Of a stretch of DNA of 64,000 nt, positions 1 through 64,000 are shown piece after piece. How positions within the stretch are numbered: position 1 is the first letter of the stretch; the number at the start of each line of letters is the position of its first letter. The translations under genes were made by a program, and so were the position numbers. Under the pieces are notes generated by a model. It saw nothing but the letters and a program-made list of their open reading frames with translations. It had not been told where the DNA came from and ran no database searches. The stretch spans positions 124,001-188,000 of IMG/VR virus record IMGVR_UViG_3300024252_000004; one strand, written 5' to 3'.

Positions 1-16
1 GAGCACTACAAGCAGT

Positions 17-562
17 ATGACTCCAGTTACAGGAACTCAGGGAGCAATAGATGCTGGACGTGATGGCATATGGTTAGCAAAAGCTGTAGAAAGCGGAATA
101 ACCTGGGCAGATTATAATGGCATCTTGGTAAGGATGACAGCTACAGAGTGGAGAGCAGGAACCGGAGTAGATACTCATGTTCTGGTTGGCTATTCTGACA
201 CATTATTACAGTCAACAGGTGTAGGCTCTTTGGCTGGAATAAATTCATCTCCATCGGCTACCTCAATTAGAAGGGCAGCTACGATCTCGCCAGGAGGTTC
301 TTTGGCTACGAGCAGTGCTAACTTTTCAACAAGCTCCTCTGTAACTACCACAGTATGGATTCCGTTTGGAAGTTCGGGGCCACTTGGTGCTCAGCCAACA
401 GTTTATCTGGATAGCTCAACAACTGCGGCTGGAAGGAATAATACAAATCCGGTTTCGGTAAGCGATTTGAACTTAGTTATATCAATTGGTAATACAGGTT
501 CATGGGCCAGTGCAGTAGGCATTACTGGATTCACAGTTGAAACTGCGCTCATAAATAGTTAA
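17..562 (+). CDS. Probable virion/tail structural protein, C-terminal part (frame is open back to the window edge)
   Basis: S/T/G-rich, beta-strand-like ORF with no upstream stop in frame; followed by other virion-like genes. Confidence 0.45.
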   Translation: MTPVTGTQGAIDAGRDGIWLAKAVESGITWADYNGILVRMTATEWRAGTGVDTHVLVGYSDTLLQSTGVGSLAGINSSPSATSIRRAATISPGGSLATSSANFSTSSSVTTTVWIPFGSSGPLGAQPTVYLDSSTTAAGRNNTNPVSVSDLNLVISIGNTGSWASAVGITGFTVETALINS

Positions 563-568
563 AATGAT

Positions 569-1015
569 ATGTCTGATTGGAATAGTCTAAGAAATTATCT
601 TGTTAATTGGATTGAGAATAAAAAAGGTTATATAGTTCACTTCGCAACAGAAGGCGAACTAAATATCATTGACAGTGATTTTAATGAAATTGTCATTGAT
701 GAAAGACTTTCTTATGAACTTCAGACCTATGTATTGCTGCATGAGTGTGGACATATCCTTACATGGGAAAATGGAATGTTCTTAAGCCTTGAAAAGAAAG
801 CAAGCAGACATAAGGCCGCAACTTTTAAAGAAAGAACTTTTACGGTTATAGAGGAAATAGAAGCGTGGAAGAGAGGATTATCTCTTGCCAAGAGACTTAA
901 CATCCCAGTGGATGTGGTAAAATGGGAGGAGGAGATGGCATCCGCCATCGGGAAATATATAACATGGTCCATCAACCCGGAAGGGTACGAATCAATTGAT
1001 GGACCTAAGCCATAA
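569..1015 (+). CDS. HExxH zinc metallopeptidase-like protein (ImmA/IrrE-like)
   Basis: VLLHECGH motif followed by E..AW..G, typical of ImmA/IrrE-like domains. Confidence 0.6.
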   Translation: MSDWNSLRNYLVNWIENKKGYIVHFATEGELNIIDSDFNEIVIDERLSYELQTYVLLHECGHILTWENGMFLSLEKKASRHKAATFKERTFTVIEEIEAWKRGLSLAKRLNIPVDVVKWEEEMASAIGKYITWSINPEGYESIDGPKP

Positions 1016-1033
1016 AACTGAGGAGAGCCGAAT

Positions 1034-1642
1034 ATGGGAATGACTAAAATTAAATTACTTGATGACAGAGCAGAGGTGCCTACCCGCGCTCATGAGTCCG
1101 ACACCGGATATGATCTTCGCATGATTGATGTAAAAACAATCACTGGAGATACAATTTATTTCAGAACTGGCATTGCAGTCCAACCGCCAGAGGGTCACTA
1201 TTTTGAGATTGTGCCCAGGAGTTCGCTTTCTAAACTCCCGCTCGCTCTTGCAAATTCTGTAGGGATTGTTGATGAGCATTACCGTGGAGAGATTCTTGTT
1301 GCAATCAAAGTGTTGCACTCGGAGCTTGGAAAAAACCTTGGCCGACAGGCATTCCCTGGAGGCATAATTACCATTTTTGATAAGAAGCCTCGCTCGCTCT
1401 ATGACGTAGCTAACCTTATTCTTTCTCAGAAGCCTGTGCTGACTCAGCTTATTCTCAAAGAAAGATTAAGCACTGATTTTGAAGAAGTAGCTGAGCTTGA
1501 AAAAACAGAAAGAGGCGATGGCGGATTTGGCAGCACTGATGGCAAGCCTGTAGTTAAGTCTACGAGGGCAGCTAGACCAACTCAGACTGTTACCAAGGCG
1601 AGCACTCGCAAAGGATTAGTAAGAAGATCTTCTGACGCCTGA
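1034..1642 (+). CDS. dut: dUTPase (trimeric) with basic C-terminal extension
   Basis: Motifs DTGYDL, PRSS, GIVDEHYRGEI and RGDGGFGSTD; GGAG RBS. Confidence 0.93.
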   Translation: MGMTKIKLLDDRAEVPTRAHESDTGYDLRMIDVKTITGDTIYFRTGIAVQPPEGHYFEIVPRSSLSKLPLALANSVGIVDEHYRGEILVAIKVLHSELGKNLGRQAFPGGIITIFDKKPRSLYDVANLILSQKPVLTQLILKERLSTDFEEVAELEKTERGDGGFGSTDGKPVVKSTRAARPTQTVTKASTRKGLVRRSSDA

Positions 1643-1679
1643 AAAACTTACTTACTAATAAGCTGACCCTATTTAGAGG

Positions 1680-3977
1680 GTGATGATGTCAGACTACAGT
1701 ATATATCCAAGCGCGCTTGATGGTTACTTACAATTACCATTAGCAGTAGACGGAACAACCGAAGTTGATGCGGCAAGTGTCAACCGGTTGCGTTCCGCTA
1801 TTGTTAATATTGAAAGTGAGCTTGGCACTGCGCCGAGCGGGGACTATGGGACAGTCTCTTCTCGGCTTTCTACATTTGAAACTCTTATTTTAGATTATGA
1901 TTATCACCTGACAGATGAGAGCAATCCCCATGCAACATCTTTGGCGAATCTGGTTGGTGGCACAATAACAGAACTAAATGATTTATTATCAGATGGCACA
2001 GTTGAGACTGAAAAACAGAATGTTATAACTGTGGCTAAAACTGGTGGAAATTTTACATCAATAAAAGATGCTTTAGATTCTATAACTGATGCGTCAACAT
2101 CAAATAGGTATATTCTAATTATATACCCAGGTAGATACTCTGAACTAAATCCAGTAACTGTCCCTAATTATGTATCAATAAATGCAATTGGTAGACACGA
2201 GACAGTTCAGATGTATTGCTCTAATCCAAATGCTCACGGAATGATTATGGGGAGCGACAGTGATATTGTGGGACTTGATATTTCAAATGTTTCTGGTTCA
2301 GGATTTGCAGGTTTTTACATTTCTTCATCTATTCAAAATATAGATCTCCACGACATCGAGGTTTCAGATTGTGAGATTGGAATTATATCTGAAGCTACAG
2401 GACGAAATGAAGTTAGGGTTAGAGAGTGCATTCTTAATGGGACTATTGGCACTGGAATTTTAGCTCAAACTGGAGGCAAAGCATTACTTTCAGATATAGC
2501 TGTTGGAAATGGAACAACTGTAGAAACTTTCTGTTTCGCAACAGGAACGGGTTCTACAATCGGCATTAACAGTTCAGACTCTGAACCTTCAGTAGGAATC
2601 AATGGCTTGTTTGTAGATGATGGCGGAACGATCCGGGCAAATGGAATTCACTTAGCTGGCTCTGTAACTAATATGATAAGAGTCGGCCCAACAAATACGA
2701 GCACAATAAGTATTGTTGGCGTTGACATATCTGGAACATCAACTTTTGACCTCTTAGTCGAAAGTTCGGGCAGCACAATTCGGTCCTCCGGTTGTAGAAT
2801 TAGAAATGATAGAGTCTCTTTAGTTACAGGCGTTATATCTCAGGCGTCTTTCTTCTCAGATACAGGAGGCGACGAAGGCCACATCATTCTTGGCGAACTA
2901 CATGTTGGAAGATATGATAAAGGATCTGAATCTACATTTGGAGAAGGAGACAGTCATACGTTTGGAATGAAGGTATTCACAAACACAAATGGAACAGTTG
3001 GCACTTGGGTTGATGTAACAGACACTGCGATTAGTAATACATCATCTACCTTTACAATGCTTCCTGCACTTACAACTGATGCATCAATTTATATTGGAGG
3101 GAATACAGCTTTTAATGGCTTAAAAGCTTTAATAACTGGAGCTATTAACATAGGCTCAGGTGGTATCATCGCAGAATATTGGGATGGAAGTGCTTGGCAA
3201 ATCTTTGATGCAATGTCCACCTTATCATCTCCTCCATATACTCAGTATGGAGCAGACCATTTTGGAAATGCAGAAACTCAGCAGATAAGGTTTGGCGATA
3301 TGACATTATGGGCAAAATCTACATTAAACGGTTCAGAAAAATATTGGATCCGCATCAGAATTACTGGCACCATTACTACATCTCCCATCATTGAGCAATT
3401 CAAAATGCATACAAATAGAACTGAGATTAACGCAGATGGCTTTGTTGAATTTTTTGGGAATGCAAGACCTGTTCGCGATATAAATGTGCATTTTAAATTG
3501 GCAGAAGATTTATCCGGATCAAGTCCAGGAAATCAGGCATTAAATCTTGCCTCCAATATCACCATTACTCCGAAAGATAATAAATTCAATAATAACGCTT
3601 TAGATGGCAATGGGTTCCTCGTGTTAGTTCCGGAAGGTATAGATACCTCTTTCCCAATTACATTTGAGGTAGAATGGATTCCGCTCTCTACTGCCGTTGG
3701 AGACATTGAGATTGATTTTGAGTTCGCTGTGCTTAATCCCGATGATCTTCTTGATGGAGCAAAATCAGGCACAACATCTACTGTATTAACCTCAGTAAAC
3801 AATAATCAGTACAAACCATTTATATCTATTTTTACTTTAAACATTAACGGCTCTTTTCCGGGCGATAAAATTGCCTACAGATATAGTCGTGACGCAACCG
3901 GCTCAAACCCAGCAGACACCTTCTCTGCCAACATCGCAATTGTCAGAACAAGGATGACTGGAAAATTTTGGAGATAA
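1680..3977 (+). CDS. Large virion structural / tail-fibre-like protein with parallel beta-helix repeats
   Basis: 765 aa; N-terminal YP.ALD...AI..IE.ELG segment; VAKTGGNFTSIKDALDSI..IIYPGRY pectin-lyase-like entry motif; G/S/T-rich repeats. Confidence 0.6.
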   Translation: MMMSDYSIYPSALDGYLQLPLAVDGTTEVDAASVNRLRSAIVNIESELGTAPSGDYGTVSSRLSTFETLILDYDYHLTDESNPHATSLANLVGGTITELNDLLSDGTVETEKQNVITVAKTGGNFTSIKDALDSITDASTSNRYILIIYPGRYSELNPVTVPNYVSINAIGRHETVQMYCSNPNAHGMIMGSDSDIVGLDISNVSGSGFAGFYISSSIQNIDLHDIEVSDCEIGIISEATGRNEVRVRECILNGTIGTGILAQTGGKALLSDIAVGNGTTVETFCFATGTGSTIGINSSDSEPSVGINGLFVDDGGTIRANGIHLAGSVTNMIRVGPTNTSTISIVGVDISGTSTFDLLVESSGSTIRSSGCRIRNDRVSLVTGVISQASFFSDTGGDEGHIILGELHVGRYDKGSESTFGEGDSHTFGMKVFTNTNGTVGTWVDVTDTAISNTSSTFTMLPALTTDASIYIGGNTAFNGLKALITGAINIGSGGIIAEYWDGSAWQIFDAMSTLSSPPYTQYGADHFGNAETQQIRFGDMTLWAKSTLNGSEKYWIRIRITGTITTSPIIEQFKMHTNRTEINADGFVEFFGNARPVRDINVHFKLAEDLSGSSPGNQALNLASNITITPKDNKFNNNALDGNGFLVLVPEGIDTSFPITFEVEWIPLSTAVGDIEIDFEFAVLNPDDLLDGAKSGTTSTVLTSVNNNQYKPFISIFTLNINGSFPGDKIAYRYSRDATGSNPADTFSANIAIVRTRMTGKFWR

Positions 3978-4062
3978 TTTAATTGAGACAACTATATCGT
4001 TGTCGGTACGATATAGCAGAGGCTCCATCTGGGCTTCTGCTATTTTTATTGGAGGACGGCCC

Positions 4063-6294
4063 ATGGCCCTGATCATAGTTGAGAGTCCTAACAAGATTCC
4101 GAAAATTAAGAAATCGCTCGATTCTTCCTACGAAGTAATCGCTTCTGTAGGTCATATCATGGACCTCAGCAAAAAGAAGCTCGGCGTTGAGTTACCAGAT
4201 TTCACACCGGTGTATGTCACCAATCCTGACAAGAAGGATGTGGTCGCGAACATTAAAGCTGCTGCCAAGCGACACGATGACATCTACGTCGCAACAGACG
4301 CCGACCGTGAAGGTGAGGCGATTGCTTACAACATTCTGGATATTCTGCCGAAGCGTGGAAAGAACATTCATCGAGTAATCTTCAAGGAAATCAATAAGAA
4401 ATCCATCCTTGCAGGTATCAAGAATCCTCTTGGATTCAGAGAGACTACCTTTCATGCACAGCAGGCAAGGCGTATCACTGACCGCTTCGTTGGATTTAAA
4501 GTAAGCCCTGTCATGTGGGCAAAGGGCCTCAAAGGAACGAGCGCTGGACGAGTACAATCGGCCGCTCTTAAATTCGTTGTGGACAGAGAGAAGGATATCC
4601 GGGCATTCATCAAAGAAGAATACTGGAGCGTCACAGCCAACACTGACCACAAGTTCGATGCAGAGTTCGTCACTCTTAACGGCAAAAAATATGTCCCTAA
4701 AAGCAAGGCAGAAACAAAGGCGGCTCTCGATCAAATCGATGGACCACTTGTTGTCTCTGTATATGAAAAGAAAACAAGAACCAAAAGTCCTCCGCCACCA
4801 TTTGTAACTGCATCTATGCAGCAGACTGCTGGTGCAAAGTTCAAATGGACCGCCAAGAGAACAATGGATACTGCGCAGTCCCTATTCTCTCAGGGGCTCA
4901 TCACCTATCATAGAACTGATAGTACAAGATCTGATCCTGAGAAAGTCGAAGCGATTCGGAAGAAAATTATTGAGAAGCTTGGGGAGCAGTATCTCTCCGA
5001 GACTCCAAAGCTGTATGGTCCGAAGGAGGCAGCACAGGATGCTCACGAAGCTATCCGCCCAACCTTTGAAGCGACACCTGCGGCTATGACTCCTGATGGA
5101 GACAAACTATTATCTTTGATTAGGAATCGTTTCATGGCATCTCAGATGGCTCATGCCAAATTCGATGCCGCAAAGATTGAGCTTAAAAGCGGACCACTTG
5201 GATTTAAAGCTACAGGTTCCGTTATGCAGTTTGATGGTTTCCTTAAGGTATATGGCTCATCAAGTAACGATGTGTCAATCCCCGCGCTTAAGGTTGGACA
5301 GGAAGTTAAAGTAAAGAAGTACAAGCCAAAGCAGCATTTCACCAAGCCACCATCAAGATACACTGAAGCAGCGTTCGTTAAGAAGATGGAGTCGGAAGGT
5401 ATCGGAAGACCATCTACCTATGCGGCGCTTGTTGAAACTTTGCTCAACAGAGGCTACGTCACTCGTAAAAGCACAACCATGTTTGGCACAGAGATCGGTA
5501 TCTTAGCCTGCGACTATCTTGAAGAGCATTTCGAAAACCTTACTGACACTCAGATGACTGCCACGATGGAGGCACACCTTGATGAAATCGAAGCAGGCTC
5601 CAAGACTATCAAGGATATCTTAACTCCGTTCAATGCAGAGCTTGATAGGGATATCTTTAAGGCTAAGAAAAGCGAGTCACGTAAGGCATTCGAAACTGAT
5701 GAGAAATGTCCCAAATGTGATGACGGCTCCCAAATGGTCAGGAAGATTGCGAATAAGGAAGTATTCTTAGGTTGTCAGAACTGGCCGAAATGTGGGCACA
5801 CATTCAGTATCGGAGACGATGGAAAGTTCATTGCCAAAGAGGTTGAGACAGGTATTCCTTGTCCTGACTGTGGCAATGTGTTAATCAAGAGAAATGGAAA
5901 GTTCGGAGAATTTTGGTCATGTTCATCTTATCCTACATGCAATTGGAAAGGTAAGCTCAACGCAAAAGGCGAACCTGTTATGTCAGGTGGAGCACAAACA
6001 ACGGACCAAGAGTGCCCGGAATGTAAGACCAATATGCTTGTAAAGAGAAGCGGCAAATTCGGCGATTTCCTTGGATGCAAAGGCTATCCGACTTGTAACT
6101 TTACTGCACAGCTTGATGACGACGGTAAGATTGTCGTTAAGAAGAAGAAGCAGTGGGGCAAGAAGAAGGCAGTGAAAGACACTGGCGAGAAGTGCCCGAA
6201 ATGCAAAAAGAATAACCTTGTTGAGCGCGAAGGGCGTTACGGAGCATTCGTTGCGTGCAGTGGTTATCCACGTTGTAAGTTTATCAAGAAGTAA
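4063..6294 (+). CDS. topA: Type IA DNA topoisomerase I with four C-terminal zinc ribbons
   Basis: IVESPNK, ATDADREGEAI, SAGRVQS, ITYHRTDS (catalytic Tyr) and four CPxC..C..YPxC ribbons; start moved to ATG 4063 after GGAGG. Confidence 0.97.
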   Translation: MALIIVESPNKIPKIKKSLDSSYEVIASVGHIMDLSKKKLGVELPDFTPVYVTNPDKKDVVANIKAAAKRHDDIYVATDADREGEAIAYNILDILPKRGKNIHRVIFKEINKKSILAGIKNPLGFRETTFHAQQARRITDRFVGFKVSPVMWAKGLKGTSAGRVQSAALKFVVDREKDIRAFIKEEYWSVTANTDHKFDAEFVTLNGKKYVPKSKAETKAALDQIDGPLVVSVYEKKTRTKSPPPPFVTASMQQTAGAKFKWTAKRTMDTAQSLFSQGLITYHRTDSTRSDPEKVEAIRKKIIEKLGEQYLSETPKLYGPKEAAQDAHEAIRPTFEATPAAMTPDGDKLLSLIRNRFMASQMAHAKFDAAKIELKSGPLGFKATGSVMQFDGFLKVYGSSSNDVSIPALKVGQEVKVKKYKPKQHFTKPPSRYTEAAFVKKMESEGIGRPSTYAALVETLLNRGYVTRKSTTMFGTEIGILACDYLEEHFENLTDTQMTATMEAHLDEIEAGSKTIKDILTPFNAELDRDIFKAKKSESRKAFETDEKCPKCDDGSQMVRKIANKEVFLGCQNWPKCGHTFSIGDDGKFIAKEVETGIPCPDCGNVLIKRNGKFGEFWSCSSYPTCNWKGKLNAKGEPVMSGGAQTTDQECPECKTNMLVKRSGKFGDFLGCKGYPTCNFTAQLDDDGKIVVKKKKQWGKKKAVKDTGEKCPKCKKNNLVEREGRYGAFVACSGYPRCKFIKK

Positions 6295-6303
6295 GGAGAT
6301 AAT

Positions 6304-6684
6304 ATGTCTGAAGAGAAAAAGTTAACAGCAAAAGAGAAGGCCAAGATTAGAGAGAAGAAGCTTGATGCTCAGTGGGCTAAGCAGGTCACTGATCCCATTA
6401 AAGAATTCAAAGCCACCCTTAAACAGGTGGAGATTTATGGCTTGTCCGATGAGGACAGAGCAGCGGTAGCAGCCGATACTGGAAGTTGGCCTGGACAGGT
6501 GCAGTTGCTTGTCTCTGCCTATATCAAGCATCTCAGGTTTAAACAAACTGTGATGCACAAAAGTCTGGAGGTGCTTGCGTCTGGTATGATTAAGCCAGAA
6601 GATGCGGCCGAATTTGCTCAGGGAGCCCTTGAGCAGGTTTGCCTTCGCGATTTGAAAAACATACCCAATCAAGAAGCTGAATAA
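6304..6684 (+). CDS. Hypothetical protein
   Basis: AAGGAG RBS, 126-aa ORF, no recognised domain. Confidence 0.7.
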   Translation: MSEEKKLTAKEKAKIREKKLDAQWAKQVTDPIKEFKATLKQVEIYGLSDEDRAAVAADTGSWPGQVQLLVSAYIKHLRFKQTVMHKSLEVLASGMIKPEDAAEFAQGALEQVCLRDLKNIPNQEAE

Positions 6685-6711
6685 AAATTCCTAAAACCTT
6701 AGAGAGCGAAG

Positions 6712-7011
6712 ATGGACGATAAAGCAATTTACTGGGAATACAGAGAAACTAATAGTATAAACGATAGGCCGGATAGTCACGTTGATCAAAACAAAATTAC
6801 CAAAGCTTATAATGAGGCTTCAGGGTGTATCTATCTCGAAGGAGAGCTTGGTTGGCAGAGCGCAGATGAGTCATATACTAATCAGACCCAAAATCATTTT
6901 GATGGTCAATGGCGAATTAAGGGATTCTATTTTGGCACCGTCGTTTGGGAAAGATTATTGATAGGGCGATATGCTCCGGAAATATATTCGGGAACAGTTG
7001 ATTTTTTATAG
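6712..7011 (+). CDS. Hypothetical protein
   Basis: 99-aa ORF filling the gap between co-oriented genes. Confidence 0.6.
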   Translation: MDDKAIYWEYRETNSINDRPDSHVDQNKITKAYNEASGCIYLEGELGWQSADESYTNQTQNHFDGQWRIKGFYFGTVVWERLLIGRYAPEIYSGTVDFL

Positions 7012-7021
7012 AAGGAAAAAG

Positions 7022-7288
7022 ATGAGTCAAATAATTTCAATAGATAAGCTGCAAGAGCTTATCGAAGAAGATATCAATCCCGCATTGGCGATGCACAGCG
7101 GATTCTGTGTTCTTGATGCTGTTGAAGATGAAAAAGACGGAGAGCCGCCAAAGGTTTTTCTTTCTTTCTTTGGCGGCTGTGATGGTTGTCCAAGTGCCTT
7201 TACGAGCACACTTGCTCAGATTCAGAATCTATTGAGGGCAGAATTAGAAATTGAAACCTTAGAGGTTATCAACACGGAGACCACATGA
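7022..7288 (+). CDS. NifU C-terminal (Nfu-type) Fe-S scaffold/carrier
   Basis: I...INPALAMHSG...V.LSFFGGCDGCPSA..TL..IQ..L, the Nfu CxxC signature; ATG 7022 after AAGGA. Confidence 0.85.
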   Translation: MSQIISIDKLQELIEEDINPALAMHSGFCVLDAVEDEKDGEPPKVFLSFFGGCDGCPSAFTSTLAQIQNLLRAELEIETLEVINTETT

Positions 7289-8169
7289 ACTTCAAAGGGA
7301 CAGTATACATATTTGATCTTGACGACACACTCTACTGGACATCTGACTGGTATGAAACTGCAAGGTTAAATAGAGATGGATACATCTATCAGCCTGGAGA
7401 AAGTGGAAATCTAAAAAACGCATTGGAACTATTTACTCAGCTCAATGCCAGAGAGGATATTCCTGAGAGGTTAATGACTCTTCAGCTTAAGACACAGAAG
7501 AAACATCAGCTTGATGGTAGAGATATTTACTTTGAGGTAACTGACAAAGCGGGGGCGCCTGTGCCTCTTGAGGAGCTACAGGCTCACATAACACCTGAGC
7601 AGCTTAGTGCGGCAGGGATTAGGGTTAATAGAAACTTCTCTCCATTTGCTATCATCACCAATGATGATCAATATTATCTCAATCCAAATACAATCGGAAG
7701 GCATGGCCCAAACTCCGAAATGCTTGAGCTTTATGAAGCCAATCATCAAAACGCCATCATCCTTACTGCAAGGAAGAGTGGGCCTGGAATGCAAGAAAGA
7801 ATTGCTGAAATTCTAAGCGATCATCCTCCGATGGAGATTGTAACTCAGCCTTTGGATAGTCCTAACTCAGGAAGATATAAGGGCAACTACATTCTCAGTG
7901 TAGCGATGCAACCTGAGGTAACTCAGGTATACTTCTACGATGATAACTCAAAATATATTAAAAGAGTTGATGAAGTTCTGAGTGCTTATGACGAAGAGCA
8001 CGGTACAAATCTAAGAGCGAAGGTAGACATTAATGTTGTCTCAACAGAGGGTAAGCCTATGAACAAGTTAAAGCTTGCTCATGCCTACAGTTCCATCTTG
8101 GGTCGTGATCATTATTTGAGAAAGAATGGCTTCGCAGATAAATATATTAACGAGCTATATGATGAGTAA
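7285..8169 (+). CDS. HAD-superfamily hydrolase-like protein
   Basis: IFDLDDTL motif I, ILTAR motif II, FYDDN motif IV. Confidence 0.7.
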   Translation: MNFKGTVYIFDLDDTLYWTSDWYETARLNRDGYIYQPGESGNLKNALELFTQLNAREDIPERLMTLQLKTQKKHQLDGRDIYFEVTDKAGAPVPLEELQAHITPEQLSAAGIRVNRNFSPFAIITNDDQYYLNPNTIGRHGPNSEMLELYEANHQNAIILTARKSGPGMQERIAEILSDHPPMEIVTQPLDSPNSGRYKGNYILSVAMQPEVTQVYFYDDNSKYIKRVDEVLSAYDEEHGTNLRAKVDINVVSTEGKPMNKLKLAHAYSSILGRDHYLRKNGFADKYINELYDE

Positions 8170-8728
8170 ATTACAAACCTGTACGGTCAATGAACTAAAG
8201 AAATATTTTGATGCAGAACTAAATGAAGTGATTCGGGTCTACAAATTCAAAGTCCCGCAGCCCGTTGTTCTGCACTTATCATCCCTGATGATGAGGACAG
8301 TTACTCGTCCTCCATCTTGGGATCCTACATTGACCGAGCTATATGGTAAAAGCCTTGAAACCGATAAGGCAGAGCAACTTGTTCTGCTTAAAGAAATCGG
8401 GGACAAGGCTTTAATTTTTTCTGGGTACTTTCCCGAATCTGTCGAGAAGAGATCGAGCATTGACTTCTATGTCCAGATGGGACAGAAGGGGTATACTCAA
8501 GCCTATTATATTCTTGACAATCCTGTATATTTGGAAATGGCCAAGACCTACCGCGACCTTGTAAATATTCTTAACGAGGTGGCGGACGCCGGGAGGCACT
8601 ACAGCGACGACGAAATGCTCGGCCTCTATGCGGAGTGGCTCTCTACTAAAAGCGTAGCTTTAGAGAGGAAGCTTGCAAGGCGTGGCTTCTTGACAAAAGG
8701 AGTCAATGAGGATGAAGTTATTTTCTGA
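8162..8728 (+). CDS. Conserved hypothetical protein
   Basis: LKEIGDKALIFSGYFPES...DFYVQMGQKGY resembles an uncharacterised proteobacterial family as I recall it (unverified). Confidence 0.6.
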   Translation: MSKLQTCTVNELKKYFDAELNEVIRVYKFKVPQPVVLHLSSLMMRTVTRPPSWDPTLTELYGKSLETDKAEQLVLLKEIGDKALIFSGYFPESVEKRSSIDFYVQMGQKGYTQAYYILDNPVYLEMAKTYRDLVNILNEVADAGRHYSDDEMLGLYAEWLSTKSVALERKLARRGFLTKGVNEDEVIF

Positions 8729-8957
8729 ACATCCAAATAGTATAGGGGAGACGTATGCCGAGCATTTGGCATATGCCTGCGGAAAATCTTGGTGCGTGTT
8801 TAAGATCGCGTTAATTCTATTTGTTCATGGGGTCTTTCCCTTCTGGTATAAATATGAAGGATCGGAGCGAATTGAATCGCTTTGCAGTGAATTAGAAAAA
8901 AGAAAAGCCGGAGCGAGCCATGAAGAAGATTGTAGTTGCGACAGTTGTTCTAAATAA
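8706..8957 (+). CDS. DUF6356-like small protein
   Basis: FSEHPNSIGETYAEHL...LFVHGVFPF pattern. Confidence 0.65.
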   Translation: MRMKLFSEHPNSIGETYAEHLAYACGKSWCVFKIALILFVHGVFPFWYKYEGSERIESLCSELEKRKAGASHEEDCSCDSCSK

Positions 8958-9327
8958 GAACGACGAGATACTATTGCTCCAAAGGGCCTCAGGAAAATCA
9001 TGGGGAGGACGTTGGAATTTCCCTGGTGGAAAGTACGACTCTACCGATAAGGATTTGATGAGCGCAGCCAAGAGAGAGACTCAGGAAGAAGCGGGGATAA
9101 CCGTTTCTGATTTAGAGTTTATGGGCAAAGTAAGATATAAAAGTTTCGATATGTACATCTACTCCACAAGAACCTATGAAGGTGAGGTGAAGATTAACGA
9201 TGAAAGCGATGACTTCAAGTGGGTCAAAGCCAACGAATTATCGGAATACGAATTCCCTATGAATGGGATAATTAATTGGCACATCTATGATGCCATTGTG
9301 AACTTAGCTGGAGATAACAATGAGTGA
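8920..9327 (+). CDS. NUDIX hydrolase
   Basis: Nudix box GGKYD..D..LMSAAKRETQEEAGI. Confidence 0.92.
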   Translation: MKKIVVATVVLNKNDEILLLQRASGKSWGGRWNFPGGKYDSTDKDLMSAAKRETQEEAGITVSDLEFMGKVRYKSFDMYIYSTRTYEGEVKINDESDDFKWVKANELSEYEFPMNGIINWHIYDAIVNLAGDNNE

Positions 9328-9682
9328 AAGAATGAAAGAGATATTGGACTTTGAAAACAAAGTAACTGAGATTTTTGAAAAGGTTGAGTACATAGAAGAT
9401 CCATTTGCATTAGCCAATGTTCAGCATATGATAGCGGAAGAATGCAATGCGATAAGAGACCTTCTGATAATGAAGAACAAAGAGTATGGAAACTCTGCAT
9501 TGCAACCAAAGAGAATCTTTTCAAACTCGAATCCAATTGAGCAAATCAAGGTCAGGATTGACGACAAGCTTTCGCGCTTATCGACACGAGGGGAAAAAGA
9601 GATTCACGAGGATACATGTAGTGACCTTATGGGATATCTTATTCTATTGAAAGTAGCTCAGAGACTTTACGGAGAGGAATAG
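9320..9682 (+). CDS. DUF1599 / nucleotide-modification-associated domain protein
   Basis: KNKEYGNS...IKVRIDDKLSRL...DTCSDLMGY pattern. Confidence 0.7.
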   Translation: MSERMKEILDFENKVTEIFEKVEYIEDPFALANVQHMIAEECNAIRDLLIMKNKEYGNSALQPKRIFSNSNPIEQIKVRIDDKLSRLSTRGEKEIHEDTCSDLMGYLILLKVAQRLYGEE

Positions 9683-10002
9683 TGATAACAGTAACCGAGG
9701 CAGCCAAAGAAAAGATTCGCAAGATATCCAAGCAACTCCAGATTGAGGAGGGGGCTATGAGGATAGGTGTGCGAAGCGGAGGTTGCTCCGGTTTAATGTT
9801 TGTGACCGAGATGGTTGAGACACCTGACGCCACCGATAGGCTTTTTACATTTGATGATATCGTTATCGCCATCGATAAAAAGTCATACCTATTTTTAGTT
9901 GGATTGGAAATAGATTATGAAGATACGCTGATGAGATCAGGGTTTAAATACAACATGTCGGACAAAAGAAAATGTGGCTGCGGAGAAAGTTTCACTGCAT
10001 AA
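9682..10002 (+). CDS. iscA: HesB/IscA-family A-type Fe-S cluster assembly protein
   Basis: ITVTEAA, GVRSGGCSG, IDYEDTL...GF and CGCGESF. Confidence 0.92.
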   Translation: MITVTEAAKEKIRKISKQLQIEEGAMRIGVRSGGCSGLMFVTEMVETPDATDRLFTFDDIVIAIDKKSYLFLVGLEIDYEDTLMRSGFKYNMSDKRKCGCGESFTA

Positions 10003-10079
10003 CAGACAAAAGGGTCTATTATTAAATTCCAGTATAGCAGGAGCTAACCATAAGCTCCGTAACAAACATTGGAGTATAA

Positions 10080-11036
10080 ATGACTATTACAGACAGAATT
10101 GACCGAATTACTCATATGACTGAAGAGTATAGTGCGAAATTCCTTCCTGCTCCTAAATCCGTTAAGATTGAGCTAACGGGAAGATGCAACTTTAATTGCT
10201 TCTTCTGTGCTCGCTCTATGCGGCTTAGAGAGCAGCAGGACATGGATTTCGACATGTTCAAACGCCTTGCAATGGAGATGAAAGAAGCCGGAGTTGAAGA
10301 ACTCGGGCTATTTTACCTTGGGGAGTCGATGCTTCTCAAGTGGCTTCCGGATGCAATTAGATACGCAAAAGAAGAATGCGGATATGATTACGTGTTCCTG
10401 ACAACCAACGCAAGCTTGGCGACTAAGAAGAAAGTCAGAGCATGTTTAGAGGCAGGACTTGACAGTCTTAAGTTTTCTTTGAATTATGCTGATGAAGATC
10501 AGTTTGTGGAGATTGCTCAGGTAAAAAAGACAATCTACAAAAAGATGATCCAGAACATGAAAAACTCACAGGACATCAGAGATGATGTTGAAGAGGCAAC
10601 AGGACATCGTTGCGGACTTTACGCAAGCTACATTCAGTATGATGGTAGCCAAGGCGAGAAGATGAAGACGGTGGTAGATGATTTGACGCCTTTCCTTGAT
10701 GAGATTTATGCGTTACCCCTTTACAGTCAGGCCGACTTTGTTGGTAAAGCTGAAGAAGAGAAAGGCTGGACGGTAACCGCAGGAAACAGAGGGCGGCTTG
10801 ATAACCTCACCGTACCTGTCCCTTGCTGGGCAGCATTCACTGAAGGACACATTACATGGGACGGTCACCTGTCCGCATGTTGTTTCGATCATGATGGCAA
10901 GTTCCACATGGGCGATCTGAAAGAAGTATCATTCATGGACGCATGGAATAGCCAGAAGTTCCAAGACTTAAGGGCGGCTCATTTGAAGAAGGATCTTTGC
11001 GGAACGGTATGTGAGAAGTGCGTAGTTTACAACTGA
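10080..11036 (+). CDS. Radical SAM protein with SPASM/twitch domain
   Basis: CNFNCFFC (CxxxCxxC), GES, LTTNA and C-terminal PC...ITWDG..SACCFD...C..C. Confidence 0.92.
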   Translation: MTITDRIDRITHMTEEYSAKFLPAPKSVKIELTGRCNFNCFFCARSMRLREQQDMDFDMFKRLAMEMKEAGVEELGLFYLGESMLLKWLPDAIRYAKEECGYDYVFLTTNASLATKKKVRACLEAGLDSLKFSLNYADEDQFVEIAQVKKTIYKKMIQNMKNSQDIRDDVEEATGHRCGLYASYIQYDGSQGEKMKTVVDDLTPFLDEIYALPLYSQADFVGKAEEEKGWTVTAGNRGRLDNLTVPVPCWAAFTEGHITWDGHLSACCFDHDGKFHMGDLKEVSFMDAWNSQKFQDLRAAHLKKDLCGTVCEKCVVYN

Positions 11037-11110
11037 TATTACACAAATAGAAAAAGGCCAGAGGATTTCTCCCCTGGCCTTTCGTGTGTCTACTGTACGC
11101 TAATTATTGA

Positions 11111-11629
11111 TTAAGATTTTGCAACCCTATCTGCAACTGCTGAAGCTGCCCACGCATCAGGCTTCACGGCACATTCATATCCCTGTGACTGAACAAGGTA
11201 CTGCAATTCTTTTTGAGCAATTGCAGACTTGCTAACTTTAGAGTCTGAGCCAACATCAAGATGGACATTTAGCTTGCCTTTGATATAAGGCTCGACTTCC
11301 ATAGCAGCTTCAATGCTTCGATATGCTTCGAGCAACATTCTTAATCTTAATGCTGAATTATCTCTTGTCTTTTCAATGATAAATTCAGGCATGCTCATAT
11401 TCTTAAGATCTGTCTTGCTAATCTTTTGTTTCACATAGAATACTCTGTTCTCACCCGGAAGGATTGCACAAACACAAGTAACTATGGATATTTTCTTTTT
11501 GATTACCTGAGAATCTGTTCCGATGAAGAATTCTGCGTCAAGCTTATCAAGTCTTTTGATTTCTTGTATTAATTCATCGTAAGAGTATTCTCTTTGGGAT
11601 AAGCCCCTTATTTGATTATCTTTTAACAT
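11111..11629 (-). CDS. RNase H-like protein (YkuK/DUF458 family)
   Basis: FFIGTDSQ, RMLLEAYRSI, VHLDVG and KPDAWAASAVAD motifs. Confidence 0.8.
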   Translation of the reverse strand: MLKDNQIRGLSQREYSYDELIQEIKRLDKLDAEFFIGTDSQVIKKKISIVTCVCAILPGENRVFYVKQKISKTDLKNMSMPEFIIEKTRDNSALRLRMLLEAYRSIEAAMEVEPYIKGKLNVHLDVGSDSKVSKSAIAQKELQYLVQSQGYECAVKPDAWAASAVADRVAKS

Positions 11630-11771
11630 CTTTGAGTCCTTTTTTCTACTTGCGTATCGTAGACACAACTATTATTCAAGTATTAAATGAAAGCCCACCT
11701 GGGCGGGCCTCCTACTACTTCGTACCGTGCCCCTATCTGCTTTAACAAATTTTTTATCATCAAGGTGTAAT

Positions 11772-13241
11772 ATGGCTTATAAAATTTTAAATCGAATCAA
11801 AGCTCTTAAAAAGTTCGCGGAAGAACTTGATGCTCTATTTGGAAACCCCGAAGGTCAGCTTGACCGAACCTTTAAAATTTTGGAAGATTCCTTTTCTAAA
11901 ATAGAAAGCATCACTGATTTTAAGCACGCGAAAAGCGAAGAGATACTTGAAATAGTAGAGCAGAACCCAGAACTATTTTTGCAATACCCTATCAAGGAAT
12001 ATCTTGGTTCAGGCTCTTACGGAGTCGCATTCGTAACTGATGATGACAAAGTTCTGAAGTTATCTGAAGACCCAGGAGATCTTTATTTTTATGAAAGACT
12101 CTTTAATGAAGATATGATAGATAGTGATTATGCAAAGTATAATGCTAAAGTATATGACTTCGGAATATTAAAACTTCCTTACTCAGTCTCTCGCAAAAGA
12201 AGAGGAGCTTGGGTTATACAAGAACGATTAAACAAAAAAGAACATAACTCAGAAGAAGATGCAAGATTGTTCGAGAGATTATTCAAGAGCATTAGACAGA
12301 CAGATATAAACCAATATCTTGAAGCTCCAATTACAATTTCCGATAATGGAAATGATATAAAGACAACTTTAAAAGAGATTGCTCACTTAGTTCTCTCTGG
12401 AAAACACACCGATACCGTTGATAATATCGCAAACCATATTGTAGAAAAAGAAATCGGAAGAGGTAGTTTCGCTTATGAGGTCATAATGAGCGAAGCAATA
12501 TCAAGAGAAGACTTTCATAAAATGATAAGATCAATAATTTATTCTTTCTTAAGAAAAGAAAATGACACTCATTATGACAATCTCGGATATAGAGATAATG
12601 AGCAGCCAATCTTTTTTGACCCATATAGGAATCATAATTACAAGGAAGAAGAACATGTTCGTAACAGATTCTTGCAACCATCTTTTGATGAAGAATATAA
12701 GTATGATCCAATTGATGCAGATAAACTAAAAGAAGAATTAAGCAGTAAGGCTCAAATGAAACAGAGCAATGATTATCAAAGCAATTTTCTCGATAAGTTT
12801 CGTAAGAAATTAAAGAAAAGAAAGAAAAGAAAAGACTCCAAGCAAGCTTTTGATGATTTACTGAGTGGTAAGAAAGAGAAAAAAGCTTCGAATGTCCATA
12901 GGGAGTTAGAGTTGGAGTATAGTCTCCCTGTTCAGGGGGATACTCCGCTTTCGACCCCTGAGCCTTCGGAGCCCATCTTCCATAATGATGATGGCATTGG
13001 CGAATTGGCAGCTAAGGCTGGCGTACCTGCTTTATTCCTTAAGGCAGTGCTTAGTGTCTCGGAGTTGGAGGCTGATTTTTATCTTCCATTCTCTTTTAAA
13101 CAAAACCCTAAAGCTGTAGATGCTGCTAATGAGCTTAACTTCGAACTCTTTGTGGAACATTACTTTGGAGAACATTATATCGATAAAGGACTCGCAAGAG
13201 AATTGAGAGAATCTTACGAGAAGTTAAGCTCCAAGAATTAA
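11772..13241 (+). CDS. Protein kinase-like fold protein with long charged C-terminal region
   Basis: YLGSGSYGVAF..KVLKL (glycine-rich loop, beta3 Lys), DTHYDNLG catalytic loop, IFFDP. Confidence 0.7.
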   Translation: MAYKILNRIKALKKFAEELDALFGNPEGQLDRTFKILEDSFSKIESITDFKHAKSEEILEIVEQNPELFLQYPIKEYLGSGSYGVAFVTDDDKVLKLSEDPGDLYFYERLFNEDMIDSDYAKYNAKVYDFGILKLPYSVSRKRRGAWVIQERLNKKEHNSEEDARLFERLFKSIRQTDINQYLEAPITISDNGNDIKTTLKEIAHLVLSGKHTDTVDNIANHIVEKEIGRGSFAYEVIMSEAISREDFHKMIRSIIYSFLRKENDTHYDNLGYRDNEQPIFFDPYRNHNYKEEEHVRNRFLQPSFDEEYKYDPIDADKLKEELSSKAQMKQSNDYQSNFLDKFRKKLKKRKKRKDSKQAFDDLLSGKKEKKASNVHRELELEYSLPVQGDTPLSTPEPSEPIFHNDDGIGELAAKAGVPALFLKAVLSVSELEADFYLPFSFKQNPKAVDAANELNFELFVEHYFGEHYIDKGLARELRESYEKLSSKN

Positions 13242-13330
13242 CAAATACTACTAAAGAATGCATATATCTCTGAACATGAAAGAACATCTGAGATTATGGA
13301 TGATTTAAAAATTCAGAAATGAGGAATCAA

Positions 13331-14029
13331 ATGAGCAAAAAGCTTGAAGAACTTGTTAAATTCGCAGATGAAGCAGACCGTAAAGGCTGGAATAAACTTG
13401 GAGATTTTCTTGATAAGGAAATTACAAAAGAAGCCAAGAAAGGTTATCATAAGTGCGGACTAAAAGAAGAAACAGTACAGCAGCATACAGAGCTGTATGA
13501 CGCATACAAAAAGGCTAACTCTTCTTTCTCCAAAAAACACAAGAGATTATTCAACGGTACAGACAACAAGGACTCGCCCAACATGGGTGAGCTTAGAGAG
13601 ATCGCAAAAGGTCTCTCTCATAACGGTAATGCTGAGTTCCTTCACGAACTTTACTTTACCGATGCCTACGAGTCTAAGCCATATGCTACAACTAAAAATG
13701 CCAACATAGATAAGCTATTCAAAGCTGCTTATGATGGCAAATGGAAAGATCTTGATGGCGATCTGAAAAGAATGGCTAACGTATCCAGAAATGGTTGGGT
13801 TGTTCTCTCTTATTGCTTTAAAGAAAAGAAACTATACCTTGATGCATTCGATCTCCATGAGATTGGAGCATCTATTCATAGTGTACCAGTCCTTGCCTTA
13901 GATATGTGGGAACACGCATACTACACGGATTTTGGATTGGATAAAGAAGCCTACGTTGATTGGTTTCTTGGAAGAGTCGATTGGCGTAAGGTAGCCAAGA
14001 GGCTTAAGAATTATCAGAGGGTTAATTAA
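13331..14029 (+). CDS. Fe/Mn superoxide dismutase with an extra N-terminal helical leader
   Basis: QH..LY, FLHELYF and LALDMWEHAYY metal-ligand motifs. Confidence 0.88.
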   Translation: MSKKLEELVKFADEADRKGWNKLGDFLDKEITKEAKKGYHKCGLKEETVQQHTELYDAYKKANSSFSKKHKRLFNGTDNKDSPNMGELREIAKGLSHNGNAEFLHELYFTDAYESKPYATTKNANIDKLFKAAYDGKWKDLDGDLKRMANVSRNGWVVLSYCFKEKKLYLDAFDLHEIGASIHSVPVLALDMWEHAYYTDFGLDKEAYVDWFLGRVDWRKVAKRLKNYQRVN

Positions 14030-14152
14030 CCCGTAGGGGCCTTTATATAATTTGCGGACATTAAAACATGTCCTGACCTACCGAATATAAAGAAAGGCAC
14101 ACAATAGCCCTCAGGGGCGCTACACAAACACATCATTCGCAAGGAGAATAGA

Positions 14153-14572
14153 ATGAGCTTAAAGAAGTTAGCAGACCTCGCAACCAAAATGGATGCAGAG
14201 GGCAAAACAAAAGCCGCATCGGCAATCGATGCAGCTTTGGTAAGATTGGCAGAAGAAGGGGAACTAATTAATTTCCCATCATTCGATGAAGGAATGTCGC
14301 AGGAAGATTCTGGTCTAAGCGATCTCTCTCCTCCCCTGTCAGATGACATTAGAGAGTTCGGCGAGGAAGGGAAACTTGAAGCTCTTTCTGGTTTTGTAGA
14401 AGCCCTACTCGGTGGAGCATTCGAAACCTTGGAGGAAGCACAGGATGCTGCAAAGCATTTCTCAGATGAGTACGGTGCCCTTACTGGTGGCGATGAGCCA
14501 ATGACTGACGATGTCGGTCTTCCAGAAGGACCCGAGTTAGAAGGAAACGTCTTAGAGTTCCCCGAACTCTGA
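14153..14572 (+). CDS. Acidic hypothetical protein (possible internal virion protein)
   Basis: AAGGAG RBS; N-terminal LADLATKMDAEG..AASAID motif shared with the SOD gene; D/E-rich body. Confidence 0.65.
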   Translation: MSLKKLADLATKMDAEGKTKAASAIDAALVRLAEEGELINFPSFDEGMSQEDSGLSDLSPPLSDDIREFGEEGKLEALSGFVEALLGGAFETLEEAQDAAKHFSDEYGALTGGDEPMTDDVGLPEGPELEGNVLEFPEL

Positions 14573-14601
14573 TTTAACAATGTTTTTCATTGTTAAATGA
14601 A

Positions 14602-15501
14602 CTACGACAGTTTGTTCAGAGCATAACAAATGATAAAGTCACCCTCAAGTAGGGTGGCTTTTCCTAATTCAATTACACCCAAATTACTATTGTCATAAAG
14701 ATATGAGTTCTGAATAGACCTAATCTGATTAAGGGGAAGGAGTACGCCCCGCCTTGCGAACTTATTATAATCTTGCATGAAAGAACCTAAAGCAACTACG
14801 TCAAATAGTTCGATGTAGTTCTCGCCAGCATCATCGTCATAGGTGATATCATACTGCCCTTTAAGATCCGATAATGATGGGCAGAAAATCTCATTATGAA
14901 GCTCCCATACGAAACGGTAGAGCTTCATAATGGCTTGATACTCATCGTTGAACGATTCCTCCATGCGATGCGTCCCATCCAATAAGATATGAACAGTCTT
15001 CGATTCAGAATCGACACCAAAAGATGTGATATCCATATCAATACGAGCAATCATATCGAAAATGGATTTAATAACATACTCATGGTCGCATGGGATGCTT
15101 AAGGTAGCCGCAGTTCTCCCTGGAGTCCCTCGGACATACCAGTGTATAGGCTTAGTCACCATGGACTCCATTACATAAGCAGGATGAGTATAGAAATCTG
15201 CCTCAATACACTTATGAATCTTATGAGGTTTTCTATCAAATAGATCATGATCAAGAACCCAAGAATAGAATGCGCTATTTGTGCTGGTGTTGTCAAGATC
15301 ATATCTCGCCCAATAAGGGAGGGATAAAAATTCTTCGATAAGAGAAAGGTTAGGCACACCATGCCTCTCCCTAAGCCTACGCTGAGCCTCCCTCTCTTCT
15401 AAGACACGATCCTTGAGGCGCTCCTTATCAGTCTTTATTCTCACAACTCTACCATGATTCTTTCTACTACCCATGTTCAACCATCCTAATCGCGGGGACA
15501 T
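14602..15501 (-). CDS. Hypothetical protein
   Basis: 299-aa ORF; start may be the Met at 15474. Confidence 0.7.
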   Translation of the reverse strand: MSPRLGWLNMGSRKNHGRVVRIKTDKERLKDRVLEEREAQRRLRERHGVPNLSLIEEFLSLPYWARYDLDNTSTNSAFYSWVLDHDLFDRKPHKIHKCIEADFYTHPAYVMESMVTKPIHWYVRGTPGRTAATLSIPCDHEYVIKSIFDMIARIDMDITSFGVDSESKTVHILLDGTHRMEESFNDEYQAIMKLYRFVWELHNEIFCPSLSDLKGQYDITYDDDAGENYIELFDVVALGSFMQDYNKFARRGVLLPLNQIRSIQNSYLYDNSNLGVIELGKATLLEGDFIICYALNKLS

Positions 15502-15742
15502 ATAAATGAGCTAAACCCTCAAACAACGTGAGAACTCCTATATACACAATGGTATCTCCACAATACTCACGAAACCCATGACGGGATTCAAAGTGTTCGT
15601 TCAGGATATCATTCTCGCATATTTTTGATTTCATCCCTGACTCACAGAATAGAATGGAAAGAGATGAATCATTATTCTCCCATACATCCTTGATATCCTT
15701 AAGGTCAGCCAGCACAGCCGGCAATACTTGCTCGTTTAACAT
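15467..15742 (-). CDS. Hypothetical protein
   Basis: 91-aa ORF filling the gap in a minus-strand block; overlaps both neighbours. Confidence 0.4.
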   Translation of the reverse strand: MLNEQVLPAVLADLKDIKDVWENNDSSLSILFCESGMKSKICENDILNEHFESRHGFREYCGDTIVYIGVLTLFEGLAHLYVPAIRMVEHG

Positions 15743-16055
15743 CCTCTATTCTCCTAATAACCTTTTGAGCATCAACATATAATTCAGAATCCTCAGGATC
15801 CCTAATAGCTTTCAGATAAAAAATAACAATCTCTCCCTCAAACCCTTCAAAGGAAAACATGGGGGCGATGTATTTGTCGCGCTCCATATCCAGAATCGTG
15901 TGACACAATTCGTTAGGTAGATAAGTTACCTCCGTACTATCCCGACAAAAATGCATTGAACCAATGGCATCAGGATAATGATAGTAAAGAACTCCCCAAT
16001 AGGTGTCACCCTCCCATACGTCATGAGGCGGCGGCAAATCTAAAATCGAAATCAC
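15705..16055 (-). CDS. Hypothetical protein
   Basis: 116-aa ORF with a 4-bp stop/start overlap with the upstream gene. Confidence 0.65.
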   Translation of the reverse strand: MISILDLPPPHDVWEGDTYWGVLYYHYPDAIGSMHFCRDSTEVTYLPNELCHTILDMERDKYIAPMFSFEGFEGEIVIFYLKAIRDPEDSELYVDAQKVIRRIEDVKRASIAGCAG

Positions 16056-17074
16056 TCTACATCCTTTTTACCGGATTCTTTATTGTCACATATAGAACAT
16101 GAAGGCTCCGCAACTACCGACCCCATACTCAAAGTGCGAATCGGACTGTCAATAAGATCCATCAAAGAAGTCCCAACAGCACCGCTCGAAGATAAATAAG
16201 GATCATAACCCACAGAACCAACATACAAATCCCCACCGCTGCCGATGATATGGCTCTCATAACTTACCTCAACAGGAACAGAATTCCCAATTTCAGATAA
16301 CTTAATTGAATAGGCACTATCAGGAAAAGTCATGGTCGGAGGAGAATCATTTACCTCCACCCAATTAAAATAAAGCTGGTAAATACCCTCACGCAACTCA
16401 ACCTCACCAATATGGTTCAATCCCTCAGACATGCTATGACCCCAATAAGAACCCTTGTGAATCATGGTATAGGCAGAAGAATTAAGGAATGGAAGCCAAT
16501 CATTCTCGCGAAACTGATAAACGCTCTCAACACCAATGCTCGCACGATCCTCAGAATCAATGAAACAATCCGAACCTGCATCCCCCAAAGATAAGTCCTG
16601 AAGCCCAGGCATAAACTCCAACTTCCACTCAGCTATAACCTCAAATGCCCAATTCAAAGTGGCAACCATCTTCGAAGAACCACGACCAATAAAGTCCAAT
16701 GAAGAATCACGCATAGGATCAACATCAATGTTCTTAAATAGATACTCACCATCAACCTCAAAACAACGGAACTCATAAGCACCATCCAAACCACCACCCA
16801 AACCACCATGCTTCATAGAAAACAATGGAGATAAATACTTCTCAAATACCATAGAGTAAACCGATACATAAGAGGAAGGATATAACTCAACATCAGGACC
16901 AAAAGAAGCAACCGACTCAGGACCCAATGCCAAAGCATAAGGCTCATCAATAATCCCCGTACTAAACCACACAGGATATACTCCATTAAAAAGATCCCGA
17001 AAACATAAATCCACTCCCAACCACAAATCCAATTCCTCCAATAACATCATCAGCCCCTTATAAGTTTTTATCAA
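16052..17074 (-). CDS. Hypothetical acidic protein
   Basis: 340-aa ORF with strong G/T coding-strand bias. Confidence 0.7.
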   Translation of the reverse strand: MIKTYKGLMMLLEELDLWLGVDLCFRDLFNGVYPVWFSTGIIDEPYALALGPESVASFGPDVELYPSSYVSVYSMVFEKYLSPLFSMKHGGLGGGLDGAYEFRCFEVDGEYLFKNIDVDPMRDSSLDFIGRGSSKMVATLNWAFEVIAEWKLEFMPGLQDLSLGDAGSDCFIDSEDRASIGVESVYQFRENDWLPFLNSSAYTMIHKGSYWGHSMSEGLNHIGEVELREGIYQLYFNWVEVNDSPPTMTFPDSAYSIKLSEIGNSVPVEVSYESHIIGSGGDLYVGSVGYDPYLSSSGAVGTSLMDLIDSPIRTLSMGSVVAEPSCSICDNKESGKKDVE

Positions 17075-17079
17075 TTTCT

Positions 17080-17600
17080 GCCTCTCTTATCTCTCTCCAA
17101 TTTATTGTACCAATTCCCTTTGAACATCAATTTAATGTTAATTAAAATCCCCTAAAATACTTAATGCCACAATTTGAACTCTTTTCAAACCAAAGACTAC
17201 CTGATTATCATAACCATTTTAATCCACATTACCACAGCAAACTTATAAATCCAAATATCCAAATCAAATCGGGCGGAATATTATAACTTGAAAAGGAAAC
17301 GTCGAAGAGAACAAGCTCTATCCGAATGCGTACTAGTCCTAGACAAGATAAGAACCCAAGAGCAAATAACATAGGCGAATAAGAAACATAAATCCCCTAA
17401 GGAATATGTAGATCCCATAGGGAACATAAGAACCACATGAACATAAACCCATAAGGAATAACTTATACGTAAGAACATAAGAGGTAAAGGAATAGCTTAA
17501 AGATGGAATGGCTTAGGGAACGGCTTAAACATAAAAAACAGTTTAGGGAATCGCTTAAACATAAAACATGGCTTAGATTTGTTTAAAATGGAAACCACGG
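17080..17600. repeat. AT-rich non-coding zone with short direct repeats (candidate origin or genome terminus)
   Basis: No credible ORF; AACATAA occurs at least 6 times; 26-nt repeat at 17511-17536 and 17541-17566 (23/26 identical); C-rich to G-rich shift near 17270; lies between divergent gene blocks. Confidence 0.45.
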
Positions 17601-17611
17601 TGCGGCATATC

Positions 17612-17850
17612 TGCAAGAACCGTGCCAACTCGGCCCCAGCAAGAATCGTGCCATATAAGTTGTAAAGACTTTGTCAAGACATGAAACGATCTTTACTTGT
17701 TAAGTTTATGTCAACACTTTATTAAAAGTAAAAGTGTTGGTACGGTTATTGCAAAGAAAGAAAAGGTGGCACAGGTTTTGCATACACTGCACGAACCATG
17801 CCAACGTGGCGCGAGCAGCGGCAGCCCAGAAACCTGGCATGGATCTTGCA
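17612..17850. promoter_or_regulatory. Cluster of six sigma54 (RpoN) -24/-12 consensus sites
   Basis: Minus strand: TGGCACGGTTCTTGCA 17612-17627, TGGCACGATTCTTGCT 17638-17653, TGGCATGGTTCGTGCA 17788-17803. Plus strand: TGGTACGGTTATTGCA 17738-17753, TGGCACAGGTTTTGCA 17767-17782, TGGCATGGATCTTGCA 17835-17850. Confidence 0.8.
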
Positions 17851-17931
17851 TGGGGTGCAAAACCTTTCTAAGTAACTGACAAGGTGTTATAGATGGGTGG
17901 AGCGAAAAACTACACACAACGGGCGGACAGC

Positions 17932-18708
17932 ATGGGTAAGGGTTCACGGGTCGAACTGACCAATATGGTGATCGACGCGGCACTCGCCGCGACTGGACAG
18001 AATGTCAGTTACTCGCGGGACGTGCCCAATGGGTTCGTCTCCGCTACTTTCCCCGACCGTATGGGTCGGGACGGGAACCTGAACCCGGTGGACGGCGGCG
18101 GTAAGCTGTTGATTACTCCGGCGAAAGAGTCGAAGGCCGGGCGCGGTCAGGTGTTCTTTGACGTTCACGGGATTTTCGATGGGCTGGAGATCGGGATTAG
18201 TCTGAAGGTGTCAGACTACATCGGCGACGATCACGCCCCGAGAAACTCCATCATCTCAGGTTCCAAGGCTGAGCACTACTTCGGGATGCATCTTGCGGCG
18301 CAGCGGGGGACGTTGCTCCCGGTGATCCAGTTCTGGCAGGACGCCAGCGGGCAGTGGTGGCGCTGCGCTTTTGACGCAGGCCGCATTCTGCGGGAGCGCC
18401 GCCCGAACCTGACGGTGGGGTGGGATAAGCTGCTCCACTCCGAGATCCCGAACATGGCCGCGTGCGGTCAGCTTGATCGCCTGGAGGCGATCACGGGCGA
18501 GCGTCCGCCCATCGTGGCGCTCGGCGAGGGCGGAGCGATCGCGATCTCGCCGCTCGTGCGGGGGCGCGGGAAATACTGCTACCTGTCGGCGAAGATCAGC
18601 CACGCCCGAACGGGTCACGGGTGGACGCCCGTGGACGCCCCTCGCCTGCCGGAGAGCTACGGCGAACTGTTGGAATGGACCGGAGAGCAGGGTGAGATGA
18701 TCGGCTGA
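17932..18708 (+). CDS. Putative PD-(D/E)xK restriction-endonuclease-like protein
   Basis: FFDVHG...GISLK resembles a D...SxK nuclease active site; the ATG at 17893 overlaps the -10, so ATG 17932 is preferred. Confidence 0.45.
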   Translation: MGKGSRVELTNMVIDAALAATGQNVSYSRDVPNGFVSATFPDRMGRDGNLNPVDGGGKLLITPAKESKAGRGQVFFDVHGIFDGLEIGISLKVSDYIGDDHAPRNSIISGSKAEHYFGMHLAAQRGTLLPVIQFWQDASGQWWRCAFDAGRILRERRPNLTVGWDKLLHSEIPNMAACGQLDRLEAITGERPPIVALGEGGAIAISPLVRGRGKYCYLSAKISHARTGHGWTPVDAPRLPESYGELLEWTGEQGEMIG

Positions 18709-18789
18709 GACAAAGGGGGCTCCGGCCCCCGAACCCCGCCCCGTACCGCTTCGGCGGACGGGGCATTAGGGGCAGGAAAGGAGACGCGC

Positions 18790-19212
18790 ATGGAGCCGCA
18801 CGAGATTGAGGATCTGATTGATATTCCGGCCGCAAAGGCTGAGATCATCCGGCGGCTGGACTGGCGGGGATGGCGACGGCGGCTCTTGATCAAGCGGATG
18901 AACGCTTGCACGACCGCCGATCAGCTTTCGCGGTTCAATTGGAACCGGCTGAACCCTAACCCGGATGATGAGGATCTGATTGGGTGGGTGCTTGATGCGG
19001 CCTTTGATGAGATCAAGCGTGCGAACACGCCTCCCGAGGATCTCACGCGCCGCGTGATTTGGTTCGCGGAAGATGGCAGGACGGTGGAGCGGGTTCGGGA
19101 CATCGATCCGGCTTCACTGTTCACCAAGTCGGGCCAGCCGAACGCACAGGCACGCGATCTGCTTCACGAGATTTTCGGAGCGAGGATCGTCAAGCTCCAG
19201 AGGATGGGTTGA
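18790..19212 (+). CDS. Hypothetical protein
   Basis: GGAG RBS, GC3-rich codons. Confidence 0.75.
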   Translation: MEPHEIEDLIDIPAAKAEIIRRLDWRGWRRRLLIKRMNACTTADQLSRFNWNRLNPNPDDEDLIGWVLDAAFDEIKRANTPPEDLTRRVIWFAEDGRTVERVRDIDPASLFTKSGQPNAQARDLLHEIFGARIVKLQRMG

Positions 19213-19442
19213 TGCGGCATGAAGGATGGATCCCCGTGGGGCAGTTGGTCATTGACCGGATGCCCCTGAACCCGGCTACGCTCTCGTGTGCGAACGCGAT
19301 TCTTGAAGGGGTCGAAATGCCTCCGATCAAGGTCCAGGCGTTGCCCGATGGCCGGTGGAAGGTTCGGGACGGTCGGCACCGTGCGGTCGCGCATAAGCTT
19401 ACGGGCAAGGCGCGAATCCTGGCTAAGTGGGGCACGCGATAG
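19212..19442 (+). CDS. Stand-alone ParB/Sulfiredoxin-like N-terminal domain protein
   Basis: MPPIKV....GRWKVRDGRHRAVAH motif; TGATG coupling to the upstream gene. Confidence 0.7.
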   Translation: MRHEGWIPVGQLVIDRMPLNPATLSCANAILEGVEMPPIKVQALPDGRWKVRDGRHRAVAHKLTGKARILAKWGTR

Positions 19443-19501
19443 TTTTCTCCCCGGCAGGTTGCCAGCCTGCCGGGGAGCGGGGAGAAAAACATTTCAAATG
19501 C

Positions 19502-19538
19502 TGGCACGGGTTTTGCAGAGAATGCAACAACTGTGCCA
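19502..19538. promoter_or_regulatory. Convergent twin sigma54 site palindrome
   Basis: TGGCACGGGTTTTGCA-gagaa-TGCAACAACTGTGCCA. Confidence 0.85.
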
Positions 19539-19639
19539 ACGTGTGAGCGTGTGCCTTTTTTCTCCCTGGGGCTGGGGTGAAAAAGAAAACAACTAAGTAA
19601 CTCACAGGATGTTATATCAAGACACCGGAGGTTCTTCCA

Positions 19640-19936
19640 ATGTTTCTGATCCAGATGCCCAGCGCCGCGCTTCCCGGGCGCATGTGCTACTACGATGGCC
19701 CGGCCGAGAACCCGCAGGTCGCGCCGGTGGAGCCCATGAGACGGGCAACCATGCGGGGGACGGGGTTCGATGATGTTTGGCTCGCGTTGGAGGTCCTTGA
19801 GGACTTTCAGTTCGACGCGAAGCACGCGCCGGCCACGCTGAACATGCTCGGAGGGTACGACTACACCGAGCGGCTCATGAAGGGCTGCATCGTGCTGGCC
19901 TCCGAGGTCGAAGGAGTCGAGGTGACCCAGGGCTGA
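19640..19936 (+). CDS. Hypothetical protein
   Basis: GGAGG RBS directly after a promoter copy. Confidence 0.8.
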   Translation: MFLIQMPSAALPGRMCYYDGPAENPQVAPVEPMRRATMRGTGFDDVWLALEVLEDFQFDAKHAPATLNMLGGYDYTERLMKGCIVLASEVEGVEVTQG

Positions 19937-19942
19937 GCCGGG

Positions 19943-20037
19943 CCCTTTCGGGCCCTCAAGAAAACACCGCTGACCGCCGCCTGTGTCGGCATTCGTTCCT
20001 CCAAGGTCAGCGGTGTTTTCTTGAGGGCCCGAAAGGG
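19943..20037. repeat. Perfect 33-bp inverted repeat with a 29-nt loop
   Basis: CCCTTTCGGGCCCTCAAGAAAACACCGCTGACC (19943-19975) is the exact reverse complement of 20005-20037. Confidence 0.95.
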
Positions 20038-20067
20038 GAGAAAAGATTTTCATTCTTGATAAGGAAC

Positions 20068-20104
20068 TGGCACGGACTTTGCAGTGTATGCAAGGGGCAT
20101 GCCA
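20068..20104. promoter_or_regulatory. Convergent twin sigma54 site palindrome
   Basis: TGGCACGGACTTTGCA-gtgta-TGCAAGGGGCATGCCA, enclosed by the 13-bp IR GGGAGAAAAGATT (20036-20048 / 20107-20119). Confidence 0.85.
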
Positions 20105-20172
20105 TCAATCTTTTCTCCCTGTTGTGAGGGGGTGAAAAGAAAGACACCTAAGTAACTCGTAAGATGTTATAG

Positions 20173-20550
20173 AGGGGTGCCGCGACGGCACTGAGCATGA
20201 CAGCGAGTCGGCGCCGACGACTTCGGCGAACCGACAACGACGAAACTAATAGCGAGAGGCTGAAGTTGACTCACAGACGTGTTCATCGCTGCCCACCGTC
20301 CGGGGCATAAACGGACGGCGGCGAGTAGTCGCTTGCGTGGATACCTTGGGGCCGGCAGTCCTGGGGCAAACTAAACGTAACGATGAAGCACCGGGTGTGA
20401 GGGAACGTGAAGACAGGACTCTGCCGGGTCTGGTCATGACACCTAAAACCCTCCTTTGTGACTCTGAGCATTAACCGGGCGACGGCTCGGTTCTGAGAAA
20501 GCAAAGAACGATTCCCCGTTGGGCAGCAAATGCTGTTGCCCAGCGGGACC
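20173..20550 (+). ncRNA. Putative ~380-nt structured non-coding RNA
   Basis: Follows the promoter copy at 20165; no plus-strand ORF; multiple stems (CCGTCCG/CGGACGG, CCGGCAGTCCTG/CAGGACTCTGCCGG, AACCGGGC/GCTCGGTT) and a 3' hairpin. Confidence 0.6.
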
Positions 20551-20584
20551 TCCGGGGAGAAAAACATTTCAAGCCTCGAAAGGT

Positions 20585-20621
20585 TGGCACGGTTATTGCA
20601 TACACTGCAAATGCCATGCCA
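20585..20621. promoter_or_regulatory. Convergent twin sigma54 site palindrome
   Basis: TGGCACGGTTATTGCA-tacac-TGCAAATGCCATGCCA. Confidence 0.85.
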
Positions 20622-20739
20622 GTTTATATGTTCTTTTTCTCCCCTGGCTGAGAATCTGGGGTGAAAAAGAAAACAACTAAGTAACTCACAGGGTGTTATA
20701 GAAGGACGTGAGAGAAACACCCAAACGGAGCATCCCACC

Positions 20740-21192
20740 ATGTCCGACAAGTTCACCCCCCTCTTCGCCGATGCCGCGCCCAAGCGGCAGACCTTCACCG
20801 AGAAGGTGATGAGCAAGGCGCCCGTGTCCTTCGGCACGGACGACCTCGGGAACCCGGTCGTCGGGGTCGGGATCCCCGGCTACGGTGGCTGCGGGGCGGG
20901 GGGGGCCATGCTGCTGCGGCCGGAGAACATGCAGAACTTCTGCACGGCCATCCGCAACGCCGTCGATGGTGTGGGTCCCGACCCGCTCCAGGTCGCCGTG
21001 GAGACTATGACTCGCACGGGAGAGGGGGAGATCAGCTTCAAGCTGAGCCACATGCCCCGGTCCCAGACGATCACGATGTCGTCCGCCGAGGCCATCGAGT
21101 TCGCAACGCTCGTGGAGCGGATGATCACCGCCTGCGAGAAGAAGGCGCAGGGTCCCGAGACGGACGGCGAGGAGGCGACCGACGGGGAGTGA
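20740..21192 (+). CDS. Hypothetical protein, possible PUR/PC4-like nucleic-acid-binding fold with acidic tail
   Basis: Two beta-rich+helix units and an E/D tail; architecture parallels 32276-32863. Confidence 0.6.
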   Translation: MSDKFTPLFADAAPKRQTFTEKVMSKAPVSFGTDDLGNPVVGVGIPGYGGCGAGGAMLLRPENMQNFCTAIRNAVDGVGPDPLQVAVETMTRTGEGEISFKLSHMPRSQTITMSSAEAIEFATLVERMITACEKKAQGPETDGEEATDGE

Positions 21193-21264
21193 TCTCCGCC
21201 CCGCCCCGGGAGGCTTCGGCCCCCGGGTTCCGGGGAGAAAAGATTTTCATTTTTGATAAGGAAC

Positions 21265-21300
21265 TGGCACAGATATTGCATGTATGCAAGAGTCATTCCA
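21265..21300. promoter_or_regulatory. Convergent twin sigma54 site palindrome (right half degenerate)
   Basis: TGGCACAGATATTGCA-tgta-TGCAAGAGTCATTCCA inside the 14-bp IR GGGGAGAAAAGATT (21232-21245 / 21303-21316). Confidence 0.75.
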
Positions 21301-21417
21301 TCAATCTTTTCTCCCCTGTGTGTGTATGGGGGTGAAAAAGAAAACAACTAAGTAACTTATAAGATGTTATAGAGAGGTGCCCGACAGACCGTGGCACCCA
21401 AACTCTGGAGAAATCGC

Positions 21418-21954
21418 ATGTCCTTCACGCCTCCGCACTCGCACTCCCGCTCCGTCGCTGGCCTCGGACGGCTTCTCGTCGCCGTCATGATCTCCGGCGA
21501 CAAGGCGCTCATCGCCCTCAAGTCGGCGGAGCAGGCTGTGGATGGGGCGCGGACGCGCCTGACCGTGTGGTTCCCCAACGATGAGCAGTGGCCGACCGAC
21601 GCCGAGGACAATCGCGAGGTGATCAGCGCCTTGTCCGTCGCCAACGGGGAGGTGAAGCACGCCCGGCTGATGCTGGACGGCGTCAAGGTCTCGCGGGCCG
21701 CCGGCCTCGACTTCCTGACGAGCCTGCACGAGGAGGTCGCGGCCTGCTCTGACCGCCTGTTCGTCAACCCCTACACCGGGAAGGGCGGAAAGACCTACAT
21801 GGCGTTCTTCGGCGAGGGCGACGACATCGAGCACCGGGGCCAGACCCACCGCGAGTTGCGGGACACCCTCCGCGCGAAGATCAAGAAGGCGGGCCTGGAT
21901 CCGGTGAAGGTCCAGGCGGACCACGGCTACGGCCGAGGGCGTGGCCGGCGCTGA
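21418..21954 (+). CDS. Hypothetical protein
   Basis: GGAG RBS before ATG 21418; strong GC3 codon bias. Confidence 0.8.
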   Translation: MSFTPPHSHSRSVAGLGRLLVAVMISGDKALIALKSAEQAVDGARTRLTVWFPNDEQWPTDAEDNREVISALSVANGEVKHARLMLDGVKVSRAAGLDFLTSLHEEVAACSDRLFVNPYTGKGGKTYMAFFGEGDDIEHRGQTHRELRDTLRAKIKKAGLDPVKVQADHGYGRGRGRR

Positions 21955-22127
21955 GCCGCACCCTGACGGGAGCTTCGGCTCCCCGAAGGGGGAGAAAAAC
22001 ATTGCAGAAGCATATGTGTATGCTTTTTCTCCCCTGTGCGTGTGTGTCGGGGTGAAAAGAAAAACAACTAAGTAACTCATAGGATGTTATTACAAGGTGT
22101 AAGGAACCCAAAAGCGGAGCATTGAAC

Positions 22128-22310
22128 ATGGACACGCCGACCATCATCATCGTGGATCTCTACGGGAAGGACGGGCGACCCGTCCGCACGGGAATCACGT
22201 TCCACAGCAACGACGAGGCGACCGCGAAGGAACAGGCTTCCGAGTTCGCGACACACCACAAGTCGCGGGGGAAGACCGTAAAGGCCCGGCGTCCGAAGAA
22301 GAAGCGTTGA
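22128..22310 (+). CDS. Small basic hypothetical protein
   Basis: GGAG RBS, KKKR C-terminus. Confidence 0.75.
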   Translation: MDTPTIIIVDLYGKDGRPVRTGITFHSNDEATAKEQASEFATHHKSRGKTVKARRPKKKR

Positions 22311-22315
22311 CGCAT

Positions 22316-22406
22316 GTGGGGCCGGGCAGGCGGACGCGGGTTCGATTCCCGCATCAGCCGGTCGCAAGCGATAGCTTGCCGGAGGGTTCGATTCCCTCCC
22401 CCCCAC
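22316..22406 (+). ncRNA. tRNA-like element with two T-arms
   Basis: GCGGG-TTCGATT-CCCGC (22336-22352) and GAGGG-TTCGATT-CCCTC (22382-22398); closing GTGGGG/CCCCAC; internal helix 22322-22331 / 22374-22382; no anticodon arm. Confidence 0.65.
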
Positions 22407-22531
22407 GGGGAGAAAAACATAACACCTTATCAAGATATGAGACTTTTCTCCCCTGCGTGTGCGTGTCGGGGTGAAAAACAATTCAACTAAGTAACTCATA
22501 GGATGTTATTCTAAAGTGTAGGAGGTTCCCG

Positions 22532-22834
22532 ATGCGAGTGCAGAACGACGACGGCATGTTCGAGTTTCAGACGGATTGCCGTCGCTGGCTGTGTATCCAG
22601 ACGACCCGGAAGGGACGGCGGGAGTTTGCTCCCCGTGTCCTCGTGCCGTATGCGTACGCCGGGAGTCTCTCTGCTCAGGCTCGCGCCGAGGGTGCGACCA
22701 GCGCGGACTTCGGAATCGTGGAGCCCAAGGTCAAGAAGCCGCGTGCGCCCAAGGCTCCGCGCAAGCCTCGTCAGCCTCGCAAGGTGAAGGCTCGGATGCC
22801 GGAGGGTTTCGTGCCCCTGGATCTGGGGCTCTGA
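22532..22834 (+). CDS. Hypothetical protein with Lys/Pro/Arg-rich (histone H1-like) tail
   Basis: GGAGG RBS; KVKKPRAPKAPRKPRQPRKVK. Confidence 0.75.
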   Translation: MRVQNDDGMFEFQTDCRRWLCIQTTRKGRREFAPRVLVPYAYAGSLSAQARAEGATSADFGIVEPKVKKPRAPKAPRKPRQPRKVKARMPEGFVPLDLGL

Positions 22835-22906
22835 ACGGCAAAAGGTCCCGATCACCAAGTGATCGGGACCTCCGGGGAGAAAACTTTTGCGTTTATCTTG
22901 ATGAGG

Positions 22907-22943
22907 TGGTATGAATCTTGCAGAGAATGCAAGGGTTGTGCCA
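22907..22943. promoter_or_regulatory. Convergent twin sigma54 site palindrome
   Basis: TGGTATGAATCTTGCA-gagaa-TGCAAGGGTTGTGCCA. Confidence 0.8.
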
Positions 22944-23020
22944 CCCAGGGGAGAAAAGATTCATATGTATATGCTGGGGTGAAAACCTTAGCACACAGGA
23001 AACTGGTAGGGTGTTATAGA

Positions 23021-23710
23021 AGGGTGCCGGAAAGACCCGGCAAACAGATGGATAAGGAGAATCGATAGAGTCTGCGAGAAGTGCGTGTCTCTCTTCTAAA
23101 CGCAACGCTTTGTAGCTCGTAATACCTCAGTCACCACGCAGGCGAATGCGTACCGGTGGTGACAGTTTGCCAGTCCGACGTGAAGAACAGCAGTGGTGGA
23201 TACCGGGAAGGGAAGCGGCAGCACCGTGAATAGCCGACCCGGAAACGCGAAATCGATAGTACAGACTCCCAGTAACGTGATACGCGCCCTTCGGGGAAAG
23301 CTTAACCAGTCTGTCTCGTAAGTGCATGATACCAAAGTGCAGTCCTTTAAGGGATGTAGCAGGCAACCGGAGCCGAGAACACCGAAAGGCAAATCCGGGA
23401 CTGAGGAAATGAGGTCGAAAAAGGATCGAAAGTCTGCGATCACCACCGCCATGGCGGGGTCAATCCAGGCGACGGAATCTAAGCTACTCGGTTAAGCAAC
23501 CTGAGACTAAAGACTTCCGGCGGGACTCTGCCGACATAGATAACTATAGAGGATGGACACGGAAAAGATGGGCTGCCCGGTGCAGACCAAGATGTCCATA
23601 ACATTTGCGCGAAGAGGTAGCTCCTACGAAGGCAAATCCTGTAAAGTTACCGCCCCCCACTCACGCGCCTTTGGCCGGTCATGAGTGGGGGGCGGCTCCT
23701 TTTGTTTTCC
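23021..23710 (+). ncRNA. Putative ~690-nt large structured non-coding RNA
   Basis: Runs from the promoter copy (23012) to a terminator (23650-23710); no credible ORF; long-range helices CCTCAGTC 23125 / GACTGAGG 23399 and GTAGCT 23112 / AGCTAC 23482; UUCG/GAAA tetraloops. Confidence 0.7.
23650..23710 (+). terminator. Intrinsic terminator
   Basis: 14-bp stem CCGCCCCCCACTCA / TGAGTGGGGGGCGG followed by CTCCTTTTGTTTT. Confidence 0.75.
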
Positions 23711-23822
23711 CCGTATGTCAAGCTTTTCTCCCCTGCGTGTGCGTGTCGGGGTGAAAAACAATTCAACTAAGTAACTCATAGGGTGTTATATCAAAGTATA
23801 ACAAAACCAAAGAGCAATCAAG

Positions 23823-24452
23823 ATGACTATCGCCGGTGATAGCCGCGACACGCGGAACCCTCAGAAGTCCTGGGTCGCTTGGACGGCGTCTCTCTGGGCT
23901 CAGAAGATCCTGCGGGCCGAAGTAAATCGTCCCGAGGTAGTGTCTCTCACGGGGGACTATGTCCAGGCGCACATGGAGGAGCTTTTGCCCTTCCATCGTC
24001 GGCATTTCTTCGAGATGGATCCTGTCCAGCTTCGCAAGATGCGGCGGAAGTTCAAGCGGCTCCCTCGCACGTTCACACGGGACGAGATCAGCGACACGAC
24101 CATCCATCAGGGGAACATCTTCAAGACCGACGTAGTTTCGGATGCCGATGGGGCGTATTACGACTGGGACATCACCGGCTCGATTCGTGAGGCCATCAAG
24201 TATGGTCTTGAAGATGCTGTGTGGGACGCTTTTGAGTCTCCGGGGACTCGGTGCATGGCTCTGACGGTTTCCCGTCGGATGCCGGGTGGCAAAGCGAAAA
24301 CGTCGGAGCTTTGGCGGGAGATCGTCAATGGGATCGGCGGAGTGTTCGGAGACTCTCGTGTGTGGGAGTTCGAAGAGCCGATCCACTACGGCCGGGCACG
24401 CCTTGGCTGCGGCAACATGATGCTCATCCGTGCGGTCATCCGCGAGCGGTGA
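23823..24452 (+). CDS. Hypothetical protein (possible class I methyltransferase-like fold)
   Basis: VVSLTG..., FFEMD, IHQGNIF and YYDWD fall at strand ends as in a Rossmann fold; weak call. Confidence 0.55.
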   Translation: MTIAGDSRDTRNPQKSWVAWTASLWAQKILRAEVNRPEVVSLTGDYVQAHMEELLPFHRRHFFEMDPVQLRKMRRKFKRLPRTFTRDEISDTTIHQGNIFKTDVVSDADGAYYDWDITGSIREAIKYGLEDAVWDAFESPGTRCMALTVSRRMPGGKAKTSELWREIVNGIGGVFGDSRVWEFEEPIHYGRARLGCGNMMLIRAVIRER

Positions 24453-24482
24453 AAAGAGCAATAGAAGATGTAAGGGGGCAAA

Positions 24483-24608
24483 GTGGAAATCGTCATCGTC
24501 TGGTACTCTGCGAACGAACGCGAAGACACTCCCGTGGAGGGGTTCTACCGATGGGATGATTCCCATTGTGGCGACAGCCTTTCCTTCGTCGGGACGGAGC
24601 TTCCATGA
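24483..24608 (+). CDS. Small hypothetical protein (41 aa, not in ORF track)
   Basis: AAGGGGG RBS, GTG start, ATGA overlap with the next gene. Confidence 0.55.
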   Translation: MEIVIVWYSANEREDTPVEGFYRWDDSHCGDSLSFVGTELP

Positions 24609-24919
24609 AAAGTCACGAAAAGTCTGATAGCAAACGCTGGGTGATTCAGCGCTGCGTTCGCTGCGGGCATTGGTGGGACCCGCATGGAATCTGGACAACC
24701 GACTGTCCGGCTCCGACCGAAGCTGCGCAGAGTCTGATGGCAGATCTGCGTGTGCTTGGCATCCGAAGCTCCGCCAAGCAGAATGTGGTGTTCGCATGGC
24801 GTACGAGGCGGGTGAATCCGTGGAATCGTAGGGAGTTCGATGCTCGGCACCAAACGGCCGAGGAAATCGAGAAAGAACTGCGAACCCATCCCACACGTCA
24901 GTCCCTTTACCGGGGCTGA
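24605..24919 (+). CDS. Hypothetical protein with CxxC
   Basis: RCVRCGH motif; translationally coupled start. Confidence 0.65.
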   Translation: MKSHEKSDSKRWVIQRCVRCGHWWDPHGIWTTDCPAPTEAAQSLMADLRVLGIRSSAKQNVVFAWRTRRVNPWNRREFDARHQTAEEIEKELRTHPTRQSLYRG

Positions 24920-25047
24920 GGTCGGGGAGAAAAGATTGTTATTCTTGTGAAGGTATTCTCCCCGATGCCTAAGCCGGGGTGAAAAACAATTCAACTAAGT
25001 AACTCACAAGATGTTATATCAAAGCGTAACAAAGGGATGAAGAAAGA

Positions 25048-25389
25048 ATGGGAACGGACCTGAACAAACTCCTTTCGGAGTGTGACGTTGAAACCTACGC
25101 TGCTTCGCGCGGTTCGGGTGGACAGAACGTCAACAAACGGGATACGGCGGTGCGTCTGACGCATCGTCCCACCGGAATCAAAGCCGGTTCCCGTTCCCAT
25201 TCCACGCAGGGACGGAATAAGAGCGAAGCGCTCAAACGTCTGGCAAAGAAGATCGCTCAGGCAAACGAGGTCAAGGCGGAGCGGTTGCCCACGGGAATCC
25301 CGCAGTCCGTCAAGGAAAAACGATTGTCTGATAAGCGTCGGACTTCTGCACGAAAGACCGGACGGAAGCCCGTCCGATCGGAGGACTGA
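25048..25389 (+). CDS. ArfB/PrfH-like GGQ peptidyl-tRNA hydrolase (stalled-ribosome rescue)
   Basis: SRGSGGQNVNKRDTAVRLTH.PTGI...Q.RNK..AL..L plus basic tail KRL.DKRR.S.RK..R. Confidence 0.88.
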   Translation: MGTDLNKLLSECDVETYAASRGSGGQNVNKRDTAVRLTHRPTGIKAGSRSHSTQGRNKSEALKRLAKKIAQANEVKAERLPTGIPQSVKEKRLSDKRRTSARKTGRKPVRSED

Positions 25390-25391
25390 TC

Positions 25392-25601
25392 ATGGGCAAG
25401 AAAGAACCCCTGATTGAGACGGCGGAATGCTGGTGCGGTAAAACTGTAACGTGTTCGTCAGAGGATTTCGGAAAGCCTGACGTGGTAGTCCCCGGATGGG
25501 TTTCTTGGAAGCCTATCAAGAAAGAATGTTCGTGCGGAGAGTCTCTGATCTTCGGAATGGACTTCGACAAGTTTCTGAACCTCTTTGAGGTGGAGTACTG
25601 A
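25392..25601 (+). CDS. Small Cys-rich (zinc-finger-like) protein
   Basis: ECWCG...ECSCG; GAGGA RBS. Confidence 0.7.
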   Translation: MGKKEPLIETAECWCGKTVTCSSEDFGKPDVVVPGWVSWKPIKKECSCGESLIFGMDFDKFLNLFEVEY

Positions 25602-25787
25602 ATGGTGTTCTACTACCTGATGTCTCGCGGCATCTTCGCTGGCCTGATGGCCTATGGCTACGCCCACTACGAGAGCGAGATCTGGATCTGGGCAGGACTC
25701 GTCGCGCTGGTGCCTTTCTTGGGCGAAATCGTGATGATCGGGTTCCTCGTTTTCACGATGTTCTTTCTGTTGGGGTCTTTCGCATGA
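25602..25787 (+). CDS. Small membrane protein
   Basis: Two hydrophobic segments; GGAG RBS. Confidence 0.7.
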   Translation: MVFYYLMSRGIFAGLMAYGYAHYESEIWIWAGLVALVPFLGEIVMIGFLVFTMFFLLGSFA

Positions 25788-26170
25788 AGTACGGACTTTC
25801 TCTCTCTTTCTGTGTGCGTGCGATCATTGATCGCGAGATCACTCTCTTCGAGATCGCTGGCATCATCTCTGCGACAAAGATGGAGTCGCCGGAGGAAGCG
25901 TACGAGCAGTACGGAAAGAGCTACTGGTCTGAGGCGTCAGAAGATGATGTGATGGTGGTCCTTCGGGAACTCTGGCCCCGAGTGATTCAGCCACGCATGT
26001 ACGGTCTTCCGCACCACAATATCTCCAAGGGAATCTGGTTGGAGGTTGCGCATGACCGGCTCCCGGTGCTCATCGAGGCGCGGCACTGTGCCTACTGGAT
26101 GGAGGGAACTGGTAACGAGCCCGCCATCGGTATGATTCGAAACGGTGGACTCTGGAAGTTTCTGGCCTGA
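25784..26170 (+). CDS. Hypothetical protein
   Basis: ATGA coupling, 128 aa. Confidence 0.75.
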   Translation: MKYGLSLSFCVRAIIDREITLFEIAGIISATKMESPEEAYEQYGKSYWSEASEDDVMVVLRELWPRVIQPRMYGLPHHNISKGIWLEVAHDRLPVLIEARHCAYWMEGTGNEPAIGMIRNGGLWKFLA

Positions 26171-26327
26171 GCCTACGCCGAGCCTCCAATCAAGGAGGCT
26201 CGGTCGGGGAGAAAAGATAATCATTCTTGTGAAGGTATTCTCCCCGAAGCACAGATAGGGGGTGAAAAACAATTCAACTAAGTAACTCATAAGATGTTAT
26301 AGAGAGGCACAGAATCGGGAGCAGAGA

Positions 26328-26843
26328 ATGGATATTCTTTCGAAAGTCGGCATGGTGGTTGGGGTGACTGCGCTTTGCGCTTCGCTCTACTCTGCTTACT
26401 CTCACTTCTACGATGGGAAAACCGTCCCCGAGAAGCTCCCGATGGTGGGGCAGGCTTGGTGGGTGGAAGGAAAGGGGACCGTTCTGGTCGCAGAAGTCTA
26501 CCCTGCGGAAGATCGGATCGTCTACAAGACCAAGAACCACAAGGGTGGATGGTCGGACGATCTGACTACTGAGTCTACTCTCGGGCAGTTCATGAACTAC
26601 TCTCGGGTCAACAAGAAGATGACGACTCACGAGTCCGCTCCTGAGAAGAAGGATCGGCGTCCGATGGTGGGTCAGATCTGGGAAGTCGCCGGCTTCGGTG
26701 ATGTGCGAGTCCTTTACTGCGACGGCTACTCCGTTAGCTACAGCTACAAACTGGATCCGTGGAGAAATGAGTCGAGTGAGACTACGGATCTCGAACTGTT
26801 CTACCACTACGGAAACGTCAAGAAAGAGAAGGAGGCCAAGTGA
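26328..26843 (+). CDS. Membrane-anchored protein with two internal repeats
   Basis: N-terminal hydrophobic helix; PMVGQAWWVEGKGTV / PMVGQIWEVAGFGDV repeat. Confidence 0.8.
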   Translation: MDILSKVGMVVGVTALCASLYSAYSHFYDGKTVPEKLPMVGQAWWVEGKGTVLVAEVYPAEDRIVYKTKNHKGGWSDDLTTESTLGQFMNYSRVNKKMTTHESAPEKKDRRPMVGQIWEVAGFGDVRVLYCDGYSVSYSYKLDPWRNESSETTDLELFYHYGNVKKEKEAK

Positions 26844-27169
26844 GTCTACCGAAGCTTCGCATTGGCAACATCGTCCACTGGAATGGCAATCCTTGGGGCG
26901 GAAAGGTTATCTCGAATGGATACGATCTGAATGGAGGGCTCGGGTTCTACTGTATCATCAAGGCTCCCCTTCAGCCCGTGCGCAGGGGTGGGCGTCCGCT
27001 CTGGCTGATCTTCGAAGACGGAACGGTGAGCCCTTCGCTGGGGGATTCCGAGCCTCTCATGTCCCTGCGTGTGAACGGTATCCCTTACCCTCTCGTCATC
27101 GAGGGAGAACTGGAGACGTACACGTTCGAAGGCGAGGGTGAACTCAAGTTCCTTCTGGAAACCCTGTAA
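26840..27169 (+). CDS. Hypothetical protein
   Basis: GGAGG RBS, GTGA coupling. Confidence 0.75.
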   Translation: MSLPKLRIGNIVHWNGNPWGGKVISNGYDLNGGLGFYCIIKAPLQPVRRGGRPLWLIFEDGTVSPSLGDSEPLMSLRVNGIPYPLVIEGELETYTFEGEGELKFLLETL

Positions 27170-27193
27170 ACTTCTCAAACCCGCGAGTAACTG

Positions 27194-27370
27194 ATGCTTA
27201 GGCTTCTTTGGGCCCTTGTCAAATGGGGCATCTTCAGTTGGATGATCGATGTCAGAGCTTTCGGCTGGCACATTTTCCCCAGGGAATGGTGTGCTTGGGC
27301 TGAATGCACTTCGAAAGAGTGTTTGGCTCTGGATGACTTCGATGCAGCTATCTTTCGGCTCAAGGGCTGA
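27194..27370 (+). CDS. Small hypothetical protein (58 aa, not in ORF track)
   Basis: MLRLLWALVKWG...RLKG, ends at the cassette boundary. Confidence 0.5.
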   Translation: MLRLLWALVKWGIFSWMIDVRAFGWHIFPREWCAWAECTSKECLALDDFDAAIFRLKG

Positions 27371-27459
27371 AGGACGGGGAGAAAAGATTGGAGGGTGAAA
27401 AAGAAAACACACAGGAAACTTATAAGATGTTATATGAGGTTGTATTCTCCGGAGACAAT

Positions 27460-27771
27460 GTGATTCCCAACAGCAACATCCCGTCCTACGCAATCCCCTT
27501 CCACATCGGCGTCTGCGGTCTGATCATCGCCTGGGCCCTCGGCGTTGAGGCTGCCAAGTTCATCACGGAGGCCGTGATCACGCTGATCGGTGCGCCGATC
27601 CACTTCGCCCTGTGGACTTTCGATGCTGCGATCGACGCGGTCTACCTGAACGGCTACGAGTACGACCATCCGGTCGATGTCAATGAGCGTGCTGCGTTCG
27701 CTGTCGCGTCCGGTCACAGTGGGTTCGCCCACCGGCCGAGTTCTCATATCAGCGGATGGCGAGGCTACTGA
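27460..27771 (+). CDS. Membrane protein
   Basis: GTG after GGAG, downstream of a promoter copy; hydrophobic helices. Confidence 0.7.
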   Translation: MIPNSNIPSYAIPFHIGVCGLIIAWALGVEAAKFITEAVITLIGAPIHFALWTFDAAIDAVYLNGYEYDHPVDVNERAAFAVASGHSGFAHRPSSHISGWRGY

Positions 27772-27902
27772 GCCTCTCCCGCTCCGGCTGCGGCCGGAGA
27801 TTGGGGAGAAAAGATAAGCATCCTTGTCAAGGAGTGAAAACCTTAACCCCCAAGAAACTCATAAGATGTTATAGAATGACACCAAAAGATATCGAGGAAA
27901 CC

Positions 27903-28346
27903 ATGAAGTCTCTGCTCAACAGTCTGAACAAGTCTCTCCCTTCGATCATGGGATCGAAGAACCAGACGATGATCGATGCTGCTGTGCTGCTCAAGGCATC
28001 GATCACCGATCAGATCAACGGCGGTGGCCCGAAGGGCTGGGTCTGGCAGGAGACCGTGAGCGACAGCTTCGTCGCCCTCGATCTTCACCATCCTCAGCGC
28101 GGAAAGATCCGGGTCTTCTCGGCTTCGGAAGCGTGCTGGGACTGGCGACAGTATCTCGGTCGCGGCTACAACATGGGCACCGTTAAGCTGCCAAATGGCG
28201 GGAACGAGCCTGTCGGACAGTACCGGAATTTCAAGACGGGATTTCGGAACATCGTTCAGATCGCGAAGATCCGGTGGGGATCCATCACGGTCGCGGACGA
28301 GAAGCGGAAGGTCAACGACCTCAAGGGGAAATTCCATTGGGGCTGA
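27903..28346 (+). CDS. Hypothetical protein
   Basis: GAGG RBS before ATG 27903 (alternative ATG 27876). Confidence 0.75.
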   Translation: MKSLLNSLNKSLPSIMGSKNQTMIDAAVLLKASITDQINGGGPKGWVWQETVSDSFVALDLHHPQRGKIRVFSASEACWDWRQYLGRGYNMGTVKLPNGGNEPVGQYRNFKTGFRNIVQIAKIRWGSITVADEKRKVNDLKGKFHWG

Positions 28347-28561
28347 ACGAACCGAAGTTCAAGACCTACGACGAGCGGAACCGTGCAGGCTGCTGTGCGC
28401 GGGGAAGCTGCGAAGAAAAGCTGTGTCCTGATGACACATGGATCAACAGCCTGAACAACAACAAGTACTGCGGTCCCTGCAAGGACTTCTTTTACTTTAG
28501 GCATGACCGATTCGCGACCGGAAAGATCCAGAGAAAGTGGACCCTCATGCCTTCGGGCTGA
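28337..28561 (+). CDS. Small Cys-rich hypothetical protein
   Basis: CC..C...C...C..C pattern; start uncertain (TTG). Confidence 0.5.
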   Translation: MGLNEPKFKTYDERNRAGCCARGSCEEKLCPDDTWINSLNNNKYCGPCKDFFYFRHDRFATGKIQRKWTLMPSG

Positions 28562-28609
28562 GGGGATTCACCCTGTCGGGGAGAAAAGATATACATTCTT
28601 GATAAGGAT

Positions 28610-28646
28610 TGGTACGGTTCTTGCACACACTGCAAGACCTATGCCA
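28610..28646. promoter_or_regulatory. Convergent twin sigma54 site palindrome
   Basis: TGGTACGGTTCTTGCA-cacac-TGCAAGACCTATGCCA. Confidence 0.8.
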
Positions 28647-28749
28647 TATAGCCTTTTGCCTATGCCCACCGGGGAGAAAAACTATTCATGTAAGTAACTC
28701 ATAGGGTGTTATATCAGGCCGTGAGAGCAACCTACCCGGAGAGTGCAGC

Positions 28750-29073
28750 ATGGCCCGACCGACCTACTTCCTGATCGATGACGATTCGCTGGAGACCTAC
28801 ACGACCCTGGACGCGGAGGATCTCGACAACTGGGCTGTTCTGGTGAACGGTGCCATCGTCTCCATCGAGGCGGACGAGGAGGACTGTGAGATCCGCATCG
28901 CTGAGATCAATCGGGAGGGTGACAACCTGACCAACGATCTGGGCTTCGGTGCCGAAACGCAGTGCGACGACGGCGACGACGCCGACGACGACCAGGGCGG
29001 AGTCTGGGGCGACTTCGACAACACGGTCGGTGCGGGCGAGTGGGCCGACAAGGCCGTCCAGAAGTCCTGGTGA
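28750..29073 (+). CDS. Very acidic hypothetical protein (possible DNA mimic)
   Basis: D/E-dominated 107 aa; GGAG RBS. Confidence 0.75.
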   Translation: MARPTYFLIDDDSLETYTTLDAEDLDNWAVLVNGAIVSIEADEEDCEIRIAEINREGDNLTNDLGFGAETQCDDGDDADDDQGGVWGDFDNTVGAGEWADKAVQKSW

Positions 29074-29363
29074 GTCGCCGTCTCGCAATCGTCCTCGATC
29101 CCGACAATAGCGATCCGGCCTGGGGTGCGGCTGAGGAGGCCGCCTTCCGGCGGTTCACCGACGAAAGCCACTACCCGGAGTCAGCCGAGGGCAATCCTGT
29201 TCCGGTTCTGGAAGGGGAGAGGATCCCGATCTACGATCTGATCGAGGCCGCCCGAGCCCTGGTGGACTGTGCCGATCACACCGGCTGTACCCCTGACCTC
29301 GCAGTTGTGGATTCCGATCCACTTTTCAAGCTCAAGCGTGTCCTCGACAGCATCGGAGAATGA
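29070..29363 (+). CDS. Hypothetical protein
   Basis: GTGA coupling; GC3-rich frame. Confidence 0.7.
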   Translation: MSRRLAIVLDPDNSDPAWGAAEEAAFRRFTDESHYPESAEGNPVPVLEGERIPIYDLIEAARALVDCADHTGCTPDLAVVDSDPLFKLKRVLDSIGE

Positions 29364-29890
29364 CAGTGATCCCCTTCGTCTCGCATCCATCGGGGAATGA
29401 CATGAGCGCCCCAGAAATCGATTGGGACAACCAAGACCTGATCTCGAAGTTCATGCTTGACATGGATTCCGGAAATGTCCTGATTTCTTTCGCCGCGAAC
29501 CTGAGCATGGCAACTGCCCATATCGCTCCGGAAAACTTCTCTGCGTTCGTGGACGCATACGAGAAGCTTGCGGCGATGGATCCCAGTGAGCTTCAGGGGA
29601 ATGAGGTTGCCGTATGGCAGGACGGGAAGGTCGTTCAGGTGGTGGGATTCCCTGACCTGAAGCCCACGGACTGGTACATCGAAGCGATGCTGGCAACGGC
29701 GTACATCAAGTTTCGCGACGGAAAGGGGATGTTCGAAGATCGTACCCGCCTCATGTGGCATGGTCCGATTGGCACCCGTGGAACCTTCCTTGTCGAAACC
29801 TGCAACATCCAGAAGGTGGCCAAGATGCTCCGAGCAGCGATCCCGCTCGTGGCGGCGGCTGTGAAAACCATGAAGGAAGGTACCGAATGA
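29360..29890 (+). CDS. Hypothetical protein
   Basis: ATGA coupling, GGAG RBS. Confidence 0.75.
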   Translation: MTVIPFVSHPSGNDMSAPEIDWDNQDLISKFMLDMDSGNVLISFAANLSMATAHIAPENFSAFVDAYEKLAAMDPSELQGNEVAVWQDGKVVQVVGFPDLKPTDWYIEAMLATAYIKFRDGKGMFEDRTRLMWHGPIGTRGTFLVETCNIQKVAKMLRAAIPLVAAAVKTMKEGTE

Positions 29891-30145
29891 AGCCCCTGAA
29901 AGAAGAGGATGCCCAAGCCATTCTCGCTGCGGCTTACAAGGCTGCGGCGGAAAAAAAAGAACACATGGCCCGTTATCCTCGATGTCTGCAAGGAGCGGGA
30001 AATCGAGTTCGGTTGGGCTTCCATGTTCTCCCTGATGACCGATTTCTTCTACGAAGATGTGCGTGAATGGAGTGAAGGAAACTACGGAAAGGACGCCATC
30101 TATTTCTACGCTCTGATTCCAGAAGACGAAAGCCATTCGGGGTAA
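29887..30145 (+). pseudogene. Frameshifted hypothetical gene (+1 shift at an A8 run)
   Basis: MKPLKEEDAQAILAAAYKAAAEK joins KNTWPVILDVCKEREIEFGW... if one A of 29951-29958 is removed. Confidence 0.65.
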
Positions 30146-30304
30146 GGTCTACGAGGTGGGGGAATAGTCCCCTCCCTCCGGGGAGAAAACTATTACAAAT
30201 TAAGCAATGTTTTTCTCCCCGAGCCAGGAGCGGGGTGAAAAGAAATACACACAAGTAACTCATAGGATGTTATAGAGAGGCGCCTCCAATCATAGAGAGT
30301 CTCA

Positions 30305-30596
30305 ATGAATCGCCTCTTTCGCGTCTTCGTCTTCCTGGCCGCCACCGCCGCCCTTTTCGTCGTTCTTCCGGGGTTCAACCCTTCGACCCTGAACGAGATC
30401 ACGACCAGCGGCCTCGGCACGGTCGCGAAGGGGTTCCCTCGTGCCGGAGGTCTTCAAGCACCCCGGTGCATGTACCTTCGAACCGGCATACACGGATTCG
30501 ATGACGTACAGGGTCAGCTACATCGTGGGAGGACTCGTCTTCGCCTACGTCTTGGGGAAGCTGATCCAGAAGAAGAAGAAGAAGAAGAAGAAGTAG
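30305..30596 (+). pseudogene. Frameshifted membrane protein with poly-Lys tail (+1 shift at TTCCCTC)
   Basis: Removing one C at 30436-30438 gives ...KGFLVPEVFKH...IVGGLVFAYVLGKLIQKKKKKKKK*, with the GC3 bias of neighbouring genes. Confidence 0.65.
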
Positions 30597-30714
30597 GGAG
30601 TCAGGGCTTCGGCCCTCCCTCAGGGGAGAAAAAGATTGCATTATCGATAAGGGGTGAAAACCTTAACACACAGGAAACTCATAAGACGTTATAGAGTGAC
30701 ACATGGAGAGGGTA

Positions 30715-30873
30715 ATGTGGTCATACAGTGAAGCTTCAATCCTCGCATCGCTTCCGCTTTTCGCGGTTGCAATGCTGATTGACTTCGAAGTCTTCGCTGT
30801 CCCAAGAACGACCATCTATCTCCTTCCGCTTATTCCGTTCGTGACGTTTCTGTTCTCCCGAGGTAAATACTGA
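30715..30873 (+). CDS. Small membrane protein (52 aa, not in ORF track)
   Basis: GGAGAGGG RBS, two hydrophobic segments, TGATG coupling. Confidence 0.65.
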   Translation: MWSYSEASILASLPLFAVAMLIDFEVFAVPRTTIYLLPLIPFVTFLFSRGKY

Positions 30874-31637
30874 TGGACATCGAACGATTCAAGAAGCTGG
30901 CAAGTCAGGCGCGTAGCTTCCGAGGTCTCATTGACTTCGCGGACCCCTACTGGGAGTCCTCCGTTTTCTTCGAGATTCCCTCGGCCAATGAGAAGGACGA
31001 GTACGCTTGTCCGCTCGCATCGTCGGACAATCTGGATTTCCTGGCAGGGATGTTCGGTGCGGGTAGCGACCTTCACGTCTGGAACTGCGTGTTCGTGTCT
31101 GAGCCTTCCGAAGAGGTTCGGGAGAGCTACAGTACCCACGGCAACAAGATGGCGCGGTACGTCCTGTGGACGGACAACCCAAGGTATCGCTCCGTCGATT
31201 TGATGAAGAACTTCATCCGTGACTTCACGCTCGGTTGGCGGCTGGCTCTCGCGCCCATCCGTGCGGCAGAGAAGGCCGCCGCAAAGGAAGCGGAAGAAGC
31301 CTTCCAGTCTCGCTGCGATGATTGGGTGAAGGTTTTCGGAGATGCCATCCAAAACTACAAGGTCGATTCGCGTGGGAACGAGTTCGCCGGGATTACCTTC
31401 AAGAAGGACCCCGACTTCAGAGCCTTCTACAGCCGCGTGACCTCGAAGGTCATGACGGCAGAGCAGTTCAGTGTGTACCGCCCCGGGACGCAGGAACTCT
31501 ATGGCAGGGGCAAAACTGTGAACGGGTCATTCGATCTGTACACGTTCGGTGCTCACCTGGAGATGTGGACCAACTGCTACCCGGATGATCCCGCGAACAA
31601 GGCTTACCGAAAGATCCGGCATCTTTGCCGGGTCTGA
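30873..31637 (+). CDS. Hypothetical protein
   Basis: 254 aa, coupled start, GC3-rich. Confidence 0.8.
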   Translation: MDIERFKKLASQARSFRGLIDFADPYWESSVFFEIPSANEKDEYACPLASSDNLDFLAGMFGAGSDLHVWNCVFVSEPSEEVRESYSTHGNKMARYVLWTDNPRYRSVDLMKNFIRDFTLGWRLALAPIRAAEKAAAKEAEEAFQSRCDDWVKVFGDAIQNYKVDSRGNEFAGITFKKDPDFRAFYSRVTSKVMTAEQFSVYRPGTQELYGRGKTVNGSFDLYTFGAHLEMWTNCYPDDPANKAYRKIRHLCRV

Positions 31638-31683
31638 CCACGGGGCTTCGGCCCACCATCTATTCTGCTGAGAGGAGAGAATC

Positions 31684-31869
31684 ATGAGTATCCCAGGTTC
31701 CGATGGTGTCCGACAGACTTACATCAGTTTGGCACGCACGATCGCAAACGGGCACAATGCTTCGCCCGAAGAGATCAGTTGGGCCATCAGCATGCTCGAA
31801 AGCTTCAAGCGCCCTTCTCCGAAGAGTGTTTGGTACCTGAATAAGCTCAAGGCAAAGGTGGGAGGCTGA
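31684..31869 (+). CDS. Small hypothetical protein
   Basis: GAGGAG RBS. Confidence 0.7.
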   Translation: MSIPGSDGVRQTYISLARTIANGHNASPEEISWAISMLESFKRPSPKSVWYLNKLKAKVGG

Positions 31870-31941
31870 CGCCCTCCCTCCGGGGAGAAAAAGATTGCAT
31901 TGCCAAAGCGGGGAGAAAAGATTTATTCTTGTCAGGAATGT

Positions 31942-31978
31942 TGGCACGATCCTTGCATACACTGCAAGAGCTATGCCG
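31942..31978. promoter_or_regulatory. Convergent twin sigma54 site palindrome
   Basis: TGGCACGATCCTTGCA-tacac-TGCAAGAGCTATGCCG. Confidence 0.8.
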
Positions 31979-32085
31979 GAAGTTTTTCACCCCGGGGAGA
32001 AAAGATTGTCATGGGGTGAAAAAGATGACAATGCCCCACCGGGGAGAAAAGATTAGTACACAGGAAACTCATAGGGTGTTATAGA

Positions 32086-32162
32086 GTGTCGTCAGAGAGG
32101 CCGAGAGGATGGCCCACGCTACGGCAACGCATACTGAGTCGGTCATTCAGAGGAATAGACCA
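32086..32162 (+). ncRNA. Possible small structured RNA between two promoter copies
   Basis: Hairpins GGCC-GAGAGGAT-GGCC and GGTC-ATTC-AGAG-GAAT-A-GACC; no credible ORF. Confidence 0.35.
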
Positions 32163-32275
32163 AAGTTTTCTAAACAACTCATGATGTGTTATCATAGAGC
32201 GTCTGAAACGACCCAACCCGAGAGCTTGACTCTCAACACCCCGAGAGCTTGTCTCTCAAAGCCAAGGAAATCCCC

Positions 32276-32863
32276 ATGTCCAACACCGACTTCGAAGCCC
32301 TCGACGGTCTTGACCTCTCCGACAACAAGACGCTCAGCAGCATCGACATTCTCGGCGCGAACTTCACCGCCGGTCGCAAGGATGGGCAGCTCTGCGTCGT
32401 CTTCAAGACCAACGGCGGCAAGGGCTCCGGTCCCCAGACCGTTCGCGCGACCGAGCTCATCGAGTTCCGCGACACCCTGCACGAGTGTGTCGCCCGAGGG
32501 GAGGGGAGCACGGTCGAGGCCGGTTACATCCCCGCGCCGATCCTGCTCGGACGCAGCTTCGCGCTCGTCGCGAATCCCGGTCCCGGTCGCAACAAGAAGA
32601 ACGAGGTGACGCCCGCGCCCTTCGGCGGACGCGACTACTACGAGTGGAACAGCAACACGGGGCAGGGCACCGCGTCCAAGGGCTCCAAGCCCGCCAAGGT
32701 TCCGGTGGACGAGATTGATGGTTTCCTGGCCCTCTTCGACAAGAACGTGGACCAGACGGTCAGCCGGTTGATCTCCCTGGGGCTCATGGCGGACGAGGAC
32801 GCGGACGAGGACGAGGACGAGGGCGACGAGGTCGATCTCGACGGCATCGGTGACGAGGACTGA
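32276..32863 (+). CDS. Putative single-stranded nucleic-acid-binding protein (PUR/PC4-like repeats, long acidic tail)
   Basis: Two beta-sheet+helix units ending ELIEFRDTL / EIDGFLALF; tail DEDADEDEDEGDEVDLDGIGDED; AAGGA RBS. Confidence 0.55.
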   Translation: MSNTDFEALDGLDLSDNKTLSSIDILGANFTAGRKDGQLCVVFKTNGGKGSGPQTVRATELIEFRDTLHECVARGEGSTVEAGYIPAPILLGRSFALVANPGPGRNKKNEVTPAPFGGRDYYEWNSNTGQGTASKGSKPAKVPVDEIDGFLALFDKNVDQTVSRLISLGLMADEDADEDEDEGDEVDLDGIGDED

Positions 32864-33169
32864 ACGGTCACAGGTTGAGGGGCTTAACCGCCCCGAAACC
32901 AAGGCTCAACCAGCCGGTTAATCCCGGCTGGTTCGAGCTTCATTGTGTTTGTAAAGTTTTTCACCCCAGATGCGGGTGAGCACATGCAAAAGTTTTCACC
33001 CCCCGCTCGTAAGATTTTTCACCCCATACCTGCAAGCACACGCAAAAGTTTTCTCCCCGGCGGCCGGGTTGGGGTGAAAACCTTAGCACACAGGAAACTC
33101 ATAGGGTGTTATAGAGTGACGCCGGTAGAACTAACCGGTTAGCTTCCAAACCATGACCCCGAGGTCCAC

Positions 33170-33616
33170 ATGTCCCAGATGTCCAGTGCTCTCCTGCTTC
33201 TCGCCGCCAGCACGCTCCCCTCCGACACCGATGCCGCTTCCCTCCGGCTGATGCCCGCCGCCCTCCGCGATGCCGTCGAGGCCAAGCAGGCCGACGCCAA
33301 GGGGCAGGCCCTGGACGACGCGGCCGAGTCGGTGATGGCCCTGATCTCGAAGATGACCGACTACAAGCGCGGCACCCTCGTCGAGATCCGCCAGTACCGC
33401 CAGTACATCGCCCAGGAGAAGGGCCGGCTGGATGAGATCGATCGTGCCTTCGCGTACGGCAACGCGACCAGCAACTACATGCCCCTCATGATCGCGCTCG
33501 GAATGTCCACCGCGACCAGCGGCATGATGACCAGCGCGGACCGGGAGCGGCTGTCGGTCATCCCCGATGGTTGGACCCCGCCCGCCGATGTCCCGGCCGC
33601 GCCGACTGCCGGCTGA
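33170..33616 (+). CDS. Helical/coiled-coil hypothetical protein
   Basis: GAGG RBS, GC3-rich. Confidence 0.8.
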   Translation: MSQMSSALLLLAASTLPSDTDAASLRLMPAALRDAVEAKQADAKGQALDDAAESVMALISKMTDYKRGTLVEIRQYRQYIAQEKGRLDEIDRAFAYGNATSNYMPLMIALGMSTATSGMMTSADRERLSVIPDGWTPPADVPAAPTAG

Positions 33617-33619
33617 GAA

Positions 33620-34040
33620 TCTGACGAATGGGGGCCGGGCCAGTCCCGGTCCCCTGAGTCACACACGTCCGAACATGAATGCTAGGGACAGTGCGCGTGA
33701 AGGCCGCGCCCAGCCGAAAGGTTGCTCCGCTTTAAATTATGTTCGGCAGATCTGAGCAGAAACGGTGAAAAGGCATACTTGTTGCCTAAATGGTTTCGAG
33801 GAAGCCGCATAAGTATCCGTGGACGCAAGGAAGAGCCAAAACCTCGCTTCGGTATAGACAGTACACTAAAGACACTCGAACACATAAAGCTTATTAATCT
33901 TGTTTCTAGATTATTTGAGCACGCTATCGAGTTAGCCTGCCGGGAAGGGGGCTGCGTCTAATCACTCTTCGGAGTGGTTCTCGAAAGAGTAAGTGGGACT
34001 GGTATCGGGGCAAACCCACCGGGTGTAAATCCGGTGGGCG
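33620..34040 (+). ncRNA. Putative ~420-nt structured non-coding RNA
   Basis: Dense hairpins (GGGGCCGGG/CCCGGTCCCC, CCGAACAT/ATGTTCGG, CACTC-TTCG-GAGTG, CTC-GAAA-GAG, CCCACCGG/CCGGTGGG); the only ORF is a TTG-start 79-codon frame lacking the local codon bias. Confidence 0.5.
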
Positions 34041-34145
34041 ATGGGGGAGAAAAGATATACATCCTTGTCAAGGAGTGAAAACTATAACATAGGTCTTTTC
34101 TAAACTTCTTGTAGGGTGTTATAGAATGTTGCCAAACAACGGGGA

Positions 34146-34688
34146 ATGCAGATGCCTTTGACTGCGAAACAGGAAGCGCGAGTGGACATGCTCCTCCCGT
34201 ATTTCGATGAGGAATCCTTGGCAGCTTTCGCTGAGGAAGAGAACAGCCGGAACAACCCCGAAGACATCGTGGAACGAATCCTCACGGAGGTCACGGTCTA
34301 CGAAAAGGCAGGCGTCCGCAATCAGTACACGGGAACATACCGTGGTCATCCATTCATCATCGGAGAGGAAAACCGATACGTTGATGATGGGTTCACCCTT
34401 CGTGAAATGTATATCCGAACGCAGTACGGTGCAGGACGTGCGAGCAAGAAGATGATGGTCTTCATGATCTCCGGAAAGGTCGGAGGATATCCGACCGATG
34501 GACTGCGGTTCACAGACGAATTCAAGGGTCCGCTTGCGGACGTTCTCCAGTGTCTCTTCGAAGCTGCAAAGACGCGGTACAGAGATGCTGAGATTGAGCG
34601 TCTGATGAAGGCAGACACGAACACACCCACCCCAAAGGATGATGGAGATTTCGGACTCGATTCTCTCATCGTCACTCCACCCAACTGA
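34146..34688 (+). CDS. Hypothetical protein
   Basis: GGGG RBS after a promoter copy, 180 aa. Confidence 0.8.
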   Translation: MQMPLTAKQEARVDMLLPYFDEESLAAFAEEENSRNNPEDIVERILTEVTVYEKAGVRNQYTGTYRGHPFIIGEENRYVDDGFTLREMYIRTQYGAGRASKKMMVFMISGKVGGYPTDGLRFTDEFKGPLADVLQCLFEAAKTRYRDAEIERLMKADTNTPTPKDDGDFGLDSLIVTPPN

Positions 34689-34715
34689 GGCGAAAGCCTG
34701 CGAAGTGAGGTCAGC

Positions 34716-34922
34716 ATGAACACAACTCTCGAAACCCCGTATCTCGGTCGCTCCGATGGTGGCAAGTTCGGATGGCGGAAGCCCAGCCGTCGCACCGAGG
34801 CTGCCGAGCGACAGACCGCACGCGATGCCCGAAGCACCGCCGAGCAGATCGCCGAACTCGATGCCCGTCTGGGTGTCGGCATCGGAGCGACGAAGGAGCG
34901 CGCACGTCTCTCCGCAGAGTAG
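34716..34922 (+). CDS. Small hypothetical protein
   Basis: GAGG RBS. Confidence 0.7.
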   Translation: MNTTLETPYLGRSDGGKFGWRKPSRRTEAAERQTARDARSTAEQIAELDARLGVGIGATKERARLSAE

Positions 34923-35040
34923 AGAAACCCTGTGTCCCCTGGTTTTCCAGGGGACACTCGGGGAGAAAAGATTTGCAGCCCCCAAGGGGAGAAAACTATA
35001 ACATTAGTCTTTTCTAAACTTCTTGTAGGGTGTTATATTA

Positions 35041-35300
35041 AAGTGTCCCCAGAGAGCAGGATACAACGGAAGTTACGCAAGCAAACACTGCGATGATTGC
35101 AAGCATACCAAATAATGTAAGCCGTCTGAGCAGGCAGGAACCTGCAAGGTAAGCATTAGGCAATGAGCGGGATATACCATTGAGACATGGAAGCTGATTG
35201 AGCGGGAAGGAACCTGCGAAGCGAGTGTCATAGGGAGCGCTGATTAGGCGCTGTGTTGACGGCGAGGGTTAAGCCACTTAGGGGCCAGTCAACTTTAAAC
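35041..35300 (+). ncRNA. Putative structured RNA / long pre-tRNA leader
   Basis: Follows the promoter copy at 35031; no ORF; internal repeat GAGC(A/G)GG(C/A)AGGAACCTGC; stems GTGTCC/GGATAC, AGCGC/GCGCT, GTTGAC/GTCAAC. Confidence 0.5.
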
Positions 35301-35305
35301 GTAGA

Positions 35306-35382
35306 GCCGCCTTAGCTCAGTTGGATAGAGCGTCGGCTTTCTAAGCCGGGGGTCGCTGGTTCGAGTCCAGCAGGCGGTACCA
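35306..35382 (+). tRNA. trnR: tRNA-Arg (anticodon UCU) with encoded CCA
   Basis: Acceptor GCCGCCT/AGGCGGT, D-arm GCTC-AGTTGGATA-GAGC, anticodon loop TTTCTAA, T-arm GCTGG-TTCGAGT-CCAGC, ACCA end; 77 nt. Confidence 0.97.
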
Positions 35383-35384
35383 CT

Positions 35385-36170
35385 TCACACACTCTCGGAG
35401 GCGGCAATACGCAGGGCTCAACCAACACACGTTTCGGCGTGGTATATACGGCCCGGGTTTACGAATAAGACTGTTGGGAATAGTAGACCAGATGCAGGGG
35501 AAGATCCTGTCCGAGACACACATCCACGGACAAGCTCAGCCGTGGACGAAAAGATGGGCGATTAGAGCATATGATTCTTAAGAGGGGCTGGTGCCCATGT
35601 CGAAAGACGAAACCAGTGCAACCCTCCATGCCCCGGATTTGCTGCGGGGTAGGATGTAGCAGGGGAGGATAGACGGTAAGACAGCATTACCTTCACGTCC
35701 CTGACATCCGCCAAGACAACCCAATCCTTGCGTAAGACACGCGCGCTTAGATAGCCAATAGGTTCAGACATGTTTTGATTAGTGGGCGACTAGCCCGCCA
35801 CTCAGTTAACGAGTGGGAATCTTAAGTGACTAACGATTGAGTTAAGTTGACAGAGTTGAGTTGAATAAAAATTGCGTTCATTGTGTCTTGATTGTAGCAC
35901 ATGCAGTTGAGACTGTCCGAAACGATAACCATAAAGGTGGACATAGACGAGGGCCCGTCGAGCCCTATGTGTAACGACATGGCGACCAGCATTAGATGCG
36001 GTCGTAACGTTTGGGTCGGATTACTTCTTGGTAAGGTGTTGGTCTAAGCGCAACGTAAATGCTTTCGAAGGGCACGCACACCCGTTCTTTGATTGCATAA
36101 GGCGTAAGGATAGTAATGGTAGCCGCCGCACACCCAAACATAACACCATCCACAGTACCAAAAATGGGGG
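35385..36170 (+). ncRNA. Putative large (~790 nt, possibly two) structured RNA downstream of the tRNA
   Basis: No credible plus-strand ORF before ATG 36175; many hairpins (CACGT-TTCG-GCGTG, CCACGG/CCGTGG, GTC-GAAA-GAC, CCACTC/GAGTGG, ACATAG/CTATGT, GTTTGGGT/ACCCAAAC). Confidence 0.6.
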
Positions 36171-36174
36171 AGTC

Positions 36175-36420
36175 ATGAGAAGTAGAGATGTCGTGAAAGC
36201 CTGGGATAATGGAGTCCCAGCAGAAACAAAGAACCTGCGTACTGACGGTTTCGATCTGTGGTCTTACGAAGTGCTGATTGGTACTCGCCCAAACGCAAGC
36301 GCACAAATCGTCTTCGACTACACAGCTCCGGCTGGACATTTCGAATCACACACAACTTCGGTTCATGTGGGACTCGCGAAAAGAATCACGAACGCAAACG
36401 TGATTGAGCCTCCGGAATAA
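36175..36420 (+). CDS. Hypothetical phage protein
   Basis: GGGGGAG RBS; VVKAW...NLRTDG..LWSY..LIG pattern recalled from phage proteins (unverified). Confidence 0.75.
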   Translation: MRSRDVVKAWDNGVPAETKNLRTDGFDLWSYEVLIGTRPNASAQIVFDYTAPAGHFESHTTSVHVGLAKRITNANVIEPPE

Positions 36421-36422
36421 AG

Positions 36423-36530
36423 AGTAACCCCGAACACTCACAAGAATACTGGACATGCATCATGTTCAGCCTTCTTCTCTCTACAGGGTGTTTTATCCCG
36501 TGTTCTTTTGAGTGCTCGGGGTGTACTCCA
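36423..36530 (+). other. Long imperfect hairpin / structured leader
   Basis: GAGTAACCCCGAACACTCACAAGAATAC pairs with GTGTTCTTTTGAGTGCTCGGGGTGTACTC (about 28 bp) around an inner TGGACATG/CATGTTCA hairpin. Confidence 0.6.
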
Positions 36531-36664
36531 CATATACGCGTCCGCTACAAAGCGGAGTAACTCACCAATACCATTCGGGAGAGTATCAGGTTGTAGGACG
36601 ATCTGATTCATCTTGGCGCGTAGTGATAGTCCTTTCATATACACGAAACGGTAGGGAGCAGGCA

Positions 36665-37294
36665 ATGGCGACGAAGGAAAATTTCCAGAATCTCAAGCCT
36701 GACGTGATCGCAAAGACTCGCCTGTACTCTGACAACTCCCAGAGCTTCACAGTGCTCCATGGTGTCACCATGGAAGCGGCGCGTTATCACCTGAGTGTCA
36801 ATGAGAAGCTTGGTGGTAAGCCAGCACGGTCAATGCTCTTCAGGAAAATCTGCGACTTCACCTGTTTCGATGACAACCTCGGACGTGCGTACATGCCGCA
36901 ACCGTGGGCAAAGGGAATCCTTCCCATCTTCCCAAAGAAGTGGATGGTGAGCTTCGCCAATGGTTCGAAAATCGATCTGAGCTACACGGTTAGGCCGGGA
37001 AGCAAAAGGCAGATCGTTGGATATTCCTACGCTCTCGTACGACAAATAACCACTGGTGGGATCGGCATCTCCAAATTGACCAAGATTCTTTTGGAGGTTG
37101 GTTACTCGGGCCTCACCGTAGGTGACGTGATGGCAGCCGTAAAGTCCAGACCAGATCTGTTCGCGCCGCATAAGGGGCTTTCACAGTGGACCGTCAAGAG
37201 GGCTTATGACGCTGAGCCTATCTTGGAGGGTGATGCGGTGGCACAAACCAACAAGACGCTTCTGAAGGTCTTCAGACTCCTGCGTGACAAGTGA
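36665..37294 (+). CDS. Hypothetical protein
   Basis: GGGAG RBS before ATG 36665. Confidence 0.75.
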   Translation: MATKENFQNLKPDVIAKTRLYSDNSQSFTVLHGVTMEAARYHLSVNEKLGGKPARSMLFRKICDFTCFDDNLGRAYMPQPWAKGILPIFPKKWMVSFANGSKIDLSYTVRPGSKRQIVGYSYALVRQITTGGIGISKLTKILLEVGYSGLTVGDVMAAVKSRPDLFAPHKGLSQWTVKRAYDAEPILEGDAVAQTNKTLLKVFRLLRDK

Positions 37295-37536
37295 GTCCTC
37301 CGGTCTGGATCAATCTGCTTCCGCACGGATTCTATAAGCTCACAAGCTACAAGGGAATTGGATGGATGGGATTCCATTACCATGACTGTGGTGTGGAGTT
37401 TATCGAACGGTTCCAGGTGAAGTCATATTCGTTCTACTTTTGGGGAATGACTGACTGGCCCACCACGATGATTGGTCTGCTTGGAAGCGGGGAACTGATC
37501 AAGGTTGAACGCCACGAGATAAGGGGAGAGGTTTAG
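37291..37536 (+). CDS. Hypothetical protein
   Basis: GTGA coupling. Confidence 0.65.
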   Translation: MSPPVWINLLPHGFYKLTSYKGIGWMGFHYHDCGVEFIERFQVKSYSFYFWGMTDWPTTMIGLLGSGELIKVERHEIRGEV

Positions 37537-37826
37537 CCTCGTCCCCTCCGGGGAGAAAAGATTTACATCCTTATCAAACGAACATAGACCACCCTTCCCG
37601 GCATGGCTGTTCGAATATGTACACGCCGCATTCAGTTTCAGAAGATGCCAATTGAATGACTTGGTTTGGCCCGGATAATTTACCCAGTAAACGATAGTTT
37701 TTTCTTTGTAATTAACTACCGCACTTATCTACCTCTTCTATTCTCGACGGTGTGTTGAAGGTTCTCCCGAAGGTCTACCTAACAGTTAGTAAGTGAAAAA
37801 GTCCCTTACAGGGCTCTTCCATAACC

Positions 37827-37851
37827 CTATAACCCCCTACCAGTTATTTAG
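37827..37851 (-). promoter_or_regulatory. Reverse-oriented copy of the cassette promoter
   Basis: Minus strand reads CTAAATAACTGGTAGGGGGTTATAG; compare AACTGGTAGGGTGTTATAG at 23001. Confidence 0.6.
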
Positions 37852-38181
37852 AAAAGAACAATGTATCACCACAACACACCATCATCTAACCCTGCCCCCA
37901 CCGGGGAGAAAAGTTTTGCACGGCACCACCCACCACCGGGGTGAAAACTTTAACATCAGGTTTAACATGTCTATCTATCATCATTCAAGACTCAAACATA
38001 CCAGCACATACCACTCAACTCCTTAGGGTACATACTATGGCATTCAATCCAGAGAGCAAATCGAACTATCCTTTACTGATAAGAATGTGATAAGCATCGC
38101 TCTATTCTAATTTTCTCATAGGACGTTATCAGTAGTTGAACTGTACCGGATCAATCAGACCCAACTGTCAGGAGTTTAACA

Positions 38182-38385
38182 ATGGCGTTTCACCGATACG
38201 ATGATAGAACCAAGGATCGCGAGAAGGATAGCAATGATGTCGCTGCATTCCTTGAGAGTGGTGGGGAGATCACTCGCGTTCCCAACGGACAAAAGATGAA
38301 GAAGCTTCGCCGGAGCAGAGCATCATCTGATCGGAAGTCAAAGGACAACGGACTCGAAGTCCTGTTCGATCTGAATCAGTTCTGA
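38182..38385 (+). CDS. Small protein resembling the SutA RNA-polymerase-binding domain
   Basis: DVAAFLESGGEITRVP motif; AGGAG RBS. Confidence 0.5.
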   Translation: MAFHRYDDRTKDREKDSNDVAAFLESGGEITRVPNGQKMKKLRRSRASSDRKSKDNGLEVLFDLNQF

Positions 38386-38678
38386 TTCCTATATGATGTC
38401 ATAGATAGCGTAGGTAATACAGTTACTTGCGCTGTCTGTGGTTCAGAGTTCGACTTAATCCGGTACACACTTACTCTTTTTCTCAGAGAGATCGACTTTT
38501 CCTGTAGAAACGGAACCTCTTTTTCTGAGAAAAAACACTTTTTCCTGTGGAAACGCGATATAGAGAATCGCATACATCTTGAAGTTTTCTACGGTGACGG
38601 GTTTAAGTACCGCACACTGTGTTACTTCGCACACAGGTAATTTTTTACAACTTTTTGTATAAGCTACATAGAGGGTCC

Positions 38679-39041
38679 ATGCTTCTCTACATCATTCGCG
38701 ACGACTGTGTCTTCCCAAACGCCAGTCACAATCAGGTAATGATTGACGACTTCGGCCTCACACTTTCACCCAGGAGTGTGCGTGATCGTCTGTGTGAGTA
38801 CCGTCAAATCGAAGACCTTCATGAAACGGAAGACGAGACATTCGAGTTCGTCCTTGTGACTCGCAGCATTCCTGCGATGAACTGGTTTGCTCGTGAGCTT
38901 GGCTATGAGAGTGTGATGGTCTGGTGTCCGGCCACTGATTCTTGGATCTCGATTACTGACGAGCTTACTTACGATTTCCTGGCGCACTTTGCGCTTGGGG
39001 ATCTGTACCTGAATGGTCATCTCGATATTGAGGCTGACTGA
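38679..39041 (+). CDS. Hypothetical protein
   Basis: GAGGG RBS before ATG 38679. Confidence 0.7.
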   Translation: MLLYIIRDDCVFPNASHNQVMIDDFGLTLSPRSVRDRLCEYRQIEDLHETEDETFEFVLVTRSIPAMNWFARELGYESVMVWCPATDSWISITDELTYDFLAHFALGDLYLNGHLDIEAD

Positions 39042-39079
39042 CATACATACGGACACACACAAGTGCCTTGAGGTTTGCG

Positions 39080-39298
39080 ATGAATTACTTTCTTTGTCTG
39101 GGTGACGTAGAGATTGGCGGGACTCCTTTGGGGACTGACGGCAAGCTGATCATTCGTGATCTTAAGACTCTTCGGGGTGTTATCAATAGAGGTAAGAGAG
39201 CGTGGCCGGGAAAGACATTCACCGTCTGGTCATTCCGTAACTTCTACAGAGAAGACACGTTCCGAAAGGTTCATACAAACATTGGAGATATGGCATGA
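39080..39298 (+). CDS. Hypothetical protein
   Basis: GAGG RBS. Confidence 0.7.
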   Translation: MNYFLCLGDVEIGGTPLGTDGKLIIRDLKTLRGVINRGKRAWPGKTFTVWSFRNFYREDTFRKVHTNIGDMA

Positions 39299-39489
39299 CA
39301 ATCACTGACTGGCGAAACCTTTTGATCTCTTTGCTTGACGACGATCATGGCATCACGAGGGATGCTTATTTCAAGCTTGAAAAAATGATTTGGGAGCAAT
39401 GTTCGGACTCTGGAGAGCTTACGGGCATTCTGAATGCTACAAAGTGTTCTGATGATCGAGTGTATCTCCCAGAGAATTGGGACGAGTAA
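39295..39489 (+). CDS. Hypothetical protein
   Basis: ATGA coupling. Confidence 0.7.
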   Translation: MTITDWRNLLISLLDDDHGITRDAYFKLEKMIWEQCSDSGELTGILNATKCSDDRVYLPENWDE

Positions 39490-39551
39490 CCCTAACTCGA
39501 AATTTTTTACTCAGAATTTTTTTCTGAGGTTTACATATAAGGCAAAGCAAA

Positions 39552-39869
39552 GTGTATACAGACTGTTGTGGCACGGGTCTCGGAGAGATTGAGAGAATTC
39601 CCGTGTGTTCCAATTGCTACAAAGAGCGTCCGCCAACTGGTCGTCTTCTCTCTAATGCTGACATCAAAACTTTGTATCGCAGAGCTGTCCATTTCAATCT
39701 GACCTCACGGGAGCCTGTGTGTTTGAATGAGATTGTGTGGGAATGGGTCGAAGATTTGTGTGGAGAGAAGGGAGACTTTCCAGACTCCGTGCCACATTCT
39801 ATTGTGAATCTTTGGCATGAAGACGTGATGTCTCTGATCAATGAATTGGCGGCAACCTTCGATACTTGA
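39552..39869 (+). CDS. Hypothetical protein with N-terminal Cys cluster
   Basis: CC....CSNC. Confidence 0.65.
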   Translation: MYTDCCGTGLGEIERIPVCSNCYKERPPTGRLLSNADIKTLYRRAVHFNLTSREPVCLNEIVWEWVEDLCGEKGDFPDSVPHSIVNLWHEDVMSLINELAATFDT

Positions 39870-39895
39870 GGGTAGGGCCTCAAAGGGGTAAACTG

Positions 39896-40108
39896 ATGGC
39901 GACTGTTTTGGATCGAGAGAAACCTCCGTGGAGTCAGACCATTCGGTGTTTCAGTTGGAGTTGCGGCGTTACCTTCCAGATCACAAGGTCGGATGTTTAC
40001 AAGCGCCTTTACTCTTACAAAGCTGAGTGTCCAGAGTGTGGCAAGGAACACGGAGTCTATGGCTACACCAGTATTCCGAACTTCCGCAACCTTCCTGAGA
40101 GGAATTGA
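39896..40108 (+). CDS. Zinc-ribbon protein
   Basis: CFSWSCG...CPECG. Confidence 0.7.
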   Translation: MATVLDREKPPWSQTIRCFSWSCGVTFQITRSDVYKRLYSYKAECPECGKEHGVYGYTSIPNFRNLPERN

Positions 40109-40109
40109 T

Positions 40110-40421
40110 ATGAGAAACCTTCTGCGTTGGATTCTTAGTCTCTTTGGCTTTGACGACACTGTCCAGCCCAAGAGAGAGAAGCGTCCTGTTTCTGGTTACG
40201 ACAAGTATGCTGAGGGCACAATTGAGAGGGATGCCTTTCATTGTGGTTTCACTTACGGATTGAATCTCGCTTGTTCTGGGTGGCCGGAGAAAACTGTTTA
40301 CATGAAAGAGCGGTGGAGTCGCGGAGAAGAGGGTCAGCGTCTGTATAAAATTCATGAAGAGGGAGTGAAGGAGGCGTTTCGTTCTAGCTCCAACATCATT
40401 GGAGGAACAAGTGTCCACTGA
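40110..40421 (+). CDS. Hypothetical protein
   Basis: GAGGA RBS. Confidence 0.7.
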   Translation: MRNLLRWILSLFGFDDTVQPKREKRPVSGYDKYAEGTIERDAFHCGFTYGLNLACSGWPEKTVYMKERWSRGEEGQRLYKIHEEGVKEAFRSSSNIIGGTSVH

Positions 40422-40473
40422 TAACAGGGAAATTCCGCATCGAAGCTGCAAACGAGAATCATAAGGAAGTGTA

Positions 40474-41169
40474 GTGATGTCTATCGGCGAAAGGGCTCGA
40501 CAGATTGTAAGCCTCGAACACTTTGCCGGTGCGAATGAGGCAGAAGAGGTTGGCCCTTACCATCTTGAGTGTCCTTTCGATGATCAGTACATTCTTCGGA
40601 TGCTGGTTAAGGTAGGAAACGCTGACTTCCGAATCCCTTCTGAGCTTGAGTGGCTTCGTGATATGATCGAAGAGGCTTATCGGTATCAGAGAGAGGAAGT
40701 AGGAGTGACTCACAGCTTCTGCTATGTCACTGTGAGACATGGAGAGGTTCGTAGTGTCACTGACGATGAGTGGCATGTTGACGGCTTCTCTACCTTCATC
40801 ACACACATTCCTGAGTCGAACTACGTTGCTGTGAACCATACTCCGACAGAGTATCTGGTTCAGCCCATTGAATTCCCTGATGACTTTGATCCTTTGGTTC
40901 ATAACGTTCAGTGGTACATTCAGAACAGGGCGAGCTTGGATGTGAGAAGGCTTAAGCCTCACACACTCTATTGCTTTGACCCTTACTTCATTCATCGCAG
41001 GCCCTCCATTGAGCCTGGAACTCACCGCACCTTTGTCCGAGTGTCTTTTACTCCGATTGAGATTGCGGATGACGCGAACACTCCCAACCCTCTTCTTCCG
41101 ATGAGAGTATACGAGCGAGACGGTGTCACGATTCGGAATGCTCTTTCTGACTATGACTTGGATTCGTAA
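40474..41169 (+). CDS. 2OG-Fe(II) dioxygenase-like protein
   Basis: WHVDG (HxD), distal IHRRP His and RTFVRVSF (RxxxR strand). Confidence 0.7.
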   Translation: MMSIGERARQIVSLEHFAGANEAEEVGPYHLECPFDDQYILRMLVKVGNADFRIPSELEWLRDMIEEAYRYQREEVGVTHSFCYVTVRHGEVRSVTDDEWHVDGFSTFITHIPESNYVAVNHTPTEYLVQPIEFPDDFDPLVHNVQWYIQNRASLDVRRLKPHTLYCFDPYFIHRRPSIEPGTHRTFVRVSFTPIEIADDANTPNPLLPMRVYERDGVTIRNALSDYDLDS

Positions 41170-41330
41170 TGCCCTTTAATGAGTTTGTCAGCTATACCAT
41201 CTTTTTCATGGCGTGCTTTGGTTTCGTGGTTGTCAACGTTGTGATGACCGTGGCGCAATTGAATAAGAATAAGGCGAAGAAGATGCGTAACTGCACTCGT
41301 TGCATTCGTTGCTCTGAGTGTAACAAGTGA
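41169..41330 (+). CDS. Small membrane protein with Cys-rich tail (53 aa, not in ORF track)
   Basis: TAATG coupling; one TM segment, then CTRC.RC.EC. Confidence 0.6.
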   Translation: MPFNEFVSYTIFFMACFGFVVVNVVMTVAQLNKNKAKKMRNCTRCIRCSECNK

Positions 41331-41397
41331 GTACCACTCCTACTGTTTGTCCTATTGCGTGTGCTACCCGATTCACCATGAGTCTCTGAAAGCGATA

Positions 41398-42165
41398 ATG
41401 ATTTCCCTGATTCTTTCTTTGCTGTTCAATCCTGCATATGCAAGCGGTGCTGATCGTTGTGCTGTCAAGGATTGTATTTGCGAAGTGCGAGAGAATCGGG
41501 TGAAGCAAAAGAAGCCGGGCGAAACCTACGTCACATTTGCTGAAGACTCTTCTGAGCTTTCAGATTTTGCGAAGAGGAAGCTTGACGCTTACCTTCAGAG
41601 AGTATCTGGCAACTTTCATATCTCTGGCTACGCTGACTCATGCGGCAATTCCAGTCACAACCTAAGTCTCTCACAACGTCGGGCAAATGCTGTTCGAAAG
41701 TATGTTGGGAGCAAGAGCAAGCGTAGCTCAATAGCTTTCTATGGTGAGACGAACTCTCACAATCATACCGAGGCTGATAGAAAGGCTGTCATTTCAACCC
41801 GAAAGGATTGGATGACTCGGAACATGGATGCGGTAAAGGCTGATGTCTATTTGATTGACGCTTCTGGATCTATCTCTTCCCATTGGTCTCAGATAACGGA
41901 GTATGATTTCCCCTATGGTTCAAAGGTGATCCTGTCGAAGATGACTAACTGTCGTGATGGACAGTACGTCAACACAGTGACACCTGCTGGCGGCACAGAG
42001 ATTTGGTATTCATACTGGACGGTGCTGAAAGAAATGAATCATGGAGAAACGATTCTTATCATTTCAGATTTCCGAAGCAACTATCCTTTGTCTGCAAATG
42101 AGCATAAGAAGATTGAGGCTCTGGCAAAGAGTAAGGGTATCAAGGTCTACACAATTAAGTGGTAG
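41398..42165 (+). CDS. Exported OmpA-C-like peptidoglycan-binding domain fused to a vWA-like domain
   Basis: Signal peptide; F..DSSEL, ISGYAD..G....NLSLSQRRANAV; then LIDASGSI (DxSxS). Confidence 0.8.
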   Translation: MISLILSLLFNPAYASGADRCAVKDCICEVRENRVKQKKPGETYVTFAEDSSELSDFAKRKLDAYLQRVSGNFHISGYADSCGNSSHNLSLSQRRANAVRKYVGSKSKRSSIAFYGETNSHNHTEADRKAVISTRKDWMTRNMDAVKADVYLIDASGSISSHWSQITEYDFPYGSKVILSKMTNCRDGQYVNTVTPAGGTEIWYSYWTVLKEMNHGETILIISDFRSNYPLSANEHKKIEALAKSKGIKVYTIKW

Positions 42166-42198
42166 TTGCAGAATCAATTTAAAAAAAAGGTACATGTA

Positions 42199-42483
42199 AT
42201 GAAGAGTCCTGAATCTATTTGTGGATGCTGTTTTTTCGAGTGTGATCTTGACGAACTGTGTTCTTCCTGTGAAGCGTGCGAGACTTGCTGTAGCTGCAAG
42301 ACTCTGGTTCAGCTATTCCCTGGGTGTGATTCTGACGAAGAGCAGCAGGCGTTTAAGGAGGCTGGAGAGGTTATCGCTAACAAGTATCGTTGGCTGGCTT
42401 ACCTTCTCTGTGGGGTCATCATGGTCCTTCCCATTATCTCTGGTGCCTTCATGTATCTTTGGGTGCAGGGGATGGGACAGTGA
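42199..42483 (+). CDS. Cys-rich membrane protein
   Basis: Cys cluster followed by one TM helix. Confidence 0.65.
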   Translation: MKSPESICGCCFFECDLDELCSSCEACETCCSCKTLVQLFPGCDSDEEQQAFKEAGEVIANKYRWLAYLLCGVIMVLPIISGAFMYLWVQGMGQ

Positions 42484-42680
42484 AGCTCTCTCTTCAAACC
42501 AAGGTCATTCTTTTTGAGGCGGCTTACTGTCTGTTCTGCGGGTTTGCTTCGTCTATCGTCTCTGTGATTAATTATCATACTGCGGCCAGTCTGATCTCAA
42601 TGCACATTGGGATTTGGTCTTCACTGATTTTCGTAGTAATTGCTGGAGCTTCTTTTTCCTCCAAGAACTCGGCTTACTAG
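42480..42680 (+). CDS. Small membrane protein
   Basis: GTGA coupling; two TM helices. Confidence 0.6.
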   Translation: MKLSLQTKVILFEAAYCLFCGFASSIVSVINYHTAASLISMHIGIWSSLIFVVIAGASFSSKNSAY

Positions 42681-42681
42681 A

Positions 42682-42939
42682 ATGATCCATCTTATCCCTT
42701 ATGATCGGAAGCTTACCAAGGAAACCTACGACACTGAGGTTATTGAAGAGAAGCTTACAAAGAAGCTTCGCCTTGATCGCATTGATCCTGATTTGCTTCC
42801 GCTTCTGAAGAGGGGAGGGGAACTGTTCGTCTATGTCTGCGGCTATCATGACGAAATCTGCAATGAAAGGGTTTTGTTTGGTGGCTTGGATAAGAGTGAG
42901 CAGTCTGACCATTACTACAACATGCTTGAAGAAATCTAA
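42682..42939 (+). CDS. Hypothetical protein
   Basis: Start immediately after the upstream stop. Confidence 0.65.
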   Translation: MIHLIPYDRKLTKETYDTEVIEEKLTKKLRLDRIDPDLLPLLKRGGELFVYVCGYHDEICNERVLFGGLDKSEQSDHYYNMLEEI

Positions 42940-43009
42940 AGTGAAGGTTCTCATCATTGATGATGATCCTATTTAATTATAGGTTGTCTTTGGCTCTAAA
43001 GGAGTAAGC

Positions 43010-43336
43010 ATGTCTACTTCGGATGAAGAGGTTAGCCCTCTTCTTAGCAATGATCACATCAGGGAGTTCTTCTTCACTGGTCTGTTCATTTGGATGAACA
43101 AGCTTGGCTTCTGTGGTTTCACTCTCAATGGGGAACGTGAAGTCACTCTTTACAAGGACAGAGGTACATACTACGAGCCCTTTGGAATCGTAGAATTCTC
43201 TGAAGGTACAGAGACGGAGGCTCTCTTTATCTCTATCGATTCCTTGCTCGCAGGTTTCAAAGTGAAGCAGCAGCTATGTATCGGTACTAATGGATTTGAT
43301 CTTAACAACCTTAACAGTAGGTGCGGAAATGTTTGA
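43010..43336 (+). CDS. Hypothetical protein
   Basis: AAGGAG RBS. Confidence 0.7.
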   Translation: MSTSDEEVSPLLSNDHIREFFFTGLFIWMNKLGFCGFTLNGEREVTLYKDRGTYYEPFGIVEFSEGTETEALFISIDSLLAGFKVKQQLCIGTNGFDLNNLNSRCGNV

Positions 43337-43589
43337 CCCACAGTTGTTCTTTATGATTACGGGGCTCTCTTGGGCCCTCCTTATTCTCATGGGCCTTTTC
43401 AAAAAGCGGAGCAGCATTATCGGAGGTATTCTTCTCGACTTTATGCTTTGGACGTTTTTCGGCATCATCGCAGGATTCTTTGCATGGGTTTTCGGTAAGG
43501 ACCCGCAGCTCACTGTTCTTGTGACAATGACTGTGATCTCTGGAATCCTCTCTGCTCTCAGATTTATCTCTCTATTCTCAAAGGAGTAA
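43329..43589 (+). CDS. Membrane protein (3 TM)
   Basis: Hydrophobic throughout. Confidence 0.7.
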   Translation: MFDPQLFFMITGLSWALLILMGLFKKRSSIIGGILLDFMLWTFFGIIAGFFAWVFGKDPQLTVLVTMTVISGILSALRFISLFSKE

Positions 43590-43591
43590 TC

Positions 43592-43882
43592 ATGGATCAT
43601 TCTATCACTCACGACCCGAAGACCATTCTTGGTATCGGATTCAGTGAGGCAGATGACATCCTGTTTCATCCGCGCTTCTTGTCAAAGGAGTGGGTTGACT
43701 ATCCTGGGGACTATGTCAAAACGTTCTATGACGTTGAGCTAAAGGATGGAACCATTCTGAGTACGGTGTATCCCAACTCTGAAGATTGGGATGGTCATGA
43801 TCCATCTGAGATCAAGAGAGTTCGCTTCTCTACCACTTCTCCTTTCATTGCTTACGAAGATGAGCAGACGGATGAAATGTAA
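43592..43882 (+). CDS. Hypothetical protein
   Basis: AAGGAG RBS. Confidence 0.7.
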   Translation: MDHSITHDPKTILGIGFSEADDILFHPRFLSKEWVDYPGDYVKTFYDVELKDGTILSTVYPNSEDWDGHDPSEIKRVRFSTTSPFIAYEDEQTDEM

Positions 43883-44067
43883 TGGGTCTCTATGAGGTCA
43901 CCGTTGGAAGCTTCGTTATTGGCTCCATGGTAATGGTTATCGGACTGACGTTCTTTCCTGACGCGTTTTCTCCTAAGGTGACACAGGCTACTCCTACAAT
44001 CTACACAGAGAATAAGGCCAAAAGTTGCGATGCTTATTCTTGTTCTAACTTTAGTATTGGAAAGTAA
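43882..44067 (+). CDS. Small membrane-anchored protein
   Basis: TAATG coupling; one TM. Confidence 0.65.
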   Translation: MGLYEVTVGSFVIGSMVMVIGLTFFPDAFSPKVTQATPTIYTENKAKSCDAYSCSNFSIGK

Positions 44068-44068
44068 A

Positions 44069-44665
44069 ATGCCGATTAGACATGCTTGGTATTCTAAAAA
44101 GTCCAACACCCGCAGATATCTAACGCCCGTTTGGTACGGAACGCCCGATGGAAAGTGCGTTAAGATTTGCTTTATCACAGATAGCTCCGAAAATTCTGGT
44201 ACGAATTGGGATGATGTTGAGTATGTTGGAAAAGTAGATACTGACGTTTACTACGGTATCAACAGACCGGACCATGTCCCGATTAGATCCAGACGGAATA
44301 AGTTGGTCAAGGAATCTACTCCTCCTAAGATCCTCAAGATGGATCATAAGACCGTCCGTTACCCCAGAGAGCTTTATACTAACGTTATGGATCTCTCGAA
44401 CGAACTGATGTCTGAGAAATGCACAGCAGAAACGGAGCCGTCGAAGTATGACCTGGGTTCTCATGTGGTCAAGGAGACATTTGAGTCTCTTGGTGACCTG
44501 TTCTTCTTTATCGAAAACGAGGAAGGCATTCGTAAGTGGGTAAGGGAGAAGGACATTCTCAATCAGGTACAGTCTGTTGGTCGCAGTGATGCAATGTCTG
44601 CGGCGTTTGCTAAGGCTAAGCAGTATTTCCTTCCTGCTTACTACGAGCGGAGCAATAGCCTTTAG
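44069..44665 (+). CDS. Hypothetical protein
   Basis: 198-aa ORF directly after the upstream stop. Confidence 0.7.
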   Translation: MPIRHAWYSKKSNTRRYLTPVWYGTPDGKCVKICFITDSSENSGTNWDDVEYVGKVDTDVYYGINRPDHVPIRSRRNKLVKESTPPKILKMDHKTVRYPRELYTNVMDLSNELMSEKCTAETEPSKYDLGSHVVKETFESLGDLFFFIENEEGIRKWVREKDILNQVQSVGRSDAMSAAFAKAKQYFLPAYYERSNSL

Positions 44666-44912
44666 GCTACAGATTATAAGAAGAGGTATGCTAAGGCTCG
44701 AAAGGCATCCCCTGTCCTCTCTGTGAGGCGGTATCTTCTGAGCAGTCCCGAAGGGCTGCTCCGAGTATGACTCACAGATTGTCGCAGATAGGAAGACTGA
44801 CTGGTCTAATTATCTTGATAAGAAAATTGCCTCGCGCCCTGTGTGTTGTCAGTACCATGGTAAGCATACCTCAATAGGAGAACAAGTGATCTATTCCAAT
44901 GGAAGCTACCTG

Positions 44913-45620
44913 ATGAATCGGCTCCTATACATGATTCTGTGTCTAGTCATCACAACGACTTGGCTAATGAACTATTATGTTTTCGACGGGAGTATGGTGT
45001 TAGGTGTAGTGTCTGGTTCTGAACCTTGGTTTGCTTTTATGGGATCGGTCTTTGCCGTAGTTAGTCATGCTTCGTGGGGTCATTACCTTTCGAACATGTT
45101 CATGCTTGCTATGTGCTATGTATTCCTCACAAGATATCTATCCGTCGCGCAATATGTGATGCTAACACTATCTGGCATCTTTGGTACTGGATTCATTGCG
45201 TGGCAACTTGACGTTAGGGAGTTTGGAGAAGCGATTCACATTGGTTCAAGCGGATTGATTTGGGCTTACATGGTGGTAGCTTTGCTCTTTACGTTCCGAT
45301 ACCTAAAGAGCAAGCTGCTCTCTAAGATTGAAACAGGTTTGTACTACTGCCTATTCCTTACAACATTGCTCGGAGTGGGGGGGCTTTTTCCTGCCGATGA
45401 TATGATCTCTTGGCAGATGCACCTTGGCGGTTTGATCATTGGTCTATTCTTCACAGTATATCTGATTCACAATAGAGAAAGTGCAACTCTTTCTCTGCCA
45501 TTGTTTTCGAAAAGGAAGATCGTTAATGCTTCAAGTGCTAGAGTCAATTACATCGTCGGTGCAAAAGTTTATAACAGGTGCTCCGGCCGAAGAAGAAAAT
45601 CCATTGAGAAAGCCAGATAG
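44913..45620 (+). CDS. Rhomboid-family intramembrane serine protease
   Basis: SHASWGHYLSNM (H...H...N), IGSSG (catalytic Ser), MHLGG (catalytic His); 6 TM. Confidence 0.85.
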   Translation: MNRLLYMILCLVITTTWLMNYYVFDGSMVLGVVSGSEPWFAFMGSVFAVVSHASWGHYLSNMFMLAMCYVFLTRYLSVAQYVMLTLSGIFGTGFIAWQLDVREFGEAIHIGSSGLIWAYMVVALLFTFRYLKSKLLSKIETGLYYCLFLTTLLGVGGLFPADDMISWQMHLGGLIIGLFFTVYLIHNRESATLSLPLFSKRKIVNASSARVNYIVGAKVYNRCSGRRRKSIEKAR

Positions 45621-46152
45621 GGTCCGAGTCCTAGGCTCATATTCTCATCATTCCGCATTCGCATTGGATTCAGGTCTATTGAATTATGCAGCTCAAAAAG
45701 CTGTTGCGGAAATCAATGAGGCTCTTGTCTCAAAGGGTAGGAAAGTCTCTATTGTTTTTCGAGGTCTCTCTGGTTCAACCATTGCAGGAGCAATACTTGC
45801 TGAGGCTTCAAGAAAGGGAGTAGAGATTGGTGCATTCTATGTAAGGAAGGAGTTTGAGGATAGTCATGGGACGAAGGTAGAGTATGGTACGCCGTGGCCT
45901 GCTTCTCAAACCGAGGTGTTTGTAATCGTTGATGACTTCGTTGATAGTGGAAATACTATCAAAGAAATGTATGAAGTAATTGCTGCGGAATACCCTGCAA
46001 TATATGAGGCCGAGATTGGACATAAAAATGGAGCTGAGGCTCCGGATGTAGAGTGGGGAATCTGTTTGATTGAAGATTCCAAAATACATAATGTATTTGC
46101 CAATGGGTTTAACATCTCCTTCATGAAGCATCGGTTCGGGTGTTACTTCTAA
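45526..46152 (+). CDS. Type I phosphoribosyltransferase-like protein
   Basis: PRPP-binding loop VIVDDFVDSGNT; YVRK.....HG as in orotate PRT. Confidence 0.8.
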   Translation: MLQVLESITSSVQKFITGAPAEEENPLRKPDRVRVLGSYSHHSAFALDSGLLNYAAQKAVAEINEALVSKGRKVSIVFRGLSGSTIAGAILAEASRKGVEIGAFYVRKEFEDSHGTKVEYGTPWPASQTEVFVIVDDFVDSGNTIKEMYEVIAAEYPAIYEAEIGHKNGAEAPDVEWGICLIEDSKIHNVFANGFNISFMKHRFGCYF

Positions 46153-46181
46153 TAGTAATCCTGTTTGGTAGCATTCTTTTA

Positions 46182-46205
46182 TAGAAAACTCCCAGGACGT
46201 TATAG
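46182..46205 (+). promoter_or_regulatory. Isolated copy of the cassette promoter motif
   Basis: TAGAAAACTCCCAGGACGTTATAG upstream of the SprT/helicase genes. Confidence 0.6.
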
Positions 46206-46267
46206 GGTAGTAGAGGACGAGCTTGTAAAGGGCTCGACTGCCACCCCTATATCTAAAGGCTGATACC

Positions 46268-46885
46268 ATGGAAATCTTGATCGATCTTTCGGTAAAGCCT
46301 GAGCCAACAGCGAAGCCTGTTACTGGTCCTGCGACTCCCGATATCCGAGCGATGTTTAACCGCATCAATACTGAGAAGTTCGGCGGCTATCTTCCTGACA
46401 CTTTCGATGTCAAGTGGTGCAACAGTCTTCGTGTTACTGCCGGGACTTGCAGGTGGATTCGGCGAGGTAGCACTTACACTATCGAATTCATTCGGCTGAG
46501 CATTAAGCTGTTCCGAGAGAATGGCTGGAATCTCGCCGAGATTGAGAATACTCTCACTCATGAAATGGCTCATGCCTATCTCGTTCTGCGACACGGTATC
46601 AGTGGTCATGGCCCTGAGTTTCAGAATCTGATGCATCGTCTGGTTGGTTGGCGTAAGAACCACACCTATCACGCATACGATGTCAGCAACCTTAGGAACA
46701 TTCGCCGCAATAAGGTTGAGATCTATTGCACTAGCTGCGAGTGTGTCATTGGCAGCAGGAAGCGTAAGCCGAGCGCGAAGAAGATTCATCTTTACACTCA
46801 CGTATCTTGTGGTGGTAAGGTGACTTTCCGCACTGTCCCAATCAAGAGTGACCCAAACACTCTCTTCTCTCTCTCCCGCAGCTAG
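46268..46885 (+). CDS. SprT-like metalloprotease with C-terminal zinc motif
   Basis: RVTAG.C, TLTHEMAH, GHGPEF, CxxC...H..C. Confidence 0.88.
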   Translation: MEILIDLSVKPEPTAKPVTGPATPDIRAMFNRINTEKFGGYLPDTFDVKWCNSLRVTAGTCRWIRRGSTYTIEFIRLSIKLFRENGWNLAEIENTLTHEMAHAYLVLRHGISGHGPEFQNLMHRLVGWRKNHTYHAYDVSNLRNIRRNKVEIYCTSCECVIGSRKRKPSAKKIHLYTHVSCGGKVTFRTVPIKSDPNTLFSLSRS

Positions 46886-46893
46886 GCAGCACA

Positions 46894-48552
46894 ATGGAAG
46901 AACTTTTCAGTCTCGGAACGCCGCCCGCTAAGAAGCCGAGAAAGAGGGCTGTTAGTAAGCGTAGCACTGGTCGCAAGCCTCGTGCTCGTCGCACTCCTAC
47001 GTTTGCATCTTCTGGCAGCTCCATTGTCAAGGAGACTCTGAGTTGCTCTTACACCCCGTCTGTCTACCAGATGGGAGTGTATAACTTCTTGAAGGAAGAG
47101 ACTGGTTCTTGCATTGTTGATGCAAAGGCTGGTGCTGGCAAGACTTCTACTGTTGAAATGATTGGAAAGAATCTCAATCAGAGTGTTTCCGGTCAGCGTC
47201 AGTTCGTTCTGATGCTTGCTTTCAACAAGGGTATTGCTGCCGAGCTTGGTAGCAGAATGCCTGACTGGATCAAGTGTGGTACTTTCCACTCGATTGGAAT
47301 GCTCACTTGGGGGCGTCATGTCAAGTCTCGTCTCGAAGTGAAGGCAGGAAAGGTTCGCGGTATCCTTAAGGATCTCTTGGAAGAGAAGGAGTATCGTTCC
47401 TTCAGTGGAGTTGCTTGTAAGCTGATCGGACTGGCGAAGAATGCTGGTATCGGTACTTGGCTTCGTGAGGACACTGAGGATGCTTGGTCATATCTGTTGT
47501 CCCATCACTGCGTTAATATTGGTTCGGATTCTGATGGTGGTACTGACCGGAAGTCTCGACTGATCAGCATCTGTCGGCAGGCGCTTGAGCAAAACAACAA
47601 GATGCGTACTGTCATTGATTTCGATGACATGTTGTATCTCCCCGTTCTGGAAGGCTGTTACTTCTTTCGAAATCATCTTGTGTTTGTCGATGAGGCACAG
47701 GACACAAACCTGATTCAGCTTGCAATGTTGAAGCGTCTTCTTCGCAAGAATGGCCGTCTGATTGCAGTTGGTGATCCCAATCAGGCAATCTACGGTTTCC
47801 GTGGTGCAGACAGTCAGGCTATTGACAAGCTGATTCGCTGGTTCAAGTGCAAGGTTCTCCCTCTCTCCATCTGTTACCGTTGTGACAGAGCGATTGTAGA
47901 AAAGGCTCAGGAGATTGTTCCCGAGATTGAATACTACGAAGGCAATGGAGAGGGTAAGGTTGAGAGTCTGCCTGACTATGACGCAGAAACCTTCAAGACT
48001 GGTGATGCGATCCTGTGTCGTAACACTGCACCTCTCATTCGGTTCGCATACGGTCTGATTGGTCGTCGTGTCCCTGCAAAGGTGATGGGTCGAGAGATTG
48101 GTGCTGGTCTGGTCAAGCTGATCAAGGATCTTAAGTCTGAGTCCATCAATACTCTTGGTGGTGACTTGCAGGACTGGTCTGACAAGCAGACTGCTCGACT
48201 GGCACAGGAAGAGGGCAGTGAGACTGCGATTGGAATGATCAATGACAAGGTCGAATGTATCAAGATTTTCTTGGACAATCTCGATCGTTCCGACTTCACT
48301 ATCAGTGGTCTCTGCAAGAGCATTCACTCTCTGTTCTCTGATGATGACAATGTCGGTGTCCAGTTGGGCACTGTTCATCGCTCCAAGGGGCATGAGTGGG
48401 ATAGGGTCTTCATCCTTGATTCTCACTTGATGCCTTCGCGTTACGCTCGGCTGGAATGGCAGCGTCAGCAGGAGATTAACCTCCAGTATGTTGCTTTCAC
48501 TCGCGCCAAGCATTACCTTGCGTTCATGTCTTCTGAGTGTTGGAAGGACTAA
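46894..48552 (+). CDS. UvrD/Rep-family SF1 helicase with basic N-terminal tail
   Basis: AKAGAGKTS, VDEAQD, VGDPNQAIYGFRGA, TVHRSKGHEW, YVAFTRAK. Confidence 0.93.
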   Translation: MEELFSLGTPPAKKPRKRAVSKRSTGRKPRARRTPTFASSGSSIVKETLSCSYTPSVYQMGVYNFLKEETGSCIVDAKAGAGKTSTVEMIGKNLNQSVSGQRQFVLMLAFNKGIAAELGSRMPDWIKCGTFHSIGMLTWGRHVKSRLEVKAGKVRGILKDLLEEKEYRSFSGVACKLIGLAKNAGIGTWLREDTEDAWSYLLSHHCVNIGSDSDGGTDRKSRLISICRQALEQNNKMRTVIDFDDMLYLPVLEGCYFFRNHLVFVDEAQDTNLIQLAMLKRLLRKNGRLIAVGDPNQAIYGFRGADSQAIDKLIRWFKCKVLPLSICYRCDRAIVEKAQEIVPEIEYYEGNGEGKVESLPDYDAETFKTGDAILCRNTAPLIRFAYGLIGRRVPAKVMGREIGAGLVKLIKDLKSESINTLGGDLQDWSDKQTARLAQEEGSETAIGMINDKVECIKIFLDNLDRSDFTISGLCKSIHSLFSDDDNVGVQLGTVHRSKGHEWDRVFILDSHLMPSRYARLEWQRQQEINLQYVAFTRAKHYLAFMSSECWKD

Positions 48553-48896
48553 TGAGTAGTCCTCTCAATAGAATCTCTCCGCCGTCTGATTGGACTCTAG
48601 TTGTTCCAGACCGTGATCCTTCGGATGATGGAGTCTGGGAGTTCAGATATGATAAGGAACTCTTCGAAAGAGAGTATGCCGATAAGCATAACTCAATCGA
48701 ACGATTCGCAAGAGCAACTTGGTGCCTAAACTCCGTTTTCTACGGTGAGGTATACACTTGCAAAGAAGATGGCAAGAACTACTGTGGCGTTTATCTCGAC
48801 ACCACCATTCCCAAAAGGCACTTCAAGCTCTTTGATACTGTTAGAGAGGCAAGGGAGTTTGTCAATGACTGGATCGCTCTAAAGGATATTCAATGA
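48552..48896 (+). CDS. Hypothetical protein
   Basis: TAATG coupling. Confidence 0.7.
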   Translation: MSSPLNRISPPSDWTLVVPDRDPSDDGVWEFRYDKELFEREYADKHNSIERFARATWCLNSVFYGEVYTCKEDGKNYCGVYLDTTIPKRHFKLFDTVREAREFVNDWIALKDIQ

Positions 48897-49156
48897 GCGC
48901 AACTTTGTGGATTAAGGCAGCCCATTGTCGCCATTGTGGTGACGGTTTCAAACAGAGATGGGAAAATTTCCGCACTCTTCCTAGGGAACCGGAACTCGTC
49001 TGCACAAACTGTGGTTCTGTTGGCAAGTGGAGTAAAGGTATTGGAAGGAAGAAGCGAAAGTTTATTCCTTGGACAAATGCAGAATGGGAATGGACTACCG
49101 AGACGATGATTCATTCATTGGCCGGAAGTAATAATCATTTCGAGGGGGACAGGTGA
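48893..49156 (+). CDS. Zinc-ribbon protein
   Basis: CRHCG...CTNCG. Confidence 0.7.
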   Translation: MSATLWIKAAHCRHCGDGFKQRWENFRTLPREPELVCTNCGSVGKWSKGIGRKKRKFIPWTNAEWEWTTETMIHSLAGSNNHFEGDR

Positions 49157-50025
49157 ATAGGTTCGATTACCACGCTGACACTTCTGATGAGGCTACTCAG
49201 TATCTGAAGTACAGAGTCAAAGAGTTTCTTCGTTTTGGCGCGAGACTCATTCATCATCACACTTTCGAGAGTGGTGACGTTGCGGTGGTAGTTGAACTCA
49301 ATGGAGAGAATTTCCTCATCATCTATGTCCTGAGCAGTAATCGCGGACAAGGAGCTTACCCGGTGCTTTACGCTGAGGCGCAGAAGGAGCTATCAAGCTT
49401 TTCTCCCCGCCGGGTTCTGACTGTGTGGGCTTGTAATGTTGATGACTATCTCGATGACAAGGGGATTTCCTATCTGATGCTTGATCCTCACAGAATGAGT
49501 GGAGATCCTGAGCAGCAAGGTAAGATGGCGATCTTCTCAGAGTACACTCTGATCGATCTCTACTGGGCAAACAAAGTTGCAAAGAGGACAGGTGTACCCT
49601 ACATGCTTCATGTTGATGAAGGACTAGGAGTCTTGGAAGAAATCGGAGCGTCAGAGAGGGCTATGAGGATCTATGCCCTTCATGGTCTGTTGCAGGAAGT
49701 TTACCGTGACAAAACGTATGACTTCCCTGGCCTTAGCCACGTCTCTCCCGATGTCCTCATTGGAGCTATGGAATACAGAGCGGTAGCTAACGCTCACCTT
49801 TCTTCTCACGATCCTTGCACTCCGAAACTGAGTGAAGATCCTGATGTGAATGAAGCATTGATTGCTGACAAGGTACAGAACAGGAAAGACTTCGAGCTTT
49901 ACCATAGAGATACCCATGACCGGAGCGATGCACTTGATGCGTACTTCCGTCGATGGCTGAAGGCTCTAGGAATCACAGAGACTCGTTACGCCGAACTCGC
50001 GGCCATCATTTCAAACGGAGATTAA
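49153..50025 (+). CDS. Hypothetical protein (GNAT-like N-terminus, helical HD-like C-terminus)
   Basis: IYV..SNRGQG.Y acetyl-CoA-binding-like motif; H.DEG..., LH and ADKVQN segments. Confidence 0.55.
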   Translation: MNRFDYHADTSDEATQYLKYRVKEFLRFGARLIHHHTFESGDVAVVVELNGENFLIIYVLSSNRGQGAYPVLYAEAQKELSSFSPRRVLTVWACNVDDYLDDKGISYLMLDPHRMSGDPEQQGKMAIFSEYTLIDLYWANKVAKRTGVPYMLHVDEGLGVLEEIGASERAMRIYALHGLLQEVYRDKTYDFPGLSHVSPDVLIGAMEYRAVANAHLSSHDPCTPKLSEDPDVNEALIADKVQNRKDFELYHRDTHDRSDALDAYFRRWLKALGITETRYAELAAIISNGD

Positions 50026-50027
50026 AA

Positions 50028-50381
50028 ATGTCAGATACTCGTTCGCTTGGAGTATACCGAAAGCCATGTGACAATCAGCCAAATGTAATTCCTGGGCTTG
50101 AACTCATTGAGCCATTTTACTATGTTGATTGGGGTAGCTGTAGGGTCTATACCACGAAGTCTCTTATGCGTAGCAGGCAAACTAGTGCAAATCATCCAAG
50201 TTGTTTTATCGTTGGAATTCCGGGAGAACGAGTACAGTATAGACATCCTGCATTTACCGATATCTGTCTCGGAGAGTTTTTCGGACTCATGAACGAAGAG
50301 GAAAAAGAACAGTTCTTGGAAAATTATGAGCAACTGTCTAAGTTGCTTAAGTTCCCCAAAGACCTACAGCTTGGAGATTGA
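50028..50381 (+). CDS. Hypothetical protein
   Basis: GGAG RBS. Confidence 0.65.
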   Translation: MSDTRSLGVYRKPCDNQPNVIPGLELIEPFYYVDWGSCRVYTTKSLMRSRQTSANHPSCFIVGIPGERVQYRHPAFTDICLGEFFGLMNEEEKEQFLENYEQLSKLLKFPKDLQLGD

Positions 50382-50449
50382 AATGTCTGGAAAAAAGATT
50401 ACCCCAAAGACCTACAGCTTGGAGATTGAAATGTCTGGAAAAAAGATTA
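50354..50449 (+). repeat. Exact 48-bp tandem duplication across a gene junction
   Basis: CCCCAAAGACCTACAGCTTGGAGATTGAAATGTCTGGAAAAAAGATTA twice (50354-50401, 50402-50449), followed by CCCCAA. Confidence 0.95.
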
Positions 50450-51102
50450 CCCCAACGATGATCTATAAGGCTCTCAGAGATATGTTCCCTGGAGAGTATG
50501 TGCCTCTGCGGAAGGTTCCGACAGAGTGTCCGCATCCTGGCAATGAACCAAGAAAGTCTCCGTCTTATCAGAGCAAGACGATTTACTCCAAGACTATCAT
50601 CAAAGCAGATATGTCTGTGCAGCAGATGATGGATCTTCTTTCCGAGGTTCCCACTCGTTCGTTCACTGTTTCACCCAAGCGTGTTCAGATCGGTACAGAG
50701 AAGAAGTCTTACCAAGAATATCAATGGGATGGGGAAGACGATGTCGAAGTAACTGTCAATACAGAGGTCCCAGTCTATTCTGACGAGGTTGAGTTCGTTG
50801 AGTTTTATACCAGCTACGAGGATCCAGAGTGGGGCTCTTTGGTGTCCCAGGCGAAGAAGGACAATGATCTCTGGCATGATAGAATGCGGAACTATTCTAG
50901 AAAAAGAAAGGATAGGGATGCCGCGATGAAGCACAACCGCTCTTTGATCAGTGCTGCTCGGCATCATGATTCAGAGAAGTGGGCTGGTGTTGGCAGACTC
51001 CTGAAGGGCAAGGCTGATCCGAATTTCATTGCGAAGCAGAGAGACAGACTGTTGACTCAGGTTGACAGGCTTAATGCGTTGATTGCCGAAGAGGAAGATT
51101 GA
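50383..51102 (+). CDS. Hypothetical protein (second possible start at 50431)
   Basis: GGAG RBS before both duplicated ATGs. Confidence 0.75.
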   Translation: MSGKKITPKTYSLEIEMSGKKITPTMIYKALRDMFPGEYVPLRKVPTECPHPGNEPRKSPSYQSKTIYSKTIIKADMSVQQMMDLLSEVPTRSFTVSPKRVQIGTEKKSYQEYQWDGEDDVEVTVNTEVPVYSDEVEFVEFYTSYEDPEWGSLVSQAKKDNDLWHDRMRNYSRKRKDRDAAMKHNRSLISAARHHDSEKWAGVGRLLKGKADPNFIAKQRDRLLTQVDRLNALIAEEED

Positions 51103-51103
51103 A

Positions 51104-51463
51104 ATGAATCGTCATACTGATTGCTACAGACTTGCTCCACTGTATGAGCAGCTAGTACAGCAGGGGATGAGAGAAGGAGTTCTTGATGAAGAGTCTGAGA
51201 CTCATAACATTGAGGCATACTTCGACACGCTAAGGGCAGAAGGCAGACTAGAAGGATCTGTCAATAAACTCATTGGCAATGACCTAGAGGATGAGGTACT
51301 CGATTCTCTTTGGGAGCATTTCGCCGGAGAAGGATGCAATGGCTGGTGGGATGATAAGCCTCACCAGATTGGATATCGTCTTCTGCTGAGACTTACTCGC
51401 GCAGAGGCTAAGCTTGCTTCGCTTAAGAAGGAGATTAGGGGGTTCGATGAACAAAGACGCTGA
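51104..51463 (+). CDS. Hypothetical protein
   Basis: GAGGA RBS. Confidence 0.7.
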   Translation: MNRHTDCYRLAPLYEQLVQQGMREGVLDEESETHNIEAYFDTLRAEGRLEGSVNKLIGNDLEDEVLDSLWEHFAGEGCNGWWDDKPHQIGYRLLLRLTRAEAKLASLKKEIRGFDEQRR

Positions 51464-51677
51464 CGGAAAGTTCATCGATCTTTATTCAAACTCAGTAGAA
51501 GATGCTGCCGAGTTTGAACGTTACTTCAACTGTGACGATGACGAAGAACCAATTGATTACTACGAGATGCAAGACGGAGAAGAGGAAGAAGACTCTTCTG
51601 ATTCCGATAGTGTCGATGACTATGATTTTTGCAGGTGCTGCTTCGCAGTCTGCGTCTGCCCCAAACCTAAGCGGTAG
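51447..51677 (+). CDS. Acidic protein with Cys-rich C-terminus
   Basis: D/E tract, then CRCCFAVCVC. Confidence 0.65.
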   Translation: MNKDADGKFIDLYSNSVEDAAEFERYFNCDDDEEPIDYYEMQDGEEEEDSSDSDSVDDYDFCRCCFAVCVCPKPKR

Positions 51678-51687
51678 GCTTCCCCTA

Positions 51688-52143
51688 ATGACTCCGTATA
51701 ATCCTGCGTCCTACCTTGATAGGCGTGCTCTTGCAAGTGCTCTTGTATTTAAGCTGACCGAATGTGGCTTTGTTCAGGACACACAGGCAAGTGGCGAGAA
51801 GACTTTTTACCGTATGGTTCCTGGCACTGACCGAAAGGTAGTTGTCTATACGACCATCGACTGTGATCAGGTTCGTTCTGTTGGTAGGGATGCGATTAGG
51901 ATTTGCGGAGTGCATAAGAACTCTAAGGGTAATTGGCTGGGCCTCGTTAAGAATACAAGAGTCAACAGGACCGGCAAGATTGACGCTATCGTCCAGAGAA
52001 TGTATGATAGAATGCGTGATACTTATGGTAGGATCATGAACCCTACTGCTAAGTGTCACTGTGGTGCGTTGAAGTTCCTTACCAAGAGCGGCAACGAAGT
52101 CTGTTCTGAATTCTGTTGGACTAAGCGATGGACAGAGCGATGA
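51688..52143 (+). CDS. Hypothetical protein with C-terminal zinc finger
   Basis: CHCGA...CSEFCW. Confidence 0.75.
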   Translation: MTPYNPASYLDRRALASALVFKLTECGFVQDTQASGEKTFYRMVPGTDRKVVVYTTIDCDQVRSVGRDAIRICGVHKNSKGNWLGLVKNTRVNRTGKIDAIVQRMYDRMRDTYGRIMNPTAKCHCGALKFLTKSGNEVCSEFCWTKRWTER

Positions 52144-52382
52144 GTGGATCTTATTGCATTGTCCTGATCACTTACGAGAGCGGTAAGTCTCCAGTTAAGA
52201 GCTACTACTCTGATATTCCTGGTCCTGTTCCGAGGAAAGGGGAGACTGTAAATCTCCATGCACATAGTGACAGGGTCATTCTCCGTGACGCTACAGTTGT
52301 TGATGTCTTTCATACGATCGATGTTGGCGATGATGCTAACGTTGCTACAACGTTTGTAGTCATTGAAAGACTTAGGACCTGA
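52140..52382 (+). CDS. Hypothetical protein
   Basis: ATGA coupling. Confidence 0.7.
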   Translation: MSGSYCIVLITYESGKSPVKSYYSDIPGPVPRKGETVNLHAHSDRVILRDATVVDVFHTIDVGDDANVATTFVVIERLRT

Positions 52383-52384
52383 CA

Positions 52385-52621
52385 GTGCCTAAGCTAAAGA
52401 TTGGTAAACCTGCAACATGGCATACCGAAGACACAGATGTTCCTGTTGTGATCGACAGCATTGCTGGTTCTCACAATGGGGTTGTCTATTATTATGTCAG
52501 AGGAACTGCCGATACAATGGCTGGTAAGACTGGCATTCCCGAAAATGAATTGAGTCAAAAGAATGAGAAGTTTTCTCTCGATGACTCTGTAAAGCAGTTG
52601 CTAAAACTGTTCGGATTTTAG
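52385..52621 (+). CDS. Hypothetical protein
   Basis: AGGA RBS, GTG start. Confidence 0.65.
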   Translation: MPKLKIGKPATWHTEDTDVPVVIDSIAGSHNGVVYYYVRGTADTMAGKTGIPENELSQKNEKFSLDDSVKQLLKLFGF

Positions 52622-52661
52622 ACCCATTCGTCTTCGGGTAATGTAACTAAAGGATACAATA

Positions 52662-53228
52662 ATGAATCTCAAGGAAATCATTGAACTCGTAAAGCCAAAG
52701 CGTGAGAAGTCTTGGTCTGCCGGAGAACTCTATGAGGATCTCACTGGCAGCCATGAATGGATCGATGCGGATCATGCTGTCCGTTTGACTGAGGCTAACT
52801 ACACCAAATGGTTGTGTACCGACACTGCTGTCGGTAAAGTGATCTATTTCCTTGGTGACGAAGCAGTTGCTGTCTCTACTCAGGAAGGTAGAAAGTGCCG
52901 AAAGAAGTTCACCTGGATCTCTCGACGCACAGCAGAAATGACGAGAGACTATCTGCTCACTCTCATTCCAGTAGAGGAAGAACTCTTTGATGTTTTTACT
53001 CCAGAGGATCTTGAAGAGGATATAGGCAAGGGTTACTTTGTTAGTTTCGGCTCTCATTATCTGACGAATGATGTATGTACTTTTGATGATGATGTGCCCG
53101 TCACTATCGTCAAGGTATATGTCGAATACGAAGATATTGATTTCTGGAATTATGTCGTCGTAAAATTTTCGGATGGTTCCAAGAAGATCATGGAGATAAT
53201 GGATCTTTACATTCCATACGGAAAGTGA
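52662..53228 (+). CDS. Hypothetical protein
   Basis: AAGGA RBS, 188 aa. Confidence 0.75.
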   Translation: MNLKEIIELVKPKREKSWSAGELYEDLTGSHEWIDADHAVRLTEANYTKWLCTDTAVGKVIYFLGDEAVAVSTQEGRKCRKKFTWISRRTAEMTRDYLLTLIPVEEELFDVFTPEDLEEDIGKGYFVSFGSHYLTNDVCTFDDDVPVTIVKVYVEYEDIDFWNYVVVKFSDGSKKIMEIMDLYIPYGK

Positions 53229-53229
53229 T

Positions 53230-53820
53230 ATGAGACCGCTTGTTGTTGAAGGACATAAAGGAGCAGGCAAGACTCCTTTGATCGCTGCTATGCGCAAGTC
53301 TCTTGAAGACGGAGGCATTAAGCATCACATTGCTGAGCCTTGGCAGGCAGCGATCAAAGAGTTTGGCACAGATCCTTTCTACCTTTTCACTGACAATGAT
53401 CGGGCTAGAGAAATTGTAGAATTCTTGTCAGGATATGTCCGGCGCACACTGGCAGAGACTGATGATGATACCCTTCTGGTGTTCGATAGACAATGGCTGA
53501 CGTTCCTAACGTCTATCACGTTGATCGACACAGAGGGAGCCGGATTCTCTCAGGCACAGTACAGACAATACTTCAAATCGTTTATGAAGTGTGAGCCATG
53601 GACATTCTTCATTGCAAGCACTCCATACGTTCTGAAGAATCGTGCAAGCAGGAAGGGGCCACCTCCCTGGAATGAAGATGTAGACTATTGGACAAGGCTA
53701 AGACTGTTTAGCAAATACAGGAATTTGTTCGGCGGTATCTATTGGGTTAGAAAATCCCGAATAGATATGGACGAACTTGCGAATAGCATCCTAACTCAAT
53801 ACTATCGCGAGACCAACTAG
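53230..53820 (+). CDS. P-loop nucleoside monophosphate kinase (dTMP/dNMP kinase-like)
   Basis: VVEGHKGAGKT Walker A, EPW and VFDR motifs. Confidence 0.75.
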   Translation: MRPLVVEGHKGAGKTPLIAAMRKSLEDGGIKHHIAEPWQAAIKEFGTDPFYLFTDNDRAREIVEFLSGYVRRTLAETDDDTLLVFDRQWLTFLTSITLIDTEGAGFSQAQYRQYFKSFMKCEPWTFFIASTPYVLKNRASRKGPPPWNEDVDYWTRLRLFSKYRNLFGGIYWVRKSRIDMDELANSILTQYYRETN

Positions 53821-53845
53821 GTTCTCACAGGACACAGGTGTTAAT

Positions 53846-54250
53846 GTGGCAGAGGGTAAGTTTAGGTACGAGGTTCATACCGAGAGACCGAACTCTATCA
53901 GAGCAGCGAAGCTTGGACTGAAGAATAGGCTCTATGTTTCTGGCTGGCAGCTATCATATGAGCTACGCGGACTGATCCTAAGGCCGGGCGGCAAGATGAT
54001 CGTCCTAGCTTATAAGGAAGACCTACCCATTGGTATTCTGTTCGGAAAAAGAAGCGGGTTGGTCATGGTGTTCGTAAGAAAAGCCGAACGCCGACAAGGT
54101 ATTGGTACGCAGCTTTATTGTGAGGCTGCTAAGATCCTAAAAACAAAGATTTGGAACGACGAAGGAATCGAAGATAGCGATGTATTCTTTGCTAATGCAA
54201 AGGAGAAAGCTTTCGGTCCTCACTGGAGAAAGGAACTGAGGAGGCTCTGA
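53846..54250 (+). CDS. GNAT-family acetyltransferase
   Basis: VFVRKAERRQGIGTQL motif A. Confidence 0.8.
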   Translation: MAEGKFRYEVHTERPNSIRAAKLGLKNRLYVSGWQLSYELRGLILRPGGKMIVLAYKEDLPIGILFGKRSGLVMVFVRKAERRQGIGTQLYCEAAKILKTKIWNDEGIEDSDVFFANAKEKAFGPHWRKELRRL

Positions 54251-54251
54251 C

Positions 54252-55253
54252 ATGACTTCCGATCTGTACTACATTCACTTGGGTTTTACACAGACGGCAC
54301 CGGAGGTGTTGTTTGATAATCCCAAGACGAAGGACGACGTAGCAAAGACGTTTAAGAAGCTTGCCATTAAATTTCATCCTGACAAACACGCAGGGGATCG
54401 TGAGGATACTAAGTGGGCGAACAACATCTTCACGCTTCTCTGTGAGTACAGGGATGCCCTAGATAACCTTATCGAGAAAGGTATTACCCCTGGTAAGGTA
54501 GAATTTGAGATTGCCATTGGCAAGAGGAAGATCAAATTCACTGACGTAATCCATGAAGGAGATCTAGGTCTAGTAGTACGCAACGGATCAGATGTCCTTA
54601 AGATCCTTCGAGACCCTTCTGACTCTGACCTCTATAGAAACGCAGAGAAACATCTGAGAAAACTTCGAGGCCATGAACACTTTGATCAGTATCTAATCGG
54701 AAAGATTACTCCCGTCAGCGTTAACATGGGCGGAGTGATCCATCCTGGCCAGCACTATCAATACGTTGAAGGCTATACGTTGGAGCAGGTGAAGGAGAAA
54801 TACCCTATAACTTCTGCTCCGCATAGCACTTGGATGCTTAATAGGATCCTAGAGGTTCTCTGTCACGCACATTCAAATGGCATTGCAAACCTTGGAGTTC
54901 TTCCTAGACACATTCTTATCATACCGGAAACTCACGGTGGCGTACTATTGGATTGGACTTGCTCCACGACTGGCAAGCCTATTGCGGTTGCGGACACAGA
55001 GTCATTCGGTAAGTACCCTGATTTCGTATTTGATAAGCCAGATGATGCAAGGTACGCAGACGTTGTCATGGCGTTTGATATCTACAAGTGGTTGGCAGGG
55101 GAAGACAACATCCCTTCCGAGATTAAGAATTTCTACCGAAACATCTATAGCGGATACTATAGAGGAAGGAATACTATCGAGATCTATAAGAGATTTCAGA
55201 AGGTAGTTGACAGCGTATGGAAGAGAACTTTCATGCCATTTACAATGGATTAA
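54252..55253 (+). CDS. J-domain (DnaJ) fused to a protein-kinase-like domain
   Basis: FKKLAIKFHPDK; then HEGDL..V, VLKI, catalytic loop HSNGIANLGVLPRHILI and LLDW. Confidence 0.8.
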   Translation: MTSDLYYIHLGFTQTAPEVLFDNPKTKDDVAKTFKKLAIKFHPDKHAGDREDTKWANNIFTLLCEYRDALDNLIEKGITPGKVEFEIAIGKRKIKFTDVIHEGDLGLVVRNGSDVLKILRDPSDSDLYRNAEKHLRKLRGHEHFDQYLIGKITPVSVNMGGVIHPGQHYQYVEGYTLEQVKEKYPITSAPHSTWMLNRILEVLCHAHSNGIANLGVLPRHILIIPETHGGVLLDWTCSTTGKPIAVADTESFGKYPDFVFDKPDDARYADVVMAFDIYKWLAGEDNIPSEIKNFYRNIYSGYYRGRNTIEIYKRFQKVVDSVWKRTFMPFTMD

Positions 55254-55624
55254 AAGTGTTCGAGTTTGTACCCGGAAGACAAGGCACAGGATATGAGAAG
55301 CTAAAGCTATTCAGCGCCCTCTTCTTTGACTCTTATGTGCTGAGGTTTGACGAAGGTTCATACATTCCCGAGCATGTAGATATAGTAGATGGGTTCAATC
55401 ATTTTCGATTGAACGTTATCTTAAGAAACGCCGATGAAGGCGGAGAGTTTCGATGCGATAATGTATTGTCTATATTCGGCAGAGTTCATCTGTTCCGTCC
55501 AGACATTGAGAAGCATTTGGTCACCGAGATTCATTCAGGAAGGAGAATCGTTTTATCTTTTGGTATGGCGATTCCCAAGGTATACAACCCACTTGCTGCC
55601 AAAGAGTGCAGCATGAAAAGTTAA
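55217..55624 (+). CDS. 2OG-Fe(II) oxygenase
   Basis: PEHVD (HxD), LNVIL...EGGEF, KHLVT and RIVLSFG. Confidence 0.8.
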   Translation: MEENFHAIYNGLKVFEFVPGRQGTGYEKLKLFSALFFDSYVLRFDEGSYIPEHVDIVDGFNHFRLNVILRNADEGGEFRCDNVLSIFGRVHLFRPDIEKHLVTEIHSGRRIVLSFGMAIPKVYNPLAAKECSMKS

Positions 55625-55633
55625 GGAGAAAAT

Positions 55634-56584
55634 ATGGGTGGTGGAAGTTGGTCTGGTGCGACATATGATTCGTTTTCCAGCAGTATTAGTTCGGCTCCAA
55701 GAGCCACAGTTTTCAAGTCTCGTTCCTGCAAGGATGAGTTTGACCCAAAGAACATTGAGCGGCGGCAGTCTTTGATTACTGACGAGCATCCGAATCCTAC
55801 ACCGATTGTTGTAGCGTTTGACGTTACCGGATCGATGCATGGCATTCCTGACAAGTTCGTTAGAGAGCTTCTTGGTGACCTTATGGACACTCTGAATGAC
55901 TCTGGCGTTGTCACCGACCCACAGGTTTGCGTCTGTGCAGTTGGCGATGCGTACTCTGATCGTTCCCCTCTTCAGATTACTCACTTCGAGTCTGATAACA
56001 GGGTGTCTGATCACCTGTCTGACCTTTGGCTTGAAGGTGGTGGTGGCGGAGGTGGTCGTGAGAGTTATGAGCTTACTTGGTATTGGTTTGCTCAGGCTGA
56101 GAACCTAGAGTTGGATTGCCTAACTCAGGGTCGTAAGGGAATCTTTTTCACTATCGGTGATGAGATGCCTTACCAGCAGATTCCGGCAAGCATTGTGCGA
56201 AAGCATACAGGGTGCAACCCTCAGTCCGATACTTCTTTTAGTTCTGTAGTTGAACAGATTGGAGATCAGTTTGAGGCATTCCACATCATGATTAGTCAGG
56301 GAGGAAACTTCTCTACGAAGACCGCTGAGGTCTGGAGAGCTTTGATTGGTGAGCGTGCCGTGATGGTTGATGACTATACGACAATCTGTGATGTGATTAA
56401 GGGTATCTGCCTTATGGTCAATGGAGCATCTTTGGATGATGCAGTTAGTGTTGCCACTAACAAGGAGAGTACTGAGACTGCACTGGCTCCTTTGGAGAAC
56501 AGCGGTGCTGTTTTGGTTAGAGCTTCTGGCACTGGTACTGCGGCTGCTATGACAAAGAGTTCTAAGGGCTCGCGTAGACTTTAA
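55634..56584 (+). CDS. vWA-domain protein
   Basis: VAFDVTGSM MIDAS, GDAYSD, EGGGGGGG.ESY and FTIGDE. Confidence 0.85.
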   Translation: MGGGSWSGATYDSFSSSISSAPRATVFKSRSCKDEFDPKNIERRQSLITDEHPNPTPIVVAFDVTGSMHGIPDKFVRELLGDLMDTLNDSGVVTDPQVCVCAVGDAYSDRSPLQITHFESDNRVSDHLSDLWLEGGGGGGGRESYELTWYWFAQAENLELDCLTQGRKGIFFTIGDEMPYQQIPASIVRKHTGCNPQSDTSFSSVVEQIGDQFEAFHIMISQGGNFSTKTAEVWRALIGERAVMVDDYTTICDVIKGICLMVNGASLDDAVSVATNKESTETALAPLENSGAVLVRASGTGTAAAMTKSSKGSRRL

Positions 56585-56605
56585 AACCTGATAGGGGTTG
56601 ATACA

Positions 56606-56842
56606 ATGAGCATAATTAAAATGACTGAGTTTCTTGAGAAGTATAGAGTAGTCGTGGTCACTACGATTACCATTGCAATTCTTTTTCTTGCGATGTGCTC
56701 TATTGTGGACGACATGAATGAAGCCAACTCTGCTACTCAGGCAGTTAGAAAAGAGTGTGCTGAAAGCTGTTTCCCAGAGAGATCCAATTATAACTCTTAT
56801 CTTGAAATGTGTTATTGTGTCAGCCCTTGTGAAGGGAAGTAA
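56606..56842 (+). CDS. Small membrane-anchored Cys-rich protein
   Basis: One TM; C...C...CYC. Confidence 0.65.
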   Translation: MSIIKMTEFLEKYRVVVVTTITIAILFLAMCSIVDDMNEANSATQAVRKECAESCFPERSNYNSYLEMCYCVSPCEGK

Positions 56843-57231
56843 TGTCTATGATCAATAAGATGAATAGGTGGTGTGCTCTTTTCGAAGAGGCAACGCAGAT
56901 TATAGAGTCAGATGCCAGTTGGCTGACAAAATACAATCTTTTGTTTTCATACGAAATTGTATATGGAATGCATGACCTGTTTTGTATTCGAGTTCCTCTG
57001 CGTGTCTCGCCAGAAGTAGATTGCAATGCTTGGTATGCAAAGGCGAAAATTATGTATGACGAGTATCAGAAGATCCTTGGAAAAAAGGAATCTATCGCGA
57101 ATTACTACGTCAGATGCATTTGTGGGTGGGGAGGGAATCTTTATGATCTTGATCAGCACACAAGAGATGCTCTTTGTCCGAAGTGTAGCAGAGTTTTGCT
57201 TGGCTCTTCCAGTCCTCAGCTTGGTGGATGA
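56842..57231 (+). CDS. Hypothetical protein with zinc ribbon
   Basis: CICG...CPKC; TAATG coupling. Confidence 0.7.
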   Translation: MSMINKMNRWCALFEEATQIIESDASWLTKYNLLFSYEIVYGMHDLFCIRVPLRVSPEVDCNAWYAKAKIMYDEYQKILGKKESIANYYVRCICGWGGNLYDLDQHTRDALCPKCSRVLLGSSSPQLGG

Positions 57232-57276
57232 CGTTGTCTTCTTCCGTGTTGTCAATAAAGTATAAGAGGTAAAGAA

Positions 57277-57516
57277 ATGGAATCCCTATGGCTTGGTCTG
57301 CTAATCTACTATCTGATTACAAGATTTGTTCCCGTCATTTTGTTCGCTCGTTACGCTAAAAAGTTCTTTGGTAACGATGAGGGAATAGTATTGGGCGGAG
57401 CTTTTATAATTATCTTCTGCTTTACTCCTGTAGTTGGAGAATTTATCTATCTCTGTTTGGCAATTACCGCTGCGATTGTTGCATTGGCCCGCTCTGCTCT
57501 TAAGAGAAGACGATGA
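57277..57516 (+). CDS. Membrane protein
   Basis: GAGG RBS; hydrophobic. Confidence 0.7.
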   Translation: MESLWLGLLIYYLITRFVPVILFARYAKKFFGNDEGIVLGGAFIIIFCFTPVVGEFIYLCLAITAAIVALARSALKRRR

Positions 57517-58802
57517 CTACATTTGTTGTGACAGGTCTTGGATACGGAGACGAAGGTAAGGGTACCGCAGTAGACTATCTCGCAAGAGGACTTGAGAGTC
57601 CTGTTGTTATTAGAGCTACAAGCGGCCCACAAGCTGCGCATAACGTAGTGCTTCCCGATGGAACGTCACACACTTTTGCACAGTTTGGTTCCGGCTTCTT
57701 TGCGGGAGCAGATACTCTGTACGCTGGTGTCGTCTGCGATCCTCTTGCTTTCGTAAAGGAAGGTAAGGCTCTGGAGAGCTTTGATAGTAAGGCATTCGGC
57801 AGAGTGATTGTCTCTGCTGATTCTATTGTGACGACTCCTTATCATCAGGCTGGCAACAGACTGAAGGAGATCCTAAGGGGGAGCGAGCGTCATGGTTCAT
57901 GTGGCTATGGAGTCAATGAGGCTGTCACTCTTGCTTCGCAGCAGATCGGACTATGCGTTGGGGATCTAACCGATGATAATTTGGAGAAGAGACTTGAGAA
58001 TGTCAGAGCACATTACGAGTCTTTCATTCTAAACATCATGGAGCATTACGATCTTGCTGGCAATCCAGAGATTGAAAGCATGATCGAGTTCATTGGTTCG
58101 GAAGAGTCTGTGGGTTATACTGCCGATCTTTACAAGGAGTTCTCCGCCCGTGTCCAAGTCAGAAGCGGGAGAGATATCTTTGACAGGATTAAGTCAGCGA
58201 AGAATAGGATCTTTGAGTCAGCGCAGGGTGTCTTGCTTGACCCAACGTATGGAATGTTCTTCCCTCATGTAACACGCCTGTCTCCATTCGATGTCTTGCG
58301 CTACCTTGAGGATAAGGACTATCGGCATGTCCTTTGTGCCAGAACATATATGAGTCGCCATGGTGCAGGCCCATTGTTTACTGAGCACATTGACGTTGAG
58401 GGGTACGATCCTCACAACGTAAAGAACAAGTGGCAAGCAGCTATGCGGTACGGATGTCTCGACCTTCCTTCTTTGCGCTATGCAGTAAGGGTTGTGAAGG
58501 CTCACAATATGTTTGTAAATCCCAAGCTTTTTGTTACTCACGAGGACATTGTATCTGACGGCAAGTATGTCGATGACTATGATGGGAAGAAGGATATCTC
58601 CGACGTGATGGAGGAAGCTCTCAGGTGCAGAGACTTCTCCAATCCTCATCTTGGACTGAAGATTTGTGATGAGCTATCAGATCTATTTGATCCTGAGTTT
58701 AAAGAGACTCATGATATTGTAAAGACAATGGAAGAAGGTCTTGGAGTTAAGGTTGGCTGGGTTAGTTCTGGCATGACATACCAAGATAAGACAGAGCTCT
58801 AG
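57513..58802 (+). CDS. Adenylosuccinate-synthetase-like (divergent PurA family) protein
   Basis: GLGYGDEGKG, QAAHNV, HGSCGYG, FESAQGVLLD, PHVT, TYMSRHGAGP and RYG.LD. Confidence 0.88.
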   Translation: MTTFVVTGLGYGDEGKGTAVDYLARGLESPVVIRATSGPQAAHNVVLPDGTSHTFAQFGSGFFAGADTLYAGVVCDPLAFVKEGKALESFDSKAFGRVIVSADSIVTTPYHQAGNRLKEILRGSERHGSCGYGVNEAVTLASQQIGLCVGDLTDDNLEKRLENVRAHYESFILNIMEHYDLAGNPEIESMIEFIGSEESVGYTADLYKEFSARVQVRSGRDIFDRIKSAKNRIFESAQGVLLDPTYGMFFPHVTRLSPFDVLRYLEDKDYRHVLCARTYMSRHGAGPLFTEHIDVEGYDPHNVKNKWQAAMRYGCLDLPSLRYAVRVVKAHNMFVNPKLFVTHEDIVSDGKYVDDYDGKKDISDVMEEALRCRDFSNPHLGLKICDELSDLFDPEFKETHDIVKTMEEGLGVKVGWVSSGMTYQDKTEL

Positions 58803-58811
58803 GGATTTTTG

Positions 58812-58835
58812 TAAAAAACTCATGGGATGTTATAA
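58812..58835 (+). promoter_or_regulatory. Isolated copy of the cassette promoter motif
   Basis: TAAAAAACTCATGGGATGTTATAA. Confidence 0.65.
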
Positions 58836-58873
58836 GGGCCTGACTGTTCCACCTTTGTCCTGTCGGAAGAATC

Positions 58874-59410
58874 ATGCCTGAGATCCTCGCACTTACCGCC
58901 GCCAACAAGCGGCTTAGAGCCTTTGATAACAAGCCGGGTAACAATCTTGAAGAGGCCGAACGTTTGAGGTATGAAGCGGAAATCCTGATGCGAAAGGCAG
59001 ATGTGATTTTTCAGGCAGAAGAGAAACTTAGGAGTCCTTACGTTGCAGCGGTAGATGCTGCGATGGTGGAGCAGCGTCGTGCTTTGACTGGCTGGCTCCA
59101 CAGAGGAGAGTCTTTGGCTCTCTATCACAATAGGTACAGGCTTCCAGTTCTTGGCGGTATGAATACAGAGCCGCACAACAACGTAGCATGGCTTCGATTC
59201 ATGACTATCAGAACCGATTATAATCTTATTGGTCGGACGCGATTGACTCTTGATGTCCGCAGCAATGGCTGTCAAATTCCCGATGTCAGATACGGTCGGA
59301 AGATTTGGGAGGACATGGGTAAGGAGTCTGACCTATCAGAATGTTTTCGACTTGCAGACCAAGAGCTTGTTGATCGAGGGTTTATTCTTACCGATTGGCT
59401 GGAGGAGTAG
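58874..59410 (+). CDS. Hypothetical protein
   Basis: 178 aa, directly after a promoter copy. Confidence 0.75.
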   Translation: MPEILALTAANKRLRAFDNKPGNNLEEAERLRYEAEILMRKADVIFQAEEKLRSPYVAAVDAAMVEQRRALTGWLHRGESLALYHNRYRLPVLGGMNTEPHNNVAWLRFMTIRTDYNLIGRTRLTLDVRSNGCQIPDVRYGRKIWEDMGKESDLSECFRLADQELVDRGFILTDWLEE

Positions 59411-59432
59411 TAATGTGGAGTGGGATTATTGA

Positions 59433-60251
59433 CTACCTCGCAGGTGATGGCCTGAAAGAAATGTTCTCCGAAGAAAACCATCGGTAAATGGTCTGGAATG
59501 GTACCTCAAGCTCTTCTGATATTTCCGTGACGGCTACGCCATCGGAACGCATTAGGAAAGCTTGAGACTTTAACACTGCATACCTTCGATACGGTGGGTC
59601 ATAGTTGTCCATCCAGTCTTGATAGATGTCGAACTTGTAACTCTGGAAACTGGATTCATTCCACAACCATTTGCAAAAGTTCTCAGCATACTGCCCATTG
59701 AGACTAACCTGATAAAGGTTTTTGCATCGTTTAATGTGGGACACACTGAACTTCTTAACAGGGATATGCTTGATTGATTCTTTTATGAACTCTTCTGTTC
59801 CTACATATGATGCAGCAAGATATGTCCCAGCTCCTCGTTTGTAGATGCCAACAGAGCCGTCCCCATCAAAGTATCCTCTAAGAAAGTGACTGTAGAGCTT
59901 AGGGTTAAGCTCCGGCCACTTAAGTGTCAACGTTTTGTTAGGGGTAACTCCAAGCTCAATAAGTTTCGCAGTGATCTGAACTGAAGTTATCTGAAAGGAA
60001 TAGGAATTCACTTTCGGGTCAGCGTAAACCTTACAATTGGAATCTATCAGAGTTGTTATGTACTTGATAGTCTTTAGCCCATTTTCCCCAGACTGACTTA
60101 GCCTAAAGTATCTAAACTGATTAGTTTTTGCTTTTGCAGATTTAGATATAGAGCCGTCGGCAGCCATTAGGCCGACGAAATAAGCTTGTTCTGGCCCTAC
60201 CGCTTCTAAGAATGTATCGTCAACACTGTACTTTCTGTAACCTTTCATCAT
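59433..60251 (-). mobile_element. Free-standing double-motif LAGLIDADG homing endonuclease with C-terminal HTH
   Basis: YFVGLMAADGSI and FLRGYFDGDGSV; C-terminal EISEELEVPFQTIYRW HTH; AGGAG RBS on the minus strand. Confidence 0.9.
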
Positions 60252-60269
60252 TTCTCCTATGGATTTACT

Positions 60270-61559
60270 ATGCACATTAACCTTGGCGAAATTAATAGAG
60301 ACAGGTTCAATGTTGAGGATAGATTTATCGAAGGTTATGGTCCTGTTGTGCTTGTCTGCTCAAACAAGACGACCCATGATTGGCAATACGACGAGCTACA
60401 CTTGAGATCCCTTTTGTGTGACCCTGACGGGGAGATCATAAGCAGCGGCTTCAAAAAGTTCTTTAACTATGGTGAACGCGAAGACTTGGACGCTATCACT
60501 GCCGATCTCATTGAGAATGGCACGGTGTACTATCCTAACAAGATGGATGGTTCTCTCATTGTAAGAGACGTTCTTCATCCGAAGGATGGCTCTGATCCTT
60601 TCGTTCACTTTCGGACTCGCGGCAGTCATCACCTTGGAGACTTTCACACTCCTGTGATGAGTATGATGAAAGAGAGGTATCCTCGTGTTTTCGATACCAT
60701 GTATGATCAGAGCATCTCTGCTCTGTTCGAATACACTTCGCCGAACAACAGAATCATTCTGAAGTATGAGGAAGCCGAGCTTACTTTACTTGGAGGAATG
60801 AAGCGTTCAAGGAATGTGCCTTACTTTGTTTGGGCTACCCCGGATTTGAACTTGGAGATTGCAGGAGAACTCGGAGTCAATGCTCTTGTGTTTCACGATC
60901 TGCCTTCTGATCCGAAAGAGCTTGTGAAGATTGTAAAGGCTTGGCCAGATGCCGAGGGCATTGTTGCGTGGTGTGAAACTGGTGACATGATTGGCTATGA
61001 TGGCGTAGAGCATGTCATTCACATGGCAAAGATTAAGGCTTGGGATTACATCCGACTTCACTCGTTGAAGTATGCATTCTCTGGCAAGAAGCTTCGCAAG
61101 ATGTGCTATGCTGCTGGCATCGAAGACATTGAGGCTTTGAGAGCCGCACTGTTTGCTTTCGGTGTTGATTGGGAGACTCTGACTCTGTTCCGTCCTGATT
61201 TCGAAGAGTACATCAATGAGCGTAATGCTCGAAAGGAGCACATCCTTAAGTTCATTGAGGCATATAGTCTCACTGGCCTGAAGGGTGCTTGTAGTCGGAA
61301 GGACATCGCCCTTCAGTCTAAGCAATACTGCAAGGATCAGGGTGAGCCAAAGATGTTCTCGGTTTGTATGGCTTTTGCCTTTGACAACACCGACAAGATG
61401 AATCGAATGATCGACGCATACAGTCTCGGCATCACTGCGACTGGTCTTTCAATCTACCGTGAGCAGGGTCAGTCTCTCTTTGATGGACTGAAGCCTTTCA
61501 TGGAGGTTTTCGAGGAGAGAATGGAAATGATGACGGAGGGTTCTGATGCCGACGATTGA
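60270..61559 (+). CDS. RNA ligase 1 (T4 Rnl1-like)
   Basis: GFKKFFNYGE, NKMDGSL (motif I Lys), FRTRGS, LFEYTSPNNRII, EGIV and KIK. Confidence 0.88.
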   Translation: MHINLGEINRDRFNVEDRFIEGYGPVVLVCSNKTTHDWQYDELHLRSLLCDPDGEIISSGFKKFFNYGEREDLDAITADLIENGTVYYPNKMDGSLIVRDVLHPKDGSDPFVHFRTRGSHHLGDFHTPVMSMMKERYPRVFDTMYDQSISALFEYTSPNNRIILKYEEAELTLLGGMKRSRNVPYFVWATPDLNLEIAGELGVNALVFHDLPSDPKELVKIVKAWPDAEGIVAWCETGDMIGYDGVEHVIHMAKIKAWDYIRLHSLKYAFSGKKLRKMCYAAGIEDIEALRAALFAFGVDWETLTLFRPDFEEYINERNARKEHILKFIEAYSLTGLKGACSRKDIALQSKQYCKDQGEPKMFSVCMAFAFDNTDKMNRMIDAYSLGITATGLSIYREQGQSLFDGLKPFMEVFEERMEMMTEGSDADD

Positions 61560-61833
61560 GATCAACGAGTGGTTGCAAGACGACATCGAAAATTACATTA
61601 AGGAAAGGCTCCTTAGAGAATGGCTCATTGAGAATGACATTCCCGAAGATAAGGGCAGAGACTACTACCTGTCAGATCCTATTGGCGGGTATGGTTGCGA
61701 CGCTCCTTCCAATCCTTCATATGGGTCTTTCGCTTGGTCTGTTGGGACCTACAAGCAGAGGGATAAGTGGCATGGAGAAATTGAGATCTCAATCAGGGAT
61801 GCACTGAAGCTGTATCTTTCTGACGAGGAGTAA
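61546..61833 (+). CDS. Hypothetical protein
   Basis: GGAGG RBS. Confidence 0.7.
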   Translation: MPTIEINEWLQDDIENYIKERLLREWLIENDIPEDKGRDYYLSDPIGGYGCDAPSNPSYGSFAWSVGTYKQRDKWHGEIEISIRDALKLYLSDEE

Positions 61834-61834
61834 C

Positions 61835-62209
61835 ATGGGTTTCCGATTTTCAAGAATGGATCCTGTTAAAGTCATTGTCTCTTTGATTCCAGAAGAGGAT
61901 GGCGGTCTGTCTTTCGTAGGAACATGGACCGCAAAGGGAAAGATTCTATTTGTCAAGACTACCTTTGGCAGTTATGAGAAGGTAGAGTCTCAGTCTCCTG
62001 CCCACCTGATGAGGCCATGGCAGTCTGTCAGGAGTCTTGGGATTGAAATGGAGACGCCTCTTGGGGCAGTGTATATTTGTCCCCTGGATGACAAGAAGCA
62101 TGTAAGGGTAAGAGACACAGAAGGTGTTGAGCATGATTGGCCCTTTGACTATGCTGTTGGCAACGCATTTGTAGCAACATTTTCAGAAAATGATGCCGCC
62201 CCATCCTGA
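61835..62209 (+). CDS. Hypothetical protein
   Basis: GAGGAG RBS. Confidence 0.7.
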   Translation: MGFRFSRMDPVKVIVSLIPEEDGGLSFVGTWTAKGKILFVKTTFGSYEKVESQSPAHLMRPWQSVRSLGIEMETPLGAVYICPLDDKKHVRVRDTEGVEHDWPFDYAVGNAFVATFSENDAAPS

Positions 62210-62220
62210 AGGGAAGTTTT

Positions 62221-62245
62221 CTAAATTTCTCACAGGATGTTATAG
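62221..62245 (+). promoter_or_regulatory. Isolated copy of the cassette promoter motif
   Basis: CTAAATTTCTCACAGGATGTTATAG. Confidence 0.6.
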
Positions 62246-62319
62246 GGTTATGTAAGCCCGCACAATGTCAGGAATAGGTCGCCGCCATTCCTTGGCAATA
62301 CTTTGTCCCCGAGAATAAA

Positions 62320-62868
62320 ATGCCTCCGTCTATCGTTTGGTATTACCACAATGATGAATGGGTCAAGCTTTACAAGGAGAGTAGCTCTTACTACTTTGTA
62401 GATGTATTGACTTATGGTCGAGGAATGTGTTTCGGAGCAGCGCCTTCGAATACATATTCGGATAAGCCAAAGTATATTCCTGGGAAGATCCCTCTCGATC
62501 GGGTTAGGGTCTTTACCGAACGGAAAATCTCCATTGATTACGTCGAGGAAGCAGAAAAGGTTCTCTTCAGAGATACTTGCTTCAGCTTCAGTCAAGACAT
62601 GGAGGCTATTGAGTGGGGCGGAGAGAGCACGAAGATCACCGTTACTGAGACGGTTACGAAGATCGAAGGCTGGAACAACACTCACGTCTGCTCCTATTGC
62701 GAAGAGAGTTCTGTGACTCCAAACGATAGCATTGACCTCTCTGCTGTCACTTGTAACTGCGGAAGCACGGGACGCTTTGTCACAATGGAGCATTGGCTGA
62801 GTAGCAGCGGGATCAATGAGATTCCATACGTTGGTCAGACGGTCACCGTTACCAGAGAGGGTAGATAG
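62320..62868 (+). CDS. Hypothetical protein with C-terminal zinc ribbon
   Basis: CSYC...CNCG. Confidence 0.7.
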   Translation: MPPSIVWYYHNDEWVKLYKESSSYYFVDVLTYGRGMCFGAAPSNTYSDKPKYIPGKIPLDRVRVFTERKISIDYVEEAEKVLFRDTCFSFSQDMEAIEWGGESTKITVTETVTKIEGWNNTHVCSYCEESSVTPNDSIDLSAVTCNCGSTGRFVTMEHWLSSSGINEIPYVGQTVTVTREGR

Positions 62869-62869
62869 C

Positions 62870-63088
62870 ATGTCTGCGGAGACTATCTCACTTCAGGAAT
62901 TCATGATCGAAGTTCGCAGAATCCTCCGCAAGAACAACTGGTCTGCTGCTTACTTCCTTTGGCACACAATCCACTTTGTATATTCAGAATGTGATCCCGC
63001 AGACTTCCTGTGGTTCTTGCTCGAAGTAAATAAAAGAAAGGCCGGCACGGCCTGCGAAACGTACACACAGACTAAGGAACCAGTATAG
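62870..63088 (+). CDS. Hypothetical protein
   Basis: GAGGG RBS. Confidence 0.6.
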   Translation: MSAETISLQEFMIEVRRILRKNNWSAAYFLWHTIHFVYSECDPADFLWFLLEVNKRKAGTACETYTQTKEPV

Positions 63089-63104
63089 GTTCTGAGGAAA
63101 TCTG

Positions 63105-63614
63105 ATGACTGATGGCGAAGGTTTTGATCCCAACAATGTTTTCTCTCTGAATGCAAAGCGAAACTACGGTAGGTCTTTCGAGATTGGCCGGAAGTATGCT
63201 GAGTGCATCATTGATGGTGTTGAAATCAAGCACAATTTCAAGGTTGCAGATCGGGTGGCGTTCACTATGGATTGTTTTAAGGAGGTGATTGACGAGAGTT
63301 ACTCTCTTGAGTTTTCCAGATTCATGATGATTTGTGTTCGTCACAAGATTGATCCCATTCATTCTGCTCTACTCTCTCAGAGTCTTTCCGGCAATGTCTT
63401 TGGTTTCTATACCGTGAAGATTGAGGATGGTAAGGCGCCGGTTCGAGAGTATCCTCGCATTGGAACTTACATGAACGATGGTGTCATTATGGTTTCTGAA
63501 GAGGCTGGGCTTAAGGCCATGAAGTTCTCAAGAAATCTTGGATACCTTATGGTCTCCATTGCTATGGCACTCTCAGGGGGTTTTGTGGCGGTCCTCTTCT
63601 TCATCTTTGGCTGA
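63105..63614 (+). CDS. Hypothetical protein with C-terminal TM anchor
   Basis: GAGGA RBS. Confidence 0.7.
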   Translation: MTDGEGFDPNNVFSLNAKRNYGRSFEIGRKYAECIIDGVEIKHNFKVADRVAFTMDCFKEVIDESYSLEFSRFMMICVRHKIDPIHSALLSQSLSGNVFGFYTVKIEDGKAPVREYPRIGTYMNDGVIMVSEEAGLKAMKFSRNLGYLMVSIAMALSGGFVAVLFFIFG

Positions 63615-63630
63615 AATAAAAGGAGAAGTG

Positions 63631-64000
63631 ATGGCAACGAGTTTTACATTCAGAGATAGGGACGGAAAGACCCTGAGCATTAGCCATGATGGTCCTGTGG
63701 ATATCCTACTTACTCCGAAGGTTTGGAGAAGGGACAGAGAGAACTATCGGATGGTTACGGTTCAAACTGTAGTTGATTTTGCAGAAGACCCTGGCCCTGA
63801 AAATGAAGTGTGCTATAGTGAAATTGCTCATGTCACTGGATGGCATGGTAAGGGTTTCATGGTACGCGTCAAGTCAAGAGAAGATGAGTCTGAGCCTGTG
63901 TTTGCATTCCGTTCGTCCAGTAAGGTTTTCTACCTTCAGGACTACGATGATGACTCTACGGCATACTCTGATGCCATGACCTGGGCAACTGAAAAGATTG
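63631..64000 (+). CDS. Hypothetical protein (runs off the window)
   Basis: AAGGAG RBS; frame open to the window end. Confidence 0.7.
   Translation, partial: MATSFTFRDRDGKTLSISHDGPVDILLTPKVWRRDRENYRMVTVQTVVDFAEDPGPENEVCYSEIAHVTGWHGKGFMVRVKSREDESEPVFAFRSSSKVFYLQDYDDDSTAYSDAMTWATEKI

What the first reader, a model, noticed from the sequence alone, without database searches (positions are those of the whole stretch)
35385..36170. About 790 nt of hairpin-dense non-coding sequence directly after tRNA-Arg
Seen: no ORF between the tRNA CCA and ATG 36175. There are at least 10 hairpins and a long-range GTTTGGGT/ACCCAAAC helix. A low-structure stretch near 35830-35885 may split it into two RNAs. Established: GOLLD and ROOL RNAs are several hundred nt long and often sit next to tRNA genes in phages. 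Inference: a GOLLD/ROOL-like or new large RNA released from a tRNA-containing precursor.
Basis: partly seen in the sequence, partly recalled or inferred. Interest (0 to 1): 0.72.

Follow-up and report, generated by a model that had tools for sequence, protein, structure and literature searches.

The report
Untranslated spacer behind a phage tRNA
A 792-base gene-free stretch lies between a tRNA gene and a small gene in one predicted transcription unit of a 395-kb marine phage. It is real and probably transcribed, but it matches no known giant RNA family (GOLLD, ROOL and the rest) and folds no better than the phage's ordinary genes.

Summary
The window is part of a 395,127-bp marine jumbo-phage contig with about 44 tRNAs and a tmRNA. 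The stretch 35383-36174 is non-coding: every frame has 6-18 stops of all three kinds, so no recoding opens it. It has no copy or decayed paralogue elsewhere in the genome.

It sits in a predicted transcription unit. A phage-specific 34-nt promoter ends at 35037 (52 copies on +, 1 on -). Then come a 265-nt leader, tRNA-Arg(TCT), the 792 nt, a real 81-aa gene (421 homologues, DUF8033-like) and a terminator-like hairpin. There is no internal promoter or terminator.

The hairpins exist: 9 stems of at least 5 bp against 4.6+-1.7 in shuffles, MFE z about -1.8 to -2.2, on the + strand only. But eight coding controls from the same genome score the same or better (z -0.9 to -5.1). The 8-bp long-range helix is at chance level.

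No Rfam family matches, and GOLLD and ROOL give nothing at E<=10 genome-wide. No relatives exist in any collection searched, so covariation cannot be tested. One 249-nt metatranscriptome contig is a weak hint of transcription.

Verdict: an untranslated tRNA trailer and long 5' UTR. A new structured RNA is possible but unshown.

The parts
34932..34957 (+). Perfect 11-bp hairpin (GTGTCCCCTGG tttt CCAGGGGACAC) that closes the upstream unit of the 180-aa and 68-aa ORFs. Terminator-like but without a U tract.
   Evidence: (I7). Similar GC hairpins precede most copies of GGGGAGAAAAGAT.
34960..35037 (+). About 80 nt of regulatory repeat. It is 86% identical to 34044-34123. It starts with GGGGAGAAAAGAT and ends with the 34-nt phage promoter consensus (35004-35037, PWM score 31.3).
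35040..35305 (+). ORF-free leader between promoter and tRNA. It holds two 31-nt direct repeats (35115-35145 and 35187-35217, 81% identical), each forming a 5-bp hairpin. Overall fold z is -0.85.
   Evidence: (D1)
35306..35382 (+). tRNA-Arg, anticodon TCT, with CCA encoded
   Evidence: ARAGORN; Rfam RF00005 at 68.5 bits
35383..35830 (+). Segment A of the trailer: GC about 0.53-0.55, roughly 8 predicted hairpins, MFE z -2.68 (1 of 100 shuffles), centroid close to the MFE. This is the part most likely to be a folded RNA.
35831..35884 (+). AT-rich linker (GC 0.36-0.40) with two 12-nt direct repeats, GAGTTAAGTTGA at 35839-35850 and GAGTTGAGTTGA at 35853-35864, followed by ATAAAAATT
   Evidence: It is spanned by the RNA-run contig 35675-35923.
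35885..36174 (+). Segment B of the trailer and proximal 5' UTR of the next gene. It has a 12-bp hairpin with several G-U pairs at 35885-35913 and an overall z of -0.93. A possible 20-codon uORF (36116-36178) has a TGA that overlaps ATG 36175.
36175..36420 (+). Real 81-aa gene of a widespread small phage-protein family (DUF8033-like), function unknown
   Evidence: 421 homologues at E<=1e-3; Atlas neighbours are nearly all viral, some carrying PF26096; no Pfam or PHROG hit for the protein itself
36449..36469 (+). Terminator-like hairpin followed by a T-rich tail; likely end of the unit

Best explanation
The 792 nt are the untranslated middle of one phage transcript. The order is: promoter ending at 35037, a 265-nt leader, tRNA-Arg(UCU), the 792-nt trailer, the 81-aa DUF8033-like gene, and a hairpin at 36449-36469.

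SHOWN: the stretch is non-coding under any stop-codon reading, is unique in the genome, and lies between a promoter-consensus site and a real gene, with no internal promoter or terminator motif.

INFERRED: host RNase P, together with endonucleolytic cutting behind the encoded CCA, releases the tRNA. That leaves the trailer as the long 5' UTR of the small gene's mRNA. Its GC-rich first ~450 nt (segment A) may persist as a folded by-product. The AT-rich stretch at 35831-35884 is a likely RNase E-type entry site.

It belongs to no described RNA family. Its predicted folding is typical of this phage's transcripts and not exceptional.
For: The stretch is ORF-free with all stop types in every frame. 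tblastn and nhmmer find no paralogue or decayed gene in the genome.

The promoter PWM gives 52 hits on + and 1 on -, cleanly separated. One hit ends at 35037 and none lies in 35045-36480. Other promoters sit 20-80 nt from their ORF, or 14-64 nt from a tRNA. No terminator-like site occurs on + between 35040 and 36449.

The downstream ORF is real. Folding excess is specific to the + strand. A 249-nt contig identical to 35675-35923 is present in a seawater metatranscriptome run. No neighbouring gene in 33200-38800 is represented in that run.
Against: There is no direct transcript mapping. The RNA contig has depth about 2 and no strand information, could be DNA carry-over, and would land in this stretch by chance about 1 time in 7.

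The promoter is defined only from sequence recurrence. A spacer of 792 nt is about 10 times longer than this phage's usual UTRs, and a plain 5' UTR role does not explain that. Processing steps are inferred from general bacterial tRNA maturation and are not tested.
Confidence: 0.5

Rival explanations
1. A new, orphan large structured ncRNA. It would be either segment A (about 450 nt) or the whole 0.8-1.1 kb with the tRNA embedded. It would be made from the tRNA precursor and would work like GOLLD or ROOL, as a stable folded, possibly multimeric phage RNA.
For: Setting and size fit what is described for GOLLD and ROOL: phage-encoded, next to tRNA, several hundred nt (10.1101/2024.12.08.627333). 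They also fit the unclassified ~800-nt ICP1 ncRNA (PMC7567579). Segment A has z -2.68 and a well-defined centroid. Stems of at least 5 bp number 9 against 4.6+-1.7, and the longest stem is 12 bp against 7.5+-1.4, with G-U pairs that make it specific to the + strand. Some other ORF-free stretches of this genome are RNA genes: a group I intron and extra tRNAs. There is the RNA-run contig.
Against: No Rfam match at all. Coding controls fold as well or better. Segment B and the leader show no signal. No homologue exists anywhere, so no covariation can be shown. Long-range pairings are at chance level.
Confidence: 0.2
2. Functionless leftover DNA at a module boundary. The stretch lies at the right-hand edge of a GC-rich block (window about 17.9-35 kb). 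It could be the decayed remnant of genes or of a recombination event that brought in a second tRNA-Arg(TCT).
For: There is a composition shift at this point. The promoter cassette is a duplicate of the one at 34044-34123, and a DNA contig joins the two copies, which shows recombination or assembly collapse there. The genome has another, dissimilar tRNA-Arg(TCT) at genome 289653. Several other long ORF-poor stretches lie in the same 17-45 kb region.
Against: No frame shows residual similarity to any protein of the genome. Phage DNA is otherwise about 90% coding. The folding bias is strand-specific. The sequence is identical in all samples that hold the phage, though this only shows a clonal population.
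Confidence: 0.2
3. It works at the DNA level or through tiny ORFs. One option is a protein-binding or replication element centred on the AT-rich repeats at 35839-35864. Another is translated micro-ORFs, for example the 20-codon ORF 36116-36178 coupled to the 81-aa gene through ATGA, or the 20-codon ORF 35597-35659 that has an SD.
For: Two 12-nt direct repeats sit beside an A/T run. Two 20-codon ORFs have SD-like sequences.
Against: There are only two repeat copies. Cumulative GC skew shows no inflection. No hexamer coding signal appears. Micro-ORFs of this size are expected by chance.
Confidence: 0.1

Closest known systems
GOLLD RNA (Rfam RF02032)
   Same: Phage-encoded, several hundred nt, often beside or around tRNA genes. 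A marine example lies downstream of tRNA-Met, and tRNAs can sit in its linker. Here the stretch is also in a marine phage, directly behind a tRNA.
   Different: No match to the covariance model at E<=10 anywhere in the genome. No conserved 3' domain is recognisable, and no covariation data exist.
ROOL RNA (Rfam RF03087)
   Same: Large phage or prophage RNA, often near tRNA islands, of unknown function.
   Different: No match at E<=10. This tRNA lies 33 kb away from the phage's main tRNA island.
Stable RNAs of the phage T4 tRNA cluster (species 1 and 2, rnaC/rnaD; from my own knowledge, not checked in a paper here)
   Same: Non-tRNA RNAs co-transcribed with phage tRNAs and cut out of the same precursor by host RNases, with function unknown. 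This is the closest match to the mechanism proposed here.
   Different: Those are about 120-140 nt and tRNA-like in fold. Here the stretch is 792 nt and has no tRNA-like element.
Unclassified ~800-nt ncRNA of Vibrio phage ICP1 (PMC7567579)
   Same: An ORF-less gap of about 1 kb in a lytic phage that gives an abundant long transcript belonging to no Rfam family.
   Different: ICP1 has no tRNAs, and its RNA is shown by RNA-seq. Here transcription is only inferred.

Membership tests
GOLLD (RF02032) | Score at or above the Rfam gathering score (150 bits) for the covariance model of the conserved domain | tested here: not met
   No hit at E<=10 in the whole genome. None in cmscan of 34000-36600 at E<=10.
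GOLLD (RF02032) | Phage or prophage location next to tRNA genes; length of about 500-800+ nt | tested here: met
   792 nt directly 3' of tRNA-Arg in a jumbo phage. Family description.
GOLLD / ROOL | Ornate secondary structure supported by covariation among homologues | not testable with these tools
   No homologue in IMG/VR, JGI metagenomes, GenBank phages, the Logan k-mer index or the 5.8-billion protein-cluster database searched via flanking genes.
ROOL (RF03087) | Score at or above the gathering score (99.1 bits) | tested here: not met
   No hit at E<=10 in the whole genome or. The control genomes also gave no hit, so sensitivity was not demonstrated there.
OLE, HEARO, group I/II introns, tmRNA, RNase P, small ribozymes and riboswitches (all Rfam 15) | Any covariance-model match | tested here: not met
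   Only the tRNA matches in the window at gathering score. Only sub-threshold miRNA-type noise appears at E<=10, and it lies outside 35383-36174. The same tool does find a group I intron and a tmRNA elsewhere in this genome.
Degenerate tRNA array | tRNA-like cloverleaf elements in the trailer | tested here: not met
   The Rfam tRNA model gives nothing further at E<=10. ARAGORN finds extra hits only at an 80% threshold, and these are judged spurious. nhmmer with the unit finds tRNA-like repeats in another unit (U86890) but none in this trailer.
Protein-coding gene under an alternative code | A frame that opens when one stop codon is reassigned (the genome carries a CTA-anticodon tRNA) | tested here: not met
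   TAA, TAG and TGA all occur in every one of the six frames.

The most novel reading that the evidence does not exclude
The tRNA trailer, above all its first ~450 nt (35383-35830), is a new class of large structured phage RNA. It would be made by cutting a tRNA-containing precursor, analogous in role to GOLLD or ROOL but unrelated in sequence. It is so far known only from this one marine jumbo phage.
Probability: 0.15. Interest if true: 0.65.

Novelty: new member of a known kind. Interest (0 to 1): 0.27.

Why it matters
If the trailer proved to be a stable folded RNA, it would add an orphan example to the small set of large phage RNAs linked to tRNA genes. The function of those RNAs (GOLLD, ROOL, the T4 stable RNAs, the ICP1 ncRNA) is still unknown. 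It would also show that such RNAs exist outside the families that covariation searches can find.

As it stands, this is an ordinary if unusually long untranslated spacer in a well-defined phage transcription unit. Because it is a singleton, no computation can validate it. The promoter map and the other ORF-less units of this phage are probably the more useful by-products.

Tried and rejected
1. Rfam membership. The whole window at gathering score, 2.6 kb at E<=10, and GOLLD and ROOL genome-wide gave nothing but the tRNA.

2. Relatives for covariation. Two flanking proteins (81 aa and 180 aa) and one more distant protein of the window (765 aa) were run against IMG/VR and returned only the identical phage or distant proteins. 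The UvrD helicase gave at best 43% identity, in unrelated 50-100 kb phages. The 209-aa and 180-aa neighbours against 5.8 billion protein clusters found only themselves. A promoter-pattern scan of IMG/VR returned fragments of the same phage. A tRNA-pattern scan of JGI metagenomes returned the source contig plus a 99.96% identical contig whose 3 differences lie outside the region. The same kind of pattern against GTDB genomes gave nothing. GenBank phages matched the tRNA only. The SRA k-mer index returned only identical copies.

3. Closest homologue of the 81-aa gene (55% identity). Its upstream DNA is unrelated.

4. Decayed paralogue or internal repeat. None found.

5. Stop-codon recoding. Excluded.

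6. tRNA with intron, permuted tmRNA or extra tRNAs in the trailer. Only hits at a lowered threshold, not backed by Rfam.

7. Replication origin. No skew inflection.

8. Hairpin density as evidence. Rejected after the coding controls.

9. Long-range helices (16-nt 35587/35975 pair, 8-bp 36011/36133 pair, leader-trailer pairs). All are near chance expectation.

10. T7-like RNA polymerase as reader of the promoter. Not found. A sigma-70-family gene is present.

Full report
WHERE THE WINDOW LIES. The window is bases 124001-188000 of a 395,127-bp virus contig, rated 100% complete by CheckV. The contig comes from seawater metagenomes. ARAGORN finds 44 tRNAs and a tmRNA. My crude hexamer gene calls put 492 of 525 genes on the + strand and about 90% of the DNA in genes. 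Window genes include topoisomerase I, a UvrD-type helicase, adenylosuccinate synthetase and a T4 Rnl1-like RNA ligase. It is a marine jumbo phage.

THE OBSERVATION. tRNA-Arg(TCT) lies at 35306-35382, with 68.5 bits to RF00005 and an encoded CCA. From 35383 to 36174 the + frames carry 14-18 stops and the - frames 6-10. TAA, TAG and TGA all occur in every frame, so reassigning one stop codon cannot open a frame. That check was warranted because the genome has a CTA-anticodon tRNA. The longest + strand ATG ORF is 48 aa without an SD. The stretch has no second copy in the genome, and no frame resembles any other part of the genome. ATG 36175 follows GGGGGAG and starts an 81-aa protein. That protein has 421 homologues at E<=1e-3 among 1.84 billion representatives, many aligning from residue 1. 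Its Atlas neighbours are viral clusters, some carrying DUF8033. The non-coding gap and its limits are therefore confirmed.

ARE THE HAIRPINS MORE THAN CHANCE? The + strand MFE is -252.9 kcal/mol. Its z-score is -2.24 with 20 shuffles and -1.81 with 60. The - strand gives z +0.37 and +0.94. The MFE holds 17 hairpins. Nine have at least 5 uninterrupted pairs, against 4.6+-1.7 in shuffles (0 of 60 reach 9). The longest stem is 12 bp, against 7.5+-1.4.

Taken alone, that looks like a + strand-specific excess. I then ran the same statistics on eight 792-nt coding segments of the same genome. They gave MFE z from -0.9 to -5.1 (six of eight at or below -2.2), 6-14 such hairpins and longest stems up to 11 bp. 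Sliding 160-nt windows show the same picture: mean z is about -1.2 in the trailer, and coding windows nearby reach -2.0 to -2.5. The stretch is thus not more structured than this phage's ordinary mRNA.

The signal is uneven along the unit:
- Segment A, 35383-35830: z -2.68, with 1 of 100 shuffles as good.
- Segment B, 35884-36174: z -0.93.
- The leader, 35040-35305: z -0.85.

By my own estimate, about five perfect 8-nt complements are expected by chance in 792 nt, and the pair is not among the helices with P>0.7. The best long-range pair is 35587-35602 with 35975-35990, at 14 of 16 positions. My estimate of its chance expectation is about 0.1-0.3 for the region searched. The AT-rich dip at about 35800-35950 is real.

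TRANSCRIPTION UNIT. A roughly 80-nt element at 34960-35037 is 86% identical to one at 34044-34123. Its 3' part matches a 34-nt motif with consensus ACAAATTTTTCTAAATTTCTCATAGGATGTTATA. I turned the motif into a weight matrix. It gives 52 hits on the + strand and 1 on the - strand, with no scores between 12 and 18 bits, so the set is cleanly separated. The hits sit 20-80 nt upstream of SD-preceded ORFs, or 14-64 nt upstream of tRNAs. This is what a promoter family would look like, but the promoter role is inferred, not shown. The phage has a sigma-70-family gene and no T7-like polymerase.

The copy ending at 35037 scores 31.3. The best score inside 35045-36480 is -14. No terminator-like site lies on + between 35040 and 36449-36469. 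The predicted unit therefore runs as follows: promoter, 265-nt leader, tRNA-Arg, 792-nt trailer, 81-aa gene, hairpin. Among the 52 promoters this is the longest distance to a first SD-preceded ORF (+1138) apart from one other, a unit that Rfam shows to hold further tRNAs.

RNA EVIDENCE. Only one RNA run held any of the sequence. Laid on 33200-38800, it contributes one 249-nt contig identical to 35675-35923 at depth 2.2. It also gives tRNA cross-matches from other organisms, and nothing on the six or so flanking ORFs. The contig bridges the AT-rich stretch. This is a hint that the trailer is transcribed and perhaps more abundant than its neighbours. But the contig has no direction, DNA carry-over cannot be excluded, and a single piece would fall in the 792 nt about one time in seven by chance.

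KNOWN FAMILIES. cmscan against all 4227 Rfam 15 families finds only the tRNA in the window at gathering score. At E<=10 on 34000-36600 it finds only noise, and that noise lies outside the trailer. RF02032 (GOLLD) and RF03087 (ROOL) give no hit at E<=10 in the whole genome. The tool is not blind in this genome. In the tRNA island it finds the tmRNA, a group I intron and about 40 tRNAs, among them two ARAGORN had missed. ARAGORN with introns allowed finds nothing more in the trailer. At an 80% threshold it reports a permuted tmRNA and extra tRNAs, but Rfam does not back them. The trailer therefore belongs to no described RNA family.

COMPARATIVE EVIDENCE. None could be obtained.
- IMG/VR holds only identical fragments of the same phage.
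- The best helicase relatives are 43% identical and lie in much smaller phages.
- The 209-aa and 180-aa neighbours have no homologue but themselves among 5.8 billion protein clusters.
- JGI metagenomes hold the source contig and a 99.96% identical one whose three differences lie at 34832, 34833 and 39346.
- GTDB species genomes lack this tRNA.
- GenBank phages match only the tRNA.
- SRA runs hold only identical copies.
- The closest homologue of the 81-aa gene has unrelated upstream DNA.
Covariation, the defining evidence for GOLLD or ROOL-type RNAs, cannot be tested.

INTERPRETATION. The best-supported reading (confidence about 0.5) is that the 792 nt are the untranslated middle of a tRNA-mRNA co-transcript. 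In this reading the tRNA is removed by RNase P and by cleavage behind the encoded CCA, which is general knowledge of bacterial tRNA maturation and not tested here. The trailer then stays as a very long 5' UTR of the DUF8033-like gene. Segment A may survive as a folded by-product.

A new structured RNA (about 0.2) is not excluded. The setting matches what the literature says of GOLLD and ROOL, which are phage-encoded and near tRNAs, with a marine GOLLD lying behind tRNA-Met (10.1101/2024.12.08.627333). It also matches the unclassified ~800-nt ICP1 RNA (PMC7567579). Some other ORF-free stretches of this genome are RNA genes.

Leftover DNA at a module boundary (about 0.2) fits three facts. The tRNA sits at the right edge of a GC-rich block. 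The promoter cassette is duplicated, and one DNA contig joins the copies by skipping 914 nt. The phage also has a second, dissimilar tRNA-Arg(TCT).

DNA-level elements or micro-ORFs (about 0.1) rest only on two 12-nt repeats and two 20-codon ORFs with SD-like sequences.

VERDICT. The non-coding gap is real, and its place in a tRNA-containing unit is well supported by sequence logic. The claim of exceptional hairpin density fails against coding controls. Membership in GOLLD, ROOL or any other Rfam family is rejected. A new large RNA remains an untested possibility for a singleton sequence. Interest is low to moderate.

Noticed in passing
window 17858-38130 and genome-wide (promoter 3' ends listed): A 34-nt promoter-like motif (consensus ACAAATTTTTCTAAATTTCTCATAGGATGTTATA) occurs 52 times on + and once on -. 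Twenty-two copies lie within window 17.9-38.1 kb. Copies sit 20-80 nt before ORFs, or 14-64 nt before tRNAs. A few ORFs start 2-8 nt after TTATA, which would mean nearly leaderless mRNAs. The phage has a sigma-70-family gene (genome 361386-361553) but no T7-like RNAP.
   Followed up: partly
window ~17900-35000: A block of 0.52-0.64 GC lies in a genome of about 0.39-0.48 GC. It is packed with small ORFan genes and promoter copies of a distinct subtype (..AACTAAGTAACTCATAG..). tRNA-Arg sits at its right edge. The origin of the composition shift is unexplained.
   Followed up: partly
window 20035, 21232, 28578, 31910 (and 12 other copies of the 13-mer): The 13-mer GGGGAGAAAAGAT occurs 16 times on + (allowing one mismatch), 15 of them in window 20-38 kb, usually just after a GC hairpin. 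Four copies are followed by sigma-54-like TGGCAC-N5-TTGCA sequences (for example ctggcacggactttgca). No Sigma54_activat gene was found in the phage.
   Followed up: partly
window 34044-34123 and 34960-35037: These are about 80-nt direct repeats, 86% identical. One DNA-run contig joins 34092 to 35007, skipping 914 nt that hold the 180-aa and 68-aa ORFs. This is either a natural deletion variant or an assembly collapse.
   Followed up: no
window 35115-35145 and 35187-35217: Two 31-nt direct repeats (81% identical, 72 nt apart) lie in the tRNA leader. Each forms a 5-bp hairpin (GCAGG/CCTGC and GCGGG/CCTGC), with an A-U to G-U change between the copies. They could be a protein-binding or processing signal.
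   Followed up: no
window 36116-36178: A 20-codon ORF with an AAGGA SD has a TGA that overlaps ATG 36175 (ATGA). It could be a coupled leader peptide for the 81-aa gene.
   Followed up: no
window 23018-23790 and 20171-20700: Two further promoter-headed stretches (about 770 and 530 nt) lack a credible + strand ORF and have no Rfam match. They may be further untranslated units of the same kind.
   Followed up: partly
L093:2170-2630 (genome 208170-208630): Group I catalytic intron (RF00028, 72.2 bits) in an ORF-poor gap of the phage.
   Followed up: no
L093:5265-6012 (genome 211265-212012): The unit behind promoter 210890 holds tRNA-Asn with an odd ATT anticodon plus two more Rfam tRNA hits that ARAGORN missed. 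One of them spans 156 nt, so it may hold an insertion or intron.
   Followed up: partly
window 25048-25389; genome 325213-325615; genome 302460-302537: Translation-rescue and decoding kit: a 113-aa RF-1-domain protein (ArfB-like), a tmRNA (81 bits) and a tRNA with a CTA anticodon (amber-suppressor type). TAG is the rarest stop in my crude gene calls, ending 72 of 525.
   Followed up: no
genome 289653-289728: A second tRNA-Arg(TCT) lies in the main tRNA island. BLAST and nhmmer did not pair it with the copy at window 35306, which is closer to tRNA-Arg(CCT) at genome 193869 (83% identity). The two TCT genes therefore have different histories.
   Followed up: no
window 38182-38385 and 60270-61559: A 67-aa protein has a sub-threshold match to the SutA RNAP-binding domain (27.2 bits against a cut-off of 29.3). 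A T4 Rnl1-like RNA ligase is also present, which is of interest for tRNA repair.
   Followed up: no
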